A stretch of 63,994 nucleotides of DNA, filler included, from Guillardia theta CCMP2712 (lineage: Eukaryota; Protista; Cryptophyta), in assembly GCF_000315625.1 (NCBI RefSeq). It is 5 parts of 5 records of this genome, joined end to end, with 100 filler letters (N's around TTAATTAATTAA, not from the genome) between each part and the next. Parts side by side here need not be neighbours in the genome. Positions count along the whole stretch, not along the records: positions 1 to 25,889 come from NW_005434422.1; 4 more parts are not named here. The stretch is one strand, 5' to 3'. Position numbers and translations under genes: made by a program. Under the pieces are notes generated by a model. That model was given only the letters and a program-made list of their open reading frames with translations. It was not told the origin of the DNA and searched no databases. Of the stretch, positions 1-63,994 are shown piece after piece (position 1 is the stretch's first letter; the number at the start of each line of letters is the position of its first letter).

Positions 1-1029
1 GTGACACATCACGTGACCGAGACAAGACTTGTTTATATCGCAGATCCAAAAACCCATAGGACATTTCTCCCAGGGGGAAGAAAACCTCCCTTGACCCCCC
101 TGTTTCTCGACGGATCCTGCCGGCCGGGCCCGTCAGTAGACCGACTGCAGCCTTCAGCCCCGCCTCAGACCCCCTGGAGGCCCGCCAGGAGGCTAAGTGT
201 CCGGAGATTGGCCGGGGGCCTGATCTCTCCGGGCGGCCGTGACCGGTCAGCGGACCGTGTCAGCAGGCCCGTGACATGTCAGCCGGCTGACAGGGTCCGT
301 GACCCGGCTGACAGGCTCACCTGACCGGTCACGTGACACATCACGTGACCGAGACAAGACTTTTTTATATCGCAGATCCAAAAACCCATAGGACATTTCT
401 CCCAGGGGGAAGAAAACCTCCCTTGACCCCCCTGTTTCTCGACGGATCCTGCCGGCCGGGCCCGTCAGTAGACCGACTGCAGCCTTCAGCCCCGCCTCAG
501 ACCCCCTGGAGGCCCGCCAGGAGGCTAAGTGTCCGGAGATTGGCCGGGGGCCTGATCTCTCCGGGCGGCCGTGACCGGTCAGCGGACCGTGTCAGCAGGC
601 CCGTGACATGTCAGCCGGCTGACAGGGGCCGTGACCCGGCTGACAGGCTCACCTGACCGGTCACGTGACACATCACGTGACCGAGACAAGACTTTTTTAT
701 ATCGCAGATCCAAAAACCCATAGGACATTTCTCCCAGGGGGAAGAAAACCTCCCTTGACCCCCCTGTTTCTCGACGGATCCTGCCGGCCGGGCCCGTCAG
801 TAGACCGACTGCAGCCTTCAGCCCCGCCTCAGACCCCCTGGAGGCCCGCCAGGAGGCTAAGTGTCCGGAGATTGGCCGGGGGCCCGATCTCTCCGGGCGG
901 CCGTGACCGGTCAGCGGACCGTGTCAGCAGGCCCGTGACATGTCAGCCGGCTGACAGGGGCCGTGACCCGGCTGACAGGCTCACCTGACCGGTCACGTGA
1001 CACATCACGTGACCGAGACAAGACTTTTT
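1..1029 (+). repeat. 332-bp satellite array, ~3 monomers, runs off the window start
   Basis: Near-identical units start at 1, 333, 665 and 997. Confidence 0.98.
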
Positions 1030-3699
1030 CATAGCGTTGACATTTTGCTTTTTCTGCTTTGGGCTGTATGTTTTTCCGTGAGGGGGTTGTTCTGCTTTCT
1101 ATGTGGATTGGGGGGTGGCGTGTTTGAGGATTTGAATTAGGGTCCAAATTTCAGGTTTATAACTCTGATGTTGTTTTGCAATAAGATATTTTAGACTGTA
1201 TTGTGGAATGGTTGAGTATAAACAGAGAAGCAGGGCTGCACCCCAGAAGTTACAGCGAGATCATGGGGTAGTCTACTAACTAATTTTTAGAGCCTTCTTA
1301 TGGTACAATTTTATAAACAAGTTTGAACGACCTCTCTACACGCCATGAGCCTCCCCTTGTTCGGGGCACGTCGCACCGCTCTGTACTGCCCTAACCATGG
1401 CTCGCAAACAGCAAGCCCGCGGCAGCATGTGCAGACATCAGATGTTCACTGAACATCCTCATGGGAAATTCCTGAGGTGTAGAGATGATGATCCTTGAGG
1501 TGTGCTTCGTACAGTGCGTGAATCTCACGAAAAATCGTTTGGTGAGCGAAGAGCATCAATAATACAAGTGAAAACCACCATCACAGGGATACGCTGCAAT
1601 CGAAACCGGGTTGTGAACTACCCTAAGCTTTCTGCGATGCATGACAGGGAAACTGAGTTGGAGAAGATGGATGGAGATTACACACAAGACGACAGGGAAT
1701 CATCATCCGACGGTGACTGGATTGTTCAAAAGCCGTACAGTCACCAGTGAGCTCAAGAACACATGTCTTCACGATGATGGCTGATAGGCTCGCAAGAAAT
1801 ACAGTGCATTTTAGCAGTGAGCTGCTCGATTGCTTGAAACCACGATGATCCATAGCACTATCGAATGATAACAAGCAGGTCCAGTGGTTCGTGAAGGATT
1901 CTTCATCCGGTTTTCAAGGATGTGTTGGAACGATGAAACATGTTGCAAATCACCAAGGTCTATGCCATTTCATCACATGATGCATCATCTAAATATTACT
2001 GGTGTGAACTTGCATCAGATCGTGTGTTCGTCAATGAGCGCTGCAAAGCAGATGATACATTCACAGCAAACACGAGCACTTTGAAGATGCTGATATTCCA
2101 GGCCGTACAGCATTTATGATGTGGCTACATGTCACATGCTTCTTGGTTAACACAGAAATAACTTGGTCAGGCAAAAGATGGAACGTCGTCAGGATTACAA
2201 GGAGGTCGGTTGTGCTTTTACCCAGATTGAAACGCTTGTAATAAAGATATGATCACCTGAATGTGGAATTCTGTTTATTGATTCACAGTGTTTGCGGTTC
2301 GTTTACAATCATCGAGTGCTTGTTCTGTTGAACAAGGCACCCCTCTGTACAGCCAAATGCGACAACAACTCTACTGTTGCATGGTAGCATTGCGAACTGT
2401 CCAAACAAGGCAGGATTGATTCGAAGAACATCTCATTTATTGATATCAGATTCATCTGCACATTGTTTCATTTCTAACTCGGTTTCTGCAGCGTTATGGA
2501 AATGTCATGACAGAGGAAGAAGTTGCAGTGCAGAAACATCATCCAAGGTCATGAAACATGGAAATGCGATTGTCAATGCACTTGATCATGGATATAGTGA
2601 TTCATGATCAACAACGATTATTTAAAGTCATCTATCCTGGCAGGTAAAGAAATCCTTTGTGCAAACGTCTCTTCATGCATCATTGAACGGTTGAGCATGT
2701 AAAGCTTTCTCAATAGAAAAGTGAGGTGCATGAATCCTGAACGTAAGACTAGAAGAATTCAAAGTGAGTGATGACATGAGAACACATATCTAGACAGCAA
2801 AGTCGCTTAAAGTACAAATTTTGATACAAATTTCTCACAAATCATGCATTTGTGCTCAACGTGCAACCTACGGCAATTTGAAAGAAGGGTCAATCAGAGT
2901 TGATTCTGTTCAATGGTGAATCTATTATTAGTTGCTTAGCTGTTCATGAAAATTTCATCTTGTCTTCGAAGAATATTTGCAAGCACACTCGCGGATTGTT
3001 TGAACCTAGGGTGCATATTCCAGTACACGATGGATGATTCAAACCTTGGCCCAACCTGCAGAGTTGAGTAAGAAGCTCGATCATATCTTACAGGTATGAT
3101 ATGAGATCTCCATCTCATTCCTATCTCAGTTGGGTTGGATTCGAAGTCTCTCAATATCAAGGTTCATCCTCGCGAGTCAGGAAGGCACCATTTCATCGCC
3201 TCTTGCTCGTCCAGGGAGAGGGGGCTTGGGGAATGAGAAAAGGGGGCTACCCCCCACCCCCTATCACAGAGTTTCAAACTGGTTCAAAGGTGGGTAGTTG
3301 AGGGTGCTCCATACCCACCCCACCCCCCAACGAAAGTCAAACGGAGGGGTTCTCGGAAGTCGAAGTTCCGACCAGTTTGGCCCTCGTTTTGTACCATATA
3401 AACGCTGCAATATTAAGTTGGTACCACAGATACTTCTAAAATTCGTACTTTTACTTTGGTTTGGCGTGGTGAGGTGTCCAAGCAACCAAATTCAAATCAC
3501 CCTACCCCTCTTTGGCCCTGCGCAGCAACGAATTGAGTCCTAAGAGCGATTTTCCTAAGAGCGAGTACCCTCCTACACGCCTTCTCAAAGTAGGGTACTC
3601 TCACATGGCATGAAATGAAGGGACCCCACAGGCCCTTCGAAAAAAAAAAAATCTTGCCAATTTTTCCTATGAGCGCCCGGCCGGAAAAGCAACGCTATG
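1030..3699 (+). mobile_element. ~2.67-kb TIR element (putative DNA transposon), copy 1
   Basis: Begins CATAGCGTTG and ends CAACGCTATG. It interrupts the satellite abruptly, and a reverse-complement copy lies at 35154-37793. The interior has many short GT..AG intron-like segments, but I recognise no transposase motif. Confidence 0.85.
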
Positions 3700-5444
3700 T
3701 CCGTCGAGAAACAGGGGGGTCAAGGGAGGTTTTCTTCCCCCTGGGAGAAATGTCCTATGGGTTTTTGGATCTGCGATATAAAAAAGTCTTGTCTCGGTCA
3801 CGTGATGTGTCACGTGACCGGTCAGGTGAGCCTGTCAGCCGGGTCACGGACCCTGTCAGCCGGCTGACATGTCACGGGCCTGCTGACACGGTCCGCTGAC
3901 CGGTCACGGCCGCCCGGAGAGATCATGCCCCCGGCCAATCTCCGGACACTTAGCCTCCTGGCGGGCCTCCAGGGGTCTGAGCGGGGCTGAAGCTGCAGTC
4001 GGTCTACTGACCGGCCCGGCCGGCAGGATCCGTCGAGAAACAGGGGGGTCAAGGGAGGTTTTCTTCCCCCTGGGAGAAATGTCCTATGGGTTTTTGGATC
4101 TGCGATATAAAAAAGTCTTGTCTCGGTCACGTGATGTGTCACGTGACCGGTCAGGTGAGCCTGTCAGCCGGGTCACGGCCCCTGTCAGCCGGCTGACATG
4201 TCACGGGCCTGCTGACACGGTCCGCTGACCGGTCACGGCCGCCCGGAGAGATCAGGCCCCCGGCCAATCTCCGGACACTTAGCCTCCTGGCGGGCCTCCA
4301 GGGGGTCTGAGGCGGGGCTGAAGGCTGCAGTCGGTCTACTGACGGGCCCGGCCGGCAGGATCCGTCGAGAAACAGGGGGGTCAAGGGAGGTTTTCTTCCC
4401 CCTGGGAGAAATGTCCTATGGGTTTTTGGATCTGCGATATAAAAAAGTCTTGTCTCGGTCACGTGATGTGTCACGTGACCGGTCAGGTGAGCCTGTCAGC
4501 CGGGTCACGGCCCCTGTCAGCCGGCTGACATGTCACGGGCCTGCTGACACGGTCCGCTGACCGGTCACGGCCGCCCGGAGAGATCGGGCCCATCTCCGGA
4601 CACTTAGCCTCCTGGCGGGCCTCCAGGGGGTCTGAGGCGGGGCTGAAGGCTGCAGTCGGTCTACTGACGGGCTCGGCCGGCAGGATCCGTCGAGAAACAG
4701 GGGGGTCAAGGGAGGTTTTCTTCCCCCTGGGAGAAATGTCCTATGGGTTTTTGGATCTGCGATATAAAAAAGTCTTGTCTCGGTCACGTGATGTGTCACG
4801 TGACCGGTCAGGTGAGCCTGTCAGCCGGGTCACGGCCCCTGTCAGCCGGCTGACATGTCACGGGCCTGCTGACACGGTCCGCTGACCGGTCACGGCCGCC
4901 CGGAGAGATCAGGCCCCCGGCCAATCTCCGGACACTTAGCCTCCTGGCGGGCCTCCAGGGGGTCTGAGGCGGGGCTGAAGGCTGCAGTCGGTCTACTGAC
5001 GGGCCCGGCCGGCAGGATCCGTCGAGAAACAGGGGGGTCAAGGGAGGTTTTCTTCCCCCTGGGAGAAATGTCCTATGGGTTTTTGGATCTGCGATATAAA
5101 AAAGTCTTGTCTCGGTCACGTGATGTGTCACGTGACCGGTCAGGTGAGCCTGTCAGCCGGGTCACGGCCCCTGTCAGCCGGCTGACATGTCACGGGCCTG
5201 CTGACACGGTCCGCTGACCGGTCACGGCCGCCCGGAGAGATCAGGCCCCCGGCCAATCTCCGGACACTTAGCCTCCTGGCGGGCCTCCAGGGGGTCTGAG
5301 GCGGGGCTGAAGGCTGCAGTCGGTCTACTGACCGGCCCGGCCGGCAGGATCCGTCGAGAAACAGGGGGGTCAAGGGAGGTTTTCTTCCCCCTGGGAGAAA
5401 TGTCCTATGGGTTTTTGGATCTGCGATATAAAAAAGTCTTGTCT
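3700..5444 (-). repeat. 332-bp satellite array, inverted, ~5 monomers
   Basis: Reverse complement of the monomer at ~332-bp period, with small deletions in some units. Confidence 0.98.
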
Positions 5445-6724
5445 GATCTCTCCGGGCGGCCGTGACCGGTCAGCGGACCGTGTCAGCAGGCCCGTGACAT
5501 GTCAGCCGGCTGACAGGGGCCGTGACCCGGCTGACAGGCTCACCTGACCGGTCACGTGACACATCACGTGACCGAGACAAGACTTTTTTATATCGCAGAT
5601 CCAAAAACCCATAGGACATTTCTCCCAGGGGGAAGAAACCCTCCCTTGACCCCCCTGTTTCTCGACGGATCCTGCCGGCCGGGCCCGTCAGTAGACCGAC
5701 TGCAGCCTTCAGCCCCGCCTCAGACCCCCTGGAGGCCCGCCAGGAGGCTAAGTGTCCGGAGATTGGCCGGGGGCCCGATCTCTCCGGGCGGCCGTGACCG
5801 GTCAGCGGACCGTGTCAGCAGGCCCGTGACATGTCAGCCGGCTGACAGGGGCCGTGACCCGGCTGACAGGCTCACCTGACCGGTCACGTGACACATCACG
5901 TGACCGAGACAAGACTTTTTTATATCGCAGATCCAAAAACCCATAGGACATTTCTCCCAGGGGGAAGAAAACCTCCCTTGACCCCCCTGTTTCTCGACGG
6001 ATCCTGCCGGCCGGGCCCGTCAGTAGACCGACTGCAGCCTTCAGCCCCGCCTCAGACCCCCTGGAGGCCCGCCAGGAGGCTAAGTGTCCGGAGATTGGCC
6101 GGGGGCCCGATCTCTCCGGGCGGCCGTGACCGGTCAGCGGACCGTGTCAGCAGGCCCGTGACATGTCAGCCGGCTGACAGGGGCCGTGACCCGGCTGACA
6201 GGCTCACCTGACCGGTCACGTGACACATCACGTGACCGAGACAGGGTATTAAATCTTGCAGAGCCAAAAACCCATAGGACATTTCTTCCAGTGGGGAAGA
6301 AAACCTCCCTTGACCCCCCTGTTTCTCGACGGATCCTGCCGGCCGGGCCCGTCAGTAGACCGACTGCAGCCTTCAGCCCCGCCTCAGACCCCCCCGGGCG
6401 GCCGTGACCGTGACCGGTCAGCGGACCGTGTCAGCAGACCCGTGACATGTCAGCCGGCTGACAGGGGCCGTGACCCGGCTGACAGGCTCACCTGACCGGT
6501 CACGTGACACATCACGTGACCGAGACAAGACTTTTTTATATCGCAGATCCAAAAACCCATAGGACATTTCTCCCAGGGGGAAGAAAACCTCCCTTGACCC
6601 CCCTGTTTCTCGACGGATCCTGCCGGCCGGGCCCGTCAGTAGACCGACTGCAGCCTTCAGCCCCGCCTCAGACCCCCTGGAGGCCCGCCAGGAGGCTAAG
6701 TGTCCGGAGATTGGCCCGGGCCCG
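5445..6724 (+). repeat. 332-bp satellite array, ~4 monomers including one diverged, deleted unit near 6240-6420
   Basis: The monomer resumes on + immediately after an inversion junction at 5443-5444. Confidence 0.97.
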
Positions 6725-8439
6725 TGGAAACAGGTTATGAGCCTCCCGACAAAATGCCAGTGTGGCGCTTGAGCCGAGGGGTCGTGGGGAGGTATCATAC
6801 TAAAATGATATGGGAGAGAAGCCGGGAAGAACAAACTTGCAACGTATTTATACGTATAGGATTTTTTTCGAGGTCGAAACTCAACTGGAAATTGAGTTGA
6901 AAATCCAGGGTTTTTCTACCTATAAACCAGTTCATGTACTAATTGATCGGAAATCTCTCCAAAAAGTCCTGATTATGTCTCTTTGCTTTGGATCGGCCTG
7001 ATTGACATCCTTTGGGCATATTCCGGGCCTCTCCGGCGAGCTCCAGGCACGAGGATTACAGCACTGGAGGCTCTGAAGCATCCCTTCCTCATTAGTGCTG
7101 TCAAGTAAACCGTCTCTACCCGTAGCTTTCTCCTTCCTCTCCTCTCATGTCCTCCTCGCCCTCCTGCCTTCCTCGCTAGTGGTCTTGAGTAAACAGTCTC
7201 TCCTCCGGCATCTCCTCTCGCAGCGATCAGGCATATCAACTAGCCTGGCCTCCCAGGCGTCCATTTCCCTTCCAACCCCTCCCCTCTCCTTCCCCCAGCC
7301 TCTCAAACTCCTCACCTCCTCACAAATGACACCGCCATATTACAATAGGTTGGGAGAAGCCTCAAAAAACGCAATCATGGCAAAGCAACAGGAAGTCTCT
7401 TGAAATATGTTTCATATTCAACCGACGAAGCATTCAGGTAAAGGAAGCTAGGGCGTCAACACAACAAGGAGAATCGAATTTCCTTTATGTCTTCGAAGGT
7501 TGCTTCTCTGATCGGTTCCCTTCATGTTTCCCTTCTTCTGGAAGTGAACAACTAGCACCTATAGCTGATGAGTGCTTTGGTACGCAAGTGACACATTCAA
7601 CCTACTATAGGTGTGATTCTCAGCCATGTCCCCTCAATGTTAACTCCTGAGACGAGAGGGATAAAGAACTGAGGAGGTTTGAAGAGTTGAAAAGAGGAAC
7701 CGGAATCAGGCGCATGTTCAGGGAATCGCAGGAGATTTTTGTCGAGTATGAGTCGTCTTTCTACAGTTGGATCAATGTAGACTCGGGGCTACAGTTTCCG
7801 CAGAGGGCAATTGAAATGGAATACATTCGTGAAGAAGTGAAGGAAAAAATTCAAGAAGAATTCAGGCTCATCTGTATCAAGTCGTTGAGAATAGTCAGAA
7901 TGATGTTTTCTTTGAACATGGAATAAAAGTACCTGAATACGCTGAACGATTGTCGATATTCAGCCATGATCATGGCAGTCAATGCATTGTTTCCAGAATA
8001 ACTTTTGTAATTGCTTCGATCAAACTTCCCATGCCATGATCAGATGACTACAAGGTTCAGAACAAGCCTACGTCGTAGAGGTTTTCTTCCATCAAGCGAG
8101 GTTCAACGCTGTTTGTTACTCTCATATTGCATAATTAGAGAATACAAGAACAGACAATCGATGGACAAATGATTTCCCTATCTTAGGCCTTGTTTGGTTT
8201 GTCAGGAACAAACAGCGTACTGAGAACAATTGCAATCAATCTTCCTTCCATCGCCACCGGCATGATGAATTTTCGCTGAGTCCAATTTATAGTTTGAACT
8301 ATAAACCTGACAGAAAAAAAATGTATAATACATTTATTGAAACCTTGCCTAGACTACTTCATACATCGTGCAATTTCCTTTCACATGTACACGGATTTTT
8401 AAGGCCAACAAAAGTCGTCCGGGAGGGTTTAGAATTATC

Positions 8440-9294
8440 ATGAAACCTATTTATTCAATTATATATTTGTTGGTTGGACTTTTCTCAAGTCAACTGAACC
8501 GATTATTCTTCGAAATCTCTGCCAGACACGAAGATTACACAAAGTTGACCATCAATGGGTATGCATATTACAATTACAGCCTTGTTTATGGTCATGTACA
8601 TATAGCAAAAACAGCAGGGACAAGTTTGAATGGTATGATGGCGTGCAAGTACGAACGAGTATGTGGTCATAAAGGCTATTCGTATGACATCGTTCAATCG
8701 ATGAAAAGGCTGCGTGCGGGCAAACCAAGGGATGTTTATTCTCGTTTGTACGAATCATATGATCGTCAGCGAGTGCCATCTCAAATAATGGATGAAATCG
8801 GATATGAGGACTGTGACTGGATAAGTGCAGAAAAGAATGCAATGTGGTGGTCTCGGTTTGAAACTTGGCCAAGAAATGTAGAATTGCACGTTCCTTGCAG
8901 AGATCCTATTGATCATCTGTTGTCACAGTGTAATTTTAAGAACATTTCCTTTAATTGTCGTTCTCACATTTCACTTGGTATTCAAAAGTGTCTTATCCAT
9001 ATCAGGCGTTTTGACTACCAACTGAAACAATTGAAAAATGTGAGACTGAAATGCTTTCAGTACGACAAAATCGATGCGTACATAATGTATATGTCCTCGC
9101 GATTACAATCCAAACGCTTTCCATCGAAATATCTGTTTAGGTCCACCAATCAAGTAAGAAATAAAACAAAAGAATGTCTGACTTTTAACTTTACTCTTGC
9201 TGAAGCTGTACGTCGACTCCTGATATCCAGTGTCAGTTACTACTCGTTCTGTGAAAAATGTATGAGATCAGACCAACAACTTCCATTAGGATGA
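8440..9294 (+). CDS. Sulfotransferase-fold protein with N-terminal membrane anchor
   Basis: HVHIAKTAGTSL matches the 5'-PSB loop (H-x-x-K-T-A/G-G-T-S). CRDPIDHLLSQ matches the 3'-PB R-D-P..S motif. The hydrophobic N-terminus starts at ATG 8440. Intronless and AT-rich. Confidence 0.75.
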   Translation: MKPIYSIIYLLVGLFSSQLNRLFFEISARHEDYTKLTINGYAYYNYSLVYGHVHIAKTAGTSLNGMMACKYERVCGHKGYSYDIVQSMKRLRAGKPRDVYSRLYESYDRQRVPSQIMDEIGYEDCDWISAEKNAMWWSRFETWPRNVELHVPCRDPIDHLLSQCNFKNISFNCRSHISLGIQKCLIHIRRFDYQLKQLKNVRLKCFQYDKIDAYIMYMSSRLQSKRFPSKYLFRSTNQVRNKTKECLTFNFTLAEAVRRLLISSVSYYSFCEKCMRSDQQLPLG

Positions 9295-10068
9295 TTGTGA
9301 ACAGTCAGAATCCATGTTCTAATTTAGTGTTTCTGGGGCCATTCGAAGGGCACAGCTGAGAAAGAATGTTGAATTCAGGAAATAAGAATTATCCGACAAT
9401 ATATCAATTCTCTCTTGAGCACCTGTAAATACTGTTTCGCTGTGAATTTTTTCATAAGTTGTATGCTTCCAGACGTCCAAATGTAATTATGTGTCATTTT
9501 CTCGACACCTTTCTGATAGGATATGTTTACTGACTTTCTGTCTTTCTTAAGTAGGTGTCCTAGGCAGTCTCGTTTCTTAGGAAATTAGATTACTTACTTT
9601 TCTTTATCTTTGACGTTGATTTGATATAAGTATCGTTGAGTTGTGCATTGCTCTCACCCGCTTGCTCTTTGGTTTCTTGACGGGATCACTACGTGTGTCA
9701 ACACTGGATCGAGAGATAGTTGTAGGAAGTTTTCCTAACATTTTGGTACGCGAAGGCCTGGTTTTCCTCTCGGAGTTGTTGTGTTGAAAGAAGTCGTTCA
9801 AGAAAACATGGATAGAACGAGCATTCAGTCGGGTAGCGTTGTCTCGGACTTCATGAGTCGAAGCATGTCACGGTTGGGCAGCTTTGTGAAGGAGACATTG
9901 AATGGGTCAGCCGAGCCGCGTTTTCCTACGGTGACAGGCATGTCGCCGCAGTCACATGCGTACGACTGTCATCCAGCAGGAGGCTGTCGTATGTGACGAC
10001 AGTGTTGATAGTGGTCGTACTTATCACACCTCGAAGATTCTCGAGTGGACCTTCAAGCGCAGTTCAAT

Positions 10069-10512
10069 AAGAACTCACGTTGGATTTCTCTACTAAGAGG
10101 GAAAGCGGTGAAACAGAAGGAGATCTAACTCTCTTTTATTTCTTTCACACACACCCACAATCGTGGAACACACACGAAAGGGGAAGAGGACCACCTAGCT
10201 CTGACGAGTTTCATCCTTTTATAGCTTCAAGGAAGGAGCCAGGGGTGCCGTCTCTTGGCTACAGAAAGGAGGGGTGTCCTGTCCTTAACAAGAACTCACG
10301 TTGGATTTCTTTACTAGGAGGGAAAGCGGTGAAACAGAAGGAGATCTAACTCTCTTTTATTTCTTTCACGCGCGCACACACACACAATCGTGAACACACA
10401 CGAAAGGGGAAGAGGACCACCTAGCTCTGACGAGTTTCATCCTTTTATAGCTTCGAGGAATGAGCCAGGGGTGCCGTCTCTTGGCTACAGAAAGGAGGGG
10501 TGTCCTGTCCTT
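10069..10512 (+). repeat. Tandem duplication of ~220 bp
   Basis: AAGAACTCACGTTGGATTTC...GGGGTGTCCTGTCCTT occurs at ~10069-10286 and ~10290-10512 with several mismatches. Confidence 0.9.
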
Positions 10513-10831
10513 GGAAGTTGACAAGCATCCCTTCTGACCTTCGAGAGGATACCATGCTCTCTCGCAGGGAAGAGAACCCCGTCCTTGCATGGCAGCAAGC
10601 TGCTTCCAACGGGTCGTACTCCACAAGACGCACCCCTTCTGTTTACCTTGTAAGTCCCCCACGGGTACACGGTTGCTGCAACAAAGGCCTCCACAGGGGT
10701 CCTTTCAGCAGATTCACACTGGAGTAGAGTATCCTGGGTCATCCAGGAGAAGTCAGCTTCAAACACGAGTACGAGACAGCCAACTGTCCTTTCATCCTGA
10801 TAGGCCTTTGTCTGACTCGGGCTCGGTTCCT

Positions 10832-11729
10832 ATGAGCTCTGACATCCAAGTCATATTCGATCAGCACTGCGACCCGAGGGTGGGAAAGATCAAGTCCGTG
10901 CAGGACATGAGGAAGATCCTCGACAAACAGGTGCGCAAGATCCTAACCGAAAAGCTCTTCCCCAACTACATACGTGAATACAACGACCACACACTCAGCA
11001 AGGATGATGTCACCCGGATCCTCTGGGGTGACTGACTACAAGGAAACCAAGACGGTCGTGTACGCGTACCTCTCCGAATTATTCCGGATACAGCAGGAGG
11101 TGAAGGAAGATGTGAATGCCTTCTGCAGCGAATCGTTCTGGGACAAGGCCGCCATATACGTCTTCAGGGGCCACAACGATGCTGACTATGAGAAGCCGTA
11201 CTTCGACCACAACAACTTCGTGGCCTCCACCTCACTCCGCTTCTCCATCGCCGCCAATTTTGCCAAGCCGCTGCACACGTCTGCCTACAAGAGGAACATG
11301 CCAGGCGATACGGGCACGGACAAGAGCACGGTGTACATCTACAAGATGTCCGGGGCATCCAACGTGCTCTTCACACAACCCTTCACCAAGCATGTCGAGT
11401 ACGAGATGACATTGTTCCCAGACGATCAATCGGCCTTCCTCGAGTCCTTGACACGGTACATGGATTTCAGCCTAGAGGAGATTTTTGATCGGGTCCACGC
11501 CAACCCACAGCCCAGATTGCACGTGCCCCCGATCGAGACTGTGGAAGAGATAAACTCCAACAACGTGAACGTCTATCATAACAACCTCATCATACTCGAC
11601 TCAGATTTGGCAAAGGTTTCGGACAGGAATCTCCACAAAGCGGGAAAACAGTGGATGTTGTACGATTTCTTCGCAAATGTACCACTTGTAGCTTGTCTGC
11701 TGACGTTTTACCTTCAGAAGTGGTCGTAA
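10832..11729 (+). pseudogene. R-S-E clade mono-ADP-ribosyltransferase-like gene with a 4-bp frameshift
   Basis: Motifs in canonical order: YVFRG, FVASTSLRFSIAANFA, TVYIY and EYEMTLFP. Removing one GACT from GACTGACT (11030-11037) fuses ORFs 10832-11035 and 10974-11729 as ...ILWGDYKETK... Confidence 0.7.
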
Positions 11730-11933
11730 AGCCTCCGGAACAAGTGACAAGATACTGCTTATAAAAACATCGACGCAAGAGAACTCTAACTGCTTTGTCC
11801 TCTTCCTCTCTCGCGATGATCCCTTGCCACCAACCATTTGAACAACTGATTTTTGAACAAGGTTCTTTCGGGAGATTCTGTCGCTTGTCGTGTTGTAAAC
11901 CGAAACATGTAATGGAAAGACTCCAATATCAAA

Positions 11934-13976
11934 TCACGGTCTTAGCACTATAAGAAGGCCGGATCCTCGATGCATTTGCAACTGAACTACGGAGGTTGCA
12001 TTACAACTTAAGCGTGATGATATGATTGCAGGCCAACGATTGTTGGGCACATTTGCTAGTCCTTGATGACTTTCAATTGTATCTTCGTACATAGTAACAG
12101 AAAACGTGCGATTAGAACAAAACTTTCCAAGATGAATCTCAACTTTTTGTGTCTCTTGAGCTACTAAAACTGCAATGAACCATCGACCTTGTTTATCTTG
12201 TCTGGCAATCGCATAGGATCTCATGGGCTCAGCAAGTAGAATCTCGGAACGCATCCACGTATCCGGCAATTCCTTGTATAAACTCACGATCAAACCATCC
12301 CCGCGATGGGTCATAGCTGAAGGATGCAAATACCAGAAAATATGCAACAGACCGTTGTGAAAAGCAAACGCACTGCTAAGCTGAAACATTAGCGACATCG
12401 AACGGTTTGACAGTCTGATCCATTCACTAGTGTAAGTGAAATCCATCCAGCCAGCATGTATCCTTGTGTAAGGCAATAACAAGACATATTCAGGAGAGAT
12501 GTGTTTGTGCTCGTCGCCGCACACGCCCTCACTCGAAATTATATTGGGATATGATCTCGATATGCCATACTCCCTATAATTGTCATGCACATTTACCATT
12601 AGTCCACGCTTAGCACATTCCTGGATGTAGCCAGTAATACGGCGCATATCTGAGTTCGAACCCATCTTGACAAATCCGAACTTAACACCAACAACCCCCC
12701 ATTTTGAAACTGTCTGAAATATTTTGAATGCTGCACGCAAAAGTGCGATATCATTCACATACACGAAGACACCCATGTTGTACATGCTTGCATACTGAAC
12801 GACATAGGTTATATTAAGGGCTAATCCACGTGGAAAAGGAGTAGGGCGCAATGGATCGCTATTCGAGTCGTACTCGCTCCCATACCATCCAGCGTCAAAA
12901 AGAATATACCTAGTCCCCGACTGCCGTGCTAGGTTGCGTATAATGGAAACCGAACCTTCTGTGGACAATGACATATCACGAATTACTTTTCCCGGCTTTA
13001 CAAAAGAATAATTGATCATCTTGTTTGGATTCTCACACAAATTACCAAGATGCCAAGACTCACTGTTTGAAATTTGAGCCAATGATTTGAAGCTCCTGCA
13101 CAGCATTATAACGACCCAAGGATACTTCGAGTCCTGCATACCTCCATGAAATTCCGCTCTCAAACCTTTTGACAGAGTGTCCCCCTTCATTCTGAGCTTT
13201 ATATTACGAAATTCTGTATTGCAAGCTTCTGTGAGAAGCAGAGCTATTTCATTATTCGCAATAGTGAATGGGGTCATCTGATGTGTCCTTGACCAATACT
13301 TAGTCATGTTACATTTTGTATTAATGTTGCACGGAAATATACCAGTTTCATCACCACCATCAACCAATGCCTTTGTACTTGTAGCATCCCAAGTGGTAAA
13401 ATCAAGAAACACGAAGGGCATTGCTGATGTTCTTTGTAATGTATTTTGTCTAAAAAAACCAACAGATGATGATTGTGCTATAACATCATTATACATCCTA
13501 ATGGTATGAGTAACGTTGAAAGTGGATGACAGGAACAAGAGGTGCAACTCGTTGTATGAGCTGTGATATCTTTTGACGGGTCCAGAAATCGGAATCCAAT
13601 CAGAAGTCTTGGATTCCTCCAAAATATGCATTTTAAACATACACAAAGCTTTATCTACGCTAATTCCAACCACTCCTGTTTGGTGGATCTTACCCTTCCG
13701 TTGTATCCAAAAATGAATCAGCTCAGAGCAGGGAACTGGAATCTTGCGGACTTCCAATTCTAAGCGTAGTATGTTGTCTGGTGAGAACAAATTGTAAACT
13801 TTGCACTTAGTTTTTGATGTTGTAGAAGTGCAGCAGAGCCTGTTTATAAAACATTTCTTGTCCAATGGTATTACTCTACTATGACTCAGCATAAGCACAT
13901 AAAATTCTTGAATCGAGAAGACAAATGTAAGGGAGAAAAGAAGAAAATTCCAGTGAAATTTGCTTAATTTGTTCAT
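11934..13976 (-). CDS. Glycoside hydrolase family 97-like protein with N-terminal membrane anchor
   Basis: GH97 barrel motifs YILFDAGWYG, GVVGVKFGF, LMVNVHD, GISRSYPNIISSEGVCGDEH and LPYTRIHAGWMDFT, plus C-terminal YAIARQDKQGRWFIA. Intronless; first ATG at 13976. Confidence 0.85.
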   Translation of the reverse strand: MNKLSKFHWNFLLFSLTFVFSIQEFYVLMLSHSRVIPLDKKCFINRLCCTSTTSKTKCKVYNLFSPDNILRLELEVRKIPVPCSELIHFWIQRKGKIHQTGVVGISVDKALCMFKMHILEESKTSDWIPISGPVKRYHSSYNELHLLFLSSTFNVTHTIRMYNDVIAQSSSVGFFRQNTLQRTSAMPFVFLDFTTWDATSTKALVDGGDETGIFPCNINTKCNMTKYWSRTHQMTPFTIANNEIALLLTEACNTEFRNIKLRMKGDTLSKGLRAEFHGGMQDSKYPWVVIMLCRSFKSLAQISNSESWHLGNLCENPNKMINYSFVKPGKVIRDMSLSTEGSVSIIRNLARQSGTRYILFDAGWYGSEYDSNSDPLRPTPFPRGLALNITYVVQYASMYNMGVFVYVNDIALLRAAFKIFQTVSKWGVVGVKFGFVKMGSNSDMRRITGYIQECAKRGLMVNVHDNYREYGISRSYPNIISSEGVCGDEHKHISPEYVLLLPYTRIHAGWMDFTYTSEWIRLSNRSMSLMFQLSSAFAFHNGLLHIFWYLHPSAMTHRGDGLIVSLYKELPDTWMRSEILLAEPMRSYAIARQDKQGRWFIAVLVAQETQKVEIHLGKFCSNRTFSVTMYEDTIESHQGLANVPNNRWPAIISSRLSCNATSVVQLQMHRGSGLLIVLRP

Positions 13977-14046
13977 ATTCCCCAGAGTCCACTTCAATAA
14001 TTGCACTCCCTTTGAGAAAATAAATTAACTAAAAAATATGTTGCAA

Positions 14047-14897
14047 TGGCATAGAGTCGTGCATCTGAGAATGATATTGCTTGTTTTCGGATTCACGATT
14101 TTGGTTTTGCAAGGATTCGGTGGTCTTGCATTCGGCCCTAAAGACAGCAATCTCAGTTCACGATAACAGCAAACTCATCTTGCACTGAAACCTATAGTGT
14201 ATATCGTGTAAACGTTTTGTGTTGACAGTACCAAAATGATGTACACAAACAATCGTGTAAATTGCAATCTTGGTAAGAAATTTCGTCAAAATCTTCACAT
14301 TCACCCATTGAGTACTGACTGGAAGAGTCATTCTTGTAGACTGTTGGGAATCCTCCGCCAATCCAACACATTTCTTTTTCGGTATATACCAAGTGCATGT
14401 GTCATAGCATCATCTGAGATCATCAAAGCTTGGCTGCAAATGGATGGTATCAAGAGGATGTTTCTTGTCCCGCTCAAGTCAGATAGCTTCAATCATGCTA
14501 CATAGCTTGATGCACTTCATGACTTCAATTACCATTGATTGGTCGAAGGTTCACAACTACTTTGATTTTCCTCTTCGAAGCGCGATACTTCTTTGTGTAC
14601 ATGAAGCTTACTTACATCTTATGTATGGACCACACTTGATTTCGATGAATCGTACCTATCATGTCAAACTCGTTCGTCGATTCATAGGCTGCGAAATTTT
14701 CCAAGACGATCCTATCCTGGTTCCAGAGTTGGATTTTGTTTTCGCTGGGAAGGAACAGCATTACGAACTGTCTGCAGTTCTAACGCACTTATCAACAAAA
14801 TCAACGCTCTCGGATTCTCATGCGATTCCTCCACTACCAGTAGCAAGATGACATTTATTCAACAGCTTCAACTCTTCGAACAGTATGCCATAATCCT
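14047..14897 (+). pseudogene. Degraded glycosyltransferase family 61-like gene, cut before the HGA motif
   Basis: Hydrophobic N-terminal stretch, then several stops and frameshifts, then RVGFCFRWEGTALRTVCSSNALINKINALGFSC...KMTFIQQLQLFEQYAIILG. This resembles the GT61 'mtf.eQl.lf....iiiG.HGA' region. Confidence 0.45.
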
Positions 14898-16797
14898 CGG
14901 GTGCATCGCCTGCAATCAGGGGATCGTGGCCAGTGAGAGGACCGATTGCGCCTGCCTGCCGGGTTACACCGGTGCTGACTGTACGGCCTGCCCGGCGGGG
15001 TGGTACAAGGAGCTGTACGGGGACTCCCCCTGTATTCAGTGCCCGGCTGGCCTCTTCCAGCCCAGCACGGGTTCCTCGGTATGTAGGTCCTGCGGCATCA
15101 ACCAGTACTCCGGGGTGGCCGCTCTCTCCTGCACCCCGTGCCCCGCCAACACCATATCCAACGAGAGCAACCCGTCGATCTATGGCTGTGTGTGCAAGAT
15201 GGGGTACGGCGCGCTGGACCCGAACCAGTGCAGCCTGTGCGTCCCGGGCAAGTACAAGTCCTCCAACGCGCTGGAGCTATGCACCGACTGCCCTTCCAAT
15301 CGCGTGAGCCCCTACGGCAGCACCACCCAGTTCCATTGCGTCTGCCGGGCGGGCTACTACAGGGACTCCAACTTCTACTGCCAGCCGTGCCCGCTGGGCC
15401 TCTGGAAGGAGAGCGACGGCGATGCGGAATGCACGGCCTGCCCCATACACTCTACCACGCTGGTCAAGGGCGGTGCGGCGATCTCGGCCTGCCAGTGCGA
15501 GCCGGGTTATTTCGAGGCCGACGCACAGGTGTGCAGCCCCTGCCCCTCGTCCTTCTACAACCCGGACTACAACGTCTCTCTATGCAGGCGCTGCCCCGAC
15601 TTCTCCTACAGCCCGGTGGCCAGCAAGGAGATCACCTCCTGCCAGTGCTACCGCGGCTATGGTTGGAATGGAACGGCCTGCGTGGAATGCCCGGCTGGAA
15701 GTTACAAGTCCTACATGGGCGTGGGCTCCTGTGTCCCGTGCCCGGAGGGTTCGACCTCCCTGCCTGCCAATTCGGACGTGCTCAAGTGCTACTGCAAGCC
15801 GGGCTACACCGGGAATAACGGCGCCGTCTGCACCCCGTGCGACTACAACACATACAAGCCCGAGCCCTACTCCGGGCTCTGCAGCGCCTGCCCTCCCCAC
15901 ATGGTCACCGCAGGGAGAGGCTCTATCGATGTCTCCCAGTGTGTCTGCGACGTGGGCTATTACTACAAGACCTCGGACCGTGTGTGTGTCCCCTGTGGGA
16001 TAGGCACTTACAGGGATTCGCTGGGGCTCGCCTCCTGTATCACCTGCCCGAACAACCAGTCCACCGTGGGCCAGGCTGCTGCATCGGTGGCGGACTGCGT
16101 GTGCGGCGCCGGCTTCACGGGGAAGGACGGGGAGGCCTGCCAGGCCTGCATGCCCGGGAGCTTCCGGTCCTCTTCGGACAGCGAGCCGCTGAAGAACATC
16201 AATTATGCCAGCCTTTTCGCCCCTTCTGGTAGTATCCCGGCCATCGCACCGCGGTATAGGACCGTCGATGCCGTGTTCGTCTTCGATGTCGTGTTCCCCT
16301 CTAGCATACCACAGGGTATGAAGCTGCTGGAGTTCGGGGGGAGCGACGTGGGGGTGTGGATCGGGGTCGTGTCCGTGGGGGGTGCCTGGGTCATGAGGGC
16401 AAGGGCGGGGGATGGCTCTCAGACGATCACATCCGGCGTCTCCTACACTGGCCTGGCCTACGCGGAGAGTGGGGATTTCCCGAGAGACGACAAGAGCCAT
16501 CAGGTGGTATTCAGTGCCAAGATAACCCCTGGTTATGTGGCCGTGTGGATCGATGGCCATTATCTCATGCAGGGGTATTCCAAGTCTGGCCTCGAGCTCA
16601 AGACCTACCTATGGGCCAGCAGCGGCACGGGTGCATTCCTTGTTGCATCGAGCTCTTCTGTGCCAAGCGGCGAGGTGGCCACCGCATGGTCCAGCACCTC
16701 CGGGACGCTGTACCTCTACAATGGGCTTGACAAGATCGCCGAGCTCGAGTCGAAGCTCTGCAGCCCCTGCCCTGAGGGTGCGACTTCCGATGTTGCG
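14898..16797 (+). pseudogene. Internal fragment of a large Cys-rich surface protein (GCC2/GCC3, ephrin-receptor-like repeats) with a beta-sandwich insert
   Basis: About 8 repeats of C-x-C-x-x-G-Y...C-x-x-C-x-x-G-x-Y/W-K...C-x-x-C-P. GC-rich codons. No native start or stop: the ORF track's N- and C-termini come from unrelated neighbouring segments. Confidence 0.8.
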
Positions 16798-17264
16798 ATG
16801 GATGCGCAGACCATCATCCTCCACACCCCGTTGTCCTCGGCGCTGTTCTCCACGAGCCTCTTCATGCCGGTCAGGAGCCGCTCCTTGGTGCCCGCATCGT
16901 TGGTCTCGAGGGCGTCCGCGAACTTTGACATCACGGTGTCGAGCACCTTCTGCATGTCGTGCCTCGTCCTCTCGCTCAGCTTGCTATTCTTGTTGATGAG
17001 CTCCTCGACCTGCGACTTCAGCTTCTGGTTCACCTCCTCCAGGCTCTTGATGTGCTGCAGCACCGGGGTCATGTCGTTGAAGTTCCTGACCTCACCCTTG
17101 GCATCGACGACCTTGGTTGGGTTGGACCCTGCCGGCTGCCCCTGCACCTGGCCCTGCGCCTGCCCCTGCATGCCGCCCTGCGGCTGCCCTCCAAATCCAG
17201 CTCCACCCTGAAGGGTGTAGTTTGCAGCGTATCCGGTGCTGTGCGCGTTGTCCGCCTCCGATAT
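16798..17264 (-). pseudogene. 3'-truncated coiled-coil protein, possibly a viral capsid scaffold-like protein
   Basis: The frame is open from ATA-TCG-GAG (I/M-SEADNAHSTGY...) through a G/Q-rich tract and a heptad region (IKSLEEVNQKLKSQVEELINKNSKL) to GVWRMMVCAS, where it collides with the opposite-strand Cys-rich fragment. The function is inferred. Confidence 0.55.
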
Positions 17265-17312
17265 CCTCTTATCGCAACCTCGGTTTATTCCTCAAATATA
17301 CCCATAAACCTG

Positions 17313-17943
17313 CTACAATCTTATACCGCCCGCGGCAACACGGCCGGGTCGGTCCCCCTCCTCCCCCTCGTCCCTCCAAACCTCACACTCGACGATCCCT
17401 GACCGTATGCCCGTGCTGACCGACGCGCGGGGGCGCTGGGGACGGAAGGAGAGGATCACCAGCGTCACGCCTCCCCGGCACTGCACCCGCTGCATGGGAT
17501 CCAGCACGATGCTCTTCCGGTCCTCCTCGTCCTCATGGCACCTGCCCCTCTGCCGCGGCTTGAACCCCACCTTGAACACGGAGCTTGCGAACGAGAGTTG
17601 ACCGCCATCGCGGTTTTGCACGGGCCAGAACAGGAGATCGCCGTCCGCCTGGATCAAGGGACGGGCCCTCCTCACCCGCTGCAGGCCCAGCGCTGCGAAC
17701 ACGTTGTCCTCCACCCAGCCAGCCCTCCCCGACCTCCTCCCCTCGCCGAAGACGGGCATATGCCCCTCCGCACCAACCCGCGCATAGACCGCAGGACGTG
17801 CTCCCTGGCATCCCGCGGCGAGGTCGGGCTCCCGCCCCGTCGATGCAGGGAACCTGGATAAAGACCTTCAGGCTGATGGCCATGTCGATCCAACCAGCGG
17901 GCGGCCGCTCGATGTCGCCCCACGCGCATGCCAGGCACTCCAT
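17313..17943 (-). pseudogene. Hypothetical GC-rich intronless gene with a probable 1-bp frameshift near 17835
   Basis: MECLACAWGDIERPP...VPCIDG can be joined at a G-run to REPDLAAG...EGHMPVFGEG...LLFWPVQ. No family recognised. Confidence 0.4.
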
Positions 17944-18034
17944 GGCAGAGCCACTCCAAGCCCCTCCCCTTCTCCCGCCATCTTAGCCACTCCCCCTAAT
18001 GGATTTTACAGCTCAACCGTTGCGTTATTCAGAT

Positions 18035-18616
18035 TTATTTTACAGCAGGTGCATATCGTTGCCTAACTAGCTGCTTGAGATCCGAAGAGATGTAGCAATA
18101 GTAGATTCTCTCGAGCATTAAGATTAGGGTATCAACACCAAGTACCACAAGAGCAAAATATTGTTCTTGAAACGGATGGTCCAAATGCATGGCATAATCC
18201 ATTTCTTCTTTAAAAGCCAGCAGATGCCTTCGAACACGATCCAAAGACAACAGGCTGATCTCCACAGCATCGAGGTTATCCAGTTCTTCTTTGAAAAAGA
18301 CACTATACAGTTTCCCGTACGACATAGAATCACGTTTCATACGACGAAAAAAATCGCTCTGAAGATAAGCATCACACCATCTCAACAACGATGAAAATTG
18401 TATCCACATATCATACAAATCCATTATGGATCCTCTAAATATATAATACGAATCGCGCGGTATTGGAGCCATAAATCTCTTTTTTGTGTAGTTCCATTCT
18501 TTTTCAAATGCCTCCATACAGAGATGAAGCATTATCTCATTCACTCTATACAAGACGGATGGATCATGGCCAGCCAAGAACATTCGTTCACCGACATCCA
18601 TAATATCTCCGCACAT
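18035..18616 (-). CDS. Hypothetical 193-aa helical protein, weakly cullin-N-terminal-repeat-like
   Basis: Intact AT-rich ORF wedged between two GC-rich segments. LYDMWIQFSSLLRWCDAYLQSDFFRR loosely recalls cullin repeat 1. Confidence 0.5.
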   Translation of the reverse strand: MCGDIMDVGERMFLAGHDPSVLYRVNEIMLHLCMEAFEKEWNYTKKRFMAPIPRDSYYIFRGSIMDLYDMWIQFSSLLRWCDAYLQSDFFRRMKRDSMSYGKLYSVFFKEELDNLDAVEISLLSLDRVRRHLLAFKEEMDYAMHLDHPFQEQYFALVVLGVDTLILMLERIYYCYISSDLKQLVRQRYAPAVK

Positions 18617-18660
18617 ATTCCCAATAATAATAAAGCGTGCATCAAATAATTCGCGTTTGA

Positions 18661-21600
18661 TACTGCCGTCCGACGCGGCTGTGCGAGATCGCGTGCGGGG
18701 AGCAGTACGACGCCTTCAACTCCGCGCTGGTGCAGGTCTCGCAGGGCAAGGACCTGGTCTACAGCATGAACCAGACGGTGAGCGTGGAGAGCCGCTTCTT
18801 CACCTCCGACGGGCAGTACTACGGCACGAACAGGCTGCCGTTCGAGATCATGAGCCTGGTGGAGATGTCGGGCTGCAACCGGGTCTGCTACGGGGACGTG
18901 GCGCAGTCCGGGGCGCCGAGCCAGCCGGACCGGTGCATCTCCGCGGCCGGGCTGGACTCCGGGCTGAACGTCGTGGTGAAGGCCTACTGCCTCCCTGCGA
19001 GCCTGAAGACCGGCTTCCGGCCCTCCGCGACGGTGACCGACGGCTCGTTCCCCAACGCCATCGACTACAGCGTGCCCGGAAGCTCGGCCTGGTCGGCGGC
19101 GATCATGCGGCTGCAGTACGTGAGCGTGAGCCTCGTCGACTCGGTGGGGCACAGCAACATCCTGGCGGTGGCGACGGCGAGCAACGTCTCCCTGATCAGC
19201 GACCAGCGGCAGAGCTACACGCTGCTGCAGACGATCCCCAGCGCGCAGAAGGCCGTCCTGCTGACGGACGTCTACAGCATCGACGAGATGGTCACCTTCC
19301 CCGACGACGGGACGGCCGACATCTTCGTGCGGGCGACGACCACGGCGTGGGACGCTTCGGGCACCCCCTCCACGGGCCCGGTCTGCCTCCACATCGCGGT
19401 GGACACCAAGAAGTTCGCCACGCTGGCGGCCCTGAAGAGCTCCGCCTACACGATCCGCCGGTGCGCCGGCTCGGTCAACGTCTTCTCGGCCGTGCAGACC
19501 CCCTACGTGACGTGCCTCGGCCCCTCCTGCTCCGGGGTGGCGCTCTTCCCGACGGATGACGGGGCGCCCGTGAGCGTGTGCGACCGGGCGGGCGGGGTGC
19601 TGTCCTGCGTGCAGGCCGCGAGCGACGCCCACCTTGCCTCCGACCTGGGGCTCAACACGAAGCCGACGCCGCAGATCACGCTGACGCAGGACAACCTCTT
19701 CATCCGGCAGTCCCCCAAGCTGGCGCAGAGCTCGCTGTCGGGCTGGAACGGGGCCGGGCAGCAGAGCTCGATGACCATCTTCGCCGTGGCGGACCAGAAG
19801 GTGACGACGACTTGGCTGGCGGACGTGAGGCTCAACGTCGCCGCGGGGGCGTGGAATGGGACGCGCTCGTACTCGTCGTCCTACCAGATGCTCACGACCC
19901 TGAAGAAGAACTGCAGCGTGAGCGACTGCACGGGCTGCATGGGCTACCCGACGCTGCAGAGCCTCTGCTACGCCGCCTCCCAGTGCGCCGTGGCGAGGTG
20001 CATCGGCACGGAGGTCAACTTCCAGCGGCCGCTCTGCGCCATCGGCTCCATGGCGTCCAAGGTGATGCGGCAGTCCCTCCTCACGCTGCAGAACGTCTAC
20101 CTCATCTTCGCGCAGAGCATGGCGCTCATCGTGGATGCGTCCACGGGCCAGATCACGAACCGGGTGGTGATCGAGTGGCCGGACCAGGTCTTCTTCTCGG
20201 CCATGTGCGACATGAAGGACATCACCGTGTCGGCCGTGGGGGTGCTGATGTCGCTGGTGAACGGCATCACGATGAAGACGCAGGAGGTGCTCAGCACGGT
20301 CAGCGCGGGGCTCGTCCCGACCGACCCGAGCTTCAACGCGCGGGCGACGCTCTCGATGGCGAGCATGACCAACCTCTTCTCGCAGATCCTCCTGCTCCCG
20401 CTGTACGCGGCCGTCGCCGGCCAGAAGACCTTCGTCTGCACGACCAACAGCCTCACCGCCATCCTCAACACGGACCTGACGGGCAACTTCCAGCTCGTCA
20501 TCGGCGACCCGAGCATCCAGGCCGTGAGCGGGGACGTGGCGGGGGTCTGCCTCACGCAGGTCTTCCAGCAGGACGTGCAGAACCAGGCGCTGGGCGGCTC
20601 GTCCAACTCGCTCAACAACGCGGTGGCGCAGGTGAGCAACCGGCTGATCGGGGCGGGCTTCACGCTGGAGCTGGCGCCGGCCTACCACATGGTGGACGCC
20701 ATGCTGGCCTACGCTTCCGGGGTGACGTACGGGTTCATGGACGTCCTGCAGACCATCGACCAGAAGCACTGCAAGCTCCCCGACGTGACGACCGAGACCA
20801 TGTACCGCTGCGCCTGCGGGGACTACGCCCACAGGATCAGCACGGCGCGGAGGAACGAGGGGATCAAGCAGCAGGCCTTCTGGTGCACCGGCTCGCTGCA
20901 GCTACTCGGCACCGACGGCAAGCCCTACCTCGTCTTCAACCCCTACACGCTCGAGGAGCTGGCGTCGGCCTCGCGGGTGAGCATGAGCCAGTACCTCACC
21001 TGCGTGGGGACGGGCGGGTCCAACTGCCAGGCGCTCAAGCCCTCGCTCCCCTACCTGGAGCGGCAGGGGGTGGACCCCGGGACGGTGCTGACGCGCTGCC
21101 GCTCCAACTACGTGAACAAGGTGTGGGACTCGGGGGCGGCGTACCTGGTCAACTACCTGGCCTACTCCGACCTCGCCGGGGTGGGGTACCTGATCAACCA
21201 GTTCTACCAGCCCTCCTTCGTCCCCTCCTCGGTGCTGACCTGCCTGGTGCAGAGCCTGGCGCTGGGGACGGGGAACGACGCCTGCCTGCTGGGCTGGCTG
21301 ACGCTCATGAACGTCTCCCGCACCAACTACTTCCGCTACGACGTGGTGGGCTTCGTCTCCGACAACGCCGACTTCGCCGACATCGACGGGTGCGAGGTCT
21401 TCACCGGCCCCGCGCAGAACCCCGACCCCGCGGTGGCCTACGAGTTCGGCCAGTGCCTGAACAGCTCGACGGCCTCGCAGTGCCAGCTCCCCTACTACAT
21501 CTGGTCCGGGAGGACGTCCAACCGGGTGCCCGTCGCCTCTCTGCACGCGGTGAGCTACCCGCCGGGCTCCAGCACCCTGCTCGCCGCGGCGGCCAGCGAC

Positions 21601-23145
21601 CAGCTCGCCATCCTGCGGGAGGCCGAGGGCTTCTTCACCGACACCCTCCTCAAGTGGAGCAACCCGTCGCTGCAGGCCAGCTTCTTCTCCGTGGAGGGCG
21701 ACGTCCTGCACCAGTTCTTCGACTGCTACTTCATGGGGCCGTTCGCGTCGGCGGAGCTCTGGCCCTCGGGCGGCTCCAGGTCCCTGGGGACCATGCTGTA
21801 CTACAGGAACAGCCCCACCGACCGGACCTTCATGGTGCCGTCCGCCAGCTGCAAGCCGGGCGTCGACGCCTGCTGCCCCCAGGAGTCGCCCTTCTCGTGC
21901 GGCGGGCCAGCGAGGATGGCGATCGTTCATGGTTTCATTGACAAGCTCCGGAGCAGCCCGGGCTCGGCCACCAACTCCATCCTCGCCAACGCGGTGCAGG
22001 AGGGGGTCCGGGCCAAGCTCCGCGAGTTCAAGGACATCTTCACCAACCTGGCCAACTACGCCTGCGCCTGCCCCGACGGCTCCAACCGGGTGGACTGCTG
22101 CACGGCGGCCAACCCCGGCGGGTGGTCCTCCCCGGAGATGCAGGCCATCGACTACTCGATCCTCAGCAGCGAGGACGTGCTCGACACCATCTTCGACCTC
22201 ATCCTGCAGTACATCGACGAGGACGTCTACTTCAACCGCACCCTCTTCGGCACCTACGCCCCCGCGCTCACCTCCGCCCAGACGGCGCAGGGGAGGGACG
22301 AGGCGCTCTTCGGGCCGTTCGAGCCGGTCTCGACGTATGGTGAGTCCGAGGTGCTGGACGCGAGGAAGAACCACTCCCTGTGGGACGTGTGCGTGAACCT
22401 CGTCTCGCAGACCTTCGCGACGCTGCCGCTGGACCCCACGCTCTCCTCCTTCGCCACGGCGTCCGGGGCGGGGACATTCCAGTACGACCCCGTCGCCAGC
22501 CCCTCCTCGGCCCTCTTCGTCGACCAGATCGAGGAGACGGTGAGCAACATCCTGGGCAAGGCCAAGCTCGACTCCCCGTTCTACTGGGGCGTGGCGGGCG
22601 GCGAGCTGCGCTACATGCCCTCGTACAGCATGCGCTGCCGCACCCGCGGGGCGAGGGTGGCGCCGGTGACGAACAAGACGCTGGCCTCGGACAGGGGCCC
22701 GCAGATCCCGCTGGCGTTCGGCTCCACCTACGCGGTGTCCGGGTACCTGGCCACGCTGAGCCTGCCGGCCTACGGGCCCCAGGGGCAGAACGTCTCCGCC
22801 TTCACCCAGCGGTGCTACTGCGGCTGGACCACGCCGGACGGCAGCCTGTGCCGCATCGACCCGCTCGTGTGCGCGACGGCCAACCTCCAGTCGCTGACCA
22901 CGGTGGCGGCCGGCACGATCAAGGCGTTCCAGGCCATCTGCACGGCCGGGAGCTACATCACCTTCGACGACTGGGTGACGGTCTACCGGGTGATGGACGC
23001 CACCTGGAGCAGCGCCTGGACCTGCCCGGACATGCAGCTCTCCGACATCTGGGGGGTCGTCAACGACCTGCAGATCGACTACTGGGCCGCGGCCATCTCC
23101 GACTCGATCGTGACCTACAACTACAACTACCAGGACCTGCTGCAG
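18661..23145 (+). pseudogene. Internal ~1490-codon fragment of a giant Cys-rich, virus-like protein
   Basis: 4.5-kb uninterrupted frame with almost all third positions G/C. It starts mid-protein (YCRPTRLCEIACGEQ) right after an AT-rich junction and ends at an AT-rich filler. Cys clusters include CSVSDCTGC, LCYAASQCAVARCIGT and YRCACGD. Confidence 0.8.
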
Positions 23146-23318
23146 TTATAAACCGTTACACAGTACAACTGTTTGTACCACGGATTCGAATAAACAATTC
23201 ATTGCCGTTAAAACAAATGGACACGCCAGTTCAAAATTTGAAGCACCCCTACCACTGATATTACCGAGCAACACCCCTCAAAAACCATGGGGTACACTAC
23301 CACCGGTATCCTATGAGA
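23146..23318. other. ~170-bp AT-richer filler interrupting the giant gene
   Basis: Sharp composition switch on both sides, no GT..AG ends and no obvious target duplication. Contains ACCCCTACC. Confidence 0.7.
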
Positions 23319-24643
23319 TCGTGGCCGGGAGCAAGGCAGGGGAGGGCCTCGTCTCCGCTGGCGCCGCGCTGGGGGGGCGGGAGTACTGCGACGCCGTGCT
23401 GGACTACTGGCCGTCGGACTGGATCCACCCCAGCGGGTACCACGTGAGCACGGGATGCACGCACGACGAGACGGCCTTCCGCGCCTTCGACACTTGGATG
23501 TCCGTCGACTACGAGCGCCTGCGCAACGACACCCTGCTGCGCAACTACTTCGGCGGCGCCGCTACCTGCTCGGGGGCGTCGTACGGCATGCCCATGTTCG
23601 GGACCAACAACGCGAGGCTGCAGGCCAGGTGGAGGGACGGGCAGACCTACGACCCCACCCAGCCGGTCGGGGCGACGGTGCCCCCGGGTGCCGGGACCTA
23701 CACCCAGACGCTGGCGGCGGGGAGCTGGACGCAGGTGCCGACGCGGGGCAGGCTGGGCGACACCCCCGCGCCCAGCTCCGGCCTCCTGTACCTGTGGGTG
23801 CCGGGGATGGCGTCGGCGGCGCTCGTCTGGCCCATGGCCGGCCAGGACCTCACCCTGTACGAGCTGCCCGAGGGCACGGCGCCGGCGTGGGGCCCGCAGT
23901 GCGGCCAGCTGCCCCTGAAGACCTGCCTGAACGACACCGACTGCGGCTCGGTCAACGGGGCGAAGCTGGTGTGCCTGCGCTCCTGGTCCGAGTCCCAGCA
24001 GGCGCCCCGGGACGGCGTCTGCGCGATCCAGGGGGTGGAGCCGCTGGAGTGCTACCAGAACTACCACTGCGAGGGCAAGGGGCAGGTCTGCGGGGCCAAC
24101 GGGAGGTGCGTGGACGGCCGGCTTCTGATGCGGAACAGGGTGGGCTACTCCGCCGAGTTCCACGCCCACTCGGAGCAGTGCCCTGTGGAGTCGCTGGGCT
24201 ACTCCCCCTGGCAGAACGTCTCCGACTTCCTCTCCCGGCACGGCATGTGCGGCTTCCGCGACTGGTTCGAGTACAGCGACATGCTGCGGAGGGGGGCCAA
24301 CACGTCGGCGTTCCCCGGCCAGCTGGTGGGGCTCGATCCCAGGGCTCTGTGGTACAGCACCAGCCCCTACGTGGCCGCGTCGGAGGTGAGGAAGAGCCTC
24401 TTCGACCGCGAGATCCTCAAGGTCCACCCCCACACCTGCGACCGGGACTACGCCTACCTCCTCCCCTCCTGCGCCACCAACCCTTCCAGCGTGCTCGGCA
24501 CCGCCGGCAGCCCGGTCCCCAGCCCCTCCCAGGGCGAGACGATGCGGACGTGGCGGAGATCGGCGTCCGGGTCGGGCTGGGAGCTGGACATGTGCATGCA
24601 GGACCACCTCCCCCGCGAGAGGACGGGCTTCCTGTACCCGTAC
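23319..24643 (+). pseudogene. Further fragment of the same or a similar giant Cys-rich protein, truncated by the satellite
   Basis: Same strand, codon bias and Cys style (CDAVLDYWPSDW, CLNDTDC, CYQNYHC). It reads directly into satellite at 24644. Confidence 0.75.
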
Positions 24644-25889
24644 CTTAGCCTCCTGGCGGGCCTCCAGGGGGTCTGAGGCGGGGCTGAAGGCTGCAGTCGG
24701 TCTACTGACCGGCCCGGCCGGCAGGATCCGTCGAGAAACAGGGGGGTCAAGGGAGGTTTTCTTCCCCCTGGGAGAAATGCCCTATGGGTTTTTGGATCTG
24801 CGATATAAAAAAGTCTTGTCTCGGTCACGTGATGTGTCACGTGACCGGTCAGGTGAGCCTGTCAGCCGGGTCACGGCCCCTGTCAGCCGGCTGACATGTC
24901 ACGGGCCTGCTGACACGGTCCGCTGACCGGTCACGGCCGCCCGGAGAGATCAGGCCCCAGGCCACCGGCCAATCTCCGGACACTTAGCCTCCTGGCGGGC
25001 CTCCAGGGGGGGCTGAAGGCTGCAGTCGGTCTACTGACCGGCCCGGCCGGCAGGATCCGTCGAGAAACAGGGGGGTCAAGGGAGGTTTTCTTCCCCCTGG
25101 GAGAAATGTCCTATGGGTTTTTGGATCTGCGATATAAAAAAGTCTTGTCTCGGTCACGTGATGTGTCACGTGACCGGTCAGGTGAGCCTGTCAGCCGGGT
25201 CACGGCCCCTGTCAGCCGGCTGACATGTCACGGGCCTGCTGACACGGTCCGCTGACCGGTCACGGCCGCCCGGAGAGATCAGGCCCCCGGCCAATCTCCG
25301 GACACTTAGCCTCCTGGCGGGCCTCCAGGGGGTCTGAGGCGGGGCTGAAGGCTGCAGTCGGTCTACTGACGGGCCCGGCCGGCAGGATCCGTCGAGAAAC
25401 AGGGGGGTCAAGGGAGGTTTTCTTCCCCCTGGGAGAAATGTCCTATGGGTTTTTGGATCTGCGATATAAAAAAGTCTTGTCTCGGTCACGTGATGTGTCA
25501 CGTGACCGGTCAGGTGAGCCTGTCAGCCGGGTCACGGCCCCTGTCAGCCGGCTGACATGTCACGGGCCTGCTGACACGGTCCGCTGACCGGTCACGGCCG
25601 CCCGGAGAGATCAGGCCCCCGGCCAATCTCCGGACACTTAGCCTCCTGGCGGGCCTCCAGGGGGTCTGAGGCGGGGCTGAAGGCTGCAGTCGCTCTACTG
25701 ACGGGCCCGGCCGGCAGGATCCGTCGAGAAACAGGGGGGTCAAGGGAGGTTTTCTTCCCCCCTGGGAGAAATGTCCTATGGGTTTTTGGATCTGCGAATA
25801 TAAAAAAAGTCTTGTCTCGGTCCACGTGATGTGTCCACGTGACCCGGTCAGGTGAGCCCTGTCAGCCGGGGTCACGGCCCCTGTCAGCC
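24644..25889 (-). repeat. 332-bp satellite array, inverted, ~4 monomers
   Basis: Reverse-complement monomers up to the contig end. Confidence 0.97.
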
Positions 25890-25989
25890 NNNNNNNNNNN
25901 NNNNNNNNNNNNNNNNNNNNNNNNNNNNNNNNNTTAATTAATTAANNNNNNNNNNNNNNNNNNNNNNNNNNNNNNNNNNNNNNNNNNNN
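25890..25989. other. Artificial contig linker (N44-TTAATTAATTAA-N44)
   Basis: The identical 100-bp construct also occurs at 33872-33971, 45662-45761 and 62644-62743. Confidence 0.97.
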
Positions 25990-26024
25990 ATCTTCCCTTA
26001 TCGGCCAAACAGTTTGCGGAAGAT

Positions 26025-28470
26025 CTACTTCAACATGGAAGCGAAGCTGGTGAAGAGACACGTGTAACGATGTAAGCGTCCCCTTCCCCGCCCTCCACCA
26101 CCTCCTCCTCCACTACCACCACCACTACCTCCTCCATCACCACCCTCCTCCTCCACTACTACCACCACCACCACCACCTCCTCCCCCCCCCCCTCCTCCT
26201 CCTCCTTCTCCACCATCACCACTACCTCCTCCACCTCCACCTCCACCTCCACCTCCACCTCCACCTCCACCTTCCCGTTCCCGTTCCCTTTCCCGCTCTT
26301 CCACTAACCGGCAAGTCTGCGATCCTCTGTTGAAAGCATACAGAGTCTATTGTCTCCGGGCCATCATTGAGCGCCAAGTGGACAGCACAACGCTGAAACA
26401 AAGAAGATGAGAAAAGAAGCGAGATCAAGGATGAAGAGAAACAAGAAAAACAGAAGGAAGAAGAACGTACGAAGAAGCAACAACAGGAATGAGAAGCAGA
26501 GCACGAACAAGAAAGAGAACATGACGGAGAGACAAGAAGGATGTGAGAGTGAAGTCAGATATCCCACTTGACATCTGCTGTGTCACAGGTTGTGATGGGG
26601 TGAGGTGAACGGGGGGCGAGTAGACGGGAGATCATGTCAGCCTTTACCTCAGAAGTCTCTCTGTTCGCACTGTAGCAAGCGACATCGGAGATAGTAGAGA
26701 ACTTGCTTTCTTTCTTGGGAGTGCGAGGCCTCAGTGGTGACGACGAGGATGACGACGACGATGTTGTGTTTGTCTTCCTCTCCTCCCTCCTCCTCGCTAT
26801 CCAGGGATGGAACATCTCTTGGATCTCTCTCTCCATCACTGCGAGCTTGCTGAAGACGTCGTCCTCCGACAGCTGCAGGCAGACTGGGGAACTTGCCGCC
26901 TCGTCCTCCTCCAGGAACAAGTCCCGCGGCATGCCAAGGTGATCGACAACGCCAGGGGGGATTCGCTTCCTGCCGATAGAGGAGGAGAAGTCAGGCAGAA
27001 GCTTTTTCACATGGACGGATGAGACGGGGATGATGAGAATACTTGGAACTGATCGCCTTCACTGCCTCATCTCAATGATCATCAACGCACTCTCTGTTGC
27101 CTCTTCCTCATCCTGGGTGTTTGTTTGTTTCTGTCTATCAGCCTCCCTCTCCCTCTCCCTCTCCCTCTCCCTCTCCCTCTCCCTCTCCCTCTCCCTCTCC
27201 CTCTCCCTCTCCCTCTCCCTCTCCCTCTCTCCCTCTCTTCCTCATTCTTCTTGTGCTCTTCATCTCACCTCTCAAGAGCCGTCAGTCTCAGACCCCGTCG
27301 CTGCAGCAGGCAGACAAGCCTGACGACCATGTCCTCAGGGACGCCAGGGCGGAGCATGAGAGCCGAAGATAGAAGAGGAGGAGGAGCATAAAGACACATC
27401 CCTTGTTCCTTCTTCTGCCCCTTCCCCATCTCCTCCTGCAGCTCCTTGGCCTGCCCAAACCACCATTCTGCTTCCCTTCTGTTCCTCTGAATGGAGTTGG
27501 ATACAGTGATCAAGTTTCTGCTCCGATCTTCACCCCACAGTGAGCGCAGCGACAGCCTGTCAGTTCGTCTCGCCACCATCGGATCCTCTGGGCCCACAGC
27601 CGTGGTCCAGCGCTCGACGGCCTTGTGACCTCTGGCAACGAAGACGAGGGCAGGGCAGCCAGGGGGAGTGACAGTGGAGGAGAAGGAGCGGAGCTTGTTG
27701 AGGTGGAAGGTGCGAGGATAGGCCATCCTGAAGCCGCAAAGGTCGAGACCTTCCGAGCTGAGCCGGAGGAGGAGGAGGCCCACGAAGTTGCGGCTGACAG
27801 CGTCCGGCTTGAGGACAGCAACAACATCCTCCTTGGTGGACGCGGCCTCGTTGGGTTGATCGGGCAGGGGTGACGGAGGGCGGAGGAACCACAGGAGGGG
27901 AGAGGAGGAGGAGGAGACCTGTTCATCCCCGGCCAGGACACTGGTCAACAGCGACAAGTCTGTATCCTCTTCCAAGGAGACGGAAAGAGAGCCAGCGGTG
28001 GGCTGAGCATGTCCGAGGGAGGAGACGAGGAGACCAAGTTCCGTCCTCCTCAACAGCTCCTTCACCTCCGAGACGAAGCTTCCTCTCCCCTCAGCTTTCT
28101 TCGGCCTCGCTAGCGCAATGATAAAGTGCGCTGCCTCTGTCGTCTGCGAGCTGATCTTGGGCAGCAGGGAAGGAGGGCAGAGGTCGGAAGATACACGTGC
28201 CCTCGAGACGCCCAGCACCTGGAACGGGAAGAGCATGCCATGGCTGGGAGGAGGAGACGTGTCCTCGTAGAGCTCAGGGTCCCGACAGCCGGACATGCTC
28301 AGGGCAAGGTGGAGGGCTCGAGGGTGGAGGATCCATTTGAGGAAGGAGGCGGTGACGACGTGATCGACGTCGGCGAGCACAAGGACGCAGAGGTCATGAT
28401 CGAGGGCTGCCAGAGCTCCCTTGAGTGTGGAGGGAGAGTTTGCTCCCTCCCCTAACACCCTGCGGGCGAA
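26025..28470 (-). CDS. Multi-exon region encoding degenerate nucleoside-diphosphate-kinase-like domain(s); boundaries approximate
   Basis: VVAVLKPDAVSRNFVGLLLLRLSSEGLDLCGFRM...AVERWTTAVGPEDPMVARRTDRLSLRSLWGEDRSRN follows the NDK consensus. The catalytic His position reads ITVSNS. Confidence 0.65.
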
Positions 28471-28781
28471 GTCAGAGGAAGGAGGACGGAGGTGCAGGTG
28501 GGGAGAGGAGTCAAGAGGGGGAAGAAGAGGATTTGAGAAAGAGGAGGTGGTGGTGGAGGAGTACGAGGACAAGGAGGACGAGGACGAGGAAGGGGGGAAA
28601 GGGGGGGGCTGGAGGAGGACGAGGAGGACGAGGAGGACGAGGAGGACGAGGAGGACGAGGAGGACGAGGTAGGAGAGAGGGACAGAAAGTGAAAGAAGAC
28701 ACAAACAACGTACAGACACTCATGTACAATGAAACACAGGAAGATATGTAAGAAGTTCGTGAGAAAAATTCAGATTTTACC

Positions 28782-31264
28782 TCAGCAGCTGGTCTGGTAG
28801 CGACGGGATCCACCCACTCCCCTCCTGCTCCTCTAAGTTCTTCCTCCTTGTTTCCTCAGCCACCTCGATCTCCTCTCCTGCCGTGGACGCAGGCGCGAGT
28901 CTCGATGCTGCCGCTGCTAGATGAGCTTCTGCGCTGCTTGTCCCTTGCTGCCCCTGCTCCAACTTGTCTTCTTCCTTCCTCTCAGAAACGTTCGTGATGG
29001 TGACGTCAGCAGGCTTGCTGCTGCCCTCCAACGTAGAGATCACCTCCTTGAGACGCTGCTCCCTCTCCTGCTTCTTCCGGTCCAGCTCCCTCTCCTGCGC
29101 GAGCCTGTGCTGCTCCTTGAGCTCGCTCAGCTTCCTCTCCTCCTCCCTCGCCTTCTTCTTCATCTCGAACGACCTGCGGTCCTCCTCGCTCCTGCTCTCC
29201 AGCCAGGCCTTCATCTCTCCCTTCTTTGCGCTCTCCTCCTCAACAGGGGTCTGACCTCGCTGCTTGATGCTCGCGCGTAGATGCATCCAGTCGTCCTCCT
29301 CCTCGTCCTCCTCCTCGGACTCATTCTGCATGGTGAACCTTGCCGCCCTTTTGCCCTTCGCTCCTCCCTCATCTTGTCCTCGGGCATTCGGTCGGGCAAC
29401 AGCATGCTTCACTGAGGGCGTCACTTCACACACATCTTCAGCCTGTCTTGCCACGTCTTGACTTGCGACCTCTCGCGTGCTCTCGCTTGTTCTCGTCGAT
29501 GCGTTCTGACGGAGCGATCGCAACTTGGATGCAACTGAGCCGCTCTCAATCGGTGCCACAGGCCTGGTCGATGGAGGAGCAACAGCTGGTTCAGACGCTT
29601 TCACATCATCTAGAAGCTTCTCGGATGCAACTTGAACCTCCTCTTGCCCGACATCTTCGACGTTCGTCTGATTGTCATGCTCTGTCCTCACCGCCTCATC
29701 GCTCTTCACCTCGTCATTGTTCGTCTCTTGTGAAACTCCCTCACCAGCGTTGCAACTCTGCATGACTGACTGCAACAAGTCGTCCACATCGATGCCGTTG
29801 AGGTTAGTGTCGAGAATAACTTCTCGATGCTGGGCCCTCAGTTGAGCCTCCTGCTGCCTCCGCAAGCTATCGATCTCCTGAAGGAACGACGCCTCGAACT
29901 CCTTCTCCTTCAGCTTGTACAACGCACTCTCCGTCTTCTCCCTGCTCTCCGAGATGTTCTGCTCTGCCTTGGCTTGGATCTCCTTGGCAGTCGCTATCAC
30001 ACTAGTCCTGCTCCTCCAAGAGTCCAGATCTTGCCCGCTCTCGAGGGCGATCCGCTGCTGCAACCTCCTCTCCTCCAGCTTCGCCAAGTTGTTCCTCGGA
30101 TCAGCTGCCAGCACCTCCTTCACGTGCTGCTGAGCCTCCTGGTACTTGTGCAGGAAGCGCAGGCCTATGGCGAGCTGCAAGCGGATCTCGACGCTGCAGA
30201 AGGAGGTCACAGGAGTGAAGAGGAGGAGCAGGCTGCCTACCTGGACGGGTCCATCCCGAGCGCTCGCTCCAGGTCCTCTACCCCCTCGCTGTACATCCTC
30301 TCTTCTAGGTGGCACTTGCCGCGGCCGAGGAGGAGAGACGTCAAGATCTGACCAGGAGGACAGTGGGGGATGGCGACGGAAAAGTGCTTGATGGCTTCGG
30401 CATGCTGACCTAGGTGAGAAAGCTTCTTGGCCGCCTCCATCTCCTGCTCCACGGACACAAACTGACTGCCTACCTCCTCCTTTACAGTCAAGGTCTGGTG
30501 CCCTCCACTTGCCTGCACCGCAGCTCGTTCAGCCTTTGGTGGAGAAGGAGGGGGGGAAGGAGTTGGCTCCTTCTTGTCTGGCGAGAACTGCCGTAAAGGA
30601 GAGGGCTGGTCGACACTGAGGGAGAGTAGAGGGCCTGACTTGATCTCTCCCACGTACTCTCCTGTCTTGGGATCGACCTGAAGGTTGCTGCCGTGGATCG
30701 TGAGGGACGGAAGGGAGAGGGAGGAGGTCAGTGCTCCTAACATCGGGCGGGAAGGAAAGGCCGGGAGCATTGAATGGAAGACAAGGGAGCGCAGAGCAGG
30801 AGAAGGATAGGAGGAGAATAGAGTGGGAGGGGGAGGCAAGGGCTGGCAGAACCTGAAGATGGGTTCTATCGGAGAGTCGTCATCGTCGTCGCTAGAGTCG
30901 TCGTCGTCACTCGCCAACTGCCACCAGCCTCAAAATTTCACAGCAGGAGGTTCAGAGTTACGCTCAGTGAAGGGAGTTTGCTCCGCACGTCATTGTAGAA
31001 CCTGTCGCAGCAGCCGTTTCAAACTTCGAGGAAACTTCGCAATCCCTTGCTCACCCTTCACATTGCGACTTGAGGTCATGAGTGAAGATAGTGAAGTCAC
31101 TCCGCTCCAGCTTCTCCTCTTTCACTTTCTCCTCGAACTCGTTCTGACTCCTCGAGTTTTGTCCCGAGGAAGAGACTCCCGGCGTCGACTCATCCTTCAC
31201 TTGACCGTTGTCCCCTCCTCCTTCACTCCTGAACTGCTCGCCATCCGATTCCTGGGAAGCAACT

Positions 31265-31317
<53 letters not shown>

Positions 31318-32287
31318 CTCTTCCCTGCTAGCAGAGCTCTTGGTTGGCTGCAAGTTAATTGCAGCGGCCTGATGCTCTGGTTCAACATGCCCAACACCCT
31401 CAGGCGCCGAAGTCTTTGGGGAGCCAGCAGCAGCTCGCGGTACCTGAGCAAATCGTTACGGGAGAAGCAAGCAATCTAGGGGAAGACCTCCTGTGTGGTC
31501 ACTAGACTGGCTGAAGAAACTTAGAGCAGTCGTCAGAAGAAGATGAAACTTCTCAGACAAGTTTCGAACCTGATGGGGAGCTCGATTGAGTCACCTGGGC
31601 TGGGGGGGACAAGGATTGTGAGTCCATCACAAGCCGTTTCTGCGCTCCCATCTGCTCGCTCCTTTGCTCCTCCCCGTATCTTCTCTCCTGGATCGAACGA
31701 GATCCTGTCTTGGCTGCTTCCTCTTCCTCCACATCCTCATCGTCATCCTCCATCGGCAGCCTCGCTCCTGCTTCAACGTCTTCCTGCTTGTCGGAGCTTC
31801 TCCCCTGCCCTCACCATCAGAGCACGAGTCGGCAACATGAAGCACCTTCCGACCGTCTTCAACACAACAAGCTTCCTTGCCATCAGCTTCCGTTGCTCAT
31901 ACTCGTCATAATCCAACAGTGTCCACCGCTTCCGACATGAATCGGCGTTAAAGACAGCGCTATCTACGTCCCTCCCATCCAGCCTTTGCGAGATCTTGCA
32001 GGGCAGCACGTCATGCACAATCCTTGCATTTGCATGACATGTCTTACCGAGCTAACATACACAGCCATCGCGTCGCACACTTTTGTGAAGTCGAACGCAT
32101 ACTTGCGAACAAACAGGGACAGGGCAAAGTCATACTCCTTGGACCACGGTACTCTAGCGTCCTGCCAATGGAGGTGGTCAAATGATGGAGGAGGATGTGG
32201 AGAGAGGGCAGGAAAGGAGGATGAGCAGGAGCAGGAGCAGGAGAAGCAGGAGCAGGAAGATGAGGAGGAAGAGGACGAGGAGGAGGT

Positions 32288-32328
<41 letters not shown>

Positions 32329-32407
32329 GAGGAGAAGGAGAAGGAGAAGGAGAAGGGGCAGGGGCAGGGGCAGGGGCAGGGGCAGGAGCAGGGGCAGGGG
32401 CAGGGGA

Positions 32408-32452
<45 letters not shown>

Positions 32453-32560
32453 GAGAGTGATCTCGCGTGCTGACGGCACGTCAGATCGACAAGGATACAA
32501 GAACTGCCCGACAAGATCAGAAGATCTCCAAGTCCGAGGAAGCCAGTGCGATCAAGGCAG
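28782..32560 (-). CDS. Multi-exon SANT-like + TPR + acidic/coiled-coil coding region, probably the 5' part of the NDK-like gene; boundaries approximate
   Basis: TPR-like helices AKKLSHLGQHAEAIKHFSVAI, LLLGRGKCHLEERMYSEGVEDLERALGMDP and LAIGLRFLHKYQEAQQHVKEVLAADPRN. Myb/SANT-like PWSKEYDFAL...CRKRW. Short GT-AG introns. Confidence 0.6.
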
Positions 32561-33971
32561 CTGAAAAGGGCGAGGTGAGATGAAAGAAGAGGGAGGAGGG
32601 AAGGGGAGCGGAAGGGGGGAGGGGGGGGAGGAAGGAGAGCAGTGGGAGGGAAGTAGAGGAGAGGAGAGGAGACGGAGGAGCGGTATTTATGAGGATTGCG
32701 GACCTGAAAGGGGGAGCAGGAGGGACGAGCCTTGAATCATCTTAAAGCGTCTCAACGATACGAGGACAAGGCGATCAGAGCTCAAGCACAGGCGAACATG
32801 GTGAGCTCGCTCGCAAGCCCTTGATCGACTCTGACTGGCAGCCTACGTGATGCAGTACGGGAAGGACGAGCTAAAGCGCTCCAAGGAGATGGAAGGGCAG
32901 CTGAACCAAGGTATGAGGAGCGACGAGGAGGGAGGAGGGAATGAGGGGCGGGAGGGGAGGGGGGAGTGAGGAGGAAATGAAGGAAGTGGAGCCGCTGAGG
33001 TGTGTGCAGGCATGAATCCGAACGGTGGAGTCGCAGAGAGAGAGAGAAGAGACATCAGGAAGGAAGAGAAATTCGTCGGAAAGTGTCTCGGTGGCCCATT
33101 CTCCTTGCTGAGCTCCTAGCGGACTGACCCTCACCCTTCTCTGCCCCTCTTCTCCTCCTCCTCCTTCCTCCCCTCCTCCTCTTGCTCCCCTCCTCCAGGG
33201 CGATGCATGCCTCGCTGCTCCTCCAAGTGCGGAGATGATGCTTCGTGCATGAAGTGAGCATGTTTGCAATCTTCGTTGTCGATCTGCAGGAGAGCGGCAA
33301 TGACTGGTTGATCAGGATGTGTGAAGACAAGTGCAGAGTCGCCTGCTCCAACTACGAGTCAGCAACGTCAGCCTCGGATGTGATCCGAGAGCAGGGGATG
33401 GCGAGCGAGACGAGGTTGAGGCAAGTGACTTGTGCTGTGTGATCGGATGGAGGAGGAAGTGAAAAGGAGGGCAGGAGGAGGAAGGTGCATCTGCCGTTCC
33501 ATGGCAAGAAGATGGATGAAGCATGCCGGAGCACATGCATGGACAAATGCTCGACAGGCTGTAGCTCCAAGTCAGCAAACCCGAAGAGGTAAGAGAGGAA
33601 GATGTTGTATCCTTCCTCTTCTCGTTCTTGTTCCTGGAGGGTGAAGTTGCTTCTCGCTTCCCTCCTTCTTGTCTGCTCCTCCCCTCGCTCGCTAGGAGCC
33701 GGTGACCTCTGTCATGTTGGTGGCCTGTGGATTTATCCGAAGGAGAGCTTCCCGCAATGTTGCCGCCTCCCGAGCTCGGACAGAGAATCTTTCTCCGAAA
33801 TCTGATCGCTTGGTAGAACCCTGTAGCTCCAAACGCGCCTACGCCCTGCTCAGGATGAAGGGGAACCGGACNNNNNNNNNNNNNNNNNNNNNNNNNNNNN
33901 NNNNNNNNNNNNNNNTTAATTAATTAANNNNNNNNNNNNNNNNNNNNNNNNNNNNNNNNNNNNNNNNNNNN

Positions 33972-35153
33972 AGATTGGCCGGAGGCTGATCTCTCCGGGC
34001 GGCCGTGACCGGTCAGCGGACGGTGTCAGCAGGCCCCTGACATGTCAGCTTGCCTGACAGGGTCCGTTATATTGGAGGTTCCAAAAACCCATAGGGCCAT
34101 TTTTCCCCGGGGAGAAGGAAAACCTCCCTTAGAACCCCCCTGTTTTTTCGAAGGGATCCTGCCGGCCCGGGCCCGGTCCAGTAGACCCGACTTGCAGCTT
34201 TTCAGCCCCCGCGACGGCAGCCTTCAGCCCCGCCTCAGACCCCCTGGAGGCCCGCCAGGAGGCTAAGTGTCCGGAGATTGGCCGGGGGCCTGATCTCTCC
34301 GGGCGGCCGTGACCGGTCAGCGGACCGTGTCAGCAGGCCCGTGACATGTCAGCCGGCTGACAGGGGCCGTGACCCGGCTGACAGGCTCACCTGACCGGTC
34401 ACGTGACACATCACGTGACCGAGACAAGACTTTTTTATATCGCAGATCCAAAAACCCATAGGACATTTCTCCCAGGGGGAAGAAAACCTCCCTTGACCCC
34501 CCTGTTTCTCGACGGATCCTGCCGGCCGGGCCCGTCAGTAGACCGACTGCAGCCTTCAGCCCCGCCTCAGACCCCCTGGAGGCCCGCCAGGAGGCTAAGT
34601 GTCCGGAGATTGGCCGGGGGCCTGATCTCTCCGGGCGGCCGTGACCGGTCAGCGGACCGTGTCAGCAGGCCCGTGACATGTCAGCCGGCTGACAGGGTCC
34701 GTGACCCGGCTGACAGGCTCACCTGACCGGTCACGTGACACATCACGTGACCGAGACAAGACTTTTTTATATCGCAGATCCAAAAACCCATAGGACATTT
34801 CTCCCAGGGGAAGAAAACCTCCCTTGACCCCCCTGTTTCTCGACGGATCCTGCCGGCCGGGCCCGTCAGTAGACCGACTGCAGCCTTCAGCCCCGCCTCA
34901 GACCCCCTGGAGGCCCGCCAGGAGGCTAAGTGTCCGGAGATTGGCCGGGGGCCTGATCTCTCCGGGCGGCCGTGACCGGTCAGCGGACCGTGTCAGCAGG
35001 CCCGTGACATGTCAGCCGGCTGACAGGGTCCGTGACCCGGCTGACAGGCTCACCTGACCGGTCACGTGACACATCACGTGACCGAGACAAGACTTTTTTA
35101 TATCGCAGATCCAAAAACCCATAGGACATTTCTCCCAGGGGAAGAAAACCTCC
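33972..35153 (+). repeat. 332-bp satellite array, ~3.5 monomers (first unit low quality)
   Basis: Same monomer as at 1-1029. Confidence 0.96.
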
Positions 35154-37793
35154 CATAGCGTTGCTTTTCCGGCCGGGTGCTCATAGGAAAAATTGGCAAG
35201 ATTTTTTTTTTTTCGAAGGGCCTGTGGGGTCCCTTCATTTCATGCCATGTGGGAGTACCCTACTTTGAGAAGGCGTGTAGGAGGGTACTCGCTCTTAGGA
35301 AAATCGTTGCTGCGCAGGGCCAAAGAGGGGTAGGGTGATTTGAATTTGGTTGCTTGGACACCTCACCACGCCAAACCAAAGTAAAAGTACGAATTTTAGA
35401 AGTATCTGTGGTACCAACTTAATATTGCAGCGTTTATATGGTACAAAACGAGGGCCAAACTGGTCGGAACTTCGACTTCCAAGAACCCCTCCGTTTGACT
35501 TTCGTTGGGGGGTGGGGTGGGTATGGAGCACCCTCAACTACCCACCTTTGAACCAGTTTGAAACTCTGTAATAGGGGGTGGGGGGTAGCCCCCATTTCTC
35601 ATTCCCCAAGCCCCCTCTCCCTGGACGAGCAAGAGGCGATGAAATGGTGCCTTCCTGACACGCGAGGATGAACCTTGATATTGAGAGACTTCGAATCCAA
35701 CCCAACTGAGATAGGAATGAGATGAAGATCTCATATCATACCTGTAAGAGATGATCGAGCTTCTTTCTCAACTCTGCAGGTTGGGCCAAGGTTTGAATCA
35801 TCCATCGTGTACTGGAATATGCACCCTAGGTACAAACAATCCGCGTGTGTACTTGAAAATATTCTTCGAAGACAAGATGAAATTTTCATGAACAGCTAAG
35901 CAACTAATGATAGATTCACCATTGAACAGAATCAACTCTGATTGACCCTTCTTTCAAATTGCCGTAGGTTGAACGTTGAGCTCAAATGCATGATTTGTGA
36001 GAAATTTGTATCAAACTGTACCTTAAGCGACTTTGCTGTCTAGATATGTGTTCTCGTGTCATCACTCACTTTCAATTCTTCTAGTCTTACGGTCAGGATT
36101 CATGCACCTCACTTTTCTATAGAGAAAGCTTTACATGCTCAACCGTTCAATGATGCATGAAGAGACGTTTGCACAAAGGATTTCTTTACCTGCCAGGATA
36201 GATGACTTTGAATCATCGTTGTTGATCATGAATCACTATACCCATGATCAAGTGCATTGACAATTGCATTTCCATGTTTCATGACGTTGTTTTCTGCACT
36301 GCAACTAAGTTCTTCCTTTGTCATGACATTTCCACAACGCTGCAGAAACCTAGTTAGAAATGACACAATGTGCAGATGAATCTGATATCAATAAATGAGA
36401 TGTTCTTCGAATCAATCCTGCCTTGTTTGGACAGTTCGCAATGCTACCATGCAACAGTAGAGTTCTTGTCGCATTTGGCTCTACAGAGGGGTGCCTTGTT
36501 CAACAGAGCAAGCACTCGATGATTGTAAACGAACCACAAACACTGTGAATCAATAAACAGAATTCCACATTCAGGTGATCATATCTTTATTACAAGCGTT
36601 TCAATCTGGGTAAAAGCACAACCGACCTCCTTGTAATCCTGACGATGTGCCATCTTTTGCCTGGCGAAGTTATTTCTGTGTTAACCAAGAAGCATGTGAC
36701 ATGTAGCCACATCATAAATGCTGTACGGCCTGGAATATCAGCATCTTCAAAGTGCTCGTGTTTGCTGTGACCGTATCATCTGCTTGGCAGTGGCTCATTG
36801 ATGGACACACGATCTGATGCAAGTTCACACCAGTAATATTTAGATGATGCATCATGTGATCAAATGGCATAGACCTTGGTGATTTGCAACATGTTTCATC
36901 GTTCCAACACATCCTTGAAAACCGGATGAAGAATCCTTCACGAACCACTGGACTTGCTTGTTATCATTCGATAGTGCTGTGGATCATCGTGGTTTCAAGC
37001 AATCGAGCAGCTCACTGCTAAAATGCACTGTATTTCTTGCGAGCCTATCAGCCATCATCGTGAAGACATGTGTTCTTGAGCTCACTGGTGACTGTACGGC
37101 TTTTGAACAATCCAGTCACCGTCGGATGATGATTCCATGTCGTCTTGTGTGTAATCTCCATCCATCTACTCCAACTCAGTTTCCCTGTCATGCATCGCAG
37201 ATAGCTTAGAGTATTTCACAACCCGGATTCGATTGCAACGTATCCCTGTGATGGTGATTTTCACTTGTATTATTGATGCTCTTCGCTCACCAAACGATTT
37301 TTCGTGAGATCCACGCACTGTACGAAGCACTCCTCAAGGATCATCATCTCTACACCTCAGAAATTTCCCATGAGGAGGTTCGGTGAACATCTGATGTCTG
37401 CACACGCTGCCGCGGGCTCGCTGTTTGCGAGCCATGGTTAGGGCAGTACAGAGCGGTGCGACGTGCCCCGAACAAGGGGAGGCTCATGGCGTGTAGAGAG
37501 GTCTGTTTATAAAATTGTACCATAAGAAGGCTCTACAAATTAGTTAGTAGACTACCCCATGATCTCAGTGCAACTTCTGGGGTGCAGCACTACTTCTCTG
37601 TTTATACTCAACCATTCCACAATTCAGTTTAAAATATCTTTTTGGAAAACAACATCAGAGTTATAAACCTGAAATTTGGACCCTGTTTGAAATCCTCAAA
37701 CACGCCACCCCCCAATCCACATAGAAAGCAGAACAACCCCCTCACGGGAAAACATACAGCCCAAAGCAGGAAAAGCAAAATGTCAACGCTATG
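35154..37793 (-). mobile_element. ~2.64-kb TIR element, copy 2 (inverted relative to copy 1)
   Basis: Reverse complement of 1030-3699 with scattered substitutions and indels, and the same CATAGCGTTG/CAACGCTATG termini. Confidence 0.88.
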
Positions 37794-40700
37794 TCCTGCC
37801 GGCCGGGCCCGTCAGTAGACCGACTGCAGCCTTCAGCCCCGCCTCAGACCCCCTGTAGGCCCGCCAGGAGGCTAAGTGTCCGGAGATTGGCCGGGGGCCT
37901 GATCTCTCCGGGCGGCCGTGACCGGTCAGCGGACCGTGTCAGCAGGCCCGTGACATGTCAGCCGGCTGACAGGGTCCGTGACCCGGCTGACAGGCTCACC
38001 TGACCGGTCACGTGACACATCACGTGACCGAGACAAGACTTTTTTATATCGCAGATCCAAAAACTCCATAGGACATTTTCTCCCAGGGGAAGAAAACCTC
38101 CCTTGACCGCCATGTTCTCGACGGATCTGCCGGCCGGGCCCGTCAGTAGACCGACTGCAGCCTTCAGCCCCGCCTCAGACCCCCTGGAGGCCCGCCAGGA
38201 GGCTAAGTGTCCGGAGATTGGCCGGGGGCCTGATCTCTCCGGGCGGCCGTGACCGGTCAGCGGACCGTGTCAGCAGGCCCGTGACATGTCAGCCGGCTGA
38301 CAGGGGCCGTGACCCGGCTGACAGGCTCACCTGACCGGTCACGTGACACATCACGTGACCGAGACAAGACTTTTTTATATCGCAGATCCAAAAACCCATA
38401 GGACATTTCTCCCAGGGGGAAGAAAACCTCCCTTGACCCCCCGTTTCTCGACGGATCGTGCCGGCCGGGACCGTCAGTAGACCGACTGCAGCGTTCAGCC
38501 CCGCTCAGACCCCCTGGAGGCCCGCCAGGAGGCTAAGTGTCCGGAGATTGGCCGGGGGCGTGATCTCTCCGAGCGGCCGTGACCGGTCAGCGGACCGTGT
38601 CAGCAGGCCCGTGACATGTCAGCCGGCTGACAGGGTCCGTGACCCGGCTGACAGGCTCACCTGACCGGTCACGTGACACATCACGTGACCGAGACAAGAC
38701 TTTTTTATATCGCAGATCCAAAAACCCATAGGACATTTCTCCCAGGGGAAGAAAACCTCCCTTGACCCCCCTGTTTCTCGACGGATCCTGCCGGCCGGGC
38801 CCGTCAGTAGACCGACTGCAGCCTTCAGCCCCGCCTCAAACCCCCTGGAGGCCCGCCAGGAGGCTAAGTGTCCGGAGATTGGCCGGGGGCCTGATCTCTC
38901 CGGGCGGCCGTGACCGGTCAGCGGACCGTGTCAGCAGGCCCGTGACATGTCACCCGGCTGACAGGGTCCGTGACCCGGCTGACAGGCTCACCTGACCGGT
39001 CACGTGACACATCACGTGACCGAGACAAGACTTTTTTATATCGCAGATCCAAAAACCCATAGGACATTTCTCCCAGGGGAAGAAATCCTCCCTTGACCCC
39101 CCTGTTTCTCGACGGATCCTGCCGGCCGGGCCCGTCAGTAGACCGACTGCAGCCTTCAGCCCCGCCTCAGACCCCCTGGAGGCCCGCCAGGAGGCTAAGT
39201 GTCCGGAGATTGGCCGGGGGCCTGATCTCTCCGGGCGGCCGTGACCGGTCAGCGGACCGTGTCAGCAGGCCCGTGACATGTCAGCCGGCTGACAGGGTCC
39301 GTGACCCGGCTGACAGGCTCACCTGACCGGTCACGTGACACATCACGTGACCGAGACAAGACTTTTTTATATCGCAGATCCAAAAACCCATAGGACATTT
39401 CTCCCAGGGGGAAGAAATCCTCCCTTGACCCCCCTGTTTCTCGACGGATCCTGCCGGCCGGGCCCGTCAGTAGACCGACTGCAGCCTTCAGCCCCGCCTC
39501 AGACCCCCTGGAGGCCCGCCAGGAGGCTAAGTGTCCGGAGATTGGCCGGGGGCCTGATCTCTCCGGGCGGCCGTGACCGGTCAGCGGACCGTGTCAGCAG
39601 GCCCGTGACATGTCAGCCGGCTGACAGGGTCCGTGACCCGGCTGACAGGCTCACCTGACCGGTCACGTGACACATCACGTGACCGAGACAAGACTTTTTT
39701 ATATCGCAGATCCAAAAACCCATAGGACATTTCTCCCAGGGGGAAGAAAACCTCCCTTGACCCCCCTGTTTCTCGACGGATCCTGCCGGCCGGGCCCGTC
39801 AGTAGACCGACTGCAGCCTTCAGCCCCGCCTCAGACCCCCTGGAGGCCCGCCAGGAGGCTAAGTGTCCGGAGATTGGCCGGGGGCCTGATCTCTCCGGGC
39901 GGCCGTGACCGGTCAGCGGACCGTGTCAGCAGGCCCGTGACATGTCAGCCGGCTGACAGGGTCCGTGACCCGGCTGACAGGCTCACCTGACCGGTCACGT
40001 GACACATCACGTGACCGAGACAAGACTTTTTTTATATCGCAGATCCAAAAACCCATAGGACATTTCTCCCAGGGGAAGAAAACCTCCCTTGACCCCCCTG
40101 TTTCTCGACGGATCCTGCCGGCCGGGCCCGTCAGTAGACCGACTGCAGCCTTCAGCCCCGCCTCAGACCCCCTGGAGGCCCGCCAGGAGGCTAAGTGTCC
40201 GGAGATTGGCCGGGGGCCTGATCTCTCCGGGCGGCCGTGACCGGTCAGCGGACCGTGTCAGCAGGCCCGTGACATGTCAGCCGGCTGACAGGGTCCGTGA
40301 CCCGGCTGACAGGCTCACCTGACCGGTCACGTGACACATCACGTGACCGAGACAAGACTTTTTTATATCGCAGATCCCAAAATTTTCTCCCAGGGGGAAG
40401 AAAACCTCCCTTGACCCCCCTGTTTCTCGACGGATCCTGCCGGCCGGGCCCGTCAGTAGACCGACTGCAGCCTTCAGCCCCGCCTCAGACCCCCTGGAGG
40501 CCCGCCAGGAGGCTAAGTGTCCGGAGATTGGCCGGGGGCCTGATCTCTCCGGGCGGCCGTGACCGGTCAGCGGACCGTGTCAGCAGGCCCGTGACATGTC
40601 AGCCGGCTGACAGGGGCCGTGACCCGGCTGACAGGCTCACCTGACCGGTCACGTGACACATCACGTGACCGAGACAAGACTTTTTTATATCGCAGATCCA

Positions 40701-43700
40701 AAAACCCATAGGACATTTCTCCCAGGGGGAAGAAAACCTCCCTTGACCCCCCTGTTTCTCGACGGATCCTGCCGGCCGGGCCCGTCAGTAGACCGACTGC
40801 AGCCTTCAGCCCCGCCTCAGACCCCCTGGAGGCCCGCCAGGAGGCTAAGTGTCCGGAGATTGGCCGGGGGCCTGATCTCTCCGGGCGGCCGTGACCGGTC
40901 AGCGGACCGTGTCAGCAGGCCCGTGACATGTCAGCCGGCTGACAGGGTCCGTGACCCGGCTGACAGGCTCACCTGACCGGTCACGTGACACATCACGTGA
41001 CCGAGACAAGACTTTTTTATATCGCAGATCCAAAAACCCATAGGACATTTCTCCCAGGGGGAAGAAAACCTCCCTTGACCCCCCTGTTTCTCGACGGATC
41101 CTGCCGGCCGGGCCCGTCAGTAGACCGACTGCAGCCTTCAGCCCCGCCTCAGACCCCCTGGAGGCCCGCCAGGAGGCTAAGTGTCCGGAGATTGGCCGGG
41201 GGCCTGATCTCTCCGGGCGGCCGTGACCGGTCAGCGGACCGTGTCAGCAGGCCCGTGACATGTCAGCCGGCTGACAGGGTCCGTGACCCGGCTGACAGGC
41301 TCACCTGACCGGTCACGTGACACATCACGTGACCGAGACAAGACTTTTTATATCGCAGATCCAAAAACCCATAGGACATTTTTCCCAGGGGGAAGAAATC
41401 CTCCCTTGACCCCCCTGTTTCTCGACGGATCCTGCCGGCCGGGCCCGTCAGTAGACCGACTGCAGCCTTCAGCCCCGCCTCAGACCCCCTGGAGGTCCGC
41501 CAGGAGGCTAAGTGTCCGGAGATTGGCCGGGGGCCTGATCTCTCCGGGCGGCCGTGACCGGTCAGCGGACCGTGTCAGCAGGCCCGTGACATGTCAGCCG
41601 GCTGACAGGGTCCGTGACCCGGCTGACAGGCTCACCTGACCGGTCACGTGACACATCACGTGACCGAGACAAGACTTTTTTATATCGCAGATCCAAAAAC
41701 CCATAGGACATTTCTCCCAGGGGAAGAAAACCTCCCTTGACCCCCCTGTTTCTCGACGGATCCTGCCGGCCGGGCCCGTCAGTAGACCGACTGCAGCCTT
41801 CAGCCCCGCCTCAGACCCCCTGGAGGCCCGCCAGGAGGCTAAGTGTCCGGAGATTGGCCGGGGGCCTGATCTCTCCGGGCGGCCGTGACCGGTCAGCGGA
41901 CCGTGTCAGCAGGCCCGTGACATGTCACCCGGCTGACAGGGTCCGTGACCCGGCTGACAGGCTCACCTGACCGGTCACGTGACACATCACGTGACCGAGA
42001 CAAGACTTTTTTATATCGCAGATCCAAAAACCCATAGGACATTTCTCCCAGGGGAAGAAAACCTCCCTTGACCCCCCTGTTTCTCGACGGATCCTGCCGG
42101 CCGGGCCCGTCAGTAGACCGACTGCAGCCTTCAGCCCCGCCTCAGACCCCCTGGAGGCCCGCCAGGAGGCTAAGTGTCCGGAGATTGGCCGGGGGCCTGA
42201 TCTCTCCGGGCGGCCGTGACCGGTCAGCGGACCGTGTCAGCAGGCCCGTGACATGTCAGCCGGCTGACAGGGTCCGTGACCCGGCTGACAGGCTCACCTG
42301 ACCGGTCACGTGACACATCACGTGACCGAGACAAGACTTTTTTATATCGCAGATCCAAAAACCCATAGGACATTTCTCCCAGGGGGAAGAAAACCTCCCT
42401 TGACCCCCCTGTTTCTCGACGGATCCTGCCGGCCGGGCCCGTCAGTAGACCGACTGCAGCCTTCAGCCCCGCCTCAGACCCCCTGGAGGCCCGCCAGGAG
42501 GCTAAGTGTCCGGAGATTGGCCGGGGGCCTGATCTCTCCGGGCGGCCGTGACCGGTCAGCGGACCGTGTCAGCAGGCCCGTGACATGTCAGCCGGCTGAC
42601 AGGGTCCGTGACCCGGCTGACAGGCTCACCTGACCGGTCACGTGACACATCACGTGACCGAGACAAGACTTTTTTATATCGCAGATCCAAAAACCCATAG
42701 GACATTTCTCCCAGGGGAAGAAAACCTCCCTTGACCCCCCTGTTTCTCGACGGATCCTGCCGGCCGGGCCCGTCAGTAGACCGACTGCAGCCTTCAGCCC
42801 CGCCTCAGACCCCCTGGAGGCCCGCCAGGAGGCTAAGTGTCCGGAGATTGGCCGGGGGCCTGATCTCTCCGGGCGGCCGTGACCGGTCAGCGGACCGTGT
42901 CAGCAGGCCCGTGACATGTCAGCCGGCTGACAGGGGCCGTGACCCGGCTGACAGGCTCACCTGACCGGTCACGTGACACATCACGTGACCGAGACAAGAC
43001 TTTTTTATATCGCAGATCCAAAAACCCATAGGACATTTCTCCCAGGGGAAGAAATCCTCCCTTGACCCCCCTGTTTCTCGACGGATCCTGCCGGCCGGGC
43101 CCGTCAGTAGACCGACTGCAGCCTTCAGCCCCGCCTCAGACCCCCTGGAGGCCCGCCAGGAGGCTAAGTGTCCGGAGATTGGCCGGGGGCCTGATCTCTC
43201 CGGGCGGCCGTGACCGGTCAGCGGACCGTGTCAGCAGGCCCGTGACATGTCAGCCGGCTGACAGGGGCCGTGACCCGGCTGACAGGCTCACCTGACCGGT
43301 CACGTGACACATCACGTGACCGAGACAAGACTTTTTTATATCGCAGATCCAAAAACCCATAGGACATTTCTCCCAGGGGGAAGAAATACCTCCCTTGACC
43401 CCCCTGTTTCTCGACGGATCCTGCCGNNNNNNNNNNNNNNNNNNNNNNNNNNNNNNNNNNNNNNNNNNNNNNNNNNNNNNNNNNNNNNNNNNNNNNNNNN
43501 NNNNNNNNNNNNNNNNNNNNNNNNNNNNNNNNNNNNNNNNNNNNNNNNNNNNNNNNNNNNNNNNNNNNNNNNNNNNNNNNNNNNNNNNNNNNNNNNNNNN
43601 NNNNNNNNNNNNNNNNNNNNNNNNNNNNNNNNNNNNNNNNNNNNNNNNNNNNNNNNNNNNNNNNNNNNNNNNNNNNNNNNNNNNNNNNNNNNNNNNNNNN

Positions 43701-45648
43701 NNNNNNNNNNNNNNNNNNNNNNNNNNNNNNNNNNNNNNNNNNNNNNNNNNNNNNNNNNNNNNNNNNNNNNNCAGTAGACCGACTGCAGCCTTCAACCCCG
43801 CCTCAGACCCCCTGGAGGCCCGCCAGGAGGCTAAGTGTCCGGAGATTGGCCGGGGGCCTGATCTCTCCGGGCGGCCGTGACCGGTCAGCGGACCGTGTCA
43901 GCAGGCCCGTGACATGTCAGCCGGCTGACAGGGGCCGTGACCCGGCTGACAGGCTCACCTGACCGGTCACGTGACACATCACGTGACCGAGACAAGACTT
44001 TTTTATATCGCAGATCCAAAAACCCATAGGACATTTCTCCCAGGGGGAAGAAATCCTCCCTTGACCCCCCTGTTTCTCGACGGATCCTGCCGGCCGGGCC
44101 CGTCAGTAGACCGACTGCAGCCTTCAGCCCCGCCTCAGACCCCCTGGAGGCCCGCCAGGAGGCTAAGTGTCCGGAGATTGGCCGGGGGCCTGATCTCTCC
44201 GGGCGGCCGTGACCGGTCAGCGGACCGTGTCAGCAGGCCCGTGACATGTCAGCCGGCTGACAGGGTCCGTGACCCGGCTGACAGGCTCACCTGACCGGTC
44301 ACGTGACACATCACGTGACCGAGACAAGACTTTTTTATATCGCAGATCCAAAAACCCATAGGACATTTCTCCCAGGGGGAAGAAATCCTCCCTTGACCCC
44401 CCTGTTTCTCGACGGATCCTGCCGGCCGGGCCCGTCAGTAGACCGACTGCAGCCTTCAGCCCCGCCTCAGACCCCCTGGAGGCCCGCCAGGAGGCTAAGT
44501 GTCCGGAGATTGGCCGGGGGCCTGATCTCTCCGGGCGGCCGTGACCGGTCAGCGGACCGTGTCAGCAGGCCCGTGACATGTCAGCCGGCTGACAGGGTCC
44601 GTGACCCGGCTGACAGGCTCACCTGACCGGTCACGTGACACATCACGTGACCGAGACAAGACTTTTTTATATCGCAGATCCAAAAACCCATAGGACATTT
44701 CTCCCAGGGGAAGAAAACCTCCCTTGACCCCCCTGTTTCTCGACGGATCCTGCCGGCCGGGCCCGTCAGTAGACCGACTGCAGCCTTCAGCCCCGCCTCA
44801 GACCCCCTGGAGGCCCGCCAGGAGGCTAAGTGTCCGGAGATTGGGCCGGGGGGCCTGATCTCTCCGGGCGGCCGTGACCGGTCAGCGGACCGTGCAGCAG
44901 GCCCGTGACATGTCAGCCGGCTGACAGGGTCCAGTGAGCCCGGCTGACAGGCTCACCTGACCGGTCACGTGACACATCACGTGACCGAGACAAGACTTTT
45001 TTATATCGCAGATCCAAAAACCCATAGGACCATTTCTCCCAGGGGAAGAAATCCTCCCTTTGACCCCCCCTGTTTTCTCGACGGATCTGCCGGCCGGGCC
45101 CGTCAGTAGACCGACTGCAGCCTTCAGCCCCGCCTCAGACCCCCTGGAGGCCCGCCAGGAGGCTAAGTGTCCGGAGATTGGCCGGGGGCCTGATCTCTCC
45201 GGGCGGCCGTGACCGGTCAGCGGACCGTGTCAGCAGGCCCGTGACATGTCAGCCGGCTGACAGGGTCCGTGACCCGGCTGACAGGCTCACCTGACCGGTC
45301 ACGTGACACATCACGTGACCGAGACAAGACTTTTTTATATCGCAGATCCAAAAACCCATAGGACATTTCTCCCAGGGGAAGAAAACCTCCCTTGACCCCC
45401 CTGTTTCTCGACGGATCCTGCCGGCCGGGCCCGTCAGTAGACCGACTGCAGCCTTCAGCCCCGCCTCAGACCCCCTGGAGGCCCGCCAGGAGGCTAAGTG
45501 TCCGGAGATTGGCCGGGGGCCTGATCTCTCCGGGCGGCCGTGACCGGTCAGCGGACCGTGTCAGCAGGCCCGTGACATGTCACCCGGCTGACAGGGTCCG
45601 TGACCCGGCTGACAGGCTCACCTGACCGGTCACGTGACACATCACGTG
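37794..45648 (+). repeat. 332-bp satellite array, ~23 monomers, with an N gap at 43427-43771
   Basis: Head-to-tail 331-332-bp units differing mostly in homopolymer length. Confidence 0.98.
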
Positions 45649-45761
45649 TTCCGGGGAGGGTNNNNNNNNNNNNNNNNNNNNNNNNNNNNNNNNNNNNNNN
45701 NNNNNTTAATTAATTAANNNNNNNNNNNNNNNNNNNNNNNNNNNNNNNNNNNNNNNNNNNN

Positions 45762-47023
45762 AGGCGACGAAGTTGGAGCCATAGTCTGCCGCGCTGGTGA
45801 TAATTCGGTCCCCTTCCTCTAGAGGCAGCGAGTAGAAGGCTAATGCCCNNNNNNNNNNNNNNNNNNNNNNNNNNNNNNNNNNNNNNNNNNNNNNNNNNNN
45901 NNNNNNNNNNNNNNNNNNNNNNNNNNNNNNNNNNNNNNNNNNNNNNNNTAACGAGGCGTAAGGGCTAATGCCCAGCTAACGAGGCGTAAGGGAGAGGGAG
46001 AGGGAGAGGGAGAGGGAGAGGGAGAGGGAGAGGGAGAGGGAGAGGGAGAGGGAGAGGGAGAGGGAGAGGGAGAGGGAGAGGGAGAGGGAGTGGAAGAGGG
46101 AGAGGGAGAGGGAAGAGGAGGAGGAGGAGGAGGAGGAGGAGGAGGAGGAGGAGGAGGAGGGGATCGTACCCTCTCGTAGCAGACTCAACAAACGCCACCT
46201 GCTCATCTCTGACCGTCAGTCATCCGGTCCGACACTCTCATCACTTTCCTCGTCCTTCCCACAGCTCAGAAGCCGCGCGGCAGCCTCGTAAAACCCCTCG
46301 AGCTCATTGCCCCCTGCCTGGCTGTCAGGGCAGGTAGAAGTGGGAGCAAGGCTCGCTTGTTGCAGCAACTTCGTAGCCTCCCGCCAACTCCTCTTGTTGC
46401 ACATACTCCACATCTGAAGCCCAAAGTGAGGGGAGAAGGAAGAAGCCAGGGGGTTGGAGAGGGGACGGAGGTTCAGGACAAGGGGAAGGAGACGGAGGAA
46501 AGAGGAAAGGCAGGAGGAGGAGGAAGAGTAGGGAGGGAAGGACGGAGGGAGGCTGGAGGAGGTGGTCATGGCGGCGGCTGCGGTGGACGTGGCAGCAGCA
46601 GCAGCAGAGAGTGTCTTACATGTGTCAGCTACAACTTTGGGCATCAGAGATGCGCCGGCGTTGTTGAAATGGATGGAAGAGACGCATCCTCTCGTGTCCG
46701 CTCGAACCTGCAAGGCAATGTGAGGAGGGAGGAGAAGAGCGATGGACAAGGAGGCAGGGGCAGGGGCAGGGGCAGGGGCAGGGGCATGCTGATGTCACTC
46801 ACCCGATCAACTTCGATAGTCATGAGTGGACTTGTGTGTATCCCCCACAGCCTTGTGTGCCTCCTCGTCCTCCTCCTCCTCGTCGTCAAACGATGCTGCG
46901 CGCTGGGACAATATCCGCTCGCTGCCCTGGGGTTGAGGGGATCAACATTTGCAGGACGGAGGAACGCAGCAGGAGGAACGTTCGGCTCTTTCCACTGTGC
47001 TCCGCTCCTCCTCTCCGTTGTCA
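45762..47023 (-). CDS. Aminotransferase class V / cysteine desulfurase-like protein, 5' part, multi-exon
   Basis: Exons give VRADTRGCVSSIHFNNAGASLMPKVVADT, ELEGFYEAAARLLSCGKDE, AFVESATRG and FYSLPLEEGDRIITSAADYGSNFVA. The start is approximate and the gene is cut by the contig end. Confidence 0.8.
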
Positions 47024-47890
47024 TGCTGCTTGCTGCTAGTCTGCGTGCGGACATGCAGCCGTTTGAGGCCGCTCCTCGTTTGACCAAGGAAAGGAACAGG
47101 ACCAAGTACAGAAATGTCATCAATGCACCTCCTCGTCTCCTCATCGATCCTGACGTCACCACTAACTCATCAGCCTGGAATGCTTGTAAATGGAATTCTC
47201 TCGTAAATAGACCAGCGCCAACAGTCTTTGTCAACAGATCCACGATTGCAGAATACAACAAGGCACAATTTCACCTTTCAGTAACCATCCATGTCAAAAA
47301 CCAGCTGCCAAGACGCTTCGAAAACAGAAATTTCATATGAAACCAACTATTCTCACAGGCTTTTTCATCATGTTCTCATCTCATCTACCTCGTCCCTCCC
47401 TCACCGCCATTGCGGCTGGCTACACTACCATCCCGCTATGCCCTCCCTTGTACCCCACCCATCTGTCAGATAACTACCCCCTGAATTATATAACCCTACC
47501 CCAATTCACACAATCCTACCCACTGTAGAATTTTGACACCCGTACATCATACCATAAAATGACTCAAAAGAACCGGTACTTGGAGTACCCTCACGTACTC
47601 ATGAGGATCAATCACCCCATTTGAATCAGCTCCTACCCCTACTTCCTGGGCTGTATCCATACCCCTACAGTTGACTTCAATTTCACCCGTAGTAATGTAA
47701 TTTACCACCCCTCGCTTAGCCCCACTACCCTACCTCCAACTTCCCTCCAAGTACCCCTCATCTCAATTCTTATCAAATACCCCACCCATCACATACACCC
47801 CTACCCACCAAATTCCTGGAAAATACCCTACCCCTGAAGAAACGTTTTATGACCCCCACCCCCAAGCGGCTCCTCCAGAATTGTGACGCC

Positions 47891-48250
47891 ATGTCCCGTG
47901 TGATCGTCTCCGCCATGCTCGTCGCCTCTGCCGCGGCCTTCGCCCCGTCCCCCTTCTCCGTCCCCTCCCTCCGATCCTCCTCCTCCTCCTCCATCTCCAT
48001 GAACATGGAGGGCCCCAGGGGAGTCGCCCCCATCATCACTGTCTTCGACCACAGGGGCTGCAAGCGCGGAAAGGCTGATTCCGAGTACCAGGGCGCCCTG
48101 GCCAACGGCCCTGAGGACGAGATGCTCGTTAAGGTCGCCTACAAGAAGGTTCCTCTCAGTGCTGGATTCGCCGACAAGGTCCTCCAGCAGACCCTCGGAA
48201 CCTTCGGCCAGGCCCCCGCTGGAGCCAAGAAGGCTCAGGCCAAGAAGTAA
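47891..48250 (+). CDS. cpeA: Cryptophyte phycoerythrin alpha-subunit family (CpeA/CALM) protein
   Basis: Signal peptide ending ASAAA|FAP, a Ser-rich transit peptide, and APIITVFDHRGC...EYQGALANGPEDEMLVKV. Confidence 0.92.
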   Translation: MSRVIVSAMLVASAAAFAPSPFSVPSLRSSSSSSISMNMEGPRGVAPIITVFDHRGCKRGKADSEYQGALANGPEDEMLVKVAYKKVPLSAGFADKVLQQTLGTFGQAPAGAKKAQAKK

Positions 48251-48883
48251 GCGGCGCGAGGGGAGAGGACGCATGCTGGGCTCTTGCTGGCATCAGGGAC
48301 CGTTTTGACAGGAGAGGGTTGACACCCTTGTTGATGTGAGCTGGGATGAAGCAGCGTAACAGTTTGAAATGAAGTTTGCCCTATCGTTGCTGCTTCCACA
48401 GTTGACCTGAGTGGGATGTGCTTTGAAAATTGACCTGCACGTTAAGGTGACGCCCATGGCAAGTCATGCACTAACAGAAAAGATGCCTCGTCATAGGAAT
48501 GTTTCTATCTAGAGATCCTCACTGAACTTAACCTCTCGCACCTGCTGCTGGACTTGGCAGTGTGAGTGCAGACGTTACGTCCGTGTGGGTTTGTTTGAAA
48601 CAGGGCTCCAAACCAGCCCAAAGTCCCCTGCTCTTCACATCGTATTGAACGTCGACACGCACTCCGCTCATTGCCTTGCTGACCTCAGTAGTGAATACAT
48701 GTGCATTGCCCGAGCCCCGCGCGGGAGGTGTATCATCTCCGAGAGGTTCTTTTCGTGCCGACACGAACCTGTGGCAAGAGACAGCTATCTCGGCAAGCCT
48801 TGGTCGACAAACGAGCGCTTTCTCTTTTAATTTGGATGAGGTTTCCATCAGAGATACTCAAGAAAGACACTTGTGTGTTTTGT

Positions 48884-48981
48884 GATTCTAGTACTGAGAA
48901 TCGAAGCCTGTACTGTCTCGATTCTACCACTGAGAATCGAAGCCTGTACTGTCTCGATTCTACCACTGAGAATCGAAGCCT
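48884..48981 (+). repeat. 36-bp minisatellite, ~2.7 copies, each with an internal hairpin
   Basis: GATTCTACCACTGAGAATCGAAGCCTGTACTGTCTC repeated, with TCGATTCT...AGAATCGA inverted arms. Confidence 0.9.
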
Positions 48982-49209
48982 TTAAAACAAATTTGCAGTC
49001 CGCAACGTAATCCACAATGGTGAAATTCGTGAGTCAACTAGAGGATATAATGCATCATTCATTTGAAGGGGTCAAGATACAGACATATTGCAAATTAATA
49101 CTGTAAGTTCGAAGCTAATTTATTTTTTATTTTGAAGTCAAAAACCCACACATCCACATCGTACGCTTTTTAGAACAAAGAAATATTTTCAACAAATATG
49201 GCGAGCTGT

Positions 49210-49959
49210 TTACTTGGCCTTCAAGACACCAATGGTCTGCTCAAGGACCTGCTGGGCAAGCTTGCTGTTGACCTCAGCCGCCTTGAAGTCGATCTTCACC
49301 AACATCTCATCATCGTAGGTGCCAGCGCGCTTGCCGGTGTACTCCTTGGGGGCACGGCTGCATCCACGGTGATCGAAGATGGTGATCTGGGGAGCTCTGA
49401 GGTCAAGGTTGCCCTGGATGGCGAGGTTCTCGCGGCGGAACTCGTTGACGACATCGTCAGTGGGGAAGGGGATCTTCTGGTTGGCGACCTTGACGAGCAT
49501 CTCGTCGTTCTCATCACCAGCCTTAGGGCCGTTGTACTCCTTGTTCTTGTGCTCCTTGCAGCCACGGTTGTCGAAGATGGTGATCACGGGAGCGAAGGCG
49601 GGACCCATGTTGGAGTTCTTGCTGGAGTAAGGGCTAGCGGTGCTGTATCCGGCAGCCATGCGGAGGCCAGTCTGCAACGATCATCAGTTCACATACACAA
49701 CAATGGGTAATGATCGGCGTTGCATCAGAACAACAACACAACAAGACTTCCTCTCATGGGTACAGTTCAAGTTCCCCTGCCGTCAGCGGCCTCGAGAAAC
49801 CAGTACAATCACAACTTGTCCCACAACAACACGAACGACAGCGAATGACTGTTCCCATCATGAGTTTCATCTCACCGCAGAGCGAGGAGCGACAGGGGCC
49901 GGAGCGAAAGCGGCGGCGGATCCGAGGACGGCAGCAACAGCAGCAGCGCGGGTGAGCAT
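49210..49959 (-). CDS. cpeA: CpeA/CALM-family protein with two tandem chromophore-binding domains; exons 49959-49876 and 49671-49210
   Basis: Exon 1 encodes MLTRAAAVAAVLGSAAAFAPAPVAPRSA, followed by an in-frame GTGAG..TTGCAG intron. Exon 2 encodes APVITIFDNRGC..EYNGPKAGDENDEMLVKV and APQITIFDHRGC..EYTGKRAGTYDDEMLVKI. Confidence 0.92.
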
Positions 49960-50654
49960 GGCGGGGGAGTGGGACAAAGGCGGAGGAGCAGCTCCTGGAA
50001 AAAGACCCTCCGTCTGACGGGTTTACTACCCCTACCCTATATTTGTGAGTTCCAAATGGGGGTACTTTGACCCCTCAAAGGTACCCACCCCATCAGACAA
50101 TTAGATCGCCCACTTGTCGTGTTAGTACCCCTGTAATGATCTGGTATCCACAGGCTATGGGTGGGGTACTCGATCGAGGAGCAAGCTATCCACCCTGTTC
50201 TACAAGATTCTCAGGGAAAGTACCCACCTTTTGGAACAGATTTTTGGGTCAAAAGTACGGGTGGTGATAACCCCACCGTATATCTCCTCTTCAATCACCC
50301 CACCTCTGCAGTCAGGATCCGCTAGAGTGACCCACCACTCATCAACACGTAGAAATGGGGGGGTAGTGGGGGTAGATAACAGGATCGAAATTGTTTCTTG
50401 GGGAGAACTGCAGAGTAAGAGTTTTCAGTCAATAAATTTTATCGTATACTTGATAAAGGTAAGTATAAATATTCCCTACAAATATTAATAAATGATTTTT
50501 TTGTTAACAAGTACTAAAAACAGGCGGCCGATAGTCGTCCAGCTAAAGGAGAAAACGAAAGGCCAGAAAGACCGAACTTGATCATCCGTCACGAGTGGCG
50601 GCCGGGCCGGGCCGCGGACTCGGCGACATGTACCGCGGGCCCCACCGAGTCTCG

Positions 50655-50714
50655 TTTACTCAAAGTTAAGTTAAAAATCAATACCAGTGGCACTTTAACT
50701 TACCTTTGAGTAAA
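50655..50714. repeat. Inverted repeat with 21-bp arms and one mismatch
   Basis: TTTACTCAAAGTTAAGTTAAA ... TTTAACTTACCTTTGAGTAAA. Confidence 0.85.
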
Positions 50715-51532
50715 GGGCACTGGCACCGCCGACGGTGAAGTAAAGACACTGCAGTGCGAACTTCTCACCGTTCCGAAGTTCAGCAACCCGGCCCGGGGCG
50801 TGTGACTGCCGCAGTGCAGTCGCCGCGGCCCCGGTGATCGGACGCCGGGCCGCGCCGCCGCACTGATCGCACTACGCCGGGTCCGGGCCCGCCGGCAAGT
50901 GACTCAGTGAGACCGGCGGTCCGATCGGACGGGCCGCCGCGGCCGCCCGGCCGGGCTCTGCCTCAGTGAGTCTTTTTTTTTCTTCTTTTTCTTCCTCCTT
51001 TACAGCCGTACAATCCGCGAAAACCACCCTACCCCCTTTTCTCCAAAAATATTGATGACCCGTAATTTCGTAATTAAATATACGGGTAGAAATGAGAAAT
51101 AGGGGACCCCACCCTCACGTTTGCTATCTTTCCTTGCGTTTCATGCGACCTGCCCGCATCGGCTCCTGCTAGCACGAGCCGGGCAGAGGAACCCCCACTC
51201 CCCCCCCTCACTAAGACCTCTTCTTTCTCTTCCTCTCTCCTCCTCTCCTCTCTTGTCTCCTCTCTTCTCTCCTCTCTTGTCTCCTCTCTTCTCTCCTCCT
51301 CTCTCCTCGCTCCTCCCGTCTTCCCTCGACCTTCTCTACTTGTCTTCAGCTTGAATCCCTCCTCTTCATCCCCTCTCCCTCTTCGCCCCTCCTCTCCCAC
51401 AACACCCCCACAACAGCTTCCCCTCCCTCGTCCCCACTCAAATTCAATCTTGTTCTTGTTGCGCACAGCCTTCGCTCGGATCAGCAATCTTCGCAACCTC
51501 ACATCTCATTGCGGAGCTCCTGCATACCCAAA

Positions 51533-52553
51533 TATGAAGTCTAGCTTCACCCTTATCCCCGTGCTCCTGCTGGCTTTCAGCCCTGAGCTCGCTACCTGCT
51601 TCGTTGGCGTCACTCCCGGGACCCTTCGCACCCCCAACAGGCTCCCAATCCTCAGGGGTACTCCTTCTTCCAAGGTGCAAGCAGCGCAGGGCTGTCCTTG
51701 GAGGAGAGCAGGCATGATCTGCGCATGTCAGGGTCACCCAGTGGGGGGCAGGGAACGGCCCCGAGCGCGGAGGAGGGGAACTTCTTCACAAGGATAGTCA
51801 AGGAGCGCTCGCTGTCGACCCTGGGCTGCCTGGCCGGCATCCTGGCCGGCTCTTACATCTCCTACCAGCTGATCAAGCTCGTGCTGTGGGGCGTGTCGAA
51901 GATCCTCAGCCTCTTGCTGGTTAACCTCTGCACCCTCTATCCCTTCCCCTTCTGCTACTGGGTTGTTCCCAAATGGGTGGCGCCAGTGATCTCGGGAATA
52001 GTCGTGCTGCTTACAATTGGCCCAATCCTCGCGTACGCTCCTTCGATGATCAGCAGCGCGGCTGTTCCCAAGTTCGAGCTAGAGCGACAGGTGACGGGGA
52101 ACGGGATGACGCTGGAAGTTCGAAAGTATGACGCAATGTCAGTGGCTGAGATGGATGCGGTAAGAACGCAGTGCAAGTGATGAGGAGATGGTGATGGTGG
52201 AGGTGGCAGTGATGATGGAGATGATGGAGATGATGATGATGATGATGATGATTGTGAATGGATGGATTCGTTGGAAAGGATTGAAATGGACCTGGACTAG
52301 AGGAGGAGGAGGAGGTGGTGGTGGTGGAGGAGGAGGTGGTGGTGGTGGTGGTGGGATGACAAGATCTTTTCAGCCTGGCGACACGGTGCGAGACCGGATG
52401 AGCTTCTCGTTTGCACGTCTCACCAACTACCTGACTGGAAGAAACGTCGACAACCGGACAAGACGATCTGTCAGGCTTGGCATGAGCGGTGAAGTGGAGG
52501 AGGAGGAGGAGGAGGAGGAGGAGGAGGAGGAGATGGTTGTAATGGTGGTTGAG

Positions 52554-52584
<31 letters not shown>

Positions 52585-53128
52585 GTGGGAGGGACTGAAG
52601 GAGGCCCAGGAATGATCATGATGAAGAGCCCTGCCAACGGGAAGAACACCGCATCCCTGATCCTTCCCTCTGCCCCATCCTATCCGATTCCCATGGACAA
52701 CGACATCTACGTCCGGTGGGACCCGCTACCTCCCCTGCACCGGCGCCTCCTCCTCACCTTTCTCTTTCAGGACCATCCCACCAACGAGGTACGCTGTGGT
52801 GTCCTATGTCGGCGCCCTGCCCAACGATCAGGTCAGCTCCCTCCCCCTCCTTCTCGCCCCTGTGCCATGACTATGAGATATTGACATGTGTCGTGCCCAG
52901 GAGCTGAAGGATCGGGTGGAGGCGGTGAGGAACTCTAGAGCCTTGCCAGCGACTCTACTCACTCTCACCCTCAGGTCCGAGCTCTTGCCCAGCAGTTCAA
53001 CATGAAGGTCAAGGACGAGCCCATCGTCGGGCAGGTGCGTGATCGCGCCGGTCGTTCGGGCGCGCCTCAGGTCAGCGCAGGTCCTCTCCCAGCTAAAGAC
53101 GGAGATTTTCATCCCGATGGAGGAATAA
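51533..53128 (+). CDS. SOUL heme-binding-like protein with signal peptide and membrane helices, multi-exon
   Basis: MKSSFTLIPVLLLAFSPELATC|F presequence and hydrophobic helices. VPKFEL..LEVRKYDAMSVAE, SFARLTNYLTGRN, YPIPMDNDIYV and KTEIFIPME match the SOUL pattern. Confidence 0.65.
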
Positions 53129-53169
53129 GGGTCAGGAGTGTGAAAGCTCTAGAGCCAAAACCTAATGAG

Positions 53170-54921
53170 CTACTCCCGTGCTTCTTTAATCTCCTTCATC
53201 TTGTCTACCTCCTTGGCTCTCGCCCTCGCCAGCCCCCTCGGCTCCTCCTTGACCCTCGCCTGCTCAGCCTTCTCTTCCTCCTTTCTCTCTCGTTCCTGCC
53301 TCTCCTCCCTCTCTCTCCTCTCCTTCTCCCTCTCCTCCCTCTCCTTCTCCCTCTGTCTCTTCTTGAACTCCCTCGTCGTCTGTACATAATCCTTGTAGTT
53401 CATCGACGTCGCTGTCGTCACGCTGCTGGTGGATGGCGAGCGAGCCAGGTCTTCATCTTCCAGGTCCTCCAGGATGGCCTGCATGGCTGCGCTAGGAACA
53501 GCAGTGAACCTGTCCCACGACGTTGTCCTTGTGATGCGGTAGGAGTACTGACTGGGAAGGCGAGAAAAGTCGTCTGCCGATCCCAACCTCTGAAAGAACT
53601 CGCTCGCGCTGCGAACCAACATGATCAAAATCCGAACATAATGATTCGCAGCAAAGAAATCCAAGGGAAGGGAATAGGTAGGAGCAGCACGTTCATGAAC
53701 AGGAGATGAAAGGGAGCACCAGGAATAGATGAGACAGCAGGAGAAAGAAGAGGAGGATAAAGCATAGCAGAATCAAAGCAGTAGGAGCGGCTGAGGAGCA
53801 GTTGCAAGAGCAGCCGCAGGCAGGCAGAGGAGGGAGAGCAAGAGGAGCAGCAGCAGAGGAGGCGGCGGCGGAGAAGGAGGAGGAGACGGAGGAGGAGGAG
53901 GAGGAGGAGGAGGAGGAGGAGGAGGAGGAGACGGAGGAGGAGGAGGAGGAGGAGGAGGAGGAGGAGGAGCAAATGAGAAGTCCTCACATGGATCCCTCCT
54001 TGTCCAGTCCCTTGACCTGAATCGTGACCACAGCTCATTCTCAGCATGCAGAGATAGCAAACAAGCTCACCAGAGGCTTCGAGAGCTCTTGATACACGAA
54101 GTAGCTCATGTACGCACAGAAGGCCAACCCGGGAAGGGCAGCGAACAGATACATCCTCACTCCTGAATCTTCGAGGTCAGCAGCGCAAGGCGATCATAAG
54201 GCTTCTAACCTCCCTCCCTCTCCTCGCTGTCTCTCCCCCCTCTCCTCACCGTCTCCCCAGAAGATGATGACGACGAGCAGCAGCACGAAGGGTAGGAAAT
54301 GCGCCGGGATGCTGTGAAAGGTCCCGCGCATCTGCAGAGGCTGGTATGCTGGCAGTTCGTCCTTGCGGAGCCCCTCAGTCACGAGCTTGCGCAGCAACAA
54401 GACGTCCCTCCTCTTGAGCCGGATAACATGCTCTTCTGACTGGTCGTCAGAATTCACTAGGCTCATTATGCTTCCGCCGTCCCTGGACCGCTGCTTCTTC
54501 AAGCGAAAGAGCTGGGAGGGATATGAATACGAGGACATGTCCGAGACTGAAGGCTGGAAGGGCTTGTGCCTTGACTTGTTACCATCTATCACTATGGACG
54601 TGGAATGTGTTGACATGTTGGTGGAGATCAAGTTCACCAAGAGGATACGGAGCGGAAGACGGAGAGGAGAGGAGAGGAGAGGAGGAAAAGGGGAGTCTCT
54701 GAACAGGGGGAGAGCAAGAGAGGAGGAGTCCGGGAGGAGGAGATGACGAGGGGGGGGGGAATGTGGAAAAGGAGCCTCGGAGGACAGAGAGCCAGTGAGG
54801 AGGAGGGGGAGGAGGAGGAGGGGGAGGAGGAGCAGGACAGCGGCAGGAGGAGGAGGAGGTCAAAGCGGCTCGCCCAGCACCGCGGGCAGCTTCAGCACCG
54901 GCGGCCCCGCGCTCCCAGCCA
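53170..54921 (-). CDS. Hypothetical multi-exon protein with a charged coiled-coil C-terminus
   Basis: Protein-like exons (ORFs 54194-54640 and 53170-53664) separated by microsatellite-filled introns. No family recognised. Confidence 0.45.
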
Positions 54922-56704
54922 TGATCTTGCCGAGTCCGCCGGTTGTCGAAACAAAAAGTTTGACTGACGATCAAGTTCAAGTACCGGGTGGTTCTACCGG
55001 GCCTGGAAGGGGTCCGGTTCTCAGTCCAGCCCGGCCGCCGATGGCGCAGGTCGGACCCGGACCTTCTTCACGGGCCCGGGCCGAGTAACGGTCATTTGTT
55101 TCGGTAACGGTTTTAAAAAGAGTAAAATACAAATGATGGGTGCAGAGTAGGGGAATCAAAAATACTTTTAATGTGGGCAGTTGTAGATATGCGAGCCATG
55201 GAACCAAATACGATGGTTCTGGTACAAAAAAACAGTACCGATAGCCCAAAATGTACCGAATCTTCATACAATAACTTTCAGAAGATCATATACAATATTG
55301 TAAGAGAACTACTGTGATGAGTTATTTGTACCTTTTGCAACTTTCTTGGTAGGGGAGAATCATTCAGTACAGTACTGTTTTTAAAATATCCTTTGTAAAA
55401 TAGACCGTGCCCCCTGCAAAGACCAGCCTCGACTCCCCATTAAAAAAAGCCGACCACCAGATGACCCCACCCCCCTCCTTCCCAATAATTTCAAGTAGGG
55501 GTGTACGAAATTTGATACACCCCCACCCCTGAATTCCCCTTGAAATACCCCTGAATATATGGTCATGGCTTTACGGTACCCCACCAGCCTTTTCAGAGAT
55601 TCAGGAACCAACCCGGTCATTCCGACCTGACCCACTACCCCTCCATGCCCCACAGACACACCACCCCTCCTTCACACCATATTCTTTCCACCACCCCACC
55701 CGTTGCAATGACTTTTGTATTTTACTTATTCACTTTCGTGTCCACCGACAATTATTCCGATCATACCACCCCCCCTCTTCCTCAGCGCCCCGCAAAGGGG
55801 GTTGCTCTACCCTCTTCAAACAGGTCCACTAGCACCCCCCTTTCCACATTCACACCTACCACCCCTACCCTCGTCACACTCATCCAAGTTTTATTTGACC
55901 ACCCTACCCCATGATTAGCTTCCCCCTCCTGGCAGGACCACCCGTGGCCTTTCTGGCTTTTGACTGATAGGTACTTGTACTACCCCCAGCGACCTCTACA
56001 GCAACCATTTGACCACCCATGGCTGCAGTCCCATTCTTCCTCTGACCACCCCGTCCTTGGACCGTCCATCTATACCCCACCCCCGAAGTTACACGCCAAG
56101 TCAAGGGTAGATACGATCTTGGTATGGAGATTTCCCTGAAAACATTTTTTATTCTTAAAACTATTTTGATATCTTTTTATGAAAAAGAGTCTTTTCAACC
56201 TGCTGCGCCCCCTCCCAGTACCAATCCGCTAGCAGGGCTTGACTACAATTGTTTTATTCTGTAGCAAGAAGACATATAGAGTTTTACGCCTATAAATCTT
56301 TTACATCACAGCGGCGGTTATGGCTCCCAGAGGATGCAGCGAACTCCAGGAGGCAGCGGAGGAGGAGGAGGAGGGAGGGAGGGAGGGAGGGCAGCACGGG
56401 ATATCGCATTGCAAAAGGATATGTGGCAAGAGGAAGGAGGGCAATGGAGAAGGATGCCATTCCACAGGATACGAATCAGCATTGATCAATGGCAGTAGCG
56501 AGCATGACACAATGCATGACAGCAGGAGATTAGGAGGATGAGAGTACAACTCTGACATCCATAACCCTGAAATAAGGGATAAAGTTTTAGCGCACGTCAG
56601 ATCAGAGAGACGAGATTGGGCAATTTCTTGGTAGATTCAGCCATTCTCTGGCGTGTGTAAATCTTTTCGAGCAAGCTAGACGCAACGCGCTAGTGCGCAC
56701 GGCG

Positions 56705-59403
56705 ATGGTTCAAACTCACGTCTTCCGGGTGCAGGCATCAGTTGAGACCTGAAACAATTTCGACCAGCAAGAAAGGAATCACGCCTGGTGCGTCAGATCT
56801 GCTGGCAGTCGTCAGCGAGCTGATGTTGAGCAGAGAAGGCGAGGGGGCAAGGGACTGGTAGTAGCAAGCCAACCTTAGCCGAGGTGCCTCTTGTTGTCTC
56901 GTTTGCGATCTAGTGGGCCTGAACAAGTGTACAGAGGTTCTCAAACGTGATGGGCGGAGCGATATCATCGAGGAAATCTTCAAAGCCCTTGGTGACACTT
57001 GGTCGATGAATCTCAATGAAGTGAAGTATTTTGGTCAGGCGGCAGCAGCAGATAAGGACAACTCGCAGAACAATCGCCGGCTGTCAGTAGCAGGTGCATT
57101 GGCTCCGAGTTAGCATGAGCTTGTCGTCACTGCGATCTACCTAGGTGACAAGAAGAACTTCCCCGTAGCCGAGAAAGGAGTTGTCGGGCAGGTACGAGCT
57201 GACAGTCTCCATTAGTCATAAACAACAAGTCACGACGACAGCGATGCTTTCATTCTCAAACTATCTTGCAGACGCTAGATCGTGGCTCGAATGCCTTCAT
57301 CAACTACTTTGCAATGTCGAATGCTGGTTTGTTCCATGTTGCTCTCATGCCGCTGGTGACTGTGTTGCTCTCGGAAGGATACGAGCCTGATGGCATCAAG
57401 AAAACCAATCAGGCAAGTGAGGTTTATCACCGCATTAGTTCGACTCATATGCTGAATACCAGGATGCCTTCATATCGATGATGGAGTTTGGCGACCCTTC
57501 AGTCTCCTTCTTTGGTATCACAAGAGCATGGGTTGGTTGCTTGTCCTCTCTTGATGATTCAAATGTCAGGTGTATTTGATGGGCATGGAGCAAGCGGGCA
57601 TTTTGTATCTGGTTGATGAAAACTGAATTCTTACAAGTGCGATTGATCCTTGTGTCCAGGATATGTGAAGAAGGAACTGCCAAAGCTGATTGACAAAGAA
57701 ATCTTAAAGTAAAACATCTCATGGATTTTGTCAAGCAAAATTGATCATGTTTTGTTCAGACAAGAATCTCAAAAGAACGATGTAGATGAAGACCTTGTTG
57801 GTAAAATTCTGATACAGGTGCTCGTTCTTACTGAGAAAAGGAAAAGGGGTTCTGAGTGAAATGTTATCAGGCCTTTGAGAAGATTAACAACAAGCTGGAA
57901 AGCGACAAGGTCGATCCGAGCTCACATACTGAAGCAACATGCTTCGTCCCCTGACTCGCTGTATGCTGCAGTCCATCGATTCCAGTCTGAGTGGAACGAC
58001 AGGTGATAACTACAATGATATTCTTGATGCATGATTTTTGAATTGTCTTGTGAAATCTTGCGATCCCCATCTGACATGTACGTGATGTCAGCTGTTGGAG
58101 GATTTATCTTAGGAAAGAATCCAAAATCTCGAACAGTATGCCTGCTGTTGACCATTGCAATGATCTTCTCATCGAACGTCGGAATAGATTGTCATGGCAA
58201 ACTCTGGCGACTCCAGAGCTATCATTGGCTATGAGAAGGTTATAATGCCTTGCAGTCGAGGTCGTGTTTGTTGTGATCGTCAACCATTCCAGGGAGGAAA
58301 ATATCTGGCTGCCGAACTCTCTATCGACCAGAAACCAGGTTTGATAGCAGTCGTTGAGAGATATCAGGCTGTGATGGTATGGGCTACAGACCGACCCGAT
58401 GAGAAAAGTAGAATCATCAGCTGCGGAGGAAGGGTCGAGGTTGATTTCTTCTCCTCTCGTCCTCCTCGTTGATCGCGTGGCAGCCCCTGATGGATGAGAA
58501 TGGTTATGCCATCGGCCCTCACCGAGTTTGGTTGCCCAACATGATGCTTCCTGTGAGGCTCACCCTCTCCCTCCTCCGCGGCGACTCTTCTCCTGCCTCC
58601 CTCCTCTGTGATTGCTCCTTGATCCCCATGCCGCTTGTTCCTCGCCTCTGCTCTCCTCCCCCTTCTTGTTGGATAGCTCATGCTCGTTAGGGATTGGCCA
58701 TGGCGAGATCCATCGGCGACGACATCGCATCGAGTGTGGGAGTGCAAGCGACCCCAGGCGAGAAGTTGTTCTCGTTTCTTTCATGCGACTGACAGAGGCG
58801 TTCAGAGATCATGACGTACAAGATCGAAGAGAAGGACAAGTTCATGGTCATTGCTTCTGATGGAGTAAGCCTCAACCCCTGCCCTCCATCCTCGCCGTCG
58901 CTTCACTCACAAGCTTTCAGGTGTGGGAGTTTCTGTCGAACGAGCAGGTTGTTGAGATCGTCAAGGGATGTCAAGGAAACCCGGAGAAGTGAGAAAGTCT
59001 ATCTTCACCTTTTGTGCTTCCCTGCCCTGCCCTGCCCTGCCCTGCCCTGCCCTGCCCTGCCGTCCCTTCTGCGCTGCTCTCTCTCCTCCGTCATACTGCT
59101 ACTACTATTCCTCTTATTTCCGTGGCTCTTCGTTCACGATAAGCCCTGGAGCACTGTTTGATGTGAGATTGTCTTCAGAGCTGCCTCCGAGTTGTGCAGT
59201 CGCTCTCTGCGCTGCTGGAAGGCAGAAGAAGAGGTGAGGAACTTGAGGCAGGCGTTCATCTTCTCGTCTATCCTCGTTGCTTGTTCGCGATCCTGCTGCT
59301 GCTGCTGCTGCGATAGTGTCAAGTGTCGAACTTGTCGGTGTTCTCAAACTGTTTCCAGGTCGTCGATGACATCACCGCTCTCGTTGTGTACTTTAAGCAT
59401 TGA
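56705..59403 (+). CDS. PP2C (PPM) family protein phosphatase, many short exons
   Basis: Spliced motifs KKTNQD, GVFDGHG, SLSGTT, ANSGDSRAI, LSIDQKP-DRPDEKSRI, GLAMARSIGD, FMVIASDG-VWEFLSN and DDITALVVYF, then a stop at 59401-59403. The start is approximate. Confidence 0.92.
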
Positions 59404-59539
59404 TTCTCTCCCATGTTTGTTGCGCCCCATTTGAGCAGGCAGAAGAGTCTCTGCCATTCGTTTTGCAATGGCGCTGGCAGACATGACATGTCGCAATCAT
59501 CTGTTTTTGTTACGACAGTGTAAGATTTCAACATGAATA

Positions 59540-59739
59540 ATCGTCATTTCTTGCAGCTAAAGCTTCAGCTCTCAGCGAAGAGATTCCTGGATGTCGGCCA
59601 TAGTCACCATGTCATACAGTCACAGTCACTCTGCCGCAGCTCTTGTCCTCCCGCCATCATTAGCAGCAGCATCTCCATCATAATTATCATCTCGATCATA
59701 ATTGTTATCATCATCAACAACAACAACCGCAACATAATT

Positions 59740-59770
<31 letters not shown>

Positions 59771-61197
59771 CCTCTGCATTCATTCCACACACAACAGCAA
59801 CCAACCTTGCCGCTTGCTCTCTCATGGATGTGATGTCCTTGAGCGGGATTCTTCCACTTAGCTGTAGAAAGCAAGTCCTCAGTACTTCCCTCCCCTCCTC
59901 TCGTCTCCCCTCCTCCTCTCGTCTCCCTCCCCACGTCTCCTCTCGTCTCCCCTCCCCTCCCCTCCTCTCCCCTCCCCTCCTCCTCTCCACTCCCCTCCCC
60001 TCCTCCTCTCCTCTCCCCTCCCCTCCTCGTCCCTTCCCCCTCCTTTCTCACCCTAATGCGAGCGAGGGGTGACGTGAGGCCAGCAATCGACTCTTTGGCA
60101 CCTCCTCTTCCTCCTACGTCTGTCGTGATCTGCTCCTCTCGCACAGGCTCGATCTCATCCTCCTCCTCTCCCTCCTGCTCTTGGGGACGAGAGGGAGGAG
60201 CTTGATCTGAACTCCTCTCCTGCCATGGCATGAGAGGGCAGGGAGGTCAAGAAGTCACCCACCTCGTCGAGGAGAGGAGCAACGGAGTAGGTGAGCCTCG
60301 CTAACTTGCCATCCTCTGTCATCAGATGTGAGGAAGGAAGGAGTGAAGAAGATAGAGAAAGACGAGGAGGAGGAGCGGAGGAGAGAGGACGAGGGGGAGG
60401 GGGAGGGGGGGGAGAAAGGTCTCAACCTCCCCGAGTGGAGGAAGGAAGGCTGGATGAAGTTTGGCGCCTGACAGACGCGCAGACATTGAGGTCGATCATC
60501 TTCTCCTGCAGCTACTGCTCAGCGACAGGAGGAGGAAGAGGAGGATGAGGAGGAGGAGGAGGAGGAACCTCGAGGGCGAGAAAGCTCGCGAGAGATTCGC
60601 TGCCTGTAGAGCGACGTCAATCGTGAAGGAGAGATGATGGGAAGGAGGGAGAGGAGATGATGGGAAGGAGGGAGAGGAGATGATGGGAAGGAGGGAGAGG
60701 AGAGCAGAGCAGAGCAGAGCAGAGGAGGGGAGCGGAGGGGAGAGGAGGGGAGAGGAGAGGAGAGGAGAGGAGAGGAGAGGAGAGGAGAGGAGAGGAGAGG
60801 AGAGGAGAGGAGAGGAGAGGAGAGGAGAGGAGAGGAGAGAAAGATTGTCTCACCAAGCACCTCAACGATCCTCATGACGGCGGTGAGAAAGTCTTGGATG
60901 AGATCCTGCAAGCAAACAGGATGAGGAGCGAGCAGAAGAAACTCTCATGCTCTTCCCTTCGGCGGCTCAAGCTCTTCCTGTCGCTTCCTGCGATGAGGAT
61001 CCGTCGGTCGGCGTACAAGAGACGAGCTGGAGGAGGAGGGGACGATCGGTAAGCTGGAAGCTCCTGGAGCAGATTCTGCAATATGTTCAGCAGAGAAGGT
61101 TGGGACAGGCGCCTGACCTCGTGGAGGGAGCAGAAGTGTTTGAATCGCTTCATCATGCTCCATGAAAGGCTGCCATGAACCGATCAAGACAAGAACA

Positions 61198-61284
<87 letters not shown>

Positions 61285-61938
61285 CTGCTCCTTGCCCTTC
61301 TGCCACTGCGCCTGCTGCTCCCCCAATGCTCACCGCTTGTCGCACGGATGTGAAACTTCGAGAGTGTAAAACGTGACACCGTCGATGAGATCTGAGGGCG
61401 AAAAACGAGAAGCGAGAAGATGAGAGAGAAAATGACGCTTTGAGTGAAGAGAGGAGAAGAGAAGAGGAGAAGAGAAGGAGAGGAGAAGAGAAGAAGAGGC
61501 GAGGAGAGGAGAAGAGGAGACGAGAAGAGAAGGAGAGAGCAAGGAGGGGGGAGGGGAGGATCTGACTACCTGCCCTGGTGACAGTAGCTGAGGGCAGCTG
61601 CAGAATGAGTCATAAGAGGAGAAGAGCAGGAAGGAGAAGTGCAAGCAAGGAGGGACGGGCCCATGGAGAAAGGGGGAAGAGGGAGAGAGGGAGAAGGGAG
61701 AGAAACAGCGCAGGGGACAGGGAGGGGAGGGGATGGGAGGGAGGGGAGAAAGGTCACAGAGAGGAAGGAGGGTGGAGGAGACGGGGTTCTTTACCAAGGA
61801 GGGATGCGGGGAGAGGGCGAGGAGGAGGAGCCAAGAGGGCCAAGACTTCAACCAGAGGACAGGAGAACGACGAGCGAGAGATTGTCCGAGACAGATGTCT
61901 GCGTTGAGAATGTCAACCCTGCAGCAGCAGCAGCAGCT

Positions 61939-61974
<36 letters not shown>

Positions 61975-62429
61975 CCCCCTCCCCCTCCTGCTCCTGCTCC
62001 TCCTTATTCTACTTGTTCTCAGATGTCTACCGACCGACTTCTTCCTTTTCTTTCACCGGCCCTCGACTTTCCCTTACCTGCCAGTCTTTCTTCTGCTTCG
62101 AAAGCGCGACGGCGCTGCGGGGTAAACAGATTCAGCACGTTGAAATCTCGTGTCATCGCAGAGCTGTCCAGCTGAGTTGGACATCGATCGATCTCACCTG
62201 CTCATGCAGCTCCATCTGCATGCTCTCTAGCGCATGGCTCAGCTTCTGCAGCTCAACACGTCACTGGCCACCAGAGGGTCCGAGGGATCGGGTGCCTGCA
62301 TGTTCGATCGCTCGGCCTGAAGGCTCTCGACTAGCGAGATGTGGTTGGGCGTTGTTGCCATCCGCACGCTCCTCGTGACGACTGCAGGCTGACGTCACCA
62401 TGGCGTCACAAGCGGCAGCAGCTGACATG
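59540..62429 (-). CDS. Hypothetical multi-exon protein
   Basis: Short protein-like exons (e.g. DLIQDFLTAVMRIVEVL, MKRFKHFCSLHE, WKNPAQGHHIHERASG) between simple-repeat introns. Boundaries approximate. Confidence 0.4.
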
Positions 62430-63994
62430 GTGAAAGTTCCTGCCCTGACCGCACGGGGTCTTGAGGAGTGTTGGTGTTGGACCGCATCCTGACCATCGAC
62501 AAGTGAGGAGGAGGAAGGACGAGCAAGAAAAGGAGGGAGGGAGGGAGGAGGAGGGAGGGAGGGAGGAGGAGGGAGGGAAGGAGGGAGGAGGAGGGAGGGA
62601 GGGAGGGAGGGAGGGAGGGAGGGAGGGAGGGAGGGAGGGAGGGNNNNNNNNNNNNNNNNNNNNNNNNNNNNNNNNNNNNNNNNNNNNTTAATTAATTAAN
62701 NNNNNNNNNNNNNNNNNNNNNNNNNNNNNNNNNNNNNNNNNNNTACATACTAACGCCCTTGAAAACTGGATATGACGTTCTTGATCAAGGTTTCTCTTGT
62801 AGGACCGGTCCCTATTAATCATTTTATCCCCCGATGCCAGCGCTCTAAAACATAAATAGACAACAAATTGGGATTTTAGGGCACTTTTTTCAAATTTTAC
62901 CAAAAAAGAGAATCCTAAGCTTTTTTTGGAGGCGCCCTACATCTTGGGATACCGATTTTGAACCCTCACACCACCGTACTCAGTGCCATGACTCGCGAAC
63001 CCACCCACTGCCATTTTTGGACTGCCCGAGAGGGGTAGTGATGGGGGGCGGCCCCCTGGTTCCGCGTCAGCAAGAGCGGCAACTCGACCGCGGGTGATCC
63101 GATCACGAAAAGGCTCGACTCTCATTTCCAAAACGAGTCAGCCACCGGAGATAATGTAGGGTCCGAACTGTGATGGCCGAATGGGTAGGGGTAGTCCCGG
63201 GTCCGCCCCGCTTATCAGCGGCATCGTAGGATTTTTTTTGAGTGAACTTCACCTGATACACTCTCCATTACTTCTGATACAACACAGCAAATTATCCCTA
63301 CCCCACCCCCACCTCGGATTGCCTTGACCCCCACCCTACAAACTTTCACACATCACCCCTACCCCCACTCGATCGCTCAGGTAGTCACGCGCGCAGGCCA
63401 GTTTCGTACCGGGCAAATCTCTTGGAGCTCGTCCGTTACCTAACTTTTCTTGCCACCCTACCCCAGTGGATGGCCCTGCGAGTGAAAAGTGAAGATTTCA
63501 GGGTTGCGCCAACGGAAATATATCAGATGTTCATTCGTCAGTTTATATCCAGGACCACTACTACAGTATGAGACGCTGCTGCCCTACCCTCCTGTCAACT
63601 TCTGTCGTGAGGATGTAGCCACCCACCCTCATTTCATTCGTATCCCCTGCTATCCCTGGGGGTGAGGGGTGGTTATAAAAGAGCAAAATGGGTCACATGG
63701 AGCGAAAGGGCACAGGAGTTCGGACCTTTACCACACAGAGCTCTTTCCGGACCACCCCACCCTACCCACCCCCAGGTGAGCTGAAGCAGTCGACATCGAT
63801 GACCCCACCCACCCCAGTGACATAACCATTCTGTACCTTAAAACTCTTTTTTTGGCTACCCACGGCCGTGAAGCATACGGACTACCCCATCCCGTTATGT
63901 GACAATCTCGAGCTGACACCACCCACCCCTACTTGATACCGTTGATTGCACCAGCTCCTGCGCCGCTTCGTAGCTGCAAAATTCTCATGCACAA

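What the first reader, a model, noticed from the sequence alone, without database searches (positions are those of the whole stretch)
6725..24643. Satellite-embedded patchwork of truncated virus-like gene fragments: a possible archive or trap of invader DNA
Seen: about ten segments of alternating composition are butted together with no TSDs or spacers. Junctions at ~14897, ~16797, ~17990, ~18660, 23146, ~23319 and 24644 mostly cut through coding sequence. The GC-rich fragments lack their own starts or stops yet remain internally open and CpG-rich, so fragmentation was not followed by long decay. All recognisable genes are intronless, whereas host genes here have introns every ~50-200 bp. No polymerase, capsid or integrase is visible. 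Inference: this is not an intact provirus but a concatenation of kb-sized pieces from several sources, held in heterochromatic repeat. It is reminiscent of piRNA-cluster or EVE-based immune memory and could template antiviral small RNAs. Passive end-joining junk in a non-recombining region is the null model.
Basis: inference. Interest (0 to 1): 0.88.

Follow-up and report, generated by a model that had tools for sequence, protein, structure and literature searches.

The report
Shredded virus genes between satellite arrays
In a cryptophyte alga, an 18-kb stretch between two satellite arrays is a real patchwork of barely decayed foreign gene pieces and host repeats, likely broken mirusvirus DNA patched in by break repair rather than an immune archive.

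Summary
The patchwork is real. Contigs from DNA runs cross five internal junctions, and the core is single-copy. The host is a cryptophyte, likely Guillardia theta.

The two largest pieces are one gene: residues 1339-2838 and 3131-3580 of a 6,594-aa G. theta paralogue. About 290 codons are replaced by a 173-bp multi-copy repeat. Relatives are intronless ~5,900-aa ORFs in environmental contigs beside histone H3, Snf7 and ephrin/TNFR genes. That is mirusvirus-like, but no capsid hallmark was tested.

Three codon-composition classes are interleaved (GC3s about 0.35, 0.8 and 0.98). About 18% is host repeat. The pieces show little point decay, but not all are truncated: a GH97 gene is whole and covered by RNA-type contigs from three studies.

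The archive idea gains no support. Orientations are mixed, no single precursor is seen, and heterochromatin, small RNAs and recurrence are untested.

Best reading: recent viral DNA broken and rejoined by end-joining in a repeat-rich, rearrangement-prone region. This is a finely shredded variant of known degraded endogenous viral regions.

The parts
5445..6723 (+). Left 332-bp satellite array; it abuts an inverted array at 5444/5445
6717..7048 (.). One unit of a second multi-copy repeat; loose read ends suggest it is tandem elsewhere, about 345 bp (inferred)
   Evidence: about 786 X16 reads at 6832 against about 12 in single-copy DNA; loose ends at 6716 and 7048
7049..8386 (.). Multi-copy host repeats; other copies give polyadenylated RNA
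   Evidence: X1 depth 375-1266; poly-T loose end at 7396 in X15
8440..9294 (+). Single-copy AT-rich intronless ORF, 284 aa, apparently whole; sulfotransferase-like HIAKTAGTS motif (label recalled, no tool hit)
   Evidence: no hit
9544..10844 (.). Multi-copy repeat with a 226-bp internal duplication, ending in TGACA (LTR-like, inferred); it supplies the ATG at 10832 for the next piece and is followed by different sequence at other loci
   Evidence: (loose ends behind 10844 in X2, X6, X7, X9)
10845..11729 (+). GC-rich ADP-ribosyltransferase-like piece (a lead only), cut at both ends (3' junction near 11675, approximate), frameshifted near 11030, covered by RNA-type contigs
   Evidence: best cluster 0.92, 393 members, 95% viruses; TM by query under 0.5
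11934..13976 (-). Whole, intronless, AT-rich glycoside hydrolase family 97 gene, 680 aa, covered by RNA-type contigs
14038..14896 (+). Decayed AT-rich reading frame with six in-frame stops, head to head with GH97; its ATG at 14848 runs in frame into the ephrin piece
14897..16796 (+). Ephrin-receptor-like (GCC2/GCC3) Cys-repeat gene piece, cut at both ends
   Evidence: PF07699, E 1.5e-45, 8 repeats
16797..17264 (-). N-terminal two thirds of a conserved 207-239-aa coiled-coil protein (capsid-scaffold-like is a weak lead); start codon lost, C-terminal part cut
   Evidence: (57-89% identity)
17313..17943 (-). ORF-X, orphan GC-rich gene of about 210 aa, likely whole; the window carries a homopolymer error at 17834
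18035..18660 (-). AT-rich orphan ORF with its own stop; 5' end uncertain
   Evidence: no usable hits
18661..23145 (+). Giant Cys-rich predicted membrane protein gene, piece 1 (residues 1339-2838 of paralogue P0011)
23146..23318 (.). 173-bp internal piece of a multi-copy repeat, standing where about 290 codons of the giant gene are missing
   Evidence: (loose ends on both sides)
23319..24643 (+). Giant gene piece 2 (residues 3131-3580 of P0011), with a 13-codon in-frame loss, cut by the satellite
24644..25889 (-). Right 332-bp satellite array, inverted relative to the left one; ends at an assembly gap

Best explanation
The stretch is a read-supported, single-copy patchwork of truncated and whole foreign genes plus host repeat pieces, likely made when recently acquired mirusvirus-like and other foreign DNA was broken and rejoined by end-joining repair beside a satellite array. 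Steps: (1) DNA of at least three codon-composition classes is interleaved (shown); that these are separate donor genomes is inferred. (2) The giant gene comes from a family of large DNA viruses (well supported), most likely Mirusviricota (inferred from neighbouring genes and from known cryptophyte mirusvirus markers). (3) It was cut at both ends, lost about 290 codons that were replaced by a piece of a host repeat, and lost 13 more codons (shown against homologues). The host filler means this break was repaired in the host nucleus (inferred). (4) The cuts are recent, since point decay of piece 1 is likely under about 2% (simulation). (5) The pieces persist because the region tolerates rearrangement (inferred). 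The left half is likely transcribed from a host repeat and from the GH97 gene's own promoter, with no defence role required.
For: Junction bridging and single-copy depth. The two giant pieces are colinear on four homologues and on P0011. The family has 559 clusters at 50% identity, many of 5,700-7,300 aa, and 29 metagenome loci, five of them with one 5,814-5,980-aa open frame. Among 57 proteins from 14 of these loci, neighbours include histone H3 (3 loci), Snf7 (1), Tcp11 (2), ephrin/TNFR (2, one with subtilase), endonuclease I (2) and T5orf172 (1). Snf7 and histones are mirusvirus core genes and Snf7 is reported absent from nucleocytoviruses (PMC12768974 passage; PMC10132985 passages). An ephrin-like orthogroup occurs in 524 mirusvirus genomes (supplement rows). 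The G. theta assembly carries mirusvirus MCP, triplex 2 and protease (PMC10827195). In a quick tree, cryptophyte copies fall in two separate clades among environmental sequences. GC3s classes differ at p 6e-5 or lower, and classes are mostly uniform within. Other G. theta copies of the giant gene are also partial or internally deleted. Pieces of the GH97 region recur, rejoined, at a second locus in DNA and RNA-type runs. Simulated chance of staying open: 0.10 at 0.5% and 0.003 at 1% decay with indels; 0.11 at 2% counting stops only.
Against: No mirusvirus hallmark (MCP, terminase, portal, triplex) was seen in the window or among the 57 neighbours, and no mirusvirus profile set was available. 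IMG/VR scans gave no locus for the giant gene, the scaffold-like protein, a neighbour or the AT-rich ORF. GH97's best hits are rotifer, unnamed and bacterial proteins at 38% identity or less, none labelled viral, so the AT-rich class may not be viral. The middle GC3s class matches host phycoerythrin genes (0.81-0.83), so composition does not prove it foreign. Microhomology at the joins could not be shown without the donors. A whole GH97 gene with RNA cover suggests that part of the region is under selection rather than debris. The tree is a quick, unfinished search on chosen rows.
Confidence: 0.64

Rival explanations
1. The region is an antiviral archive: satellite arrays trap pieces of several invaders, and a repeat-driven transcript is cut into small guide RNAs.
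For: Pieces are recent and of several classes. A multi-copy repeat ending at 10844 heads the transcribed block and is followed by different sequences at other loci. One RNA-type contig (X6, 12365-16380) crosses the 14897 junction.
Against: Orientations are mixed, unlike the same-strand flamenco-like cluster (PMC7161354 abstract). RNA-type contigs form blocks of unequal depth (X7: 123, 61, 23, 5; X9: 28, 20, 26, 4), not one precursor. The other two inserts between arrays in this window are a single inverted-repeat element, not mosaics. Whole genes are retained.
Confidence: 0.07
2. The 18 kb is the cargo of a Foldback- or Pack-like mobile unit whose termini are the inverted satellite arrays and which captures gene pieces.
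For: The flanking arrays are inverted. Short pieces of the GH97 region are joined at a second locus. Satellite is joined directly to the 10024 repeat elsewhere (X1, 26-letter side, weak).
Against: The core is single-copy. No transposase was found. The array also flips at 5444/5445 and around the 2.65-kb element, so inversion is common here.
Confidence: 0.1
3. All the coding pieces come from one mosaic virus genome, or one large endogenous viral region, that collapsed by many local deletions and inversions; no separate donors are needed.
For: Ephrin-repeat genes lie near the giant gene in 2 of 29 loci. Chimeric viral regions may reflect unknown chimeric viruses (10.1101/2025.04.19.649669 passage). 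The host filler shows that local deletion occurred.
Against: GC3s of 0.35 versus 0.98 in interleaved pieces (p below 1e-60). Decay differs among pieces: six stops in 14038-14896, none in the giant piece.
Confidence: 0.13
4. The pieces are ordinary host paralogues, or the order is an assembly artefact.
For: G. theta holds paralogues at 51-58% identity, and Hanusia and Rhodomonas protein sets hold homologues. The window has homopolymer errors and gaps.
Against: Junctions are bridged in two DNA runs a decade apart, and X1 differs from the window at three homopolymers. Relatives lie in intronless gene-dense environmental contigs. Cryptophyte copies are not one clade.
Confidence: 0.06

Closest known systems
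Endogenous mirusvirus regions of cryptophytes (clade E03, including G. theta; PMC10827195, passages, section 7 and supplement rows seen)
   Same: Same host group; intronless virus-type genes inside a host scaffold; gene types common in mirusviruses.
   Different: Those were defined by MCP and other virion markers, none of which is recognised here. This locus is cut into 0.5-4.5-kb pieces of three composition classes.
Degraded and chimeric viral regions in eukaryote genomes (10.1101/2025.04.19.649669, passages seen)
   Same: Shortened ORFs, and mixed origin possibly from repeated insertion at one locus.
   Different: Here fragmentation far outruns point decay, host repeat pieces fill the breaks, and the joins are resolved to the base.
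Flamenco-like EVE/piRNA cluster of Aedes aegypti (PMC7161354, abstract seen)
   Same: Viral pieces mixed with repeats in a repeat-rich region, with some transcription.
   Different: That cluster is same-strand, makes one long antisense transcript and phased piRNAs. Here orientation is mixed, whole genes persist, and no small-RNA evidence exists.
Endogenous Polinton-like viruses of cryptophytes (PMC12220804, passages seen)
   Same: Foreign-composition inserts in cryptophyte genomes, some broken by nested host elements.
   Different: No MCP, A32 ATPase, integrase, own TIRs or TSD was recognised; the giant membrane-protein gene alone would fill such a genome.

Membership tests
Mirusviricota-derived endogenous element | HK97-fold MCP, terminase, portal or triplex in the element or linked to its genes | tested here: inconclusive
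   None by Pfam or PHROGs in the window or among 57 neighbours; these libraries hold no mirusvirus-specific profile that I could use.
Mirusviricota-derived endogenous element | Relatives lie in intronless gene-dense contigs with mirusvirus core genes (H3, Snf7) | tested here: met
   H3 in 3 and Snf7 in 1 of 14 loci scanned; core status.
Mirusviricota-derived endogenous element | Direct membership of mirusvirus orthogroups | not testable with these tools
   The supplement gave names and lengths but no sequences.
Intact provirus | Whole genes in one genome's order, with replication and capsid modules | tested here: not met
   Truncations, three GC3s classes, and no shared order with 29 loci.
piRNA-cluster-like EVE archive | Pieces in one orientation, antisense to a single long precursor | tested here: not met
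   6 pieces plus and 4 minus; RNA-type contigs in blocks of different depth; strand not given by contigs.
piRNA-cluster-like EVE archive | Phased small RNAs and Argonaute/PIWI machinery | not testable with these tools
   No small-RNA run was laid, no whole genome was held, and searches gave no statement on RNAi in this alga.
piRNA-cluster-like EVE archive | Heterochromatic marks on the cluster | tested here: inconclusive
   Two ChIP runs of unknown antibody give about 8-17x on the core, near the roughly 11x expected genome-wide if the genome is 87 Mb.
Polinton-like virus | DJR MCP, A32 ATPase, integrase, TIRs and TSD | tested here: not met
   No such Pfam or PHROG hit; no inverted termini of its own inside 6725-24643.
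Pack/Foldback-type cargo element | Inverted termini, multiple copies, TSD | tested here: inconclusive
   Arrays are inverted, but the core is single-copy; outer ends lie in arrays or an assembly gap.

The most novel reading that the evidence does not exclude
A major satellite and an LTR-like repeat together form a capture site where nuclear-replicating mirusviruses and other invaders are shredded, stitched and transcribed, giving a protist both a record of recent infections that could guide antiviral RNAs and a nursery for new genes such as the expressed GH97.
Probability: 0.08. Interest if true: 0.85.

Novelty: new variant of a known kind. Interest (0 to 1): 0.4.

Why it matters
Mirusvirus traces in cryptophytes and degraded or chimeric viral regions in protists are known. 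This locus adds a base-resolved, read-supported example in which breakage, not point mutation, destroys the viral DNA, and host repeats fill the breaks and lend a start codon. It also points to a large family (559 clusters) of ~6,000-aa predicted membrane proteins with no Pfam hit over the pieces tested, and a cryptophyte-associated branch of it. That branch could serve as a marker for viruses of these algae. If such mosaics recur at the satellite and yield small RNAs, it would be a sequence-based antiviral memory in a protist; nothing found here shows that.

Tried and rejected
No whole genome was held and the metagenome records behind the loci were not held, so recurrence at other arrays and hallmark genes on the 98-100-kb contigs could not be searched.

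IMG/VR scans gave no locus. The ART-like ORF gave one match but no locus was returned. The satellite motif had no match in viral contigs or GTDB genomes. Rfam found nothing in the window.

Structure work was uninformative. ORF-X folded poorly (pLDDT 34). The scaffold-like model gave no match under E 0.001; 9 of the 50 rows listed are phage scaffolding proteins, all at E above 0.6. PDB sequence searches gave no convincing hit for three ORFs and one neighbour. The Atlas gave no usable hit for the 18035 ORF. A cullin-like reading of that ORF is my recall and had no tool support, so I dropped it.

Expression: no RNA holder is on record; X6, X7 and X9 are RNA by guess only. No RNA-type contig covers about 17300-24640 apart from the repeat filler and the satellite edge. 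The three runs stop at 17134, 17159 and 17287, a weak hint only. Raw RNA run X15 shows 0-0.17 depth over 10868-24730, including GH97; only about 6% of it was read and it looks like a 3'-tag library, so I treat it as insensitive. Insertions at 17396 and 23408 appear only in X2 and were not accepted as corrections.

Microhomology at the filler joins is 1-4 letters at most and cannot be proved. Earlier findings of the scan gave nothing on this locus; three Polinton-like notes from other genomes do not bear on it.

Paper searches found no description of this locus or satellite; the library lacks most subscription papers. Supplement file 6 of PMC12768974 was unreadable. Supplements of the bioRxiv viral-region survey, which may list this scaffold, were not seen.
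Full report
HOST AND SETTING. The window holds two phycoerythrin alpha-chain genes (PF02972), so the host is a cryptophyte. The nearest named relatives of the giant gene are from Guillardia theta, Hanusia phi and Rhodomonas salina; G. theta is likely but inferred. Bases 1-25889 contain no gap. A 332-bp satellite (most copies 94-100% alike) forms arrays at 1-1033, 3700-5444, 5445-6723, 24644-25889, 34212-35154 and 37794-45648. The two arrays that flank the finding face opposite ways. Raw-read depth at 24710 is about 8,000-9,000 times the single-copy depth, if those ChIP runs are not enriched.

IS IT REAL? Yes. DNA run X1 (2021; the tool marks it as a possible source, but it differs from the window at three homopolymers) gives contigs 12365-16962, 16947-19215, 20744-23190 and 23289-24671 at 57-83x, with no substitutions. 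These bridge junctions 14897, 16797, 17990, 18660 and 23146. X2 (2011, another study) bridges 14897, 17990, 18660 and 23146. At 23319 and 24644 the contigs run only 28-30 letters into the repeat, short of the 31-letter bar; this is what such contigs do on entering a repeat (inference). Depth splits the stretch into single-copy DNA (8387-9543, 10845-23142, 23319-24643) and multi-copy repeats (6725-8386, 9544-10844, 23143-23318), the latter 17.6% of the length.

THE GIANT GENE. The two longest open frames match one protein in order: residues 84-1586 and 1891-2334 of Hanusia P0001, and 1339-2838 and 3131-3580 of the 6,594-aa G. theta model P0011, at 58% and 51% identity. About 290 codons are missing where the 173-bp piece stands; that piece is an internal part of a repeat that continues on both sides elsewhere (loose ends). 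Piece 2 also lacks 13 codons; 63 of 65 long homologues have 7-19 extra residues there. The family is large: 559 clusters at E 0.001 or better. Full-length members have about 3.5% Cys and hydrophobic segments near both ends (3 of 3 examined), so they are predicted membrane proteins, perhaps of the virion envelope (inference). In 29 metagenome loci the gene is often one 5,800-5,980-aa frame. I scanned 57 proteins from 14 of the 29 loci: H3 in 3 loci, Snf7 in 1, Tcp11 in 2, ephrin/TNFR in 2, endonuclease I in 2, T5orf172 in 1, and no capsid or polymerase hit. Histones and Snf7 are mirusvirus core genes, and Snf7 is reported absent from nucleocytoviruses (PMC12768974 passage; PMC10132985 passages). 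Ephrin-like genes form a mirusvirus orthogroup found in 524 genomes (supplement rows). The G. theta assembly has mirusvirus MCP, triplex 2 and protease (PMC10827195). I built a quick tree of 31 rows: chosen top hits, with 3 of 33 dropped for short coverage, and the careful search unfinished. It puts the window with Hanusia, G. theta and one metagenome protein (support 99), and Rhodomonas in another clade. Repeated capture from viruses fits this better than vertical descent. Mirusvirus origin is likely, not proved.

THE OTHER PIECES. 14897-16796 is an ephrin-receptor-like repeat gene cut at both ends. 16797-17264 is the first two thirds of a conserved coiled-coil protein, 57-89% identical to five relatives. 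It has lost its start codon and its C-terminal part; 'scaffold-like' is only a lead. ORF-X (17313-17943) has no hits and is likely whole. 10845 to about 11675 resembles ADP-ribosyltransferases and a mostly viral cluster in the Atlas (0.92, under the bar by structure). Its ATG lies in the upstream repeat, which ends at 10844 and is followed by different sequences elsewhere. The AT-rich class comprises a 284-aa orphan, a whole 680-aa GH97, a decayed frame at 14038-14896 and a 193-207-aa orphan. GH97's best hits are rotifer and unnamed proteins at 31-38% identity, then unnamed and bacterial ones. Synonymous GC3 falls in three groups: 0.34-0.37, 0.76-0.88 and 0.97-0.99. The middle group is like host phycoerythrin genes. 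Among all window ORFs of 50 aa or more, only the ephrin repeats recur near the giant gene in the 29 loci (2 loci; an antisense frame inside the giant gene also hit 2), so no colinear donor is seen.

AGE. Piece 1 has 20 A/T-ending codons of 1,494 and no stop. In a neutral simulation (300 runs each) it stays open with probability 0.10 at 0.5% and 0.003 at 1% divergence when indels are included, and 0.11 at 2% counting stops only. The six stops in 14038-14896 show that not all pieces are equally young.

EXPRESSION. Contigs of three runs from three studies, RNA by the tool's guess, cover 10815 to about 17300 in blocks. X7 depths are 123, 61, 23 and 5; X9 28, 20-24, 26 and 3-4. X6 has one contig 12365-16380 across the 14897 junction. 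GH97 and the ART-like protein are also held in a transcriptome-derived source. Strand is not known from contigs. Two ChIP runs of unknown antibody give near genome-average depth on the core (with the 87.1 Mb size). G. theta is reported to have H3K9me1- and H3K27me3-based heterochromatin (10.1101/2025.03.17.643675 passage), but its presence here is untested.

MECHANISM. Shown: interleaved classes, cuts through genes, a host repeat filling a deletion, inverted flanking arrays, further partial copies of the giant gene in G. theta models, and rejoined GH97 fragments at a second locus. Inferred: viral DNA present in the nucleus was broken and ligated by end-joining at or beside the satellite, which is itself prone to inversion and insertion, and local promoters drive part of it. 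The archive model predicts one orientation, one precursor, small RNAs and recurrence. The first two are not met (compare PMC7161354 abstract); the last two could not be tested.

NOVELTY. Cryptophyte mirusvirus elements and shortened, chimeric viral regions are in print. My eight paper searches found no description of this locus, this satellite or kb-scale shredding with repeat fillers, in a library that lacks most subscription papers. Verdict: a new variant of a known kind, interest 0.4; the archive reading has about 0.07-0.08 probability.

Noticed in passing
window 1031-3699 and 35155-37793: Two copies, 95.5% alike and in opposite orientation, of a 2.65-kb element with short inverted ends (CATAGCGTTG) and no ORF over 100 aa, both inserted in the satellite. 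One end of each copy meets the same satellite position (161/162), suggesting one insertion followed by rearrangement; no TSD is evident.
   Followed up: partly
window satellite unit, e.g. 38625-38956: The 332-bp unit carries two TCACGTG boxes in tandem (similar to yeast CDEI/E-box, recalled) and may have thousands of copies; a centromeric role is untested. No Rfam match.
   Followed up: partly
window 11854-11904, 12276-12289, 12306-12419: These three short pieces of the GH97 region are joined at a second locus, seen in DNA runs X1 and X2 and at higher depth than GH97 itself in RNA-type runs X6, X7 and X9.
   Followed up: partly
window 11934-13976: The GH97 has Gly where the retaining alpha-galactosidase chain 3a24 has Asp (the nucleophile, role recalled), as in chain 5e1q, and keeps the EGV motif; it may be inverting or inactive.
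   Followed up: partly
window 49210-49680 (-) and 47720-48250 (+): Two phycoerythrin alpha-chain genes, tail to tail; the first has two PF02972 domains in tandem.
   Followed up: partly
window 17834, 17960, 17965: Likely homopolymer errors in the assembly: reads or contigs show one more C (the last two also).
   Followed up: yes
L002:3245-4321, L005:4131-5273, L006:3599-4741, L010:3979-5079: A conserved 359-381-aa Cys-rich, likely secreted protein sits directly upstream of the giant gene in four environmental loci, in three of them after histone H3.
   Followed up: no
L012-L016, L020-L024: In these loci the giant gene is split into several frames, as expected for spliceosomal introns in intron-rich mirusviruses (inferred).
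   Followed up: no
window 11857: RNA-type contigs X7 and X9 run from the ART-like piece to 11857 and then continue in unrelated sequence; cause unknown.
   Followed up: no
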